DNA of 64,000 bases from Blastocladiella emersonii ATCC 22665 (taxonomy: Eukaryota > Fungi > Blastocladiomycota): positions 620,001 to 684,000 of the forward strand of contig JANHCV010000006.1 of assembly GCA_025594325.1 (NCBI GenBank). The letters run 5' to 3'. The notes under the pieces are model-generated. The model worked only from the letters and a program-made list of their open reading frames with translations, was not told where the DNA came from and did no database searches. Of this stretch, positions 1 to 64,000 are shown in pieces. The first letter of the stretch is position 1; the number at the start of each line of letters is the position of its first letter. A program made the position numbers and the translations under genes.

Positions 1-912
1 TTGGCGGTGGCGGCGGCGGCGGAACGAGTCCCAGCACCGGTGCGACCGGCGCTGCGGGTTTCAAGCTCGCCCCAGTTGCCGCCGCCATCATCCGCTGAAT
101 CTCCTTCTCCTCGCGCCTCCTGGCCCTGCGCTCCTCGTCCGTGGCCGCCGTCGGGTTCGCCGCGCGCTCGGCGTCGCGCAGCTCCTTGGCGCGCTTGACG
201 TGGTGGTGGTCGTAGCTCGACAAATGGTTCTCGAACTCGCCGGCCTTGGCGTACTGCTTGTCACACACGTCGCAGTAGAACTTGCGGCGGACCTCGCGGA
301 CCTCGGCGTCGCGCTCGGCGTCGCGCGCGACGCGCGACTCGCGCCGGCGCCGCTCCTCGTCGGACTCTTTCTCGAGCCGCTCGGCGACGGACAGCGGGCG
401 CACGGCGGCGGTCGCGGCCATGGACAGGTCTTGCTCGAGCTTGCCGAGGCCGAGCGTGCCGATGTGGTCGCTGAACGGGATCGGGTCGACGCGGCCTATG
501 AAGAAGATCAGCGGGCGGTCTCGCGCTAACTCGCGACGAGCGTACCTTTAACGCGGCCGATGCCACTGCCCTCCTTCCACCCGAGCTTCTTGAGCAGCTG
601 GAACCCCGCGTTGCGCTCGCTGATCGGGACGTGCACCGATGCCTTGGCGGGCGCCTCGTCCTCGCCGGCGGCTTTGTTGACCTCGTCGCGCTTGCCGCGC
701 GAGGGAGCGCCGAGGCCGGGGCGCGCGACGTGGTCCTCCTCCTCAAACAGGTTTGTTGTCGTGTCCTCCTCATCATCATCGTGCGCACGGGACTTGAACG
801 GCGAGCGCGGCGACCCCGACCGGGCCGTGGGCGAGCGCGCCGCCGGTTCCCGCGCAGCCGCCACACGCGAGAACGGTGAAGCCGATCGTTCTCTCGTTGG
901 ACTTGATGACAT
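1..912 (-). CDS. G-patch + C2H2 zinc-finger protein (GPATCH8/ZNF804-like); 3' end appears to run off the window
   Basis: G-patch motif NAGFQLLKKLGWKEGSGIG. A 50-nt GT-AG intron (545-496) restores GRVDPIPF...TLGLGK, followed by FYCDVCDKQYAKAGEFENHLSSYDHHH. Confidence 0.85.
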
Positions 913-1060
913 TGCGTCGAGTGGCAGTCGAGTTCAGAGCGTTACATGGGCGACGTCGCGCGTGTCGGGGAGCGGCGGCCTCGTCAACGCGCTTCCCGCT
1001 CTCATACTTCGAGGCTCAAGCACGATCCCAGGTGTATCACCATCCATCTCTCAAGCTCCG

Positions 1061-1497
1061 TCACGATGATGTCCGCGCGCTCGCGTTGATAGCCGACCCG
1101 ATGCGGTTGTACAGCTGCTGGCGCGTCGTGTCCGGGACCATCTCTATCCTCGCGCGCGCAGGCCGCGACGTGAGTGTCTCTCCCACCCATGAGCAACGAC
1201 GTCGCACGACAACAGACGCATACCCTGAGCAACCGGCAGCACCTGCGCCATGATCGAGTCGACGGTGACACGGTCGATGCCCTCACGGTCAATCACCTCC
1301 TTGATCTTGAGCCGCACCTGGTCCCGCCACCCGCTCTCGGCGAGCTGTTCCCGGAGAAAGTCCTTGACCCTAAGAATCCATTATTGTTGGTGTGAGGCTA
1401 CGTGAGAACCGCAAGAAGTCCATCGCCGCGCGGAGCCGCCGTACTGCTCGCGCTGCCCCGACACGACGAGTTTCTGGTACACGGCTTGGTGGTCCAT
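1061..1497 (-). CDS. SUS1: SAGA/TREX-2 subunit Sus1/ENY2, 3 exons (1497-1445, 1369-1224, 1143-1061); not present as a single ORF in the track
   Basis: Spliced product MDHQAVYQKLVVSGQREQVKDFLREQLAESGWRDQVRLKIKEVIDREGIDRVTVDSIMAQVLPVAQEMVPDTTRQQLYNRIGSAINASARTSS matches the EnY2 pattern (L..SG.RE....L...L.E.GW.DQ...VTVD...VPD..R..L). Both introns are GT-AG and keep the frame. Confidence 0.9.
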
Positions 1498-2493
1498 GTC
1501 AGGATGTGTGTTTCAGTGCAGGGAGAGGCGGGACCGCCGCGAGTGCCCTTGACAGAGCGGAGAACCGGCGAGGGAGCGGCGACGCGTGCGTGCGCTCGCT
1601 CGCGCTGCGTCACGCCGGACTTGCAGCGGCTGCCCTGCTGCGCCTAACCGTCGCGCGCCTTGGCCGCGGACCACTCGACGGCCGATATGGATGAAAATTG
1701 CGGCCCTGGCCATCGAGCACAGGCGGGAAGCGCTGGAACGCTCGCAATGTCATTGCCGCCGCCGTCGCCACGGACGCCTTGGCCCGAGGCCCGATCCCAT
1801 CATTAAGTAGCAGCGCGAGTCCAGGTTCTATCAACCACTTGCTGCGCAGTCCCATCAGGCTCGAGCTCCGTGAGTGGGCTAGCGAAGGCGGTTACTTTCA
1901 AGGCGCGGACGCCAGTCGCCTACTGTGTACGCACCTGTACGATCCCACCTTCGAGTCGCTGATGACGACAAAGATCATGATCTGCTGCAGGAGCGTATGT
2001 TCGCCTGCTCCGCAGTCCATCATCACGCTCCAAGGAGGGGGTCAAGGCATATCGTGGATTACGGAACCCGTACAATCGGGAGTTGACACGAGAGAGGCAT
2101 TTAGCAGACATGGTCGCAGTTTCTCCGAATCGCTGGGAAGTGTGAGGTTGCCCGCGAAACGCGTCGATGAAAAGTGTCTCGCAGGGCTTGAGACAGAACG
2201 TGATTTCGCGACGCGTCGATTCACCCCCTGATCTCGGCCACCGCCAAACTACATGTGCGCGCAAGGCCGCCCGAGTGGACAGGATCAATGGCTGTGTACA
2301 TGATGTACATGGCGCTCAAAATCCGGTCTGTTGAACAGGAACCGTTCCAGTCCGTCGACGCGATTTGCTGCCTCTCGCTCCAGGCAGCTGGCAGCGGGGC
2401 TTTTTGTTCCTTGAACAGAGCCGGAGAAAACCATGAAATACATGGGGGCAAAATGGTTCTATTCGCCAAGGATGGGCGGGTGCTATGTCAGAC

Positions 2494-4686
2494 TCAGCCC
2501 ACGATCTCGTCCGACCGCACGTCTTCGTACACCTCGACCGTGCTCTCAAACACCGTCTTGCTCGACCCGGGCACGAGCCGGCGCCGCTCGATCCACGCGC
2601 TCTTGTTGAAGTCGAGCAGGTCGTCGACAAACTCGTTAACGTTGTGCACGATGCGCACCTCGGTGCGGCTCACGAGCTCGACGGCCGCCGTGAACACGGC
2701 GTCGCTCGCGCGCGCCACGAGCTCCTTGCGCCCGCCGAGCTCACGTTCCGCGCGCTCGTCGCCGACCGTCGACGACGTGATCCCGCCGAAAATATCGCGC
2801 AGCTCGCGGTTACGGAGCACCGACGCGAGGGACCCGTGCACCGTGGCAACAATCGCGTGGACGCGAGTCGACACGGACCGCGCCGCGTGGGCCTCGCGGC
2901 CATTACTGATCTCGTCGACCGCGACGACATCGGGCGTGTGGTTCTGCACCGCCTCGAGCATCGACTCGTGCTGGCGCGCGCGCGAGGGGACGTGCATGCG
3001 GCGGCACCGGCGGAGCGACGGGTGCGCGACGTCGCCGGGCCCGCCGACCTCGCCGGACGTGTCGACGATCATGACGTTGCGCCGGCGCCGCGCGAACGAC
3101 GACGAGCTGGTCTTGTCGCCCTCGCTCAGCCGCGCGCAAATGTCGCGCAGCGTGTGCGTCTTGCCGGTCCCGGGTCGCCCGACCACGAGGATCGACTCGC
3201 CGCGCGCGAGGAGGTCGCGCAGGAGGACCGTCGCGAGTCCCGTGTGCGGCGGCGCGGCGCGCCCGATGCGCAGCGTGAGGCCGACGGGCGTAGCGTTGTC
3301 GCGGCCGGCGATCTACGAGATGCGGTGCAGCTGGCCGTCGATCCCGCCGCGGCGGTCCGACGAGAAGGAGCGCGTCTCGTAGATGGCGTCGAGCATCGCG
3401 CGCGTCACGGGGCCGAAGTCGTCGAGGTCGAGGACACCGTCGTGCGCGCGCGCCGCGCTGTCGGCCGCGGCGTCGTCGAGGTCGAGGAACCGCAGGCGCG
3501 GCGGCATGCCAAGATCGAGCGAGATTTCGTCGAGCTCGTCGATCGCGTTGCCCGGCAGCGCCTCGCAGATGCGGTCGTACAGGTCCCGCGGGAGCAGCGC
3601 GAGGAGGTCCTCGACCTCGGCGCGCACGCGTGCGTTGAACGCGGCCTCCTCGGGGTCCTCGTTCTGGGGCGCGGGAGGCGGCGGGACCGCGGCGCTGCGC
3701 CACTGGATGCGGGCCGGGTTCTCGGGGTCGAAGCGCGCGTGCACGGGCACGAGCAGCGGCAGCGGCTTGCGGATCCAGTCGCGGACCTGCGTCGGGTCCA
3801 CGTCGGTCTCGAGCGGGCGCGGGACGGGCGCGTCGAGGAAGCCCTCAGCGGCGACGGCTGCAGCGGCGGGTGGAGGGGCGGGTGCAGGAGCCGCGGTCGA
3901 CGGGTGGAACGGCGCGGGAACAGGAGCCGCGGCGGCGGGAAGGACGGGTGCGGGAGCAAATGCGAAAGGAGCAGGGCCGACCGAGGGAGTCGAGGCCGGA
4001 GTTGGGATCTGGACGGGCGTCTGCTTCGGCCGAGACGCTGCCGGTGGTGCCGGAGCGGAAGGCGCTGCGAGAGGTGCGGAGAGCTGCTCCTTCTTATTGT
4101 TCTTGATCTTCTTCATGAGCTCTTTGAGCGCAGCGGTCGCCGTACTCGGGGTTGGGGTAGTTGCGAGGTCTGCGCTCGGCTCCGCGGCCGGTTGAGCGTA
4201 CACGTTAAGAGGCATCGCCGACAGATTGTTCGGCACAAAGCTGGTGCCGATCGAGCCGTCGTCTCCGAAGAAAAAGTGGGACGGCATCATCTTGACGAGC
4301 TTGCGGACGTTGGGCGGTTCTGGGCGCAGGCGCATCGCCGGATGTGCAAAGCGGTGCTGCAAGTGATCAATCGTGGTGGGCCCGTTCTTCAAGACGAAGA
4401 TAAAAATGTCGACGGCGAGCACGGCGTCGCCCGCGAGCTCGGGCTCGTCGTACAGCGTCGAACGATCCAGGTCGCGCAGCAGGTAGTACGACTTGGGCTT
4501 ACCGGTCAGACGCTGGAGGATGCTCGGGAAAAGCCGGACGAGTCCGTCCAGCCCGCCCATGGCGTGGAAGCAGCGGTGCGGGTTCAGGGCCGGGGTCAGC
4601 AACCCGGCCGCGAGCTGCCGAGTCGGGTAGCGCGCCAGGTAGTCGGCCGTTGCATAGAGTAGTTCCGCCACAGGGCTGTGTTCCAT
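2494..4686 (-). CDS. ycf45: Ycf45/SpoIIIAA-like P-loop ATPase, copy 1, with lineage-specific N-terminus, Pro/Ala linker and one in-frame TAG (3313-3315)
   Basis: ORFs 3313-4881 and 2494-3186 share a frame. Across the TAG the text reads GIDGQLHRIS*IAGRDNATPVGLTLRIGRA...SILVVGRPGTGKTHTLRDI...VMIVDTSGEVGG...MLEAVQNHTPDVVAVDEI...IVATVHG, which is the Ycf45/SpoIIIAA signature. Confidence 0.85.
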
Positions 4687-4894
4687 GGTGAGTGCGCAAG
4701 TTCGTTGGGAGGGAAGAGAGCGGCGGCCTCCGATGTGCCTGTCACGTCCCCGTTTCAGATCGCGACTTTCATCACGCGACCCACACGGGCGGACGCGTCT
4801 CGAGGAAGTCGCTCGAGGGCCGGCCGCGAGTTCGGCACGCGAATGCAATGATATAACCATGCGAGAGAGAGATATATTCACGAGGTCGTCGCGG

Positions 4895-6508
4895 CTACGC
4901 CATACCGACCGTCAGCGCGAGAAGGGCCACCAGCGCCGCGACGAGCACGCGAGGCACAGCCTCCGCCGTATCCGCCGCCGCGGACGCGGGCCGCTCGGGC
5001 CCCGTGTTCCCCGTAGTCGGCGGTGTCGTCGGGCCAGCCTTGGCCGCCGACTGCGCGCACGACAAAAAGTATCCGGGCCGCGCGGGGTCGGCGAGCCGGA
5101 GCGTGGTGCACGCGCCGAGCGTGTTGCGGCACGCGCCCGACCCGTTGGGCTCGTCGTTGCCCGTGCAGTCGCACATGCACGACGTCGTGTTGAAGGAGCC
5201 GTACACGCACCCGCCGAGCGGCGGCTGGCACTTGGACCCCGACACGTCTACGAGCGGCGGGACGGGCTCGTCGACGGTCGGCGCGCGTGCGGGGCACGAC
5301 TTGCACGTCGCAAAGTTGACCGTCCCGAACTGGCACGACTGCGTGAGGCCCTCGTCGGCGACGCCGTTGCCGTTGTTGTCGATCCCGTCGCACACCTCGG
5401 GCGTAGCCGGCGACCCGGCGGGCTCCGCGGGACACGCCGAGTCCATGTCCGCGAGCGGGACCGGGTTACGCAGCCACGCGAGCAGCTGCGCGTTGGTCAC
5501 AAAGTGCACTCCGTCCGTGTCCATGATCTCGGCGAGGAACTCGTTGACGACCGTGACGCGGGCCGGGTCGGCGAGCAGGTACGCCGAGTGCAGGTACACG
5601 CCGAACGGCGCGCGGTTGCCCGTGTAGTGCGCCTGGAACCCGGCGCGCAGCATGGCCACGAGCTCGGTCGTGTTGACGGCCGGGTCCATGGACCACGGGA
5701 CGCCGTCTGCCGCGACCAGGTTGTACATGGGGATCTCCCACAGGCCCGGCGCGCGCCATGTCGGGTTCGGGTTGGCCGCCGTCGGCACGGCGCCCGTGCA
5801 GTCGCCCGTCGCGCACGAGATCGGCACACCGTAGTCGAACGTGAACGGCCAGATGGTGCTGGCGCCCGCGTTGTCGAGCGTCATCGAGTTGTCGTAGTCG
5901 AACCCGAGCGCCTTGAGGTTGGTCAGCGACTCGAGCGAGTAGTTGAGGAACGGCGCGCGGAACCCGCGGATCGACGACTGCGGGATCCCGCCGAACGCCT
6001 CGGTCGCCTCGCGCATCGCCGAGATCTCCTTGACCGTCGGGAAGCTGTGGGAGAACGTGTGCCCCGCGATCTCGTGGCCGAGCCCGTGCAGCGTCTGCAG
6101 CGAGTGGTAGTCGGTCCACTGCGCCGACACGTAGTACGTCGCCTTGATCGGGCACCCGTCGGACCCGCGGATCCCGCGCATCGCCTGCAGCGGCAGGTCG
6201 TACACGACCGCGTTGACGGCGTCGTCGATCGTCAGCGTCACAAACTGCGGCACCTCGGACGCCGCGAGCCCGCCGGGCGGCGACGTCGACGCGCACTGGC
6301 AGTTGGGCAGCGTGCACGCCGCCGGGTCGCACATGTACCACAGCGCGATGGTCGACGTGCTGAAGAAGCCGTCGAACGGGTCGCCCGGAGCTCGGCGCGC
6401 CATGGCTGACGTCTTGCCGCGGTGCTCGGCGCCGGGTGCAGCGAGAACTCCGTCGGCGAGGTAGCCAGCGACGTGGATCACGGCCAGGGCGAGCAGCGTC
6501 GTGGCCAT
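4895..6508 (-). CDS. Secreted, probably GPI-anchored CE4 polysaccharide/chitin deacetylase-like protein
   Basis: Hydrophobic N-terminus; CxLPNCQCAS...PQFVTLTIDDA; HEIAGHTFSH; GFRAPFL; WEIPM; NRAPFGVYLH; Cys-rich C-terminal region; hydrophobic C-terminal tail. Intronless; start could be further upstream (ORF begins at 6733). Confidence 0.9.
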   Translation of the reverse strand: MATTLLALAVIHVAGYLADGVLAAPGAEHRGKTSAMARRAPGDPFDGFFSTSTIALWYMCDPAACTLPNCQCASTSPPGGLAASEVPQFVTLTIDDAVNAVVYDLPLQAMRGIRGSDGCPIKATYYVSAQWTDYHSLQTLHGLGHEIAGHTFSHSFPTVKEISAMREATEAFGGIPQSSIRGFRAPFLNYSLESLTNLKALGFDYDNSMTLDNAGASTIWPFTFDYGVPISCATGDCTGAVPTAANPNPTWRAPGLWEIPMYNLVAADGVPWSMDPAVNTTELVAMLRAGFQAHYTGNRAPFGVYLHSAYLLADPARVTVVNEFLAEIMDTDGVHFVTNAQLLAWLRNPVPLADMDSACPAEPAGSPATPEVCDGIDNNGNGVADEGLTQSCQFGTVNFATCKSCPARAPTVDEPVPPLVDVSGSKCQPPLGGCVYGSFNTTSCMCDCTGNDEPNGSGACRNTLGACTTLRLADPARPGYFLSCAQSAAKAGPTTPPTTGNTGPERPASAAADTAEAVPRVLVAALVALLALTVGMA

Positions 6509-7256
6509 GGCCCGCGCGGCGATCTTGCCCGCCGCGAAGCATGATTCGTTGCCCCGAAGTCGGCAAAGGGTGTTCATTTGATACATGGTAGCTCGAGTGG
6601 CGATGAACCGAAGGGAGCGAGCGAGGGGGGTGCTCGCAGTGGATGAGGGGGGAGCGGGCAGCGTCTGGCAGCCCGGGACTTGGACTTGAGTCCAATGCCC
6701 GCCCTCCCTTGACCGCCATGGATCTTGGCTCACTGACTCCAGTTTCCCGATTGCGGCTCCCCGATCGGCAGGTCGCGGTTCTCACGGTGTACGGTCGATC
6801 CGGATCCGGTGCTTGCATTCACACGCCCTGGAATGGACGAGGGCCGCTCGCGGACAGCCGCCGACCCACCCGTCGATTTGCCCGATTGCTGCCCGAATGC
6901 CCTCAAGCAGCTTTTACGTGCGGATATCAGCAGTACACCTGAGTCGCTCAAAGATACTACTGGGACTAGTGGTGCTGCTGAGACGCCTCGGCGCAGCCGC
7001 GTGCGGTGAGGTGAGACGCGACGATCAACCACGTGTGTGGCGCAACGCGTCACCGAAACCACTAGCGGTGACGCTGTCCAGCGAAGCCCGCCTCAAAGAC
7101 CTTCGCGCAGCGTTTCTCATCTCGTCGGATCTCATACATTGCTAACGCAACGTGTCAGATTCAGCAGTTATCGGAGGCCGTCCCGCGGACAAGTTCGCGG
7201 ACTGGAATGATTCAGTACACTCCACAACGCTTTATAACGATCGTAAGTCCGCAAGA

Positions 7257-9449
7257 TCAGACAATGTTCGTTTCAACGAGTGGTTCAAGCCCCCATTTGC
7301 GCACGTCGTCGTCCCGATGCGCATTGGCCCAGTCGTGCAGCCGCCGCAGGCGCGCATCACAACTCTCTTCACCGCGAGCGGAAGCAGCCTTGAGAGCGTA
7401 CTCAAAGAAGCGGAGGAACAAGACAATTTGGACGGGCTTGTTCTGTCCGAGCTCTTCAAGTTCCTCGGAGGTAAGGTCGAGCGGTCCGTCGCCTGATCGA
7501 ATGAACGCGACCATGGTCGCGTCGTAGGTTTCGGTCTCGGATTTGTTCCTAGCGACCTGCGGGCCGTAGAGATCATCGAGCGCCAGCACATCGAAGATCG
7601 TGAGTCCGAGCCCATTGATGCCGCCTCGCAGCCACGCCTCAGGTCCGAGTCCGCCACGGATCACACCAGATTCTGGGGGAAGCGTAACGTGGGGTGATCG
7701 GTAGTCGAAGATGTGGCCGAGCATGGACAGGTGTGCCGAAAAGAGAATCCTGCGCCAGCCATTTCCAACGTATTCGTGAAGCATGTCGCTGTGCCGGATC
7801 ATGATGCGAGAGTAGTGCTCAGTGAGCCGCGCGGCATTCTCCGCGAGCTCCGCGTCCGTGTACGGGTTGATGCGGAAGATGAAGCTGCCGCGAAAAGGCC
7901 AGGCGTCGGCCGGGTCACGCCGTGCCTCGCCCTCGAGGCGCGCGCACACGAAGCAGTCCTCAAGCAGCGTGTCGTGCGTGAAAACACCGTACACTTGCTG
8001 GCGCACCAGGGGTCGGTGATACGGCAGGACGGGAACCAGGTCCTGTATTGTCTTGACTGCAGGCCACGCGTTGGCCAGAACGTACGAGAAGCGGAGCGTG
8101 TCGAGTATATGCACGTGCACGCGGGTCGGGACCCAGTGGCGGCACATCCACGAGGCAAAGGGCGAGTATGGAATCTCGGTGACTTTGAAATGTCGCGAGA
8201 CCCATTCGTCGAACAAGCGGTGGAATCCACCAGTCATTTCCAACGCGTCGAGGACCTTGGGCAGACCGAAACCACGTAGCAGATGGTCGCAATACGGGAG
8301 GACGCGGGCGAGCAGGACCTCGAATTTACTGCCTCCGGTATTGAGCCGAACAAACTTTTGCGAGTCGAACCGATCGCTTTGCGCGACAAAGGTCCAATGA
8401 TCAGGCGACGACCCTCGCGGCCGCGACACGTAGAGCCGCGAGGCCATGATAAGCAAATCGACAAGCAGAGTGAAGGAAGCAAAGCCCGATGGACCTTGGG
8501 CTCGCGCAGCTTGGGTAACCATGTAGATAAAGCTGAAGGCAGATTGCGGCTCGGATACGGCTAACGCCCGCGACAGGGCGCCCATGACGACGTGCGGGCC
8601 CAGGGGAAGCAGCGCTTCGATCATCGGAGCTGCAATCGCGCCTCCGTCGAGTCGGCCGGCAGCTCTCATATAAGGATCCACTGGTCGAAAACAACAGGCG
8701 AGTGGCGCGGCCTCCATCACGAGTGAATGGTACACCGGGTCGTCTGGATCCGTTTGGGCCTTTAGAAGGCACTCGACGATGCTCCACAAGTTGGGCAGCT
8801 GATGGTCAAGTCCCAGGTACTCGCGATTGTACGGGTGCGCCATGCGGCGGTACCGTATTCCAGCCGTCGAGACACCCGTGGCTCGATCGCGCCAGGCTGA
8901 TAACATGTACGCGAGCGCGTGCGGTGATCCCGACGCGCGGTGTCCAGTGCGCACTTTGGAGGCCGAGAGAAACTTGGCACCAAACTTGTCTCGTGCCGAG
9001 GGCGGTAGCGCAGCAAAGAGAAGCGAACGGTACCCGCCCGCCGTCGCGACGGGCACCTGCCCCTTCGCCCACTCGCGGAGCCACGACCACGGGCGGGGGT
9101 CGCCCACGTCGCTGAGCACGAGTCGGAGAGCAACGTCAAGGAACACGGCGCGCATTTGAGTATTGGAGATCGGTGGACGAGACGCGGCTTTCGCACGGTG
9201 GCGGCCACCTTTCTGACCGTGGTAGACTGGCGCGACGGCATCGAACGCAGCACGGTCAGCTCTGCACAGAGCAATGGTCATTTGCAGCGCTGGAGCAGCG
9301 TGATCCCTCCACAGTGGGCTGGCGAGAACCGCCCGACAGGTTGCGCGGAGGGCGAGCCTGTCCGCGTTCGAGAGACCCGCCGACGCGATCAACTCGATCA
9401 ACTCAAGGGGCATATTCAGCAGCAGGGACATTGTTTCATTAGGTTGCAT
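7257..9449 (-). CDS. F-box-like N-terminus plus lineage-specific 700-aa region, intronless
   Basis: 730-aa ORF starting LLLNMPLELIELIASAGLSNADRLALRATCR, the F-box LxxLPxELxxxI...L..L..TC pattern. Confidence 0.6.
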   Translation of the reverse strand: MQPNETMSLLLNMPLELIELIASAGLSNADRLALRATCRAVLASPLWRDHAAPALQMTIALCRADRAAFDAVAPVYHGQKGGRHRAKAASRPPISNTQMRAVFLDVALRLVLSDVGDPRPWSWLREWAKGQVPVATAGGYRSLLFAALPPSARDKFGAKFLSASKVRTGHRASGSPHALAYMLSAWRDRATGVSTAGIRYRRMAHPYNREYLGLDHQLPNLWSIVECLLKAQTDPDDPVYHSLVMEAAPLACCFRPVDPYMRAAGRLDGGAIAAPMIEALLPLGPHVVMGALSRALAVSEPQSAFSFIYMVTQAARAQGPSGFASFTLLVDLLIMASRLYVSRPRGSSPDHWTFVAQSDRFDSQKFVRLNTGGSKFEVLLARVLPYCDHLLRGFGLPKVLDALEMTGGFHRLFDEWVSRHFKVTEIPYSPFASWMCRHWVPTRVHVHILDTLRFSYVLANAWPAVKTIQDLVPVLPYHRPLVRQQVYGVFTHDTLLEDCFVCARLEGEARRDPADAWPFRGSFIFRINPYTDAELAENAARLTEHYSRIMIRHSDMLHEYVGNGWRRILFSAHLSMLGHIFDYRSPHVTLPPESGVIRGGLGPEAWLRGGINGLGLTIFDVLALDDLYGPQVARNKSETETYDATMVAFIRSGDGPLDLTSEELEELGQNKPVQIVLFLRFFEYALKAASARGEESCDARLRRLHDWANAHRDDDVRKWGLEPLVETNIV

Positions 9450-9635
9450 AGCGTTTCCATGTGTGTGCGCTTACGGGAGGGGAGTGGAGGAGGCGCGACA
9501 GCGAAACGCTGACGAAGGCGCTTGCACGCCGCTCACGTGCAAATGAGCTGCGTGTCGTCGTGCATGAGACGCGAGCTTCTCGCGGTGCACGACCCAGTAC
9601 CCGGTTCGCTTGGGCGGTGGCGCGGGCGAGTTGCC

Positions 9636-10400
9636 TCACCACGGTACGTTTTTGACGTCGCCCCAGTACTCGTGTTCCGGGCAAGTCGTCGCACCGGGGC
9701 CTTTGTCGGCGAGCGTAATCTTGCGGATCGAGTAGAAGGCCTGGCCGACGGGCTTGTCCTTGAAGTACGAGCAGACGGTGCGGGCGTCTGAATCGTTGCC
9801 CGTGGCGCGCGGGCCAGCGTGAGCAGCCGGCGCACCGACCTTGGGTGTGGCGAGCTTGGCCTGCAGTGCGAGCGCGCGCCGCGGAGCTCGAGCCGGAATC
9901 TCGTCACCGCCCGGGGCGCCGTACAGTTTGTCCATGAACTCGAGCGTCTTCCAGGGCTGCAGCAGGTCCTTGCTGTAGCAGTCGAGCTCGCGCAGGTTGG
10001 CGTCGGGGTCCTGGTCGAGCAGTCGCTGGTGGAGGTGGTGCACGGGCATGGCGTCGGTGACGGCGAAGCGGCACAGGCCCTCGGCCGCGCACACCGGGTA
10101 CCACGCGTTGTCGATACCCCAGAAGCTGGCGCCGTCGAACGGGATCATGCGCCACAGGCACGGCCACGCGGCCCGCGAGACAACCGGCATCATGACCTCG
10201 ACCGGCATCATGACCTTGACATGGTTGGCGCACGTGTTTGGCATCGGTACGGCCCGTAAGCGAGCAATTGCTTGACACAGATTATTCTGCACCAACGCGC
10301 AAACATGTCCGCGCCACGCGATTCGAAAGAAAGAAAGAGAACTCGGAGACATCGGCGCTGGCTAGTATCAAAGGCTTTATCTGAAAGTTTCGAGGCCAAT
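9636..10400 (-). pseudogene. DUF707-family (glycosyltransferase-like) gene, 3' half, disrupted
   Basis: VEVMMPVVSRAAWPCLWRMIPFDGASFWGID...VTDAMPVHH resembles the DUF707 core VEIMAPVFSRxAWRCVWxMIQxDLxxGWGLD. An 18-bp tandem duplication (AGGTCATGATGCCGGT...) and a frame change lie just upstream, near 10200-10250. Confidence 0.7.
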
Positions 10401-11517
10401 GCATGAAGTTACAGAGTCAGAACTCGAGAGTTGGAATCAGAGCCTTCCAGGCGGAGGTCAGAGCGGTGTCGGTCGGTGACGCGTCTCCCACTGCTGCGCC
10501 ACCCGACTGCCTGCGCGACCCCCGCTGTGCCACCACCGCCGTTCGGTCTGGAGAAGGTGGCCTCACTCAAGCCGACTTCAGCTCGAAAGAGACTCGGCCG
10601 ACTGCTCAGAGAGAAACTAGGACAACAAGTGACTTGTCACAGGAGAACTGGCAATGGAGGAGAAACCATGAGCAAGTTTGAGCCAGATCTTCCGTTCCGG
10701 CGTATATTCTGCAGTTCGTTCCGAGCACGCACAGACGGGGGATGGCATTGCTTCCCTCCACGCCACTAAAGCCCTGCAACCTTGCGCACAGGCAGGTTGT
10801 CGAGGTCAGTTGCATCTCTACTGTGGGGGCAGTGGTGCATGCGGGCAAGCGGGCTTACGTGGGTTCTGAGGCCACGTCAGTGAGGAATTCGGTATGACAG
10901 TTCGAACCTCGTGTTCGGGGCTGATAAGTCTATCATCCATGGGCTGCCGGGTCCAACCTCTTTCCGCTTGTCCGTAAGCACCCGATCCGCCCTGTCCCGT
11001 GACAACTGATGCGAATATCCTTCCTCATCATTTTGCATACGATTTCCTTTCCTTTTTTCGGCCATACCTCGGCTTCCCATATACGCGCGTAAGCGGTGGT
11101 CCAGCGCGGGAGACGGTGCGCGTGCAGATGCGAGACGCGTCGCGAAAACTCGTGACCCGATCACGCGCCGCGTGCGAGACTCGTCTTACAAATCCTCAAG
11201 GCCTTCAAGTTTGAGTTTGAGTTTGGGAGCATCCGAATGTTACCTGCTGTTCAGTCCAGCTGATCCTTCGCTGATCACATGAGGCGGAACGACAATCCGG
11301 TCACTTGCGTTTGGCGCTTGAACCACGAATGACGACGCTCCACGAGTAGACTTCGAACAAATGTACCTAAGACGGGATTAGGCTCTCCTCTGAGAGATTG
11401 TACGAGTCAACAATACGCCCGCCCGACTTTTTCGGCACAAACTGAGATTGAATGCGAATGCCAGCGCCGAAGCCCGCGTCCTCCTGTCCATTTATAATGC
11501 GCGCTGTCCCACTCAAA

Positions 11518-12043
11518 TTTCGCCAGCGAATGGTGCGCGTTCGTTGACAACTTCGTGACCCCGACCGCTCTGATCGCTGCGCTCGAGCCCTACGCTGCCG
11601 CCGAGTCGGCCACGGCCGCTAAGCTCGCGTCGACCATCGTCTTGGCGCCGCTGAACGTGTGCTTCGGCGCGTTCAACGATGTCCTGCTCGAGGCGTCGCA
11701 GGCTGCGCTCATGTACCGCTCCCCGCTGTGCGTATTCGTCTAGTACGTCATCCCAGCAACGCCTCGCCGCTCGGGTTCGTTGACTCGGATGGCAAAAACG
11801 CGTCGTCGCCGGTGCTGCAAGTCAACCTCAAGGACGCGCCCGAAGTCGCGTCACGCGCCTAGGCGCTCGGCAGCGTGCTCTCGGACCCCGCCATGCTCGG
11901 GGTTTTCACGGACCTGCACGAGTATGTCAACGGAGCGCTCCCACGCGAGGCCGAGTAACGCGCCTACCGTTGTCGCGACCGCTCCCTTTGACGGGCGTGC
12001 GCAAGGGCGGCGCGGCGTGGATGTACTCGCTGTTCGCAGGCAA
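11518..12043 (+). pseudogene. Inverted, internally deleted fragment of the neighbouring RavA-like gene
   Basis: Reads FASEWCAFVDNFVTPTALIAALEPYAAAESATAAKLAST, then jumps to IVLAPLNVCFGAFNDVLLEASQAALM...GKNASSPVLQVNLKDAPEVASRA*ALGSVLSDPAML...GVRKGGAAWMYSLFAG. These match two separate parts of the gene at 14692-17176, with stops and indels. Confidence 0.9.
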
Positions 12044-12431
12044 CGTCGTTGTCTCACGGGTACAGGTAGTCGTAGTTGTCGACGACCTGCGGCGCGAAAA
12101 CCTGCACGTTGAACCAGAACTTGCTCTGCCGATGCGCCTTTACGGCAGTCCACCGCCACTTGTACGCCTGCACGTCTGAGCAGTTGGCGTCGTTGTAGTG
12201 TAACAGCATCACGTCGAACCCGTCCGCGTTGAACAGCTCGAGCACCGGTAGAACGGTCTTGCGAGGGGCGTTGAAGCGATTTGTAGCCGAATGCCTGATG
12301 GCTGCGGGGCAAGGCTCGCGCGCATTCGCAGCAAGTAACAAGTTGAACGGCGGCGGGCCAGCGAGCCGACGGAACGCACAAAATGTGAGACTCGGAACAA
12401 GGATCACCTGGCACGCCGAGTGCGAATGCAT
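12040..12431 (-). pseudogene. DUF707-family gene, 5' half
   Basis: FNADGFDVMLLHYND...AHRQSKFWF...PQVVDNYDYLYP*DNDV resembles DUF707 F.I.LFHYD...QTKWW..KRFLHPD.V..Y.YIF.WDED; the TGA falls at the conserved Trp. Confidence 0.7.
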
Positions 12432-12838
12432 CTGGAAGCTGGGAGACAGCGATGCAGGCGGCGTCGGATGACTGTTCCGGCTTCGACCGACCTGCGAGGC
12501 GATTCGCGACGCGTCGACGCGTCATCCGTGCGCGGCAGGATCGTGATTGCCTGATCAGCCAACACGACCACCGAACCGAGGTCGTGCTACATCGATGGTC
12601 GATGGCACTTCATCACTTCGCATGACCCCTGTATCGCCGGTAAGTAAAAAAAAAAAAAACAGCTGACTGCCAGTGTAGTGCGGTTGCGGGTGTGGCGCAA
12701 CGCGATCATTTGCCGACCCATCGCGTGCTTTGTGGCGCGAGTCTTTCGCAGGCCGATCCCGCTGATCATCAGATCACCTTCGCAAGAGACGACGCTGTAA
12801 ACAAAAACATAACATTTATTCAAGCTTGCAAATAATGT

Positions 12839-14545
12839 TCAGTAGCGCGATTCAAACTTGCCAAAGTTGTCAAACCCGCACATCGGGAACTGGCGCTTTT
12901 GCAGCTCATATTCTGTTTCTTCCAAGTACGAATTGCGCCAGAGGGAAAGAGTGGGGACCTTGTCTCCGCGAGCTTCAAGTAGCTGCAAAAGCGGTTCCAG
13001 GCTTTCGTCTGTGATCCAATTGCCGTCCAAGATCAGCGATTACAAGTGCGGCGGCAAGCGCTCCAGCAGCAGAGCTAAATCCCGGTCGGACAGACCCAAC
13101 CAACCGAGCCACAAGTCAGTGAGACGAGGAAAGTCTCCCAAAGCCTGCATGAGCCGGCGACAAGCCGGGTTTTCGTCCGCGACCAGCCAAGCGCCGCTGC
13201 GCGCTTCCGTTTTGTACAGCCGAAGCGAGCTCAACTGCCGCGGGAGACCCTCTGCGAAGGCATCCAAGTCGTTGTCGTCGAATTCGCAAAACGTGAGCTC
13301 AAGCCTGTCGAGCGTTTGAGGGAGGTGCGGGACCAGGTACTCCATTGTACCCGCCGGGAAGGAGTTGGATGACAGGTCGAGGTCGGTGAGAGTAGCAGGA
13401 AGGTACGGGGCGAGCTCCCGGATGTCAGCGCCGGTCAACTTGTTGTCGGACAAATCCAGTTGCTCGAGAGATCGAGGAAGCGCGCGCGCAAGCGTGGCGA
13501 AGATGGGAGTCAGCGCAGTCGTGGAGCTACGTGTGAACGTGCATTGGGCAATTCGAAGCGTGCCCAGGGTTGGTGGCAAGAAGCTGAAGAGCGTGTTTGA
13601 GCCATCGAGCCGGCTGAAATCGTAGTTGTAGATGATGAGGCACTTGAGCTTGCTTGGAAAGAGGCTGCCCAGTTCGGCATCGCAGCGAGGGTCAATCCAC
13701 GAATCTTCGAGCTGAAGCTTGGTGACTGAATCGGGGAGCGGGGGTCTGGGAGCAGTTCCGATTGCTGCACGAGCGTGAGGAAGGTCATGGCGCATGCACT
13801 TGAACGCGAGAGTCGTAACCCTGGAGGGGAGGTCAAGCGACCTTGCCAAGACAGCAGACATGTCGCATGGGTCAAAGTCAAGGTAAGTGGTCACTGCATT
13901 GGGGAGCGAGAGAGTCCGGTTAAGAATCGCGATGCCGACCTGGGTGAGCCGACCGGAAACGGACATTACGCCGCCGCAGCGACCACGATTTACGTCGTGA
14001 AAGCGCCGCAAAGCGTCCTTGTCTCCTAGTTCGTGGACGATTGGCAAGGTCTGAGAGGCATCCGATGGGCATCAGTGATCTGTTTCAACTCAACGTGAGT
14101 GCAAATCGAGCCGTACCTCGTTGTTGGTCTCAGAGACTGCCCGAGCTCCAACAACACCTGAAAGTATCGGATCACACCTTGTACGAGTGGCATCTTCAAG
14201 CGTTGGGAGTGGAATACCCGAGTCACGCCACCATTCGAGGACTACATATTGTAGATTTTCGCAAGCATCCACGAACGCAGCAACGGTATAGTTGAAGGGC
14301 AGTCGCGAATCGCGCCAAAGATCGAGCACAGCGACGAAGCCGCATTTGATCGCGTCGTCCAAGGAGAGAAGCGGGCACCGGCGCAATATGGCGCGCGTGA
14401 CGCCCGGGATGTCGGCACGCCGCATGACGCGAGCGTACTGCGCAAGGCCCTCCAAGTCGCTTGGGTCGCCGTGGGCCTCCACAGCGTAGCATAAGACGTG
14501 ATCAATGAGTTGCGGTAAGTGCAAGCGTGCGTTCATGCGATTCAT
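12839..14545 (-). pseudogene. Ankyrin-like (VLxxW..S) repeats fused to RNI-like LRRs; one intron (14116-14051) and an in-frame TAA at 13040-13042
   Basis: AIKCGFVAVLDLWRDSRL and ACENLQYVVLEWWRDSGIPL repeats. A 66-nt GT-AG intron joins these in frame to LRRs (LPRSLEQLDLSDNKL, LPATLTDLDLSSNSF), which continue past the stop as LPPHL*SLILDGNWITDESL. Confidence 0.7.
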
Positions 14546-14691
14546 GGTATGTCTATTGCCGCTCGTTGCGGCGTTTGGGAGGGAGAGCAAGGAGCGGCAG
14601 CCCCGATCGATTTTGAAACTGGGCGACCGCTGCTCACGTGCATCTGAACGGCGCGATCGACATTCGCTGGCCGCTCGTTTGGGCCAGATAA

Positions 14692-17176
14692 TCAAGGCTT
14701 TGACGATGGCAAGGCAAATAGAAATTTGGTGCGAAGAAAACATATATATTTTTTTGATTGACAAAGCCGAGGGGCGGGAACTCCGGACTGCTTTGTGGCG
14801 GCAGCGGTGGCGACAGGGACTGAGACCTTGCACTCGAGCTTGGCGACCGATCCCTGCTCGGCGTGCTCCTGACCGAGCGGAAACTTCTCGAGCTTACCGC
14901 TTTCACCCACGCGAAGCTGGGACGCGCCCGCGAACCCGTGGCGGATCCCGAGTGAGTTGATCTTGGCCTGCGGCCCGCGCAGGGCGAGCTGGATGGACTC
15001 GCGATCGACCGGCGAAATGTGAGCCGCTTCTTCGTCGAACACGCCGACTACGATGACGCGGTTCGGCAGCGCGGTTTCCGGGATCGTCACCTCGCGCAGG
15101 ATCGTGTCGAGCCCGCCGCCGCTCAAAGTGCGCCGCAGCTTTGTCGAGTAGTGCTGCAGCTGATAAGCCTCACGGCCTCGCGAGTTGGTGCTGACGAGGA
15201 AGTGCTGGAAGCCGAGCAGCTTGCCGTCCGGGTGGAAGTCGATGCACAGGACGTGAATCCCGACATAATGGACGCCTTGCTCGAGCGGACCGCCAACGTC
15301 GACCAGAGTGCCGTTGCCGAGACTGACGCGGAAGTGGCCGTGCTGCCCGAGTTTTTCGTCGAAACCTTTGGAGATGACGGTCAGCGTGTGCTCGATGACC
15401 TTGGGCTGCGGCGGCTGCGCAACGATCGGAGCCGGTGCGACGGGCGTGGGGGCGGGGGTGACCACGGGAGCCGACGCAGGCGCGGCGCCGCGACTGGACG
15501 CGATACCCTCGAGGATACGCTGCTTGGCGGCGTCGGGCACGAACGCGTGCGCCTTGACCATGGCGGTGACGGCGTCAATGCCCTTGGTCTGCACGAGCGC
15601 GGCGAGCTCCTTGACGAGACGCGCTTCGAGCCACTGCACGAGGCACTGGTGCTGGTCCTTGGTCTGCCACGCGACGTAGACGATCGGGTACACGTCGAGC
15701 GGCGCGGCCTTGGTGCGGCCGTGCACGTACACGACGACGCGCAGCACCTTGAGCAGCACCACGATGCCGCGGTCCGTGAGCAGTCGCCCGCCGTACGTCT
15801 GCTGCGACTGCGCGCCGAACGCGCCCGTCTTGCCCGCGAACAGCGAGTCCATCCACGCCGCGCCACCCTTGCGCACGCCCGTCGAGGGAGCGGCGGCTGC
15901 GCCGTTGGCTGCGGCGGCGGGAGGGCCAGCGGCCCGGTACTCGGCCTCGCGCGGGAGGGCGCCGTTGATGTACTCGTGGAGGTCCGTGAACAGCGCGAGC
16001 ATGGCGGGGTCCGAGAGGACGTTGCCGAGCGCCTGGGCGCGCGACGCGACCTCGGGCACGTCCTTGAGGTTGATGCGCAGCACAGGCGACGACGCGTTCT
16101 TGCCGTCGGAGCCGACGAACCCGAGCAGCGCGAGGCGCGTGGCCGGGCTCACGTAGTCGACGAACACGCGCAGCGGGAAGCGGTCCATGAGCGCGGCCTG
16201 CGACGCCTCGAGCGGGACCTCGTTGGACGCGCCGAAACACACGTGCAGCGGCGTCGCGACCATGGTCGACCCGTTGGCGATACGGCGCTCGTTGAGGATG
16301 GTCATGAGGCACGACAGCGTCGCCTTAGACGCCTTAAAGATCTCGTCGAGGAACGCAAGCTCCGTGTCCGCGAGCATGCCGCCGAGGTTGCGCTGCGACA
16401 CGCTGACGGTCGTGAGCGACTGCACGTCGATCGGGCCGATCAGGTCGTCGACGGTCGACGTCGCGTGCAGCGTGGTCGAGAAGTGCGGGCGCGGCGTGAC
16501 GGTGCGGCGCATGGTCTCGTGGACGGGCGAGCGACTTGGTCATGCTGGGCGGGCCGTGCTGCAGCACGTTTTGGCCCGAGAGGACCGAGAGGACGCTGAG
16601 CAGCAGGGCGCGCACGGCCTCGTCGGGGTTGAGCAGCGAGCCGCACAGCTGGTTGATGAGTTGCGCCAGCTCGGCGTGGTTGAAGGCGTTGTTCTTGTTT
16701 TTAGGCACGAGCGGGATCAGCTTCTCGTTGGCGGCCGACGCGGTCGAGGAGGCGGCGGCGAGCTTGGCGGCCTTGGCCGACTCGGCGGCAGCGTGGGCCT
16801 CGAGCGCGGCAATCAGGGCGGTCGGGCACTCGAGGTCGGCGACGACCGCGTACCAGTCGCTGGCGAGCGTCGAGCGGAGCAGCGCGCAGTAGGCGAACTG
16901 CAGGTCGCGGGCCTCGGCACGCGCGTCAGCGTCGGAGCTCAGCTTGTGCAGCGACTTGAGGCGGGCGGCAAGCTGCGTGACGAGGGCCTCGGTCGCAACG
17001 GCAGCGGGCGCGGTGCCGCGCGCGGGCATGAGGAACTTGCACCCGTCGGCGGCGAGCATGTCCTCGACGCGGGCGCGCCACGACGGCCACACGCGCGCGG
17101 ACGTCAGGTCCTGCAGCGTCGTGATGGTGTCGGTCAGCGGCGAGTGCACGCGACGCGTCTGCTGCTTCGTGGCCAT
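14692..17176 (-). CDS. RavA/MoxR-type AAA+ ATPase with C-terminal ILEI/PANDER-like domain; frameshift near 16525 and degenerate Walker A (possible pseudogene)
   Basis: LSGQNVLQHGPPSMTKSL (RavA: LSGEsvfLlGPPGiAKSL), LAFLDEIFKA...LMTILNER, FGASNEVP, AALMDRFPLRVFVDYV. ORFs 16334-17311 and 14692-16512 are joined by a frame change just after the P-loop. Confidence 0.85.
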
Positions 17177-17907
17177 GGTGGTGGTGGTGGTGGTGGTCGG
17201 GGGAGCGCGAGAGGGTGTGTGCGGGACGCGGGTCCCTATAACACGAGGGCAGCGGTGAGTGGGAGAGGGGAAGATCGGCGCGACGGAAGAAGCCGGCGAC
17301 AAGCCAAGCAAACAACGGCGGGCCGAAACGAGAAGACAATGGTGCGGTCAAGGGTTCTGGTGCGGTGAGGCCGGTTATTTCGGATGATTAGCCCGCCGTG
17401 TTCGGCCGAAGAGTTCGAAGAAATCGGTGGCGAGAGAAGAGTCGCCTCCGCGGGAGGCGCGACCAGCAAGAGAGGGAGCGCGGAGCGTTGCCACGGGTGA
17501 AGGCGCGCCCGAAATCGGCATGCACGAGAAGGGAAGGCGAAGTGGTGGCGCGGAAATCGAAAGAGGGTTGTCACCGGATTGACGAACAACGGACGCGTGG
17601 CTGGCGCCTGCGCCACACCTCCTTGCCGCACTCGGTCCCTTCTCCCTCGAGATCGTCCCCGCTTCGGCGTCCGGACCGGTCCACGCTCTCGGACTCTGGC
17701 CTCGTCGGGCATCAAGTACCATCCGTCCTCGCCGCCTTCGCGGTTCGACCGGCTTCCGCCCTCATCAGCACACGACCCGACGGGCCTCGGTCGCCTCCGC
17801 GAGCTCGGCTGCCACCACCTGCTCCTCGACGTTGCAGCCGTGCGTTATGTCTCCCGCTTTGCTCCTGCGCGACAACTGGCTGACCCGCGACCTGACGCGC
17901 CACCCAG

Positions 17908-20900
17908 ATGGACCAACGCGACGCGTCGGCCGCTCGCGCGCGCGCCGCGCCTTCGCCTCCTGCTGCACCGCTCCAGCGCTCTTCCACGCCCTCTGCACCC
18001 GACGTAACTTCCGGCAACCGCCACCATGGATCGATCCACGCACGCTCCGACTCGGGCGTCAACGTCGCAGCCCCGATCGCGCACGCCGCCCAGACGGCCG
18101 TGTGCACCCCGCTTCTCCACTCGGCCGAGCCGACCCCGCGACCCGCGCCGACGGCAATTTGCGTTCCGCTCCTGAACGCGGCTCCCTCGCAGAGTGTGTT
18201 CGTGCCGGATCGTACTCCTGCTCCTTCTCCGATCGCGGCGGCGACACCCGCCAGCTCGCAGAAGGGAGTCCATGGCGGTTCTTCTTTCGTCAAGACGGTA
18301 TGACGCGTTGCTCGATACCCTTCACAACAAAGTACACTGACACGGAACTTCGCTGTCTAGTCGTCCTCGAGCGCCGGCGCTGCCGCCAACCCGACGGCCG
18401 CCGCGAACCAGCCCGCTGCCGCCGCGAAGCCCGGCACTGCTGCTGCCGCTGCTGCAGCGGCTCCGACCAAGACCAAGGTCTCGAGTGACGCGTCCAAGGA
18501 CACCAAGGTACGCTCTCCGCTTGTGTCCACTCCTCGCCTGCGCGCGTTCTCACACTTGACCCTTGCTTTCGCGCAGACCAAGCCCGTTGCTGCTGCTGCC
18601 GCTTCGACCAAGTCCAAGGTCTCGAAGACGGACAAGAATGACGCGTCCAAGAACGCCAAGGTACGCTTCTCCGCTCGCGCCCACACTCCTCATCCGCGCG
18701 CGTGCTCACATTCGACCCTTGCTTTCGCGTAGGGCAAACCCGCTGCTGCTGCTACCGCGTCGACCAAGTCCAAGGTGGACAAGCCGAGCAAGAACGACGC
18801 GTCCAAGGACGCCAAGGTATGCTGCTCCGCTCGTGCTCACCCCCATCCGCGCGCATGCTCACATTCAGCTCTCGCGCGTAGGACAAGAAGCCGGCTGCCG
18901 ATGCCGACGGCAAGGGCGACGCCAAGCCCGCCGCGCCGACGCGTTTCGCCAAGATCAAGTGGCACCCGGCCTTCGCGCCGTCCGGCTCCGAGTCCGCCGA
19001 CGGCGAGCGCCTCGACGACCTCGTCCCGCGCGGTACGCTGCTCGAGAAGCTCGACGAGTACCACCTGCGCGGCATGCTCGACGTCCTCGACGTGTTCGTC
19101 GCTGGGCCTCCGACTGAGGAGGAAACCAAGGACGACGACGATGAAGATGATGACGACGACGAGAGTGATGACGAGGAGGAGGACGATGGCTACACCAAGG
19201 CCACGGCCATCAAGGACCCCGCTGCAGACGGCGACGACGGCGACGACGGCGACGTGTCGGACGCTGACGAGTCGGACACCGAGTCCAAGTCGGACGACGA
19301 CGGCAAGGACGAGCTCGAGCCGCTCGACCGCAAGGACATTGCGCGCGTCGGCATCGTCGCCGAGTGCACGCTGACCTTGGTCCCCGACGGCCTCGAGTTC
19401 CTCAAGGATCACTCGCTCAAGGCCAAGCTCATCCTCATCGACAGCGCCATCGACTACTCGGTTAAGCGCAAGGACGGCGACGAGCGGGAGGAGAAGGACT
19501 TGGTCGACGGCAAGAAGTCCGCCGCGGGCAAGTCGTCCGCCACCAAGTCCGCGCCCGACGGTTCGGCCGACCAGAAGGAGGCCAAGACCTCGCCCGCCGA
19601 CGTGTCGAATGCTGCTGGTCTGCCGTCGACGCGCCCGCGCGCCAAGGCGACCACGACGCCGCCTCCCGCCGCCGTCGCCAAGGCCGCTGACGCGACGCCC
19701 GCGTCCATCATCGCCCAGAAGTCAACGGCCGATCGCACCCGCGAGCGCTCCAAGTCCGCGGCCGCGGCCGCGGTGCCCACCTCAGTGTCACCCACTACGG
19801 CCTCGTCGACTCGTCCCGCGCCATCAGCGCCACTCAAGGAGCGGCCCTCGTCGTTGTCATCCGCCAGCAAGTCCAAGGGCGACTCGCGCTCGTCGTCGGC
19901 CGCCGCCTCGCGCAAGGGCAAGTGCTCGGCCTCCGCCGACTCGGGCAACCACGCTGCCGACGGCGCCGCGTCCAAGGGCGCCGACTCGGACTGCGACGAC
20001 CACGACGAGGACGACGACGAGCCCAAGCAGTGGTCGCTGTACTCGATCGAGTTCGAGTACCTGCCCGGCGGGCCCGACCCGGTCCTCATTTTCCCAAGCT
20101 GCCCGCTCGGCCCCGTGGCACTCAGCTCGGTCGCCGCCGTCCTCGCGGTCCGTGGCACGACGCAGCTGCTCCTCGAGTTCACGCTCAAGCCGCCGTCGGA
20201 CGACGAGAAGGTCGACGACGGCAAGGAGTCGGCCGACGACTCGAAGCCCAAGGACGACGCTGAGAAGAAGAAGGAGGGGAAGGAGGGCGCCGACAAGGAC
20301 GGGTCCGACACGTTCGAGCTCGACGAGTGCGTCGGCTCGGCGCGGTTCATCCTCAACGGCCGCAAGTCGCACCTCGCCGCCGCTGAAATCTCGCTCAAGA
20401 TCGCGCAGTCCGAGTCCGACGACGACAAGAAGGGCAAGGACGGCAAGAGCAAGGACGGCAAGAAGTCGTCCAAGTCGGCCGGCGACAAGGCCGAGCCTGA
20501 GTCGCCGTCGCAGCAGCCGTCGTCGTCCGACGCCCAGTCCGAGCCCATCTCGCCCGCCGCGACGCCCGAGAAGAAGGTCAAGCAGGCGAAGGTCGACGCC
20601 GCCGACGACAAGAAGGCCAAGGCCGACGCCGCTGACGAGAAGAAGAAGGAGCAGAAGCCTGACGAGAAGGGCGAGATCCACTCGGTCGAGGCCACGCTCT
20701 CGTACGAGCCCGAGGACGGCGAGGACCACCACTGGACGCTGTCGCTCAAGGCCAAGGGCAGCAAGGCTGTCGCCCGCTCGCTCAAGCGCTTTGGCTCCGT
20801 CAACCTCGCCATGCCCTTGAGCAGTGAGGTGCTGCGGCTCACGGCCGCGAGCCTCCAGATCGACCTCGTCCGCGAGTCGCCCGAGGACAAGAAGAAGGAG

Positions 20901-23900
20901 AAGAAGGGCGGCGACGATCAGCAGCTCGACGAGAAGGCCGAGCGGAAGCGCGGCGTGCGCGAGTCCAAGCAGGTCAACGCCAAGACCAAGGTCGCGTCCG
21001 ACTCGGCGGTCGCGTCTGAATCGGCGGTCGCGTCCACGTCGGCGGCGCCTGAGAAGGACAAGTCAGGCAAGAAGCCGAGCCCGTGGAAGCTCCGCGGCTC
21101 AGGCAGCGCCGAGGTCGAGTACCACCACACGCTCAAGCTCCAGGACGGCCACCCGCTCATGTCGCTGCGCGGCGCCGCCAACGCAACAATCGCGGTCCCG
21201 CTCGACGGTCCCACGATCACCGAGTTCAACGGCATGATGGAGCTCGCGTGGGCCGACGCTGCAGCTCCGCCATCGTTGTCGACCGAGTCGTTGACCAAGT
21301 TGTCGGCCAAGTCGTTGGCCAAGTCGTCGGCCGAGTCGTCGGCCGAGTCGTCGGCCAAGGACAAGAAGGCGGACGCTGACAAGCCCGACCCGCGGCAGCT
21401 GGCCGTTGCCGCACGCGCGTGCTGGGTCCCGCGCCGCATGTTCAACGTCTCGTTCGGCGTCGCCGGCGCCAACCTGTACAAGGTCTCGCCCGAGTGGCTG
21501 CAGTTCCTCCTGCCCAAGGGCAAGGCGCAGCTCGTCGTGCGGTACCTGTCCTGGTTCAAGCTCGCCGACCCCAAGAAGCCGTTCCTGCTCAAGGACGCGG
21601 CCGACCCGATCTCGACCGAGGGCCTGCTCAAGCTCATCGCCAGCGTCGACGACGAGAAGAAGAAGGACGAGAAGGAGGACGAGAACGAGGCGAGTGACAG
21701 CGAAGACGGTGGCGAAACGGCCGCGTCCACTGCCGCCGTCGCGCCGGCCGCCGAGGGCTCGGGTCGCCCGTCGCAGAAGCCCGCGCGTCGTCCGCGCAGC
21801 GTGTCAGTATCGGCTCCTTCATCATCTGCCTCCGCTTCCACCGAGTCCGCCGTCTCGCCGTCGACTCGCTCGCGCTCGAACGCCGTCCATGGCGAGCCGC
21901 TCAAGGCGTCGCATACCGGTACTCGGCCGCGCGCCAAGGCCATCGACAACACGTCGTCCTCGAGTTCCAGCGCCACCACGCGCCCGCGCTCCAACGCCGT
22001 CGCTCGTCGCCCGTCCGCTGCGGCCAAGTCTGACGCGCCTGCCGAGGCCAAGGACGGTGACGACAACGACGAGGCCGTCGAGCTCCCGCCGCGCTCGTCG
22101 CTGCTCGCCATCACGTACGCCGGCACCTCGGACCTCAAGACCAAGTGGGACGACAAGACCAGCTTCTCGATCCTCGTGCTGCGCTCGCCGACCTCGGGCA
22201 ACGCGTTTGTCGCCGAGATCAGCAACGTCGACCTCGCGGCGCTGTTCAAGATCAGCGGCGGCGTCCAGCTCACCCTCGACAACGTCCGCCTCACGTATCG
22301 CCATTTCGACGAGATCAAGGAGGGCGAGAGCGACAACGAGGACGAGAAGAAGGCCGACAACAAGGACGGCAAGAAGAAGCAGGGCGCCTTGGGCACCAAG
22401 GCCTCGTCGTCTGCCGCTGCGACCGAGTCCAAGTCGTCGCCCGCCAAGGGTGCCGCCGGCAAGTCCACGTCGTCGTCGACCGCCCCGGCTGCTCCGGCAT
22501 CAACCAGCGCAACCTCGGCCGCGTCACCCGACGAGCCCGCCAACGCGGCCATCGCCCTGCCCAAGAAGGTCCCCGTCGACATGTACCAGGCTGAGGGCGA
22601 GCTGACACTGCTCAAGGACATCAAGTTCTCGGTCGCCGCCACCATGTTCCGCGTCAAGGGCTCGCTCGACGACTGGGCGCTCCGCGGGCAGGCCCTCGTC
22701 CACCGCAACAAGGTCGTCGAGTTCGCGCCGATTCTCGAGGGACTTGGCGTCGCGTCCAACTTCCGCGTCCTCGCTGTCAAGCAGCCGATGCAGAAAATGT
22801 ACCTCAAGGTCCTCGACGGGTCCGATGACGAGGAGTCTGAGGATGAAGCTGGTGACGGTGACGACGCCAAGGAGAAGGACGACAAGTCGGACGCGGCCAA
22901 CGACAAGAAGGGCAAGTCGGAGCCCAAGGACGCGACCAAGGGCGGCAAGGAGAAGCAGAAGGAGACCGACGTCGACGATGCGGCCAAGGCCGTCGCCGAC
23001 GCGCTGTCCAAGGAGCCGTCGCTCCCGCCGGGGCTCGAAAAGCTGTTCGAACCCAGCGCCGGCGAGGTGCTGCTCCAGGTCGCGCTCACCGAGTCGAGCG
23101 GCGACCTCCACCCGCGGCTTCACGGCGCGGCCATTGCGCTGTGCGTCAACATCCCGCTCAAAACGACCGCGGCCGCCGCCTCAACGCCATCCGCGTCCGC
23201 GTCCGCGTCCGCGTCCGCCTCGCCCTCCTCGGCCGTCATCGCGGGCTCGCCCAAGCGCGGGCCGGCGCGGTTCGGCATCCTCGTCAACAACCCCGGCGCG
23301 CTGTTCGGCAGCAGCGCTCTCGAAGAGCAGCAGCTCGCGCTCGCCGGTAGCGTCTCGACTGACGGCACCGTCCTGCTCCTCGGCCACGCGCGCAAGCCCA
23401 CGCCGCTCACGGCACTTATGCTGATACAGGTCATCGACGCGAGCTTCAAGCCCGACGCGTCGGTCGATAAGCTCCTGTCCGAGCTGCTCTCGGTTCGCAT
23501 CTACACGCTCGGCCTCGCGTTCGAGCGCGGCAACGGCGGCAGCAGCGGTCGCCGCGACCCCAACTCGGCCGTCACGTTCGTGGTCGGGTGCACGCTGTCG
23601 CACCTCGAGGTGCCCTTCGCCGTCATGTGCCGTCTCCAGAACGGGAAGATCGGCGTCCGCATCGCGTGTCTCCCCGAGGCGGCTGACGACGGGTCCACGG
23701 GTCTCACCGACCTCGTCAACGAGTCGCTGCCCGAGTTTGTCAAGGACGTACTCGAGATGTCACCCGTCCAGCTCGACCTGCTGTGGCTCGACCTGCGCTA
23801 CAACTGGCTCGAGAACGGCGGCGGCTCCACCACCAGCACCAGCACCAGCACCGCGGCCAAGGCTGAGAAACCCAGCAGCTCCGCCGCCAAAATCAAGCCC

Positions 23901-26900
23901 GCCGCGACCACGGCGCCGTCCACCGCCATCGACAAGCAGGAGAAGAAGTCGGGCAAGAAGGAGGCCGACGAGGACGCCGATGATGAGGAGGAGAGCGTGA
24001 CGGACATCATTCTCAACACGATCCCCAACTGGTCGGGCAAGCAGGACCCGCCGCTCGTGACGGCCGAGGACCTCGCCAAGGCCGGCAAGGGCAAGTACAC
24101 GGGCAAGGGCTTCAACCTGCAGTCGGGCCTCCACCTGCGTCTCGAGGGCGCGCTGTGGCAGCCGCTCAACCTCGACGGCGCGTCCGTCAAGGGCGTGCTG
24201 CAGCTCGGCGAGGTGTTCGCGGTCCACGCGCCGCTCCCATCCTTCAAAGTTGGCGAAAGCCTTAAGTTCGACACCAACAAGCTCATGCTGACGCGTACCG
24301 ACATCGACGTCTCGGTCGCCACCACGATCCACGCGAACGGCAAGCCGTGGGCCCGCTTCACGGGCTCGCTCTTCGCGACGTTCGGCGCGTCGCCGCTCGC
24401 GTTCAGCGTCGACGTGCGCCTCGAGCCCGCCGCCGCGAAGGCGTGGATCGCGCTCGGCGAGCTCATCGACTTTCTGCGCAGCATCTACCTCAAGGGCCTC
24501 CGCCTCGGCATCGATTTCGGCGGCCAGTCCAAGGCGTCCGTGTCCTTTATGGGCGGGCTCAAGATCCACGACCCCGCCATATCGTTCCCCGTCGTCGGCG
24601 CCGTGTCGCTCAAGCTGCCGCCACTCAAGTTCTTCTACCTGCTCGCGCGCGACGTGTCGTTCACGGGCCTCCTTGCGCCATTCGTCGGCGCCAACAGCGC
24701 GATCCTGCGCGGCTTCGCGTGGGTCGAGCAGCTGCTGCCCGGGATCAAGCACCTCGAGGTCTTCTACAAGATCGACCCGACCATTCACGCCGATCCCGAC
24801 GCGCTGCCCGACGTGAGCGACGGCGACGCGGTCGCGGGCCGCATGCGCCAGCTGCTCATCGAGACGCACGCGCTCGAGAAGGGCAGCGTCGCGATTGCCG
24901 CGCGGTGCGACATGTCGTGGTTCGGCATGCGCGCCAAGATCGAGGGCATCGCCGTGGCCACGGGCATCCATCTCGACGGCTCCGCGTCGCTTCTGTCGCC
25001 GCCGACGGCGCTCATCGACCTCAACGCGTCGCTCTCGTCGGTCAAGTGGCTCGGCGGCCGCTTCATCCTCGCCGGCAGCAGAAACGACCTCGCCACGGAC
25101 ATGGCGTGCGTCTTCAAGCTCGACACGGTCAAGGGCCTGCTTGAGCTCGACTTCCAGGCGTACATGCACATCAACCTGTTCGCCAAGCTCACGGTCGAGT
25201 GCCGCGCGCAGTTCAAGCGCAACCCGAAGACAGGCAAGCCGCGGTTCACGCTCGAGGCGACCATCGCGCTCGCGGGGACGCGGTCCGCCGTGTGCCTCAG
25301 CGGCTTCTTCCTCGTCGGGTTCCAGCCGCTCGTCCCGCCCTCGGTCCAGCCCATGGTCGAGGAATCGTTCCCCGCGACGCGCCTGCTCATGCTCCCGTCC
25401 GAGATCGGGCTCAACCTGCGCCTGTTCGGCGCGACCAAGAACGTCGACGGCACGCTCAGCTCGGCGGGCGTCGTCGAGTGTCTCTTCGGCGTGCTTGGGG
25501 AGTCGCTCAAGGGCTTCGTCGAGACGAGCCAGGCGACGATTCGCGCCGCCGAGGCCAGCCTCAAGGAGAAGGAGCGCGACCTCGGCCTCCTCGCCGTGAT
25601 CGGCGGCGCGTTCCTCAAGGCCACCTAGTTCATTGTCGACCTCGCGGGCAAGGCCGTCAGCTTCGGCACCTCGCTCCTCAAGAAGCTCACGACGGGCCTC
25701 ATCGACGTGCACTCGCTCCACTTTGGCGGCGGCATCAAGGTGGACGTGACTAACGGGAGCGCCGGTGCGCACGCGTACCTCAACGTGCACGCCGTGATCC
25801 TCGGCACCGAGTTCAAGTTCGGCCTGATGCTCTTGATCGAGGGCAACTTCCTGCGCCTCATCGCCGACGTGTTCGTCGCGCTCCTCGCCGACGTGTTCGT
25901 CGCGCTCCTCGCCGTCGACTACAGCGGCACGACGAACGCGTCGCTCTCGGTTGGCCCGTACTACCCGTGGGTCGACGGCGAGGTGTCGACGGTGCCCGAG
26001 GCGCCCAAGGTCCACACCGAGCCGGGCTCGCGCGTGCCGATGCTGCCCAACAGCGCAACCAAGGAGGAAATGGCCATCGCCGCCGAGATCCGCAAGGAGC
26101 TGCAGGAGCTGACCGAGGCCATGGCGAGCCACCCGCCAACGCCATCGACCAGCGCCCCAACCACAGCGCGCTGCCCGACGTGCGCCCAGGACATTCCGGC
26201 CACTAGCTCGGCCGTCGACGCGCACTCGGCCGTGTGCCCCAAGTCGCTCGTGCGCTGCGTGGCGTGCGACACCATGATCGCGCGCGACGCCATCTACGCG
26301 CACCGCACGAACGGGTGCAAGGAGCTGGCCAAGCTCGAGGAGCGCCAGCGCACGCCGTGCCCGCACTGCGCCGCCCAGGTTCTCGACGTTAACTACCACC
26401 TCAAGGTCGAGTGCACGCGTGTCGAGACGGCGACCGAGAAGTGCGCCAAGGCTGGGTGCGGCGCTATCTTGCCCGTCGGGTCCATGGACGCCCATCTCAA
26501 GTTCGTGTGCGACAAGAACACGGTCGCGTGCACGTACTGCCGCGCCCCGGTCATCGCGCGCAACCGCGAGACCCACGAGTCGTACGAGTGCCCGCGCCGC
26601 GACATCAAGTGCACGCGGTGCGCTGAGATGGTGCCGTACGTCGAGGGCGACACGGTCGAGGCGCGGCTGCAGCGCCATGCCCGCAAGGCGTGCTGGACGA
26701 CGTGCCCGCGCTGCACCGGTATCTACCTTCGCACCAGCGAGGAGGCGCACCGCCGCGATTGCCGGCCGTCAGTCCCGTGCAACGTGCCCGACTGCGCCCG
26801 CCAGCTGTTCAAGACCCGTATCCTGCCCAACGTGTACAGCGGCCGGTGCCGGTTCTGCGACACGTCGCTGCCCGACGACGAGGCCCTCGTCGCGCACCTC

Positions 26901-29312
26901 CGCACCTGCGCCAAGGCCCTGCTCGCGCCCGCGACCAGCAACGCGTGCGGCGCCATTTCGCTGCACCACGGCCCCGACGGCTTGACGCCCAAGGTCGTGC
27001 TGCCCGCCGGTAACTGCGCCAGCGGTGACAAGCCCGCGGCACTGGCGGACCGCGACCGCGCGGTCGTGACCATCGCCGAGACGGTCGCCGTGCCGTGCCC
27101 GCGCTGCTGCGGCGATTCGGTCACGTCGTGGAGCGCCCTCGGTGCCCACTTCGACACCTGCTCGCGCTTCGAACGCCGCTGCCCGACACCCGGTTGCGGC
27201 GTGCTCGTCACCGGCGGCGCCAAGGACGCGATGCTCGCGCACCTGCTCACGGCGTGCCCCAACTCGACCCTCACGCTGCCGTGCCCGTCGCCCGATTGCG
27301 CGGCCGTGGTGCCGGCCAAGGACCTCAACGCGCACCTGCTGCTCGAGTGCGTGACCAAGGTCGTGCGATGCCCGCACTGCAGCGAGGACGTGGTCGGCGG
27401 TCTCGTCCGCCACCTCAACCAGGACTGCATCACCTTCCGCGTCACCTGTTCGATCGACGGTTGCCCCGCGCCCGAGTACGTCAAGATGGACGAGTTCGAG
27501 CACCTTGCCACGCACCACATCATCCTGCCGCCGCTGATGCCGCCCGTCAACACCGACGCGATCGTGGGCCATGAACTCGATCTCGGCAACGACCCGGCGC
27601 GCGCGCTGTCGTCCGAACTCGCGCGGCTGGGCATGGATCCGTCGCACCCGCTGTACCTCGAGGCCGTCAACCGCCTCGTCACGGGCTCGCTGCTCGTTCG
27701 CGAGCCGGCGACCGTCGGCCTGCCCTGCCGCAACCTGTGCGGCCACTCGTTCGACGCGCCGCACGAGGAAGCACTGCACGTCGCGTTCAAGTGCTCGCTC
27801 AGCATCATCCAGTGCCCGCTCCCGAACTGCGACATTGCGTACGCGCCGGGCGCGCACCACATCCACGCCGTGACCGAGTGCATCGATGCGCGCGTGCCGT
27901 GCGCGCAGTCGTGCCCCGCCGCCAAGGCCGATGAGGTCCCGCTCCTCATGACAACGCACCACGCCGTTGTCGAGTGCGCCTCGGCCCCCGCCGCGTGCTG
28001 GTTCTGCACCGAGCGCGTTCCCCGCGCCGACCTCGCGCGCCACATCGAGACGGCGTGCACGCAGCGCCACGCGCTCGGGCGGTGCGACCAGTGTGCGACC
28101 ACGTTCCCGCGCCACCAGCTGGCCAAGCATCTGCTCACGGGCTGCTCTGCGCGCCGCGTCCTGTGCGGCGTCGGGTCGTGCTCCAAGATGGTCGCGTCCG
28201 CTGACCTCGTCGATCACTGGCTCCACGAGTGTGAGTCGTCGCTCCGCGGGACCACGGCGTCGCTGCCGGCGTGCACGCGGTGCAAGGCGGGCAGCTTCGC
28301 GTCGTACCGCGACTGGCTCGTCCACCTCGTCAGCGGCGACTGCAAGCCGCCGGCCAAGTCGCACACGTGCGGCACTTCGACCTCGACAACCATGATCACG
28401 TTCTCGCTCGCTGGTGCCTCGGACGCCGTCCTCGTGCCGTGCCCGATGCGTTGTGACACGCCAGCAATGCCGCTCGGCCGCCTCATGGAGCACTTTGTCG
28501 TTGGCTCGATCAAGCACCCGCCGTGCAAGAAGCTCGACGTCGACCTGCCGTGCCCCAACTCGCGCGCCGGGTGCACCGTCACGGTCAAGCGCTGGGCAGC
28601 GCAGCACCACTTGCAGCACGAATGCAACTTCCACCAGATCCGGTGCCCGATGTGCGACGAGCAGATCAACTCGCTCGACCTGCCCAACCACTGCGCGCTC
28701 GAGTGCCCCAAGCGGTACACGCTGCGCGTCATGTCCAAGGGCTTCAACGACCGCGAGATGAAGGCCGGCGACGCGTCGGTCGCGCTCAACGGCGTCAAGA
28801 TCGTCGACCTCGAGACGCAGGTCGACCCGACGCGCTGGCTGTGCCGCGGCCTGCACATTGTCGTCATCGACAACCTCGGCGGCGGGCCCAACCAGCCGCC
28901 GACGATCCTGCACTGGATGTTCGACACGCACGCCGACGTGCGCGCGGCGTGGCAGATCCACCACAACGACCCGACGCACAAGAACCTGACCAGCACCGTG
29001 TGGACCAAGCCGCTCGTCGAGACGCTCAGCGGGCTCGTTGACGCGACGGCGCCCGTGTACCGCGTCATCGCCATGGCCGTCTACGACGAGGCGTCGCGAA
29101 ACCTGACCGACGTGGAGCGCGCCGCCATCCACGCCATGATCGGCGGGCCGCGCAACGAGATCAAGAAGATCGGTATGCGCGAGAGCTACGTTGCCGCGAT
29201 GCAGCTGCGCCCCGCCGGCGACGGGACGCTGGCGCGCGCCCATCTCGGCGAGGCGCGCGGACCCGTCGGGTCAAGCGTCACGATGGAGGGGAACGTGCCG
29301 TGGGCTATGTAG
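17908..29312 (+). CDS. Giant (~3,710 codons) protein: low-complexity N-terminus, long beta-rich region with acidic/Lys/Ser insertions, ~22 TRAF-type zinc-finger units, C-terminal ILEI/PANDER-like domain; one in-frame TAG at 25626-25628
   Basis: Exons 17908-18297, 18361-18507, 18577-18660, 18733-18816 and 18882-29312, all phase-0 GT-AG junctions. ORFs 19074-25628 and 25707-29312 are in the same frame (78 nt apart) with uniform codon bias. Repeated CxxC-x(10-16)-H-x(3-5)-C motifs occupy about 26170-28710. Confidence 0.85.
18480..18881 (+). repeat. Three tandem exon+intron units (~150 bp each)
   Basis: Each exon ends GACGCGTCCAAG(G/A)AC(A/G)CCAAG|GTA. The introns (69, 72 and 65 nt) share GCTC(T)CCGCT...CGCGCG...CTCACA...GC(G)CAG/TAG. 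Exons 3 and 4 are both 84 nt. Confidence 0.9.
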
Positions 29313-29369
29313 AGACCGGGAAGAGCATGACAAAGAGTTGTTTCTGAATGCAGTTTGTATTGCCTTGGC

Positions 29370-31580
29370 CTACAAACGAGTGGATGGAAGTGAGGCAGAG
29401 ACGGTGCACGTGGGTGGCGCGGCGCGTCCCTTACATCGAAAGCGAGGCGAAATCAAACGAGACGGACGAGGATCCGATCGGCGCAACACGTTTGAGCTCG
29501 GCAATACACTCGGTGCGCGACGCACGCGTGCACGTTTGAGCCGCGCGAACAACCCAAGCGGTGTTGCGGATGATGTCCTGACGCTATCATTGCGAGAGCT
29601 GTTCACGACACACTCGGCGCGGAAGTCGTACCCGAGCATATCCACGATCGAGCGCATGTAGTCGGGGAAGCGCTCGTACGCAAAGGTAAAGACGGCCTTC
29701 GGGCTTGAATGTTTAACTCGCAGAGACTCGCGGAAGGCTATGCAGTAGGGGGCGAACACGAATCAGCTGCGTATCGCGCTCGAACGTCACCATTGCAAAC
29801 GTACCAGCGCCAATCACGTCCAGCTGCCGCGGACCGGCGCGTGTCAAGACTTCTTCTGTCAGTGCTTTGTGATCGCAGCTGTTGTCACCGAGTGCGCGAA
29901 CCAGGACCCCCGCCAGAGTGTTCACGTTAAGCAATTTCATTCGCTCGAGTTGGCCGAGCAGATCAACGGGAAGATAACTCTTTCGAGCCCGCACAACGAA
30001 CTTCGCACGATGTTTGTTTGTTGATTTGACGAGCAGGAAGTTTGGACAATCGGTCAGCAAGCTGTCGAGGGCAGCACGCACAGTTGGCTTCCCGAGATAC
30101 TTGAACAACCCTGCCGCGAAGAACTGGTCAAGAACTGCCGGCGCGAAGCGGACGAGCCAACTGAAGGTGCGCGATACGTCCATGGCAGTTGTGGGCACCC
30201 GGGGAAAGAAACTGCTAAGGGCTTGGGTGAGGTCGACGGCTAGTTTCGAGAGGCTTGGAAGTAGTAAACCCGTGTCAACAACGAGACCCAGATCAGACGC
30301 GGCCTCGAGGAACCCAGGCTTCCACCGGACGATTGCGGAGAGGAGGATTAGTCGAGCAGGTTCAACAGGAACCGGCGGTCGCTCCAGGGAGGGTGCTGGA
30401 TCGCGTGCCAGTCAAGTCGTTTGAGCTTGAGCAAAGCGGGTGCTCGCCTGACCGTATTCTCAAGTAGCGGCCGAGCCAGCCTGTTATTGCCTATTGCGAC
30501 GGCGGCAAGAAGGAGTTCGGCTTGCGAGAAGGCGGGAGAGTCGAAACAAGTCCGAAAGTGGTGGGCTGACCGCTGGCGGATAGAGGGTGGGACAAAATCG
30601 AGAAATCCTTTTGCTTTATGTAGTCCAGCCTCAATCATGTGGTCAAGAGTCGGCGCGGAGCTGACGATCCACTGCAACGCGCGCAACACGCCATTGGCTG
30701 CTGCCGATTCACGTGGGAAGTAGTATCCGAGTGCACGGTTTAAGTCAATTCTTGTCGAACATATTTCGTCCAGTTCGTTCGTGTCGACGGCCAGCTCGAG
30801 GTCGGTGAAAGCTTCGAGGAATGCAGGCTTCCAAGTGACAATCGCGGTGAGAGCCATGTAGTCGAGCAGACGCGTAGACGGATGGTGACCCACCGCTGGA
30901 GCCCGATCAATCACGTCCCAGGCCAAACGCACGTAGTTTAATAACTCGGGAGCTCGCTTCGTCGTTTCTTCGAGGAGCGAACGGGCTAGCGTGACGTCGG
31001 CAATCGTAACAACAGAGTGGAGAAACTGAGCCTGCGAGTATCTGGGAGAGTCGAGAAATGACCGAAAACGGTGTCCATGGGCGTAAGCTAAAGAGAATGA
31101 GATGTAGTTGCGAACGCGTGGGACAAGGTCAAGGAACCGATTGATTGGAGGGTCGTAACTGCCGACACCCTGGATGAAAAACGTCGTTGAATCTGAAGCG
31201 CGATTAGTGCGAGCGGCATGTATGCATTCAAGGAGCATGTCCGAGACTGCACGGTAAAACGAAGTTCCAGGGCGATTGGCCAAGTCCGCCTTATTCCGAA
31301 GGTACTCGTCAAGATCCGTGCCCGCACCCCCGTCTGTCCGAGGTGGTGCCCGCGCCACTGCGTCGCGAAGCCATGGTGTCAGGCGGCGGCGGTTCCAGTC
31401 GCGCGTTGCTGCCTGGTTATACACTGTGTACTAAAGCTCGCGGGCCGAAGCGGGCAGGCAATCTCGGAGCTCCACGAGCCGTGCGATGACCACAAACAGC
31501 TCGCTTGGAATGTTGGCCAAACCGAACTGCTCATCACCAAGTTATCTTACCGTTCTCTCATCCTTGTGGTCCAATTGCAT
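29370..31580 (-). pseudogene. F-box-like lineage-specific protein, paralog A, with an internally duplicated ~130-aa domain
   Basis: LANIPSELFVVIARL, then an in-frame TAG (31431-31433) and a frameshift at about 30345 (LLD*...LSAIVRWKPGFLEAA resumes in another frame). An intron near 29790-29725 is at the same position as in paralog B. Confidence 0.7.
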
Positions 31581-31808
31581 CAAGCCTTTCTTCATGTTGG
31601 GCGGTCCTTTGATTCATCGCAGAGGTGGAGGAACCGGAGTCATAAGTGCGAGCCGAACAAACGAATTCAAGGCACTGCATTCCTCATAATCCCCACGGTC
31701 ACATGCTTTTCAGTACGCCACTCGACGCACGCAATCTCGATGATTTCGGGGCTGGGCTCAAATTGTCAGCAGCTGTCGGTTTTGTGTTCCTTGGGGTGAT
31801 GTGTGACG

Positions 31809-34274
31809 TCAGTGGCGCAGCGCGTCGTGTCGCGTTTCGCGTTTGCGATGAACATCACCCTGCACGGCCCCACCATACCGCCCGACGAGTCTCCAGCAAA
31901 CATCTTAGATTCGAAAAATCGTCGTGTACGGTACGAAAATTTGTTATGGCGAAGGAACAGGCTCATTGATACTCTGGTCGCGCCAACTTCACTCACCCAG
32001 GACCCCGCGCGGCGCCACACGAACGAGTTCCGGAATACACTCGAGCTGCGACGAGAGCGTACAAGCTCGAATCGCGCGCTGGACCCACTTGGCGTCGCGA
32101 ACAGCGTCGAGCGCGCCGTCCGGCACTTGGCGCCAGAATCCAGGCAAGGTCGGGTAGCTGTTGGGCGAGATGATGGTAAGAAGCTGGTCGAGGTCCGCAT
32201 CGATGAGGATGCGGATCAGCTCAAGCTCGCTGGTGCCAAAGTTGTGCTTCTGGCGCGCTCGCGACAGATGAGATGTAGAGCTGTTGCGGAAGCGGCCGCC
32301 GATTTCGCGATGGACAATCTGCTGAATCGCTCACGCAGCAGCTTCCGAGAGCTGACCAAGGCCATGGATCAAGTCCAAGAGGTCCGCGATTGTCATGAGC
32401 GAAGCAGCTTGGTCAGCGAGAGGGCAATGAACGCACGTTTGCTCGCCGCTCGAGCTGACTGCGAGCGATACGCGAGCCTGACGCGCCGTAGCCTGGAAAC
32501 GCCCCTCGATCATGGTAGCCAAAAGCTTTGGGGCAAGTCCCGAGTTCGCCTCGACCAGATTCATCGCGGCTACTCGAGTTGCCGGATCTTGGAAAGCAGC
32601 AACGATAGTCCAGTGAGCTGAAGTGCAATGATGACTGAGCGCTAAAGGCAAGCGCTGGACAAAGGCAACTGCGAGTCGGAATAGCCTCGACGAGTTGCGT
32701 GAGCTCGGACGGAAGATGCTATCGAAGCGCGGCTGCCAGGCGGGTAGAAGGCCCATCGGAGTGGTGCCGCTGGGATAGTTTTCTCCGACATAGATGCATC
32801 GCGCAAGCTCGTCCATGATTGACGGCATTTCGCTGGGGAACCGATCGTAGGCAAATTCAAGCACGGTCGATGCGTTGACTGTGAAGCTGTCCTCGTGAGT
32901 GAGCTTGAAAGTGAGCCGAAATGCTACGAGGGAGGCAAAATGGAAGGAATTAGTTTCTGTTAGGTCAAGCACTCAGTGTGCCGAAGTACCAGAGACAACA
33001 ACGTCCAGGCAACGCGGGCCAGCCCATGCAACAATTTCCTCGCGGAGATCGAGCATCGACTCGTTGGTGCGACCTTGAAGCGCATGGACCAAAGCAAATG
33101 CGAGGGTTCTCACGTCGAGGAAGCGCATCTTAGAAAGCAGTCCGAGGAGGTCCACGTCAAAATCTTTCCGCCGGGCCAGCACCACAAGGTGCGCGCGGTT
33201 TTGCTCCGAGGCCAAGGCCAGCAAAGCGGCTGGGTCGAGCGAAAGCACTTGGCCGAGTGCAAAATCCAGATCGGACCGTTCGAGAAGCTTGAACAAGTTG
33301 GACTCGATCATACAGCCCAGCAACATCGGCGCAAACTGGACCAGCCAAACAAGCGTACGCGAGACTCGAGGGGCCGCCGTAGCTTCCTGCGGGAATAGAA
33401 GATCGAGAGTATCCGCGAGATTGAGCATTAACGAGAACAGCCGAAAGAGCAGTGACACATTGATGTTGAGGCCTGCATCGGTGGCGCATTCGAGAAAGCC
33501 CGGATTCCAGTGGACGATCGCGAGGAAGGCTGCGTAATCGAGCAAGCTCAGCAGCGGGAAGGAGACCATAAGTTTGGCCCGGAAAAACTGGTCCCAGTCT
33601 GAACGCTGGAGGCCGAGAAGCTCGGGTGCGCGATTGAACGTGTCCTGCACGACCCAGTACGCTGCCGTCGCGTCGCCTTTGACGACCGCGGCGAGGAGAA
33701 GCTGGACTTGCGAGACGGCGGGGAAGTCGAGACACGATTGAAGGTGACGCGTGGAGCCGGAGCCGAAACGACGAGGCCCTCGTGTGGCAACTCGAGCGGG
33801 AACAACGAGAGCATTGCTCTGCGCCGGGACCGCGGAAGTCCGCGCTGAGCTGCGACGACGACCAGGCTTCATGAGATCGAGAAAGACGCTCGACGCCGCG
33901 CGGTAAAAGTTTTGGCCAGCGTCACAGAATGAGCGTTTGTGAACAGGCTGGAGGTACGCGTCGAGGTCCGTGAAGGGAAGGGCGCGCCGAGACAAGTCAA
34001 CTCTCCCGACACGGTCTTGAAGCCATGGCCTCAGGCGTCGGCGATTCCAGACCCGAGCCACACTTTGATCGAGAGCCGTTTCATAGATGGCGCGAGTCGA
34101 AGTCGGCAGACAATCGCATTCGCATTCGCAATCGTAGGGCACCGTGAGCTGCAAGACCGCGACGAGCAGCTCGAACGGGACGTCGGCGAGGCAAACCTCA
34201 GAGACGTGATTGCCGCTCGTACGACGCGCGTAGTGCATCAGGTCATGATTCATGGCAAGTGGAATGTGATACAT
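31809..34274 (-). CDS. F-box-like lineage-specific protein, paralog B (3' part probably disrupted; 3' boundary approximate)
   Basis: LADVPFELLVAVLQL; WNRRRLRPWLQDRV matches paralog A WNRRRLTPWLRDAV. A stop-containing GT-AG intron near 32990-32925 joins ORFs 32973-34355 and 32331-32972 (EFAYDRFP versus TFAYERFP). Confidence 0.65.
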
Positions 34275-34439
34275 GGTGAGTGAGCGGTGGGAGCGCTGGC
34301 TCGTTCCGCAGCGCCGCGCGCCCTTCGGCCGAGTCGAACCGCACGCGTTGGTCACACGATTTCTCGTCGCGTCTCACGGCTTTCCCTCAGCTTTCGCATC
34401 ACAAAGGAGAGAGGGACAACCTCAATCCATTACGACCAA

Positions 34440-36716
34440 TCAAACAATCTCGTCTGACCGCACATCCTCGTACACCTCGACGGTGCTCTCAAACACCGTC
34501 TTGCTCGACCCGGGCACGAGCCGGCGCCGCTCGATCCACGCGCTCTTGTTGAAGTCGAGCAGGTCGTCGACAAACTCGTTGACGTTGTGCACGATCCGCA
34601 CCTCGCTGCGGCTGACGAGCTCGACGGCCGCCGTGAACACGGCGTCGCTCGCGCGCGCCACGAGCTCCTTGCGCCCGCCGAGCTCACGTTCCGCGCGCTC
34701 GTCGCCGACCGTCGACGACGTGATCCCGCCGAAAATATCGCGCAGCTCGCGGTTACGGAGCACCGACGCGAGGGACCCGTGCACCGTGGCAACAATCGCG
34801 TGGACGCGAGTCGACACGGACCGCGCCGCGTGGGCCTCGCGGCCATTACTGATCTCGTCGACCGCGACGACATCGGGCGTGTGGTTCTGCACCGCCTCGA
34901 GCATCGACTCGTGCTGGCGCGCGCGCGAGGGGACGTGCATGCGGCGGCACCGGCGGAGCGACGGGTGCGCGACGTCGCCGGGCCCGCCGACCTCGCCGGA
35001 CGTGTCGACGATCATGACGTTGCGCCGGCGCCGCGCGAACGACGACGAGCTGGTCTTGTCGCCCTCGCTCAGCCGCGCGCAAATGTCGCGCAGCGTGTGC
35101 GTCTTGCCGGTCCCGGGTCGCCCGACCACGAGGATCGACTCGCCGCGCGCGAGGAGGTCGCGCAGGAGGACCGTCGCGAGTCCCGTGTGCGGCGGCGCGG
35201 CGCGCCCGATGCGCAGCGTGAGGCCGACGGGCGTAGCGTTGTCGCGGCCGGCGATCTACGAGATGCGGTGCAGCTGGCCGTCGATCCCGCCGCGGCGGTC
35301 CGACGAGAAGGAGCGCGTCTCGTAGATGGCGTCGAGCATCGCGCGCGTCACGGGGCCGAAGTCGTCGAGGTCGAGGACACCGTCGTGCGCGCGCGCCGCG
35401 CTGTCGGCCGCGGCGTCGTCGAGGTCGAGGAACCGCAGGCGCGGCGGCATGCCAAGATCGAGCGAGATTTCGTCGAGCTCGTCGATCGCGTTGCCCGGCA
35501 GCGCCTCGCAGATGCGGTCGTACAGGTCCCGCGGGAGCAGCGCGAGGAGGTCCTCGACCTCGGCGCGCACGCGTGCGTTGAACGCGGCCTCCTCGGGGTC
35601 CTCGTTCTGGGGCGCGGGAGGCGGCGGGACCGCGGCGCTGCGCCACTGGATGCGGGCCGGGTTCTCGGGGTCGAAGCGCGCGTGCACGGGCACGAGCAGC
35701 GGCAGCGGCTTGCGGATCCAGTCGCGGACCTGCGTCGGGTCCACGTCGGTCTCGAGCGGGCGCGGGACGGGCGCGTCGAGGAAGCCCTCAGCGGCGACGG
35801 CTGCAGCGGCGGGTGGAGGGGCGGGTGCAGGAGCCGCGGTCGACGGGTGGAACGGCGCGGGAACAGGAGCCGCGGCGGCGGGAAGGACGGGTGCCGTGGC
35901 GGCGGGAAGGACGGGTGCCGTGGCGGCGGGAAGGACGGGTGCGGGAGCAAATTCGATCGGGGCAGGAACCGGGATGAACTTGGGCAAGGGGATGAGAGTT
36001 TGGTTCGCGGCCGGGGTAGGAACCGGGACGACTTTGGGCGGAGGAACGGCCGTCGGGGTCGCAGCCGGGGTCGGGACCTGGACGGGCGCGTGCTTTGGCA
36101 TCGGCGCGGCCGGTGCAGTAGGCACCGCGGGAGGCGCGGGCTTCTGCGTCGGCTGCACGGCCGGTGGGGGGATCGCGGCATGACCGACACCATTCGTCGC
36201 GGGGAGGTACGCGTCGAGCGGGAAGCGGGCAAACTTGTCGAGCGTGACGGGCGTGAAGAGCTGGCCGATCTTGTTGAACCCAAAGTGCGACGGCGCGAGC
36301 TCCGCGAGTTTAGCGATACTGGGTGGATTGGGCCGCAGCCGCATCGCGGGGTGGTTCTTGAAGCGGGTGACGGCGGCGTCGACCTTGATCGGGCCGCGCT
36401 CCAAGAGGTCCAGGAACACGTCGAGCATGAGGACGACATCGGTGGCGAGCTCGGGCTCGTTGAGGAGCGTGGATCGGTCGAGCACGCGCCGGAGCTGGTA
36501 CGTCTTGACCCTCGACTTGCGCACGGAGACGCGTCCAAAGACGCTCGGGAAGAGCAGCAGCAGGCCGTCGCCGCCGCCGATGAAGTGGAAGGCGCGGTGC
36601 CGGTTCAGCGCCTCGGTGAGCTTCACCGCGATGCCCGTGTGGTCCGGGCGCTGCGCGAGCACGTCGGCGGCTGCACAGAGTAGTTCGGCAAGCGGGCTTA
36701 GTTCCATGGTGGGCAT
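34440..36716 (-). CDS. ycf45: Ycf45/SpoIIIAA-like P-loop ATPase, copy 2, with the same in-frame TAG (35256-35258)
   Basis: Same motifs as copy 1 at a constant offset of 31,943 bp. The N-terminal domain is clearly homologous but diverged. A 21-bp (APVLPAA) tandem expansion lies at about 35870-35940. Confidence 0.85.
34615..35951. repeat. Near-identical direct repeat of 2672-3961 (ycf45 homogenised tract)
   Basis: Shadow ORFs 2903-3703 and 34846-35646 translate identically. The differences I found are at the 3' end of the genes (mostly synonymous), in the 21-bp expansion, and upstream of it. Confidence 0.9.
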
Positions 36717-36878
36717 CAAGGTTGGGCGGGGAGAAAGGACCGCCCGCGGGCGCGTGCCGCGAAAGTTCTCAGCTCAGCGGCGGATCAGCCTGTTGCCCTG
36801 CGTTTCAGGTTGCGCATGACTCCCGCGAGACGCCCGCGTCTCTCCCTGCGGTTCTCGGAAGGGGCCATCAGTGCAGCA

Positions 36879-37916
36879 TCAAATCTTCATTCGACTCGGG
36901 TCCCGAACCACCTCTCCGGGCCCCATCAGACTCAGCGTCGGCTGCGACTTGGCCGGCACGGACGCGGTCGCCGAGTTGGTCGATCCGCCGCCGCCGACCC
37001 AGCGCGCGAGCCGCTTCTTGCGCATGATCTTGTTGAGCGCGACGAAGAAGCTGCACAGCACGCGGAGCCGGAACGCTTGTGAGAAGAAGTAGCTACATAC
37101 GGGCCGTGCCGAGTGAGCGAGGAGGACAGTGATCCGAGAGTGGAGACGGGACGAGTCGCATACAAGAACCACAACGGGTCGATTGAGTAGGCGAAGACGA
37201 TGATGCACGCCGTGATGACCGTGAAGATGCTGTCGAGGAGCACGAGCACCTGCATGTGCCGCAGGAGCGGGTGGAGGCCGGCGCGCAGGGACAGCTGGTT
37301 CTCGCCGGCCATGGTGCGCAGGTGCACCGTGAACGCGATGGCCACGCCGAGGTTGACGCACGCGTCGTACACACTCCACGCTACACAATAATCGTTAGTG
37401 CCTCCAACGCGCAGCTCGACCACGCGGTGGCGTACCTCCAAACGCGTCGTTGACTGCCGGTATCGCCGTATAGTCCTTGAGCTGGGCGAGGTAGACAAAG
37501 TACGCGGTGTTGGCCGCAAAGTTGTAGCAGATAGACACGCCCACGAGCGCGCCGAGCGCCTGCGTGAGCTTGCGCTGGGTCTTGAACGCGAGCCGGTAGA
37601 ACCGGTAGAAGTTGATGCCGGTGAACCCGATCTCCGTGTACGCCTCGAGCACGATCCCGATACACCGGACGGCGGCCGTGCCGGGCGTGATTTCCGTCGA
37701 CGGGAGGTCGGGCGGTCGCGGCGGCGTGCCGAGGTTGATGAGCAGCAGGTCCGTGACGCACGCGATGCACACGGACGCGATGGCGAGGTGGAACGTCGAT
37801 CGCCGCTTCCAGTGTAGCCGGACCGACGCGAGGACCGTCGACGTGTGCAGGCACAGGATGACGCCGAACAGGAACGCCGACGCGGCCCAGGTGAAGACTT
37901 CCTCCGTTATCGCCAT
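36879..37916 (-). CDS. Seven-transmembrane GPCR-like protein, 2 introns
   Basis: Splicing at GTACGC...GTGTAG and GTATGC...ATGTAG gives 7 hydrophobic segments, with GINFYRFY at the end of TM3 and a basic helix (ALNKIMRKK) after TM7. Confidence 0.65.
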
Positions 37917-38178
37917 GGCGATGGTGGTAGTGCGGTGCGTCAATTCAAAGCAGTCGCATGGAGCCCGAGGGCAGCGTGGCGGGTTGCTTCATGGCAAGGG
38001 GAGCGTGCAAGTGCACCGGGTTTCGTGCTTGCCCAGAGTCCGTTCCATGTGCTCCGCGGAGCAGGCGAGCCACCGCGTGCCCGTCTCCCAGCGCGTTCAT
38101 GGCGTGGCCGCGGCATCGGCTTGAAATGTGGCGCAACGCGTCTCTGTCTCACCTCACGTGGCAAGCGGGTGTATTCAC

Positions 38179-40507
38179 TCACTCGAACTCGCACCGCGGC
38201 CGCACGAGCGGCGACAGCCGGACGTAGTCCTCGTGGTGCTGCGGGCTGAACTTGCGCGCGCCGGCGTGCAGGACGTACCACTGGAGGAACACGTCACGCG
38301 CGCGCACCGCGTCCTCGAGTGCTGTCTCGAGCGCCGCCTGCCGCAACGGGTGGTCGGGCGCCATGAGCCGGACGACGACCACCGTGGTGATCTCGGCGCG
38401 AGGCTGCGCCGCAGTGAGAAGCCGTGCGGGGGCAATGAAGGTCGCGAACAGGTCAGTGGACTGGAGCGCGGTCGGGTCGTACGCGGCGCGGACGGCGAGC
38501 GACAGGGCCTGGTAGAGCAGCCGGAACGGTTCGTGCGCAGCAGGTTGCGCCGAGTCGCGGGCGGGCAGCGGGTGGACAAGTTCGAGCGCGTTGCTCAGCG
38601 CACCGGCCGTCTACACACAGATGAGGTGTGAGTTTGACCGAACGCGACGTACAACGCTCAAGCACGCACCAGCAAAACTAGCAACCGGAGACACGTCACC
38701 TCGAGCGCGTCCTCGCTCGCCGCCACATCCTCGGCCGCCACACCGATCCCGAGATGCGGCTCGAGGTCGGCCAGCGCGCCCATCGCATCGTGGTACCGGT
38801 GCCGGCGCAGCGCGGCCTGGGCCCGCGCGACCTGAAGCCGGCGGCGCTCGAGCTGGTTGACGGCGGGGAGATCAGCAAGATGCCCCGCGTAAGTCCGCTC
38901 GTAGTCGGCGAAGCGCGGCCAGTCGCACGCGAGGACCGACTTGGCGAGGTTGAGGTACACGTACTCGCGTTCGATCCGGGCGAGCGAGGCGAGGTCAACG
39001 GGGGGATGGAGGCCGGACTGCGTCAGCTCGTCGAGCAGGCGGCGCGCGGCGCGAGGGTGCTCCTCCCGCGCTCGCTACGAAGGCGGGAATGTCAACGCAA
39101 GCTCCAAGACAGGTGAAGGAGGAGAGCGCACCGCTCGCACTAGCGCCAGAAGCGACGCAACGTCGCCGCTCGTTCGGAACGCGGTCCACGCCTCGGCCGC
39201 GTCAAGGAGCGGGCGCGAGGGCTCAGCTCGCCGGTCCGTAGCCGGGTTGACGATTGAGACAATCTCTTGGAGCCGCGCGCGCGCCATCTGGGTACACTCG
39301 GCGTCCTGGACGTTCTGCGCGTCGCGGATACACGCCTCGAGGAGCTACACACACACGCGCCGCTCGCATCAGCACCGCCACCACCACCCCAGCACGCAAA
39401 CGCACCTGCATCGCGCGCTCGTACCACCCGAACTTGGCATGCATCTGCGCGAGCGCGTACGCCGCCCACGGGATCATGTGGAGGATCGAGATCTCGGGCT
39501 CAGCGCGGTCGTTGCGCGCGGTACTCACAAACGTGTTGAGCGCGTCGACGGCCGCCGTGTAGTCGCCGCGCTCGGCCGCAGCCAGGGAGCGCGCGTAGTG
39601 GACTTTCGGGATCCCGATGAAGTGGGCGGCGATGCGCGCGAGGTCGTGTTCGATCGACGCGAGGTCCAGCGGGCTGCCCGGCTTTGGCGGAGCAGGGTCG
39701 GACGGCGTGACGGACTCGTGCTGCAGCTCGCGGATGTGCCGGTCGACGACGAGCGATGCGCGGCGCAGCCCGAGCCCCTCGCCATTCGCCGGCGCGAGCC
39801 CCGCGGTCGCGGAACCCGGCGGCGAGCAATACGCGACGAACGCCGAGTACAACCCCGCGAGGACCGCGTCCCCGCGCTCGGTCGGTGGCGCGTCGAGGTC
39901 GACGAGGAACCGGCGGACCCACTTGCCGATGAATGATTTGGCCGAGAACTGCTTCGTGTCGGCCTCCTCCTTTGCTTCGTCGGGCTCGTCAGCGAGGTCG
40001 CCGAGCGACCGCACGCGTTCGATTGCCGCGTAAAACGCCGAGGGCGACGCCAGCGCTTCGTACACGCGCGCGTCGAGGTCGCCCGCGATCCCGGGCCCGT
40101 TGGGCCGCCACGCGTGGATCGACGACATCAGGTCGACGAAAGTCGGCTCGTCGAGCGTCGTCGTGCTCTCCTACGCTATGCGTTAGCGCCTTACCCCTCG
40201 CACCAGCGTCGGACCAAACACACCTCGCTGAGGAGCGCCTGAAGCTGCGACGCATGCGCCGTCAGCTGGCCGAGGCTGAACAGCGTCGCAATGAGCAGGG
40301 CGATGGCCGTGGTGCACGGCGTCGCGAAGTTGAGCATGCCGGCGCGGACGGCGCGCGCCCGGTCGCCGACCACCGGCACGTCGCGCGGCGCCGAAGCTCG
40401 GGTGGTTGCATTCAGTGAGAGTTCATGGAGAGCGCGGTTCATGGTCGTCGACGTCGACGTGGTCGTCGCCGTGGTCGTCGCGGCGAAGTCGACGACCAGG
40501 TCGATGG
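38179..40507 (-). CDS. Anaphase-promoting complex subunit 5-like TPR protein, multi-intron (exon boundaries only partly resolved)
   Basis: DYTAAVDALNTFV...AAYALAQMHAKFGWYERAMQ|LLEACIRDAQNVQDAEC resembles the Apc5 motif YALL.LA..H..FG....A...I.EAI..A....D..CL. The N-terminal ATPCTTAIALLIATLF resembles the Apc5 N-terminus. Confidence 0.6.
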
Positions 40508-40587
40508 CCACGACGGCTCGCTCTCGTCTCCCCTTGACGGCGATAAACCCCTCTCACACTCACCCTGCAACGAATCAACTTGCGGCA

Positions 40588-43348
40588 ATGCTGCCGTTTA
40601 AGCGCAAGAACCCGCTAGCCGAGAGCGACAGCGACGACGACGCGCTCGAGGGCATGATCCAGAAGCCGTCGCCGTCGCTGGCCGACCCCGCTGCGCTGCC
40701 GTCCAAGAAGATTGGGCCCTCTGCACTCCTCGCCAAGCGCTTCCCCATGGGCGGCGTTCCCAAGGGCAAGGCGCCTGCTGCCGCACCCGCTGCAACGACA
40801 GCGAGACCTGGCCCGTCGCCGCCGACCCCGCGCGCTGCCCCACCAACGCCTACACCGAAACCCGCCGCCGCCGCGTCTGACGGCGAGGACGACCTGGACG
40901 CGTTTATGGCGCAGGTCCAGGCGCAGGCTGTCGCGGACCGTGTTGCCGCGACGGAGCGCGCGCAGGCCGAGGCGGACCGGGCCAAGCCGGCCGTGTTCGA
41001 GGCCGAGGACGGCATGGAGTCGTTTGCGACGGCGCTGCACGCGCAGCGGCTCAAGCGCGCCGAGGACGGCACGTCCAGTCCCGTGGGCGGCGACTCGGCG
41101 GCGGGGGTCGACTCGGACGAGGAGGTGTACCTCGCGGCTGAGGCTATGGAGCGTGAGCTTGCCGAGTACGCTGCTTACTTCGAGGTAATAGGATCCGTTG
41201 CTGATGCCCTGGGCCACCGTTGTAGGCGGAGCGGGATGCGCGGCAACGACGACGAGAAGCGCGAAATCGATCCGCTGAAGCCAATCGGTACGCCTTCCCC
41301 TCGTCACACACGTCCGCCTGTCCCCTCACACCCCAGACCGTGTAGACCACGCGACCATGGAGTACATTGAAATCGAGAAAAACTTCTACGAGGAGCACGC
41401 CGACATCGCCGCGCTGCCCATGGGCCAGGTCAACGAGATCCGCAAGAAGCACAGTACGCCGCTCGCTGCCGTCCGTACCGCGCTCTGCGAATCCCACTTC
41501 ACCACGCCCCGCCCTCTCCTCCTCTTCATTCGCACTTGATCACAGACATCCGCGTGTACGGGCACGGCGCGCTCAAGCCGTGCATCTCGTTCGCGCACTT
41601 CGGCTTCGACGAGGACCTGATGTCCGCGATCGCGCGGTCCGAGTTCACGACACCCTCGGCGATCCAGATGCAGGCGGTGCCGCTAGGTCTCGCGGGCCGC
41701 GACGTGATCGGGGTCGCAGCGACGGGGTCGGGCAAGACGCTGGCGTTTCTGTGGCCGATGCTGGTGCACCTCATGGACCAGCCGGAGCTGGCGCGCGGCG
41801 AGGGTCCGATCGGGCTCGTGCTGGCGCCGACGCGCGAGCTCGCCATGCAGATCGCCAAGGAGGCCAAGCGGTACGCGACCAAGGTCTACGGGATCCGCGT
41901 CTTCTGCTTAACGGGCGGCGCCAACAAGGCGGACCAGTGGAAGGCCCTGCGCGCGGGCGTCGACCTGCTGATCGCCACGCCCGGCCGGCTCATCGAGATG
42001 GTCAAGAATAAGGCGACCAACCTCACGCGCGTCTCGTACCTCGTCCTCGACGAGGCCGACCGCATGCTCGAGCAGGGGTTCGAGGCCCAGGTTACTAGCG
42101 TGTGCAGCCACGTGCGGCCCGACCGCCAGAGTGCGATTTTCTCGCTGTCGCCGCTTGAAGAGTACTGAGTACTAACCGCTCATGACGTGCGTGTAGCGAT
42201 GCTGTTCTCGGCCACGTTCCCGCGCCGCGTCGAGAGCCTCGCGTACTCGGTGACCGTGGACCCGATCAAGGTGGTCGTGGGCGGCGGCGCCGCGAGCCAG
42301 GACGTGACGCAGGTCCCCGTCGTGCTCGACGACGAGGAGGCCAAGTTCATGTGGGTGCTGCAGAACCTCGACCGGTTCACGTCCGGTACGCGCGCACTCG
42401 CCTCATTCTGCACCCGCATCCCGCACTCACCTCGTCGCCGCCGATTTTAGACGGCAGCGTCCTCCTCTTCGCAACCCGCAAATCCGCCGTCGACGCGCTC
42501 GTCGCACAACTCCAAGCGCACCACGTCCCATGCCGGGCACTGCACGGCGACATGCTGCAGCCGGAGCGCGAGCGGCTAGTCCACGACTTCCGTACCGGCG
42601 CGTACGACATCCTGGTCGCGACCGATGTCGCCGCGCGCGGCCTGGATATCAAGTCGGTCCGCACCGTGATCTGCTTCGACCCGCCGCGCGACATGGAGTC
42701 GCACGTGCACCGCGTCGGGCGCACGGGCCGCGCGGGCGAGAAGGGCACCGCGTACTCGCTCGTGACGCGCGACCAGGACCGGTTCGCCGGCGAGCTCGTC
42801 GCGCATCTCGAGGCGTCGGGCGTCGCGGACGTCGACGCACAGCTGCTCGCGCTCGCGATGACGAATGGGCGGTTTGCTAAGGCGCGGCGCGGGGCGGGTG
42901 GCGGGAACGGGCGTGGCCGAGGGCGGGGCCGCGGGCGCGGCGGCCGCGGCGGTGGTGCGCGGGGCCGCGGCGCGTTCATGGGCGGGGCACGCCGCGAGGC
43001 GACGCTGCTTTCGACGGGCGGGTCGATCGGGTCCTCGAGCCGTACGTGTTCAGGACTCGCCCCCGTTGGATTGTGCGCTCACTCACTCTCCCACGTTTAG
43101 ACGCGTCCAATCTCCTCATGGCCGCGTTCCGGCCATCCTCCAAGCCGTCCGAGTCGGCCAACCCGCCGTCCCTCACGGCGGTCGCACCCGCTCGGCCGCC
43201 CGCAGCGAGACCAGCGGCGGCGGCTCCCACACCCGCTTCTTCGCCGTCACCCTCACTGGCGATGCCCGCGGGCGACGCCAAATCGGCCAACCCGCTCCTC
43301 GCTGCGCTCGCGCGACACCAGGCGGCCAAGCGCGGCGGCGGCAACTGA
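40588..43348 (+). CDS. DDX42: DEAD-box RNA helicase DDX42 (SF3b125)-like, multi-intron
   Basis: DDLDAFMAQV; IDPL..IDH..MEY..IEKNFYEEH; PSAIQMQAVP; AATGSGKT; LAPTRELA; LVLDEADRM; FSAT; HGDM.Q.ER; HRVGRTGRAG; RGG-rich tail. Confidence 0.9.
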
Positions 43349-43424
43349 ACTGCGTGATTGAACGTGTCTATAATGAATGCCAAAGTGCCAAAAACGAGTG
43401 ATGATGAAAGCGGGCGGAACGAAG

Positions 43425-44981
43425 TTACTGCTGCGGGTAGTACCCGATCTGCTGCTGCTGGGCGGGCTGCGACGACGCTGGCGGCGGGTACATGCTCGAC
43501 TGGAACTGCTGCGGGGGCGGGGCGTAGGCCGCAGGCTGGCTGCTCGCGTACGCGCTGCTCGTGGACGGGTACGCCGCGCTGCTTGACGGGTACGCCGATG
43601 AAGCTGCGCCGCCGTAGCCCTGCTGCTGCTGCTGCTGCTGTTGCTGGAGATTCGCGTTGGCGTCGGCGTACGCGTACTGCTCCTTGATCTGCTGCTGCGA
43701 GTGCTGGTAGTATCCGGCGGGCGGGGCGGGCGCCGAGATCACGGGCTGCGTGACGGGGACCGCGTATGGCGCCGACGCGTACATCCCGCCGCCGCCGCCG
43801 ATCGACGAACCCGTGTACTGCTTCTGATTCGGGGACACGCCGTACCCGATGCTCCCGCTGCCCGTGTATGGGGAGGGGCCGGGCGGCGGCATCGCGTACA
43901 CGGACTGCGCGGGCGGGGCGGCCGACGGGTAGGCGATGGGCTGCGCGGGCGGGGCCGGCGGGGCCGGCGGGCGCATGGGCGCGAGCGGGACGTGGACCAC
44001 CTCCTCGGTCTCGATCTGGACGATCTTTCCGGCGTACCCGTCGCTGACGGCGGGGCGCGTCGAGGCGGCAGCGGAGGCGGCCGGGGCGGTCGAGGCCGCG
44101 GGGTAGTAGGGCGCCGGGTTGGACTGCGGGGCGGCGTAGACGGGCGCGGCGGGGGCCGGGGTGGGGGCCGGCGGCGCGGCGTAGTGCGGGTCGTAGCCCC
44201 CACCGCCGCCGCCGTTGTTGCCGTAGTTGGGCTTGGACTCGCCCCCACTACCGCCGCTCGAGCTCGAGCCGGAGCAGCAGCAGCAGCAAATGGACTTGAG
44301 CATGGACGTGAGGCAGCTCATAATCCCCGTGACGCACGAGCACGCCGAGCAGCATGCCATGCATCCGCACCACCAGCACGAGCAGCAGCACAGGCACGAG
44401 ATGACGAGGACGATGGCGGCGGCGGCCAGGATGAAGGTGCCCTTGTTGGCGTTGAACGAGTAAGAGACCCAGCCCCACGCCCCATCGACCTTACACTCGC
44501 CCTCGGCGTCGCCATCATCGAGCTCGCACCGGAGACCGAGCATGCACGGGTTGTTGGTGAGCTGCGACGCGGACCCGCCGGCGACGGCGCCCGTGACAGC
44601 GGCTGTGGCGTTGGCCGCGGACGTCGGCAACTTGCCGGGCGCGATCGCGTTCCCGCTCGGCGGCGGGTACAGCAGCGCGGCCGCGCACGAGTCGCCGCGC
44701 GGGACGCGGTTGAGGCACACGCCGGCGCCCGTGGTCGTCGAGCAGTAGGTGGTGGAGTTGAAGTCGGAGCACGCCTGCCCGGCCACCTGCACGTTGCACG
44801 ACCGCAGCGCACACACCTTGCCGGCGAGGTCGCAGAACTGGCCCGCGCCCGTGCACTGCGCGTTGGACGTGCACGACACGGCGAGGTTGGCGGATGCCGC
44901 GGCGACCGAGGCGGGCATGGTCGCGGCCACGACAGCCAGGACGGCGGCCGTGGCGGCGACGAGGTAGGAGAGGCCGCGCAT
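43425..44981 (-). CDS. Single-pass membrane protein, family member A: signal peptide, Cys-rich ectodomain, TM, Cys cluster, P/Q/Y-rich tail
   Basis: 518-aa intronless ORF. Cys spacing (C..FN.T.YC...G.C..R...G..C...NPC..G..C) is shared with the ORFs at 50852 and 52878. Confidence 0.8.
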   Translation of the reverse strand: MRGLSYLVAATAAVLAVVAATMPASVAAASANLAVSCTSNAQCTGAGQFCDLAGKVCALRSCNVQVAGQACSDFNSTTYCSTTTGAGVCLNRVPRGDSCAAALLYPPPSGNAIAPGKLPTSAANATAAVTGAVAGGSASQLTNNPCMLGLRCELDDGDAEGECKVDGAWGWVSYSFNANKGTFILAAAAIVLVISCLCCCSCWWCGCMACCSACSCVTGIMSCLTSMLKSICCCCCSGSSSSGGSGGESKPNYGNNGGGGGGYDPHYAAPPAPTPAPAAPVYAAPQSNPAPYYPAASTAPAASAAASTRPAVSDGYAGKIVQIETEEVVHVPLAPMRPPAPPAPPAQPIAYPSAAPPAQSVYAMPPPGPSPYTGSGSIGYGVSPNQKQYTGSSIGGGGGMYASAPYAVPVTQPVISAPAPPAGYYQHSQQQIKEQYAYADANANLQQQQQQQQQGYGGAASSAYPSSSAAYPSTSSAYASSQPAAYAPPPQQFQSSMYPPPASSQPAQQQQIGYYPQQ

Positions 44982-45630
44982 CGTCGTCGGCTTCGATGCG
45001 GTGGAGGAGTTGATGCGTAGAGTTACGTTGCGTTGCGGGCGAGTCTAACTTTTCTCTCGAGTGGATTCGAGAGGGAGAGGGAGCGGGTCAGAGCGGTGGA
45101 GCAATGGGGGAGCGATGCGCCACGGCAGGCGGGCTGGTTCTCGGCGCGCCGAGCCTCTTCTCTCGCAACAGCCCTCTCGACGAGGAGCCCGAAACGTGCA
45201 ATGAAGACTTGAACTTGATGCAGCGAGCTCGGCCGAGTCGTCGGCGCAGAGGGGACGGCCGCTCAGGGTCGGGTCGGTGCCGGCTGCCCCGCGGCGCCAA
45301 GGCGGCCCGCGCTGTGGCGGAATCCGCTGCTGCGGCTCGCCGTGCCGGCCTTGCATGCACCTCATGCAGCCCTCCGGTGTCCCGTTCACACCGCTGTCCC
45401 CATTTGGGGCGACGTGAGGGATCCACAAGGACGCACGATCCCTCGCTGGCGACCATCGCGGTCGTCCTCTCGCTTCGCCGCGAGGTCCTCTTCAGGGAAC
45501 TTGAAAGCTCGTTTATGTCTAGCTTAGGAGTCGAGGACCGCGGGCGGGCTCGCGCCGGCGTGTATGAGGAGACGAAGAAGTTGGATGGATTGACCAAAAC
45601 CTGAGCAGACTCGGCCTCGCCGAGCCGGGT

Positions 45631-46536
45631 CTACTTGAACGGCGGCTGCTGGGCCGAGGCCGACTGCTGCTGCGGCGGCGGCGGCGGCGGCGGGTACATG
45701 CCACCCGGCTGCGGCGGGTACACGGGCGTCGAGGTCGGCGGATAGCTCGCACTCGCCGTCGGCGGACCCGAGTACGTCGGGTTGCCCTGCGCCGGCAATA
45801 AGTAGGCCGGTGTAGCTTGAGCCATCGGCGGGTAGCTGTTTTGGGCTGGCGTCGGGTACGCCGGCGCGCTCTGGACTGGCGGGTACGCCGGCGGCGGGCT
45901 CGACGGGTAGGATGCGATGGGCTGGCTCGTCGGCGGCGGATACGATGCGCTCGCCTCGGTCTGCGGCGGGTACGATGCACTGATCTGCGGCTGCGTCGGA
46001 TGCGACGCGCTAACCTGAGTCTGCGGGGGACACGTCGACGAAACGGGCGCACTCGAATCCGACGGCGGCGCGGTCAACGGATGCGTCTCGTTGGTTAACG
46101 GATGCGTCTTGGTCTTACTCGCTGCGCCTTCGCCACCACCACCGATCCCAAACGAGCTCAGCGTGTCGCCAAACATGCCGGCGCCCTTCTTGCACACAAA
46201 GTACACGCAGCAACAGCAGCACGCGATCAGGGCAGCGATGAAGATGAGTGAGCAGGCCCTTATTCTTCTGGATGAAGGTGCCGGCCGAGATGCACTTGCC
46301 GTCGTTGACGTCGCACACGAGCCCGTCGGCGCACGGGTTATCGTAGCGGATCGCCGAGATGTCCTTGGTACACGGTGCGCCCTCCTGCGCGGTTCGCGCC
46401 ACGCACTGGCCGTTGCGTGCCGCGTTGCAGTACGACGTCGCGTTGAACTTGGTGCACGACGTGTCGTCGTCGAGCCACGGGAAGACCGCGAGCTGGCAGG
46501 TGTTGCCCGCGGCGGCGCTGCAGAACTCGCCCTTGC
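45631..46536 (-). pseudogene. Cys-rich receptor family member B, exon 2 (frameshift in the TM segment near 46255)
   Basis: After the acceptor TAG|GC AAG GGC GAG TTC TGC the sequence closely matches member D exon 2. The frame changes at KGLL/LIFIAALIACCCCVYFVCKKG. Confidence 0.85.
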
Positions 46537-46598
46537 CTACACGGCGGGCCGCTTAGGTTATCGCGTGGCCGCAAACGATCGGCGCGACGGGTGTACGC

Positions 46599-47072
46599 GC
46601 TCAACCTGCTGGGCCGCCGCGCTTCCTCGTCTTCGTCATCCGCGTGCCTGCCGCCGCGGCGGCCAAGCTCAAGCGTATGCTCAACGGTCCTGCGTCGGGC
46701 CCGCGCAGCCTGCAGCTCGCCGGGATCGAGCCGCTGACGCTCGACGACGTGGTGCGCCCGCTATCCCCGTCGCTCCTTTCGCCGCCACCACCGCCGCAAC
46801 CCGCGCTCACGCGGACGCGCTCGCACACCTCGGCCGCCTCGGAACCTATCTCACCCGCGTCGCTCCTGTTCCGCGACATTGAGCGGTCCTCGATCGCGCA
46901 CCTCGGCGACGGAGAAGGCGCCCACGCACTGCCGCCCCCGCCCCCACCGCAGGCGCTCGCGCGATGCCTGTCGTCGCCCGAGCTTGAGATTCCGCTCCCG
47001 TCCGAGACCGCGCGGAACGCGCACCCCGCCGTCCCCGCCGCGCGTTCCGCGATACCCGGAGCGCCGGGTTGA
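46599..47072 (+). pseudogene. 5'-truncated Pro-rich coding fragment at the left border of the insert
   Basis: Open frame with strong codon bias (GPPRFLVFVIRVPAAAAAKLKRMLNG...PGAPG*), no ATG start, beginning at the insert edge. Confidence 0.45.
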
Positions 47073-47855
47073 TGCTGAACCAACCGCACAACACAGTTGC
47101 CACTGACCATGCCCACGACCGAAGTTGGCCCTTTGAGGTCTCGGCTGCTCAAACTTAAGTGTAGAGGAAGCGAACTGAACGCTGCCCCGGGCCCGCGTGT
47201 TCCTGCCCTGGATCCCGCCGCTCAATCTACACGGGGTTGTTCGACGCCCGGATCCCCTCTGCCAAGACACCTCTTGCGCGTTGCGTGGAGCTGTGTAAGA
47301 CGCGTTGGTCACGCGCACGTGATTTGATCAGCGCGTTCGACGCAGCCATCTCGCGCAACGATCGATTCGCTGCCGCTGAAGCGAGCCTGCCCGTTACTCC
47401 CACCTCAAGGACCTCGGGCTAGACCTCAATCAAAGGTTTGGGAATCGACGCACGCGTCGACGTTCAAGGTCGCGAGGCGAAAACGGACGCTAAACTCGCG
47501 CCAACGCAAGGCGGTAGCGAAACATCGCGACACGAAGCTCTCGGCTCGAGATCAATTCGAATGAATGAACAAGGGCGCAGTGCCGCACACGAACTTGAAC
47601 ATGGCCGAGTTCCAGATCGCCGCTGTGATTCTGGGCGAGGTCGAACCTCTCAGCCGCGTTCTCATCCATCAACTCCAGCACATCCGCGAGAGAAACGAGA
47701 TGAAGAAGGCTCAACCGCAGCTTTATTACCGACAAGCGGCGATAGACGACAGGAGCGAGGGCGAAAGGGCGAGAGAACAACGAGGAGGGAGGGAGAATTG
47801 ACAAATGAATGACGGGAGGAAGAGCAAAGGGAGCGACCGGACGGTCGCGAGGGGC

Positions 47856-48203
47856 TTAGCAGCAGCCGTCGCCGTAGTAGCCCGAGTCGTAGCTGCCGTA
47901 CGAATCGTCGCCGTAGTAGCCGGAGTCGTAGCCACCGTAGCCCGAGTCATCGCCGTAGTACCCGGAATCGTAGCCCTTTGAGTCGTCGCCGTAGTAGCCC
48001 GAGTCGTAGCCGCCGTACGAATCGTCGCCGTAGTAGCCCGAGTCGTAGCCGCCGTACGAATCGTCGCCGTAGTAGCCCGAGTCGTAGCTGCCGTACGAGT
48101 CGTCGCCGTAGTACCCGGAGTCGTAGGAGCCGTACGAGTCGTCACCGTAGTAGCCCGAGTCGTAGCTGCCGTACGAGTCGTCGCCGTAGCCGTAGCCGGT
48201 CAT
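47856..48203 (-). CDS. 115-aa Tyr/Gly/Asp/Ser repeat protein ending in -GCC
   Basis: About 8 copies of a 39-bp unit encoding GYYGDDSYG(S/G)YDS, with synonymous variation between units, which indicates the coding frame. ATG at 48203, TAA at 47856. Confidence 0.8.
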   Translation of the reverse strand: MTGYGYGDDSYGSYDSGYYGDDSYGSYDSGYYGDDSYGSYDSGYYGDDSYGGYDSGYYGDDSYGGYDSGYYGDDSKGYDSGYYGDDSGYGGYDSGYYGDDSYGSYDSGYYGDGCC

Positions 48204-48349
48204 GGTGAAGTTGGGGTGGGTGGGTGGCGAGGAGGGGTGGGGTGGCTGTGCGACCGAAGGCGCAGGCGGAGGTGTGCAAGAATGCAAGGGGAGAGAGGAC
48301 TGGGTGCTCGCTGTCGAATCAAGACGGAGGGATGCGGGGCGGCGGCCAG

Positions 48350-48356
48350 TATTTAT
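48350..48356 (-). promoter_or_regulatory. TATA-like element (ATAAATA) of the YGDDS-repeat gene
   Basis: Isolated AT-rich heptamer in GC-rich DNA about 147 nt upstream of the ATG, followed by a pyrimidine-rich 5' region. Confidence 0.4.
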
Positions 48357-49221
48357 CGGCGGGCCGGGTCGAGAGCGGGGAGCGTGAGGGCCGAGGCGCC
48401 CGCAGTGAGCGTCGGCACTCGCACAGCTCGGGATTCAGCGAGGAAGGCAGCGAGAAGGACGCAGAGCGCGACGAGAGGCAAGCGCGAAGATCCACTTCTG
48501 CAGCCACGGCGAGCGGCCACGGTGCGCAGCTTGCCTCCCTTGCCGATCAAGGACGGATCACGCCGGCGTCGCGATGATGGAAGGGACGCGCCGCGAAAGG
48601 ATCTAACCGGCAGCTCCGGTTCCGGTGCGGCAGCAGCGTGATTCCGATCGCGGCCATGCGCGCAGCTTGGCTCCCTCGCCATCCGGCGCCTAGCTCTGTG
48701 TACCAGCTGGCGTATGGAGCTAGACGCCACCTTCCCGAAGGGTCGGCAGGGACACGTGGCGCGATCTCGAGGCCAGCTCCAATCGCTGCGCGAGATCCAG
48801 TCGCACGTCATCGAGGAGCCTACGCGACGGCAGGGTCCAGTTTCGCGGAGCTACGCGTGCCCGCTGCAGCGCGCTGCTCGTTGCATCCAGTTGCCCTCCA
48901 TTTGCTTGCATCCGCGTCGGCAGGGACGCGTGGGGTGGGAAGGGAGAGCGTGAGCGAAGCGGCCCGTTGGGGAAGTGTCTCGCGGCTCGCGTTTCAGCCG
49001 CGGGCGCCCGTCACGCCACTTCGCGACGCGTCTCCGCCCGCGCGAGGGGCGGCCGAGAGACGCGAGGTACTTCGCGATCGCGGAGAACGGGCGAGAGGGT
49101 CAAGTTGAAAGCAAAACTAAGGATATAGTACACTAGGTTCAAACGATACAAATACTTACACGGCCGAAACCCACTTGACTCGGAGCGCACACACGCGCTC
49201 CCACCCTTCTTCTCCTCCCCC

Positions 49222-50210
49222 TCAGATCAGCGCCGCCACGGCCGCGAACACGGCATCGGGGGCGGGCGCGATCAGGGGCATCTCGAAGCGGTCGAAAAAC
49301 TCGACCGCCTTGGCCACGTTCATGGCGTACGACCCCTTGACGGTCGACACCTCGGCCGCGTACAGCGTCGCCAGCGCGGGCGCGACGAGCGGCACCATTC
49401 GGGGCGTAAACTGGGCCGACGCCGCGGCCACCATCTTGTTCTCCATGAGCATTTTGATGCCCTTGGTCTTGCCGCACACGTTGTTGAGCGCGAGGATGCG
49501 CTTCAACGCGCGGCGCTCGTGCGGCGTTATCGTGAACTCCTTGTCGGCGTCAATGAACTCGAGCGCGAGGCTGATCGCATTGAGCGTCGAAAAGTCCGAG
49601 TTGGAGCGGAGGCAGTGCTATTGACGCGCGCATATCGAGCGTTAGCGGGCGGGCTTTCGATGCAGGCAACGAGGTGAGGCGAGAGCAACGTACCTCGGCG
49701 ACACGGATCCACATCTGGACCACCGCATCGGCCAGCGACGCGGCGCCCTTGATCGACATCTTGACCAGGTTGTAGATGTTGTTGCGCACCGCGGCCTTGT
49801 TGATTTCCCCGAGCGCCTTGGCCACCGCGGACCCGAGCACCTTGGGGTCGGCCGAACCGTCGCCACGAGCGGCCGCGCGGACATTGTCGACTGTCTTGAC
49901 GAGGTCGGGTACGGCGAGCGCGGTCAGAGTCTTGGCGAGGTCGCGCGACGCGGTCTCGAGCACGATGCGGGCGGCCGTGGCGCCAGTCGACGCGTCGCCC
50001 TGGTCGATGCCGTCGGCGCGCGTGACGATGCCCGCCACCTTGTTGAAGGCGACGCGAGCGACGCGGCGCAGCTTCGATTCGTTGGGTGTCTTGAGCGGCT
50101 TGGCCTTCTTGCTGGCCGAGGCCGAGGTGATGGGGGCCGAGACCTTGACAGCGGCGGCGGTGTCGATCTCGATCTCGATCTTGATGTGCAGCTGCTGCTC
50201 GGGGACCGTG
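49222..50210 (-). pseudogene. 5'-truncated alpha-helical protein of unknown family, one intron (49693-49618), at the right border of the insert
   Basis: A 76-nt GTACGT...CTAAC...TAG intron joins ...MWIRVAE to HCLRSNSDFS...AAVAALI*. There is no start codon; the frame begins at the insert edge. Confidence 0.65.
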
Positions 50211-50216
50211 ACGCAC

Positions 50217-50349
50217 CAACGTCGCAGGCGCTCGCGCCGTTGGCACCGCCGCACGGAGCGTTGGGCTTGGCCTCAGCGGCCACCGTGCTGAGCAGGGCCA
50301 CGGCCGCAATGGCCGCCGCCAGCACTACGGGGAAACGAGGAAGCTTGAT
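50217..50349 (-). pseudogene. Cys-rich receptor family member B, exon 1 (ATG mutated to ATC)
   Basis: (I)KLPRFPVVLAAAIAAVALLSTVAAEAKPNAPCGGANGASACDV G|GTGCGT is homologous to exon 1 of C (MRLPRL...EAKPNAPCGG) and D (MQLPRL...EAKPNAPCSG), with the same phase-1 donor. Confidence 0.85.
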
Positions 50350-50851
50350 TGCGAGGGAGACGTTCACGCGCTCAGTGGATCGATGAGAGTTGCTTAGTTG
50401 ATGTGTAACTGCGGTAAAAGGGAGAGACTGTGGAGGGACCGGCGAGTTTGCACAAAGGGCGGTGGCCAGCGAACTTCAGTCGCAGGCGAACTGTGAGCTC
50501 GGTTGACAACCTTTTCAAAGTTGTGCGGCGCGTTCAATACCGTTGACTGTATTTGACATAGCTCTAACTGCCTCGCGATCGGCGCTGGACAGACGCGTCT
50601 TACGCCAGACACGCTCTGATGGCATGACTGATGCGACATGAGTGATCAAAACCTGATGCGAGACGCGTGGCCGACGTCGACGTCGACGTGATCCACAGCC
50701 TCTCACGACTGCTGTTTGCGACGTTGACGTTCGTAGCGGTCGCGCTTATGAAAGTAATTGTATGCGTGTATATCTGAGTGAGTGTGCACAAATGGCGAGT
50801 GGTCGGTGGGAAGTGGGAGAGCGAGATCAGGTCCGCTTGAACGTGTTGCAT

Positions 50852-51881
50852 TCACGAGCGAGAGTACGACAGGTACTCGTTCTGCTGATCCTGAGGCGGG
50901 GTCGTGTTCGTGTTGGACGCGAACTCCTGGTCGCCCTGCGGCTCGTACTGCGGCCCCGAGTACTGCGGGTACTGCGTTGGCGGGTCCTGGTACGCCTGCT
51001 GCCCGTAGCTAAACTGCTGTGCGAGCTGGCCGTACGGCTCGTACGACGCGTCCAGCTGCGGCTCAGCGCGGTAAAAGTCGGACATGGAGTAGGCCTGAGC
51101 CGGCGCCTCCGGGTACTGCACGTCCTGCGGCGGCGGGTACGACGGCGAACCGGGCGCCATCACGTACGAGTTGATGCTGATGCTCGAGTGCGACGAGCCG
51201 TGCTTGCCCTTCTTCTTCTTTTTCTTGTGCTTGAGCTTGTGCGACCCAACCACGGCCGCCGCGGCTCCCGCGCCCGCGACGCCGACGGCCGCGGCACCAG
51301 CACCCAGTCCGAACTTGCCAAGCGCGCCCGTGCCCTTTTTGCACACGAAGCAGACGCAGCAGCATGCGCACGCGATCACGGCGACGACTCCGACGAGAAT
51401 GCCGATGAACACACCCCTGTTATTCTGGATAAAGGTGCCCGTCGAGATACACTTGCCCTGGTTGACGTCGCACACGAACCCGTTCGCGCACGGGTTGTCG
51501 TAGCGGATGGCCGCGGTGTCCTTGGTGCATTTCGCGCCCTCGAGCGCCGTGCGCGGGACACACTGCCCGTTGCGTGCCGCGTTACAGTACGAGGTCGCGT
51601 TGAACTTGATGCACGAAGTGTCGTCGTCGAGCCACGAGCAGACCGCGAGCTGACAGGTGTTGGTCGCGCGGTTGCAGACCTCGCCCTTGCCTGTATGCAT
51701 GCGTCAGACATCGCTGATACTGTTTAAGCAGCGAATTCCGCAGCAGCGTACCGGAGTTGCAGTTCTTGCTGCCGAGAGCACCACCGCACGGAGCGTTGGG
51801 CTTGGCCTCGACCACGGTGGCGGTGAAGGCCATGGCCGCGATGGCCGTGGCCATCATGACGACAAGGCGGGGAAGTCGCAT
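50852..51881 (-). CDS. Cys-rich single-pass receptor-like protein, member C (intron 51751-51691)
   Basis: Signal peptide, KPNAPC...C|G KGEVC..., TM, CACCCVCFVCKKG, P/Q/Y-rich tail. Confidence 0.85.
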
Positions 51882-52877
51882 GGCGGTAAGTCTCACCCGC
51901 GCTCAGTGATGGCTGATGATACGGTTTAATGCGGTTCGAGGGCGAGTGCATGGATGAGGTAGGAAAGTGCGGGCGGGCCGGAAACTTGTCGGCACGCAGG
52001 CAGAATGACCATTGAAGGTCGGCGGCCCCTGGATCAGTCTTCTCTTCTCGAAGTGTCACCTTCGTTCGGTTTCCTCATCACCCTTCATGTATGCACCCTG
52101 AACTAGCATATCTTTCTTGTGAAGGATGACGCCGTCAACCTCACCGTTCGAATTGAGCTTGAGCGCGCTTTTCATTCGGGCACGATGGCCGTCTCGGTGG
52201 ATGGCGCGGCCGCGATGACTGCAGCAGGGCGAGGAAGACTCATGTCGCACGACTTTTTCCATACAATCAGCTTGAAGAAACCCTATTTGAGTCTAGCGGA
52301 AGGTGAAGTGCAAGCGGAGCGGGCGAGAGCGACCGCGTCGTGGCAAAGGTTCGCGGACAGCAGCAGCTCGCGGTTTGTTCGCAACTTCGCCGACCACGCG
52401 CCAGCGCGAGTTGACTGTCTTCGTGAAGATTCGTGGCGCCTAATTTTCCGCACCGAACCTTTCTGCCGACCTTGGCCAAGGTTCAAAACTGCCTCAGGAA
52501 AGGCGCGAGACAAACGCGTCTCGCACACGTCACGGGATTCAGGCGTGACCGGCGCGAGACGCGGCCATCTCCGCCGTGGTTCCTTTCGCCGTCGGCCAGG
52601 TGTGCTTCGTGCACTTTTAGTCGCGAGTTGTCAGTGTTTTGCATGGTAGCACGTTCGGGGGCGCGACCTTCGTCCGTGAACATCTCTCGCCCACAATCCA
52701 GTGTCGCTCTCACACTCCAATCTTGTCGAGACCAGGGGTTCTGTCGAGACTCTGTATCTGTGTATATCTTGGTGGTGGTACAACGACAACGAGCAGCCGC
52801 CCGGCACACGGAGGGAAAGGAAAGGAGGGGTACATCAAAAACCGGCGGCTCGCTCACTCTTCTTACGCGCCGGCTCC

Positions 52878-53942
52878 CTACTGCGGGGGATACGCCGGGT
52901 ACGCGCCCTGCTGCTGCTGGGGCGGGTATGCCGGACCCTGCTGCTGCGGCGGGTACGCGGGGCCCGAGGTCGGCGGGTAGGCGGGGCCGGACGCGGGCGG
53001 GTAGGCGGGCCCGCCCTGCTGGTACTGCGCGCCCTGCGGCGGGGGCGGGTACTGCGGGCCCGAGTTCTGCTGGTACTGCATGGGCGCCTGCTGCTGGTAG
53101 GGCTGCTGCTGGTACTGCGACTGCTGGCCGTAGGGCGCGTACGCGTCCTGCTGGGGCGGGTACGCGGGCGCCGAGCCGTTGTTGTTGTTGTTGGGCGGGT
53201 ACTGGGCACCCTGCGGCGGTTGGTACTGGGCACCCTGCGGGGGCGGGTACGTGGGGCCCGAGGCGGGGGTGGTGGAGGCGGCGTTAGCCATCGGGTGCGA
53301 CTCGTTCTTGTGCGAGGACGACGCCGCGGCGGCAGCGCCCGCAGCCGCCGCGCCGGCACCGAGCCCGAGCTTGCCGAGGATCCCGACGCCCTTCTTGCAC
53401 ACGAAGCAGACACAGCAGCACGCGCAGACGACGAGGGCGACGGCGGCGACGAGGATGCCGATGAACAGGCCCTTGTTCTTCTGGATGAAGGTGCCGGCCG
53501 AGATGCACTTGCCGTCGTTGACGTCGCATACGAGCCCGTCGGCGCACGGGTTGTCGTAGCGGATCGCCGAAATGTCCTTGGTGCAGGTGGTGCCCTCCTG
53601 CGCGGTGCGCAGCACGCACTGGCCGTTGCGCGCCGCGTTGCAGTACGAGGTCTGGTTGAACTTGAGGCACGACGTGTCGTCGTCGAGCCACGAGCAGACG
53701 GCCAGCTGGCAGGCGTTGCCCGCGGCGGCGCTGCAGAACTCGCCCTTGCCTGTGGAGATGGCGGTAAGTCAGTACCGAGCACGTTCACATTCCAGATCAC
53801 CGAGTGGCATACCGGCGTTGCAAGCGAGGTTGCCGAGGGCACCGCTGCACGGGGCGTTGGGCTTCGCCTCGGCGGCGGTGGCGAGCAGGGCCACGGCCGC
53901 GACGGCGGCTGCCAGCACGGCAGAGAGGCGGGGGAGCTGCAT
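52878..53942 (-). CDS. Cys-rich single-pass receptor-like protein, member D (intron 53812-53750)
   Basis: Same architecture and intron position as member C; the tail is built of YPP/QQ/GPAYPP repeats. Confidence 0.85.
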
Positions 53943-54209
53943 GGCGACGGCAAGTCTGGCTTGTGGTTGTTGATACGTTGCAAGAGCGAGGGCGTGAGGA
54001 GCGCGGGAGAGAGGATCGACGACGAGTTGGCGAGCAAGCCAGGCAGGCCAGCCATCGAAGCCGGGGCGGCGCCTCTTCAGGGCTTCTCGAAGTGTGGCGC
54101 TCCCGCCTTGGCGACCACGACGCGGCCCACGCTGTGCTGCTCTCGTCAGCGTCGGCGCGCTCGCCCGCTCCGATGCTCCCGACCGACCCCAACTTCGATG
54201 AAGTCTGCC

Positions 54210-55265
54210 ATGGTGCAACAGCTGACCCTCTTGCACATCACTGATGTACTGGCCACACCGCCGCCGCCACCCGGCCGCACCACGCGCTGACGCGCCCGTC
54301 CCGCGCGCGTAGCTCCACGTCGGTGACGACGCGCTGGCGCGGCTGCACGCGCACCTGACGACGACGGGCCGCTCGCTCGACGCGATCCTCGTGACGGGCG
54401 ACCTGCTGAACGTGTGGCACCCGCTCGAGGGTCCGGGCGGCAAGGAGTACGACGCGCCAGCGACCGACGCGATGCGGGAGGACTGGCTGCGTCTGCTGCA
54501 CGGGACGGTCGCGCGGACGCTCGCCGGGTCAGCGGTGCCCGTCCTGTGGATCCCCGGGAACCACGACCCGATTGAGGCGTTTGACGGCAAGGGCAACGCG
54601 TGGTTACCGGCGGACCGGCTCGCGGGGAACGTGTTTCCGGTCCACGCGAAGTGGGAACGGCTCGCGCCGGGCCTCGTGGTCGCTGGGCTCGGCGGGAGCG
54701 TGCCCGCGTACGAGCCGGGGGCCGAGGAACCGATCTGGCCCGGGTGCCCGTACGCGACCGACGCGGCGTTTGGCGAGGAGCTCGAAAAGTGCGTGCGGCC
54801 GGTCGTCGAGTATGTGCACGGTGAGGGTGAACAGGTCGTGCTCATGACGCACTCTGGGCCGGCCGAGTGCGGTACGCTTTTCCACTTTCGCCCGGCTGGC
54901 ACAAACTGACTCGTTTCCTGTGCGTAGCGACGACGCTCATCGACGCCGACCCATCGACCGACCCGGACGCGTTCCTGCGTGAGCACCCGACCATCGCGAC
55001 GGGCTCGCCCGCGCTCGCCGCCCTGCTCCGCTCCCCGCCAACCCCGCCGACGCAGGGCAAGACGCTGATCCCGCTGCTCGTGCACGGACACACGCACTGG
55101 GCGCGCGGCGTGCAGAACGTGCGTGGGACGCACGTCGTGAACCCGGGCTCGCTCAAGGACGGCCGCGCCGCCGTGATCCACCTGGCGCGCGGCGAGGCGA
55201 CGGATGGCGGGCGCGTCGGGCAGACTGGGTGGACGGTCAAGACCGTGGAGCTGCTCGAGTTTTGA
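54210..55265 (+). CDS. Calcineurin-like metallophosphoesterase, 2 introns (54246-54312, 54872-54927)
   Basis: Spliced motifs HITDLH, VTGDL, IPGNHD, MTH and VHGHTH, plus VVNPGSL. Confidence 0.85.
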
Positions 55266-55426
55266 TAAATATATCGGGGTTGACGCGCCTGGCACTCGGG
55301 TCAGCTGATGCCGCTTCGCGTGGCGCGGAGATCTTCTCCCCGCCCTTGCGCCTCAGATCGCCGCGGCGCCGCGCGTTCTCTCTCTGATCCTCGCAAACCT
55401 CCCGTATCTGCAACGTAACATCAGTC

Positions 55427-55939
55427 ATGGCAACCGATATCCAGGTGAGCCAGTCGCCTCCATGAATCTTCTGCGCTTGCCGCCTTTATGCTCACCCCCT
55501 GGCCCCTCCTCGCTCCCACGACACACGCAGCGCCAGGTCGCCGAGCTGCAGGGCAAGCTGCAGGACCTGAACCGTCAGGTCGTGCAGGTGCGCACGCAGA
55601 TCCAGGTCAAGGAGCGCGAGCGCAAGCTGGCCGAGCTGCAGATCCGCGAGCTGTCGGCCGCGGGCGCCTCGACCAACACGTACCTGTCGGTCGGCAAGAT
55701 GTGCGTCTCCCCGCCAAACTTGTCGCGTTACTGCGTTCTCACGTTTTCCCGAAAATAGGTTCCTCGCGGAGCCACAATCGCAGGTCATGTCGCAGCTCGA
55801 GCTCAAGGGCGCGTCGCTGCAGGACGACATCACGGTGCTCGGCAAGAAGCTGGCGTACCTCGAGAAGACGACCGTCGAGACCCAGAACGGGCTCAAGGAG
55901 TCGGTCACCCAGCTCATGGCTGCGACCGCCTCCGCCTGA
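55427..55939 (+). CDS. PFDN1: Prefoldin subunit 1 (beta-type), 2 introns
   Basis: Coiled coil ELQGKL...QIQVKERERKLAELQIREL, beta-hairpin TNTYLSVGKM|FL, then KKLAYLEKT. Confidence 0.85.
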
Positions 55940-56096
55940 GTCGCGAGTGTGTGTAACAAGTTCATTTCGTATTGCCGTCACCGTGATCTTTGAGAAAGGG
56001 AGAAACGCCATCTATTCTTCATGATCGAGCACCGTCCAGCGGCACCCGCGTCGTCTTCATCGTGACAAAATTGGAGAACCCGCGAAAACCGGGCGC

Positions 56097-57428
56097 TCAG
56101 GCGGCGAGCTGCTTGGCGACGCCGTTCTCAGCGTAGTCGAGGAAGGCGGGGAACACCTCCTTGCCCGTCGGCAGGATCTGCTCCTTGGGCAGGATGAACC
56201 CGGAGCTGCCAGCCGACGACGTGGGGCGGAGCTCGATGGTGATGCCGTACGGGCGGATCGACTGGCCGCTGGTGCCCGACTTGGTGAGCGAGTAGAAGTA
56301 GTCGGAGGCCGAGCCCGTAGTTTTGTACAGCGAGTAGGCCGTCTGCGGCGTGTAGGCCTTGCCCGAGACCGACTTGATGGTCGCGGCCATCTTGGTCGTG
56401 ATCGCCTTGTGCTCGGCCTCGTGCTTGCTCGCGGCGGACGTGTCGCCCCACGGGCGCAGGAGCAGCTGCGAGAAGGTGTGGACGTCGATGGCGGCGACGA
56501 CGCGCGGCAGCGACCGGATGTAGCCCGCGAGCGCCTGGACCTCGGGCTCCGACTCGGGGCGCGGGCCCTGGTACGTGTCGTCGTCCGTGTACTGCGACGC
56601 GCCGCCCTGGCCCCACTTCCACGCCCAGTTGCGGTTGAGGTCGACGCCAAAGGTGCCGTCGCCGTTGTCGCGGCGGTTCTTGCGCCACAGCCGGTCGCCC
56701 GTCCACGAGTACTCGTACCCGTCCGGGTTGCCGAGCGGGACCACGTGCACGTCGACCTTGTCGAGGAGCGACTTGACGCGCGCGTCCGTCGACGTCAGCA
56801 GCTGGTGTACGATGTACTGGACCGTCGCGGTCGCGGCCCACTCGCGCGCGTGCTGCGACCCCTGGATGTACACCTGCGGCTTGGCGGCGCCGCCCGCGGG
56901 GGCGGGGGTCCCGATCTTGAGCGCCACGAGGTCGCGGCCCTGCACCGACTTGCCGATCGACGGCGTGAAGCTGCAGATGCCCGACGCCTTGGCGCACGCC
57001 GTCTTGACGAACTCGACGATCTCGGGGTACCGGTGGTAGTCGTTGAACCACGTCAGGTCGACGTTGACGGCGGCCGCGGACACGGACTCGGCCGTGGACG
57101 CCGCAGGGTGCGACGCGCGGTCGGCGTCGATCACGGCCTGCACGTTGTCGACGACGACCGTGTAGTCGACCTTCTTGCCGCCGGCGGCCGCCTGCAGCGC
57201 GGCGAGGTCGGCGGGCCCGCGCACGCGCAGGTCGATAAAGTCGGCGCCGCGGCCCCACGCGTCGAGGCCGGAGCTCGAGACGTGGTCGAGCAGCGTCTGC
57301 GACGGGTTCTTGACGCGGATCACCTTGTGCCCGTTGTACTTGGTCGCGGCCGCGGGGACGCTGGCGGCGGTGGCGACCTGCAGCAGGCACAGGACCGCGA
57401 GGGCGAGGGTGAGGGACAGCTTGGCCAT
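56097..57428 (-). CDS. Secreted zinc carboxypeptidase (M14A) with propeptide, intronless
   Basis: Signal peptide; GSQHAREW; WRKNRR; GVDLNRN; GP.PESEPE; DVHTFSQ; YGITIELRP. Confidence 0.95.
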   Translation of the reverse strand: MAKLSLTLALAVLCLLQVATAASVPAAATKYNGHKVIRVKNPSQTLLDHVSSSGLDAWGRGADFIDLRVRGPADLAALQAAAGGKKVDYTVVVDNVQAVIDADRASHPAASTAESVSAAAVNVDLTWFNDYHRYPEIVEFVKTACAKASGICSFTPSIGKSVQGRDLVALKIGTPAPAGGAAKPQVYIQGSQHAREWAATATVQYIVHQLLTSTDARVKSLLDKVDVHVVPLGNPDGYEYSWTGDRLWRKNRRDNGDGTFGVDLNRNWAWKWGQGGASQYTDDDTYQGPRPESEPEVQALAGYIRSLPRVVAAIDVHTFSQLLLRPWGDTSAASKHEAEHKAITTKMAATIKSVSGKAYTPQTAYSLYKTTGSASDYFYSLTKSGTSGQSIRPYGITIELRPTSSAGSSGFILPKEQILPTGKEVFPAFLDYAENGVAKQLAA

Positions 57429-57510
57429 GGTGATGGGCGGGTCGGTCTAGTCTTTCTGAGGGAGGGTCCGATGCTGGTCGGTGATGGAGGGACGGCGGGG
57501 ACGCGGCGAG

Positions 57511-57518
57511 TATTTATA
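57511..57518 (-). promoter_or_regulatory. TATA box (TATAAATA) of the carboxypeptidase gene
   Basis: Consensus octamer about 85 nt upstream of the ATG in a GC-rich context. Confidence 0.55.
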
Positions 57519-58837
57519 CGGAGGAAGGACGCGTCTCGTTACAGCCCGCGGCCTGTATTCTTAGCTCGAGCAATGAATGCACGGTGTCACAGCCTCCATT
57601 CATCCGCGGTCATGCCCTCGGTCGCTGGTTCGCACACCCCAGCGACGCGTGCATCCCGCTGCCGGCGTGAGTGGTCGCGCGGCTCGCCAAGCCCATGACG
57701 CGAGACACACACGGCGCGACGCGTCTCCACCTTCCCACGAGGGCCGCGCGCGCGATCTCGCGTGGCGGGAGACGGCCAGGGATCGCGTGATGCAGACGCG
57801 CCGATCCTTCCGCGCTCTTCAGGGACGCCGGAATCCTCGCGCTGTCCGCGGACGAGAACTCGGGCAATCGAGGCGAGGCGCGCGGGGCGCAGGGGCGCGT
57901 GTGAGTGGCGCGACGCGCTCATTTTCTCCGCGCCGTCCGGATTCACACCCACCACCGTCGTGTGACGCGACCGCAGCCGAAATGACGCGGCAGCCAACGG
58001 TGGTTCGCATGGAAGGGATCTCGCTCTCATCCCTGACCTCCGAGAAACCAGGCCACGGGACACGGCCGGCGTGGGACCGAGCGTTCGCGGTGCGTGCGCG
58101 CGCAAGACTCGCGGCGGCAACGGAACGGAAAGCGCTGGCGTGATCCGGGCCGATCGCGGCGTGATGAACGCTTGCACGGACCGCGGGTGCGCGCGAGTAA
58201 GGGGGTCCCTGCTCGCTCACGCGGCTGCGGTGATGACGAGACCGGCCGCGGAATCCACGAAGCAGACGGGTCATGGCGTGGAAGGCCGGGATGGTCTCGG
58301 TCGACTCGGACTCGAGCGCGATGAGCAGATCAGGCTCTCGCTCTCCGCCTGCCGGCTCTCAGAGATGCGTTGTGGAGTATGCCTTGAACGTCGAGGACAG
58401 CGGCAGAGCGGCCACCGTGAGGAGCAGGACCTCGCTGCCGCCGTCCTCAAGCTCCTGCGCGGGACAAGGCCCAAGCTGGTGCGCGCTGGGCAGCTCCGCA
58501 GCAACGCCACTGCGCATGAGGTGCATGGTGCTGCAGCGTGGCGGCTCCGCAACGGCAACGACGATGACGGAGCAGCGAGGAGAGCGAGAACCGGAGCCGG
58601 AGCGGCGGTCCCACCTTCCGTTCTGGCGGTCAACGCTCGATGCGGCGCCACGCGGGCCATCTCGCCAGCCGAGCCCGCGGGCAACGCCACTTGGCTCTTC
58701 TCCAACTCTGCTCTCTCTCCTCTCCCCTTCAACGCACGACGAAGCGACGCAACGAAAACTCGATATCACTCGGTGCAACTGCACCTGCTAGACTAGACCT
58801 TGCACCTGGCGACTTTGAGCTAGACCACGCTGCTGCG

Positions 58838-60254
58838 ATGGCCGCGAACCGACTCGGCGGCGGGGCCTCCTCCTCCAAGGCCGCCGCGCTGCTCCTTCTT
58901 GCCCTTCTGGCGGCCCTGGCGGCCGTGACGTCGGTCGCTGCCCAGGGGACCACCTGTAACGCCGACCGCGACTGCGATGGGTCGTTTCTGAGTACGCCCC
59001 GCCACCCCCTCCGCGCTAGCGACCAAGCGCCTCACCGGTCCACCTCTCGTAGACTCGTTCAAGTGCGGTCGCAACGGCATCTGCGTGCCCGACACGTGCA
59101 TCGGGCTGCTGCCCAACAAGGGGTGCACGCAATTCGACAAGGGCCTGTTCTGCGACCTCGGCACCTGCAAGCCGCGCAAGAACGAGGGGTCCTCGTGCTC
59201 GGCGCTGTCGGCCGAGGACGAGTGCGCCGACGGCCTCAAGTGCCGCTCGGGCAAGTGTGCCGGTGCTACTACAACGACGACGTCGACCACGAGCACGAGC
59301 ACGCGTACGACGACCTCGTCGACGTCCACCTCGACCACCACCTCGACGCGGTCGACGACCACGACCTCGGCCACGCGCACGCGGTCCGCGACCACCACGT
59401 CGTCCGAGACCGTGACGGAGACGCCCACGGCGTCGCCGACCGCGACCGCGCTGCCCGCGTCCGACGACGACGCGAAACCGTTCCTCGCCAGCACGCTCGG
59501 GATCGTGCTCATGATCGGCGGCGGCGCGCTGCTTGTCGCCGCGATCGGCGGGTTCGCCCTCAACCGCGCGCGCCGGCGCGACGACGATAACGATTTCGGG
59601 CCCGTCTTCAAGCCGCCCGCGCCCTTCAACGCCAACGCGAACGCGAGCACGCCGCCCGCCGCGACCAACCGGCCGTACGCGGCGACCATCGAGGAGCACG
59701 TCAGCTACGTCACGGTCGGCCAGACCACGAGCGTCGAGCCGCCCGTCCCACAACAGGGGATGCAGATGATGCCGATGCAGCCGGCCGTCGTCACGGCGCC
59801 CGCCATCATGATGCAGCAACAGCAGCAGCAGCAGCAGCAGTACTACGCGACGGGTCCCGCCCCGCAGGCGGCGTGGGTGCCCCAGCAGCAAGCGCCGCAG
59901 CAGATGTACGACCCCAACACGGGCGCGCCCATCATGTTCGCCGCCGCCGACCCGAACACGGCGTCCATGTACGGCACGATGCCGGCGCCCGCGTATGGGT
60001 ACACGACTGGGGTGCCGCAGGCGACTGCCGCGTACCCTGCTGGCCAGGTGTACTACGTCGTCGACGGCGCTGGCGCTATGCCCCCGCAGCAGCAGCAGCA
60101 GCAGCAGTCGATGCAGAGTCCCGGCGCGGGCACCATGCCGCCGCTGCAGCAGATGTCCGTGAACACAGCCCCGCCGCTGGCCCCGGCGGCCGAGTTCGAT
60201 GCGGCGGCGGCGACCAAGGCCGCCACTGGGGTCCGCACGCTGCCCAAGGACTGA
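58838..60254 (+). CDS. Cys-rich ectodomain + Ser/Thr stalk + TM + P/Q/Y tail (cell-surface sensor-like; distant member E), 1 intron
   Basis: Signal peptide, TCNADRDC, GLFCDLGTCKPRKNEGSSC...ECADGLKCRSGKC, Thr-rich stalk, TM LGIVLMIGGGALLVAAIGGFAL, then RARRR. Confidence 0.8.
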
Positions 60255-60473
60255 TCCTCTCCCTTCCTGTACCTCTAACGCGCCTCTCTGACCCCCCCAT
60301 TTTGTGATAATATACACGCGCCATCTCCCTATCCATCACGTGTGGAGTGAAACGGAGCGACGTCGGAGTGCCAGCCGTCCCACGCCGGCGCGCGCGTGCT
60401 CTCCCTCCTCGCGACTGTGCCACCTTCGATCCACTCACTCCATAGCAAACTGCGCAACCACCCGCATCCTGCA

Positions 60474-61667
60474 ATGTATCACCGCGCATCGTCCGGCTAC
60501 GGCGCGCCGTCCGGCAGCCTGCGCGGCGGGCCCACCGCATCCGCTGCGTCCGCCGCGCCCCGCGACGAGAACGCCGCGTTCCCGCGCGCCGGTGCCGGTC
60601 CGAATACCGCGCACAAGCGGCTCGCTGGCGCGACGCAGATGGCGGGAAAGGCCATGGGAACGCCCGGGACGCCGTCGAGTATGCATACATGCATTCATCG
60701 AAGAAGGAGGATTGCGGACTGACTTGTGCGCGCGGGTGTAGTTCGACCGGGAGGCACCACGATCCGCAAGCCGTACGTCCTCGGCGGTGGTGGGGACGAG
60801 AACGCGAGCGTGACGCCGAGCAAGTCGACGACCGCGTCCAAGACGCCCGCCGCCGCCGCGGGACCGCGGCCCGTCACGCTCGCTGGCCGGACACCCGCGC
60901 CCCCGAGCAGCAACAACCTGAACCCCGTCCGCCGCCTGTTCCCGACCGCGACCCCCCAACAACAGCAGCAGCAGCAGGCGGCCCGCGCGACGCCCGCGGT
61001 CCCCGTGTTCCGTCTCGGGACGCAGCAGCGGAGCATGCCCGCGCCGGTGTCGGCGCCGTCGCACTCGCGGTCCCCGGCTCCCGCGCCTGTGGCTGACGAT
61101 AACGACGATGACTGGATCCTGCCCAAGTCGGTCGCGGACATGTACCCGGGCCGGCCGCTCGACGACCTGCTGCGCCACGACGACGAGGAGATCGAGTACT
61201 GCCCGACGTCGCGGCCGGGGTACGACGAGGAGCAGGTCGATGCGTGTACGCCCTTTCCTCCCTCTCACTTCAACCTCCGCACTCACACCGATTCCCACAT
61301 AGCCGCGGAACCCCTCTTCTTCGACCCGACGCTGCTCGAGTTCCCACCGCCCGAGACGTACGACTTCATCCCGTTCCCGCCGCTGTCGCTCGACGACGTG
61401 GACGTGGACGATTTCGGGTCGCCGCCGCCTTCTTCCTCGCCGCACTCGAGCCGCGAGGGGTCGCCGAACCTCGACCACATCCTCCCCTCGTCGGTGGCGC
61501 GCCGCGGCCCGCTCAAGGCGCGCGACGTCGTCGACCTCGACTTTGACCGCACCGCGCTGAGTCTCCAGGAGGAGAGCGACGGCGAGGAGACGGCGCGCGC
61601 GTTCCAGCAGGCCGCCGAGGCCGCGCACGCGCTGCTGTTCTTCAGCGACGACGAGGAGGAGTTTTGA
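60474..61667 (+). CDS. Disordered protein, securin (Pds1/Cut2/PTTG)-like, 2 introns
   Basis: Basic low-complexity N-terminus with two DEN motifs, acidic C-terminus with EEIEYCP (securins have E.EY.P). The assignment rests on short motifs only. Confidence 0.45.
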
Positions 61668-61701
61668 GCGTGTCTGCAACTGTTAATCTATTCCGTTCTT
61701 T

Positions 61702-62905
61702 CTACTCCTTGGCCGTACTCACCCCCGCGCCCTCGAACGTGGCCATCTGGCTGGCCACAAACGCGGCGCTGCGGAGGAGCGGGATCACGAGCGCGGCGCC
61801 GGACCCCTCGCCGAGCCGCATCCCCCACTCGCCGACGGGGACGACCCACTCCTTGACTTCCTCGGGATCCGCGCCGCGCGCGACCGCCGCCTCCGCCATC
61901 GCCGAAAGCACCCCGCGCGCCGCCTTCTCGGCGCTCAGGTGCGACACGAGCGTCGTGCGCACGATCGCCGGCGCGTCGGCGGGGAACAGCAGGAGCGCGT
62001 ACAGCGCCGCGACGAGCGTGATGAACCCGTCGAGGACCACGAGCGGGCCGCCCGCGACCGCCGCCTCGTGCACGACCGTCGCCATGGCCGTGATCTCGAG
62101 GTCGCCCGCGCACCGGAGGACTTCGGCCCACTTGGCGGCGGCCGCGGGGCTCGCGTCGAGCGGGGTCGCCGGGATCACGCTGCGCCACGCGGCGAGGACG
62201 CGGTCGACCAGCGCGCACTTGGCCGCGTACCGCTCCCCCGAGACGCCCGTGCCCGCGCCCGTGACGTCGGCCGCGGATTTACCGGTGGCGGCGCCGAGGA
62301 GGGTGGACGCGACGGCCGTGTTCCCGATGCCCAGCTCGCCGATCCCCAGCACGTCGACGGCGTCGCCGCGCGCGGCCTGCAGCGCCTTGCGGCCGTGCGA
62401 CATGGCGAAGCTGAAGGTCACGGGCTCCATGGCGGGGGCCGTGTCCGGGCACGCAGTGCCGTGCGGGAGGAGGCGGAAGTGGTCCACGGTCGCGTAGCTC
62501 AGCGGCGAGTCGACGCCCAGGTCCATGACTTTGAGGTCGATGCCGTGCGCGCGGCACAGGCAGCTACAGCGAAGGCGACGTGTTAAACACAGGGAACATG
62601 TCACCAAGCAGCGTAACGTACTTGATCGCAGCCCCGCCCTCCGCGACATTGCGCAGCATCTCCCGCGTCACGGCGCGCGGGTACTGGGACGTCTCGTCGC
62701 CGAGCCCGTTGTCGGCGGCGAACAGCAGCATGCGCGGGCGGTCGACGTGCGGCGCCACCGTCCCCTGCACCACCATCAGCTTGCTCGCCCACGCCTCGAG
62801 CGCGCCCAGCGACCCCGGCGGCTTGGTCTTGCGCAGCAGGTGGTCGGCGGCGGTCGCGCGGGTCACGGTGGGCGGAGGAGGGGTCATGGATGAAGAAGGT
62901 TGCAT
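61702..62905 (-). CDS. cobT: Nicotinate-nucleotide-dimethylbenzimidazole phosphoribosyltransferase (CobT), 1 intron
   Basis: KTKPPGSLGALE, LFAADNG, GGAAI|NCLC, GELGIGNT, GAGTG, VVLDGFI, SHLSAE, MRLGEGSGA (catalytic Glu present), MATFEGAGVS. Confidence 0.93.
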
Positions 62906-63132
62906 TGGGAGTGTGTGCGAAGGGGAAGAGAGAGAGGAAGCGGCGGGGGGCGAAGCGAGGCGGATCGGGTGCACTCCCTCGTTCCGAAAGAGTCGCCACG
63001 TGGCGTGAACCCCAACGCGCCGCTGACGCGTCTCGCACCCGGCTGCTGTGCCACCATGGCCACCGTGGGGCACATCAACACGGCAAAAGGTAGGTTCGGA
63101 TATATATGAAATCAGTCATCATGCAAACACCC

Positions 63133-64000
63133 TCATGTCTTCTTGAACGGCGAGTTGAACAGGCCCAGCAGCCGCGTGACGTGCCCCGGCTTGACCCCCA
63201 CCTCGCGCGAGCTGTCGCCGCTCCCGCTCCCGCTGCTCCCGCTGCTCCGGAGCGACCCGTTCGAACCCTTGGACGAGGTCGAGCTGAGCTCGGACGGGTG
63301 CATCGGGAACGGCCGCGGCGGGCCCGTGCTTGTCGACGGCGTGGAGGGTGAAGAGGAAGCGGCGGCCGACGAGTCCTTGTTGTTCGCCCGCGCAATCTTC
63401 TTGACGTCCTTGCGCTGCGACGTGCCCTTGGACGGCGACGGCGAGGGCGACGGGACCGACTCGACGGCGGACACCGCGCCAGCCCCCGCGGCCGCCGTCG
63501 TCGAAATTGCACTCGGCAGCACAGGTACCGGCGCGCGCAATGGGACCGCGGGATCGGGCGCCACCGCCGAGGATGACAGCGGAGGCACGGGATCGAGCAG
63601 CGACGCGGGCGGCGGCGTTGTCGTCCCCGTCCGGGTGCGTGCCGCTGCGGCCCCAGCGTCGCCCGTCGTCGCCGTCGTGTCGACCACCGTCTTCTTGTCG
63701 AGGCGGTACGGGCTCGGCGGCTTCGGCGGCGGGAGCGTGCTGCTCGTTCGACGCGGGCTGTCGGGCAGCAGCGACGCGCGGGAGGGTGGGGTCGAGGGGA
63801 GAAGAGTGACAGGGTCGATGGGTGCTGGAGCGGATGCCGTGGGGATCGGAACGGCGGCGGGTGTTGGTGTAGGGGCGCATTCTGGTGGCGGAGACGGGAC
63901 GGCGACGGGGACGGCGGCAAAGCACGCGGCAGCGGGAGGTAGAGAGGCGGCGGCGGCGTCGGATCGTGGTGGAGGCGACGCCGTGGCGGGCGCAGGAGCG
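63133..64000 (-). CDS. 3' end of a Pro/Ser/Ala-rich protein whose start lies beyond the window
   Basis: The frame of ORF 63133-63687 stays open to position 64000 and ends GHVTRLLGLFNSPFKKT*. An AT-rich 3' region follows. Confidence 0.55.
   Translation of the reverse strand, partial: APAPATASPPPRSDAAAASLPPAAACFAAVPVAVPSPPPECAPTPTPAAVPIPTASAPAPIDPVTLLPSTPPSRASLLPDSPRRTSSTLPPPKPPSPYRLDKKTVVDTTATTGDAGAAAARTRTGTTTPPPASLLDPVPPLSSSAVAPDPAVPLRAPVPVLPSAISTTAAAGAGAVSAVESVPSPSPSPSKGTSQRKDVKKIARANNKDSSAAASSSPSTPSTSTGPPRPFPMHPSELSSTSSKGSNGSLRSSGSSGSGSGDSSREVGVKPGHVTRLLGLFNSPFKKT

Follow-up and report, generated by a model that had tools for sequence, protein, structure and literature searches.

MoxR systems are defined by a vWA partner. 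In RavA of Escherichia coli, whose partners are ViaA and LdcI, an AAA+ core and a RavA-type lid (AAA_lid_8) are followed by the LARA domain, the cargo-docking appendage that tethers RavA to LdcI. A second described arrangement is the MoxR-vWA-beta-propeller ternary conflict system of multicellular prokaryotes, in which MoxR is accompanied by a vWA–beta-propeller fusion and by a third protein that varies (Kaur et al., 2020, PMC7159879). For the ILEI/FAM3 and POMGnT1-stem domains (PF15711), which belong to the GG-type lectin fold, the sugar-binding triad of POMGnT1 comprises Arg129, Asp179 and Arg207 (PMC9802357).

The locus considered here is a divergent pair of blastoclad genes, one encoding a MoxR-type ATPase and the other a giant protein. 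The ATPase resembles RavA in its AAA+ core, its RavA-type lid and the possession of a C-terminal appendage after the ATPase module; it differs in being eukaryotic, in lacking LARA and a nearby vWA (ViaA-like) partner, in the N-terminal extension of ~190 aa of the Blastocladiella protein, and in the nature of the appendage, which is an ILEI-like domain in Blastocladiella and a coiled coil in Allomyces. The likeness to the MoxR-vWA conflict systems lies in the bpMoxR family, in a conserved NTPase whose gene adjoins that of a large multidomain protein, the partner, with ends that vary, and in the defence-type MBL domain on the partner in Allomyces javanicus. However, of the components of those systems only the bpMoxR-type ATPase was found here, with no vWA, beta-propeller, VMAP or iSTAND; moreover, the blastoclad genes are eukaryotic and contain introns, and the partner is a single giant with TRAF-type fingers.

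Organization of the Locus

The window, that is, the whole stretch of 64,000 nucleotides that was analysed, corresponds to JANHCV010000006.1:620001–684000, a contig of Blastocladiella emersonii ATCC 22665, the assembly of which was built from PacBio HiFi reads and polished with Illumina reads (PMC9730499). The RavA/bpMoxR-type AAA+ gene runs from 17176 to 14692 on the minus strand, and the giant gene, publicly annotated as H9P43_005517 (3,700 aa), occupies 17908–29312 on the plus strand. The two starts, 17176 (−) and 17908 (+), lie head to head, and the divergent intergenic region between them (17177–17907), presumed to be a bidirectional promoter, measures 731 bp, in agreement with the gap of ~730 bp given in the preliminary description of this DNA. 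That description had also noted the absence of a MIDAS/vWA gene from the window; correspondingly, no vWA family was detected in the giants or among the Pfam families of the annotated neighbors at five fetched loci.

The ATPase Gene and Its Lesions

The minus-strand gene has a MoxR-clade AAA+ core, as judged from its Pfam matches to bpMoxR (E = 4e-25; 88 bits, the cut-off being 27), AAA_5 and AAA_lid_8, and the closest solved structure to the intact ATPase paralog is RavA (E = 5e-27, RavA residues 11–187). The initial designation of the gene as RavA-like AAA+ therefore stands with respect to the family but not with respect to a single open frame, since a 1-nt insertion at 16525–16527 splits the gene. 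The protein is not RavA proper or a RavA orthologue: it scores 115 bits with the NCBIfam equivalog PRK13531, for which the cut-off is 681, and the alignment is confined to the AAA+ core. Beyond the blastoclads its best matches are prokaryotic, and in a tree the ATPases of Blastocladiella and Allomyces are sisters with respect to prokaryotic bpMoxR sequences (support, 100/100).

In the original frame, the segment from the ATG to the frameshift (16528–17176, −) encodes the N-terminal extension, which has no family match, and then the beginning of the AAA+ core. The downstream open reading frame (14692–16512, −; 606 codons plus stop), which yields the Pfam matches given above, comprises the part of the AAA+ core that lies past the P-loop and the lid, joined by an Ala/Pro-rich linker to the ILEI-like domain, and its starting Met is a conserved internal residue in the intact paralogs. 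Three changes cluster around the P-loop on this strand: the Walker A motif reads GPPSMTKS (16532–16555) vs. GPPGTAKS in the paralogs P0002 and P0003 and in the Allomyces ATPase; an in-frame 9-nt tandem duplication (SVL SVL; 16577–16594), absent from the intact paralogs, lies just upstream of it; and, four codons past it, the frameshift results from a run of C with one extra base relative to the intact paralogs. The window copy thus has neither an intact Walker A motif nor a continuous reading frame. The lesions are real, because the frameshift insertion and the P-loop changes are common to this copy and a second genomic copy, L003.

Damage of this kind could mean that the window pair is a decaying, non-functional duplicate of the pair on contig 2 (described below), neither gene giving a useful protein. 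The P-loop substitutions, the 9-nt duplication and the frameshift would all fit such decay, as would the ~40 codons by which the ATPase gene overruns the point where its paralogs stop, the existence of more broken copies in the neighborhood (11435–12043 in the window, L003, P0004 and L009) and an in-frame TAG in a conserved helix of the giant, which is also seen in reads. The pattern of substitution points the other way: after the lesions arose, the window lineage acquired 12 synonymous changes and not one nonsynonymous change, whereas its sister L003 decayed, with 24 synonymous and 25 nonsynonymous changes plus a stop codon and indels (window lineage vs. L003, Fisher p = 8e-4; binomial p = 1.4e-7). 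The window ATPase sequence is under purifying selection despite its lesions, and the giant gene carries a single lesion in 11 kb, with no relaxation downstream of it; for the pair as a whole, we therefore regard simple decay as unlikely. The preferred reading is that the P-loop was broken and the frame shifted long ago while constraint persisted, and the product is probably a subunit or adaptor, either ATPase-dead or truncated at its N-terminus.

The Giant Gene

In the public annotation the exons of the giant gene are 17908–18297, 18361–18507, 18577–18660, 18733–18816, 18882–25595 and 25629–29309, all on the plus strand. At its 5′ end, an exon-plus-intron unit of 156 nt is repeated in tandem (2.5 copies; 18486–18866, +), and an in-frame 24-nt tandem repeat of 2.4 copies (25857–25914, +) doubles a hydrophobic octapeptide relative to the paralog. 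The giant gene of the preliminary description is interrupted by an in-frame TAG at 25626–25628 (+), inside a conserved, moderately hydrophobic helix and at a position occupied by Ser in the paralogs. This codon is real, because it is unchanged in the short-read unitigs of two DNA runs (zero differences) and the HiFi assembly was itself polished with Illumina reads. The last three bases of the annotated 33-nt “intron” (25596–25628, +) are the TAG; excising the “intron” costs 11 codons that both the paralogs and Allomyces conserve, and the gene's other four introns measure 63–72 nt. It is most likely an annotation device that hides the TAG, not a real intron. Since the TAG is the sole lesion in 11 kb and dN/dS is no higher downstream of it, the giant gene was under selection until very recently, and the nonsense codon is itself a recent one.

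The body of the giant (18882–25595, +) is rich in beta-strands and contains acidic and lysine-rich low-complexity stretches. It has no family match in Pfam, the PDB or PADLOC, and its predicted structure reaches a pLDDT of 50, i.e., no usable model; the Allomyces giants conserve its final ~650 aa. Downstream lies an array of ~21 TRAF-type CCHC zinc fingers (26172–28646, +; zf-TRAF, E = 6e-15; CEP104_ZnF, E = 2e-11); the count of 21 was obtained with a CCHC regular expression and is close to the ~22 fingers proposed at the outset. Tandem TRAF-type CCHC fingers are common to the giant, TRAF proteins and the zinc-finger array of CEP104, but TRAF proteins have far fewer fingers than the giant, in which Pfam detected no RING, MATH/TRAF-C or TOG domain. 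Membership of the TRAF family was accordingly rejected, the zf-TRAF-type fingers being the one feature in common, with no RING or MATH match. The source name “TRAF4” given to the Allomyces protein rests on the fingers alone. No signal peptide or strong transmembrane segment was found in the giant, so that the protein is presumably cytosolic, and no effector domain was found in the giants of B. emersonii. The giant evolves fast (dN/dS 0.4–0.6).

The Shared C-Terminal Domain

The proposal that the two C-termini are homologous is borne out by BLASTP, which aligns 14695–15345 (−) and 28764–29309 (+) with E = 4e-17 and 28% identity over 160 columns; in tblastn searches of the whole window, either domain finds just two copies, one per gene. 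The copy carried by the giant (28710–29309, +) was modeled with AlphaFold (AF2) at a pLDDT of 90, and all 15 Foldseek matches in the PDB with E ≤ 0.001 belong to the ILEI/GG-lectin family (probability 1.00; TM-score by target ≤0.74), namely the POMGnT1 stem, FAM3A, FAM3B, FAM3C and TMEM2; the AFDB matches agree. The shared domain thus has, according to this model, the ILEI/PANDER (GG-type lectin) fold, as had been suggested from motifs; the copy carried by the ATPase (14818–15399, −) is tied to the fold through its BLASTP match to the modeled one. Profile comparison with Pfam, which the preliminary description had named as a check, was less favorable: the giant's domain scores 20 bits against PF15711 (E = 1e-3), below the gathering score of 27, and the ATPase's domain has no match to this family. 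With a profile built from the blastoclad domains alone, the only PDB matches are chains of the ILEI family (best E = 0.0017), and phmmer with the giant's domain, run against 1.84 billion sequences, retrieves proteins of bacteria that carry five genuine PF15711 domains (E = 3e-6 to 9e-4).

Among non-blastoclad sequences, these bacterial five-ILEI proteins, from Microcoleus and metagenomes, are by phmmer the closest to the domain. They combine lectin-like modules with candidate effector domains, in one case a caspase, and differ from the blastoclad proteins in being bacterial and in having five tandem domains; to our knowledge, they have no AAA+ partner. With the ILEI/FAM3 and POMGnT1-stem domains, the blastoclad domains have the fold and the key motifs in common, and the giants keep the residues of the Arg-Asp-Arg triad; but the domains are fused to proteins without a secretion signal and score below the Pfam gathering threshold. 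FAM3 proteins carry disulfides, and the domain of the window giant contains one Cys, which makes disulfides of the FAM3 type impossible. The blastoclad clade also has two invariant His residues of its own.

In the alignment, the Arg/Asp/Arg positions are kept in all four giants, including that of the window, where the triad is complete, and in P0102b. The first Arg is replaced by Val, Thr or Ser in the three ATPase-borne domains; the window ATPase has Val at the position of POMGnT1 Arg129 and keeps the Asp and the second Arg. The ATPase-borne domains form one clade (support, 96/93), which suggests that the domain was acquired once by the Blastocladiella ATPase. Because these domains form a clade of their own and lack the first Arg, the original idea that both domains target one ligand is doubtful. 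By retention of the triad, the lectin-like domain of the giant would probably bind a GlcNAc-like or other glycan ligand.

Conservation of the Pair

The ATPase and the giant lie head to head at three loci in B. emersonii and one in Allomyces arbusculus. In the former, the paralogous pairs P0002/P0101 and P0003/P0114 each have an 886-bp gap and are 99.97% identical over 11.7 kb, as the products of one recent inverted duplication on contig 2, so that they count as one observation; they are the intact copies and presumably the working ones. The window pair is a diverged third copy (dS ~0.4 from the contig-2 pair) in which the arrangement is kept. In A. arbusculus the gap is 1181 bp, and the giants of the two genera share 25–30% identity. 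A search for the same divergent pair elsewhere, as had been advised, thus succeeded in A. arbusculus but not in A. javanicus, where no ATPase gene lies within 10 kb of the giant. Moreover, in the Allomyces ATPase a coiled coil takes the C-terminal place of the ILEI-like domain; the pairing therefore predates the shared domain, which was not the original basis of any coupling. Of the two-gene unit first proposed, the linkage is conserved and the shared domain is not constant.

It is conceivable that linkage reflects nothing more than block duplication and a shared promoter region, the common domain having arisen by local shuffling with no joint role. Two of the three B. emersonii pairs do stem from a single duplication, the A. 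javanicus giant is unlinked, and the ILEI-like domain occurs without either an ATPase or a giant in the two-domain protein P0102 and in a fragment at L009; yet the arrangement has been kept between the window and contig-2 pairs at dS ~0.4 and between genera whose giants have diverged as far as stated above, and we consider this explanation improbable.

The explanation that we favor, with about an even chance of being correct, is a divergent pair, conserved in blastoclads, in which the MoxR-type ATPase is coupled to the giant scaffold. The ATPase hexamer would act on the giant as a MoxR-type chaperone acts on a client, in assembly, remodeling or release, and its C-terminal appendage, whether ILEI-like domain or coiled coil, may serve as a tether, roughly as LARA does between RavA and LdcI. 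In Blastocladiella the ILEI-like domain of the ATPase could pair with that of the giant, FAM3C providing a precedent for dimers of this fold. The recurrence of the pairing in Allomyces points to an undescribed two-protein machine. Counting against this explanation are the Allomyces ATPase without the shared domain, the unlinked A. javanicus giant, the absence of a vWA partner and the damage in both genes, which also fits decay.

A Possible Role in Conflict

The ubiquitin-scaffold role first suggested for the TRAF-type fingers is conjectural, as is an immune one, although the latter gains some support: the pair is possibly immunity-like, because the A. javanicus giant begins with a defence-type MBL domain (LmuA, E = 1.6e-12; Avs1a, E = 1.5e-8; DRT RTasMBL, E = 3e-6). 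A narrower form of the coupled-pair explanation, tentative and on balance rather unlikely, is that the pair constitutes an immune or conflict system, a fungal descendant or analogue of the prokaryotic MoxR-centred conflict systems. The giant would then unite a lectin-like sensor with a scaffold of zinc fingers and beta-rich segments, to which Allomyces would add an MBL-fold effector; the threshold for activation would depend on the ATPase, and specificity on the variable C-terminal domain of its paralogs. Consistent with these roles, Pfam places the ATPase closest to a family that was defined from the MoxR-vWA-beta-propeller conflict systems (PMC7159879), its top non-blastoclad matches are prokaryotic, and the A. 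javanicus MBL domain scores best against models of defence-system effectors, although the MBL motif is degenerate in the A. arbusculus giant and the B. emersonii giants have no detected effector domain. The bacterial five-ILEI proteins, one of which carries a caspase domain and another a sub-threshold match to PI-PLC-X, fit as well, whereas the ATPases have no PADLOC match and neither a vWA nor a beta-propeller accompanies them. The ILEI-like domains of P0002 and P0003 share 36–37% identity while their AAA+ parts are identical, as expected of a variable specificity domain, and the giant evolves fast, but its high dN/dS fits weak constraint equally well. Paralogy, relics, Helitron-linked fragments and flanking islands of lower G+C would also accord with a conflict system.

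As features of the family in their own right, paralogs, relics and Helitron-linked fragments recur in a setting between islands of lower G+C, and further broken copies are found nearby, at L003, P0004 and L009 as well as in the window. The last of these (11435–12043, +) is an inverted partial copy of the ATPase gene with 75–80% DNA identity, which lies in the DUF707 region, outside the pair described here.

Organization of the divergent gene pair

Window positions 7908–39312 are identical to JANHCV010000006.1:627908–659312 in the Blastocladiella emersonii assembly GCA_025594325.1, an offset that places the window at 620001–684000 of the contig; PacBio HiFi data, with polishing by Illumina reads, underlie this assembly (PMC9730499). 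As stated in the preliminary description, two genes diverge here from starts at 17176 (minus strand) and 17908 (plus strand), and the gap, put there at approximately 730 bp, measures 731 bp. The ATG at 17176 opens an ATPase gene containing a downstream open reading frame (ORF; 14692–16512, minus strand), whose product matches the Pfam model bpMoxR (E 4e-25) together with AAA_5 and AAA_lid_8. The plus-strand gene, H9P43_005517 (17908–29312; six exons in the public annotation), encodes the 3,700-aa giant protein P0113, which matches zf-TRAF (E 6e-15) and CEP104_ZnF (E 2e-11) and contains 21 TRAF-type fingers by a CCHC pattern, close to the 22 or so counted previously. The alignment of the two C-termini (last ~200 residues) was also reproduced, with a BLASTP E of 4e-17 and 28% identity over 160 columns; no third copy of the shared domain was found in the window.

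Fold and sugar-binding residues of the shared domain

The shared domain had been assigned to the ILEI/PANDER-like group. The Pfam ILEI model gives only 20 bits for the giant's domain, under the gathering score of 27, and does not match the ATPase-borne domain, so that the expected Pfam assignment failed for both copies; the similarity was recovered at the level of remote sequence comparison and fold, where three tests agree. A phmmer search of 1.84 billion representatives with the giant's domain returned 14 proteins, comprising six from Blastocladiomycota, six from bacteria (E 3e-6 to 9e-4) and a last two that are apparently spurious; each of the four bacterial matches that were scanned, one of them from Microcoleus, carries five bona fide PF15711 domains. 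A profile built from nine blastoclad domains only matched ILEI-family chains exclusively in the PDB (best E 0.0017). The AlphaFold2 model of the giant's domain (mean pLDDT 90) matched 15 PDB entries at E <= 0.001, all of which are the POMGnT1 stem, FAM3B, FAM3C or FAM3A (probability 1.00; TM-score by target up to 0.74), followed by TMEM2 (E 0.011), and both AlphaFold DB libraries gave the same families. The shared domain is a divergent member of the ILEI/GG-type lectin group by fold and remote sequence similarity, not by Pfam threshold.

In POMGnT1, N-acetylglucosamine (GlcNAc) is bound by Arg129, Asp179 and Arg207 (PMC9802357). When these positions were transferred to the blastoclad domains via HMMER alignments, the Arg-Asp-Arg triad was found to be kept in all four giants, and the first Arg was replaced by Val, Thr or Ser in all three ATPase-borne domains. 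Neither a signal peptide nor a strong membrane segment was detected in any of these proteins, which suggests that the domain acts in the cytosol here. The known examples of ILEI/FAM3 domains come mainly from animals, as modules that are secreted or reside in a lumen. The papers retrieved by a literature search for ILEI jointly with bacterial conflict systems were all unrelated.

Paralogous pairs in B. emersonii

In a search with the ATPase ORF, three close paralogs from B. emersonii itself ranked first, and all further matches were prokaryotic bpMoxR proteins. Two of the paralogs, P0002 and P0003, have intact P-loops and are located on contig 2, each head to head with a giant zf-TRAF gene across a gap of 886 bp (giants P0101, 3,545 aa, and P0114, 3,553 aa, respectively). 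The two contig-2 pairs (L001 and L002; JANHCV010000002.1, about 2.54–2.62 Mb) are arranged as an inverted repeat, with 99.97% identity across 11,734 nt, and were therefore counted as one independent observation of linkage. This identity breaks off abruptly within the ATPase's Ala/Pro-rich linker, beyond which P0002 and P0003 have different ILEI-like domains (36–37% identity); the tail domain differs between the pairs, and the rest has been kept the same. The boundary at the domain junction looks like the product of gene conversion or cassette exchange.

Comparison with Allomyces and origin of the pair

Two Allomyces species were compared. In A. arbusculus, the decisive case, the giant P0116 (4,111 aa) has the same C-terminal domain (E 7e-33) and is positioned head to head with a 643-aa bpMoxR gene across a gap of 1,181 bp; in A. 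javanicus, no ATPase gene was found within 10 kb of the giant P0109. The A. arbusculus ATPase is sister to the Blastocladiella ATPase with 100/100 support in a tree with 18 prokaryotic relatives. This relationship, together with the linkage in A. arbusculus, places the origin of the pairing before the split between Blastocladiella and Allomyces.

The presence of the domain in both partners, as first described, holds for the Blastocladiella ATPase; the A. arbusculus ATPase has an intact P-loop and lacks the ILEI-like domain at its C-terminus, which is instead a Glu/Lys/Arg-rich coiled coil. The ILEI-like tail is thus a later acquisition in Blastocladiella, and one made only once, since the ATPase-borne domains form one clade (96/93 support). 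Resemblance of the two partner domains through concerted evolution was ruled out, since the domains of the ATPases and those of the giants fall into different clades.

Lesions and selection in the ATPase gene of the window

Compared with the intact paralogs, the window ATPase gene carries a 9-nt tandem duplication, a P-loop reading GPPSMTKS versus GPPGTAKS, and an extra C at 16525–16527 that shifts the frame. All three lesions are shared with L003 (JANHCV010000006.1:353757–378592), a truncated ATPase copy 251 kb away that is ~97% identical to window 12300–16771 and at which no giant gene was found; they are thus genuine lesions that predate the duplication. Sequencing error as the source of the frameshift was ruled out because the 1-nt insertion recurs in L003 along with the P-loop changes and the 9-nt duplication, and because the assembly combines HiFi reads with Pilon polishing.

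Differences between the window copy and L003 were assigned to one lineage or the other by outgroup comparison with the contig-2 paralog. On the window branch, 12 synonymous and 0 nonsynonymous changes have accumulated; the L003 lineage is decaying, with 24 synonymous changes, 25 nonsynonymous ones, frameshifting indels and a stop codon (Fisher p 8e-4 for the two lineages; binomial p 1.4e-7 against neutrality). The lack of nonsynonymous change indicates that the window copy is still constrained, and its product is probably a protein that lacks a functional P-loop, perhaps translated from the conserved Met at 16512. The gene is of interest in that its P-loop and reading frame have been lost and selection has been retained.

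The public model for this gene (window 12054–17176; L006:4147–9269; 858 aa) is a chimera of the frameshifted MoxR-like gene and a DUF707 fragment, and the L003 model, P0001, is likewise an ATPase/DUF707 chimera. An inverted partial ATPase copy (75–80% DNA identity) is located at window 11435–12043, 3–5 kb from the gene, in a stretch of reduced G+C content with DUF707 fragments. On the same contig, the model P0004 (H9P43_005410) combines an ATPase lid fragment (AAA_lid_8) with a segment resembling Helitron_like_N (E 1e-4, sub-threshold), which hints that Helitron-type elements may have spread pieces of the ATPase gene.

An in-frame stop codon in the giant gene

The giant gene contains a single in-frame TAG at 25626–25628, within a helix whose conservation extends to Allomyces as well as the paralogs; the paralogs carry Ser in place of the stop. 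The public model H9P43_005517 drops this codon by means of a 33-nt in-frame “intron” (25596–25628). Such an intron is unlikely to be real, as it costs 11 conserved codons and is half as long as the other four introns of the gene; because it hides the TAG, the DNA does not encode the 3,700-aa protein as deposited. Sequencing error was ruled out by unitigs of two DNA runs, which span the TAG with no differences, both runs being from the assembly's own sample and hence not independent of it. No further lesion was found across the 11 kb of the gene, and dN/dS against the paralog is 0.41–0.62 on both sides of the TAG (dS 0.34–0.46). A lone lesion flanked by similar dN/dS values indicates that the stop is either recent or read through. 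The hidden stop and the lesioned ATPase gene are relevant to all users of this genome's annotation.

Two repeats were also noted in the giant gene: a 156-nt exon-plus-intron unit in 2.5 tandem copies at its 5′ end (18486–18866), and an in-frame 24-nt tandem repeat (25857–25914) that doubles a hydrophobic octapeptide. The body of the protein has no Pfam, PDB profile or PADLOC match, and its model from a four-sequence alignment reached a pLDDT of 50. DUF6603, a bacterial family with some members containing Kelch propellers, appeared three times for P0113 1650–2620/P0109 430–1570 in comparisons by language-model features and shape, at chance-level scores; no paper mentioning this family was found in the literature search.

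Relationship to known systems and possible function

Knowledge of MoxR-type ATPases comes mostly from prokaryotes, in which vWA proteins are their partners. The window ATPase belongs to the MoxR clade and is RavA-like, yet it is not RavA; the giant is not a member of the TRAF proteins, and the pair does not count as a MoxR–vWA ternary system: the annotated neighbours at five loci and scans of the giants gave no vWA, and a beta-propeller was likewise lacking. Anatomy, fold, conserved linkage, lesions and selection pattern are established by the data; the favoured reading, which is inferred from them, is that the giant would be the client of this ATPase, in the manner of a MoxR chaperone, with the C-terminal appendage as the tether. 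The appendage follows the ATPase module, the position that the LARA domain occupies in RavA. Domain-swapped dimers have been reported for the FAM3C fold (Jansson et al., 2017, cited in PMC9802357).

Here, a MoxR-type ATPase and an ILEI-like domain occur in an early-diverging fungus, in proteins that lack secretion signals and whose gene pair is conserved in two genera; a lectin-fold domain follows the ATPase module, and no vWA was found. If the two proteins cooperate, this would be a new mode of coupling a MoxR chaperone to its client, and bacterial NTPase-gated defence systems may have a fungal counterpart in it.

The A. javanicus giant P0109 carries in its N-terminal region (residues 1–460) an MBL-fold domain, which scores 25 bits against Lactamase_B (cut-off 22.7) when the N-terminus is scanned alone and higher against models of bacterial defence effectors (LmuA, E 1.6e-12; Avs1a, E 1.5e-8; DRT RTasMBL, E 3e-6). 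The metal-binding motif of this domain is degenerate in the A. arbusculus giant, and the domain is absent from the B. emersonii giants.

An immunity-like role is possible; in its favour are the bpMoxR ancestry, the variability of the tail, the rapid evolution and the Allomyces MBL effector. A fuller proposal, which we regard as doubtful, is that the pair constitutes a novel machine for innate immunity or non-self recognition in zoosporic fungi, assembled from parts of prokaryotic conflict systems. The bpMoxR ATPase would gate the giant, in which the lectin-like domain would sense glycans, the zinc fingers and beta-rich parts would provide a scaffold for assembly, and an MBL fold would be the effector, a part that Allomyces has retained and Blastocladiella has lost or replaced. 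Specificity would come from the ILEI-like tails of the ATPase paralogs, which diverge rapidly, and the window copy, its ATPase dead, would be a regulatory or decoy subunit.

Neighbouring genes and isolated domains

An F-box gene adjacent to P0003 was ruled out as a common third gene, having no relative in the window. L009 (JANHCV010000005.1) was ruled out as a fourth pair, as it is only an orphan fragment of a giant-type ILEI-like domain (~125 aa, annotated as a 93-aa protein) with no giant or ATPase gene nearby. P0102, a stand-alone protein with two ILEI-like domains (L005, JANHCV010000012.1), is encoded two genes from a URGCP-type GTPase gene, and the unlinked A. javanicus giant gene (L004) is located directly downstream of a dynamin-type GTPase gene; these GTPases might be alternative NTPase partners.
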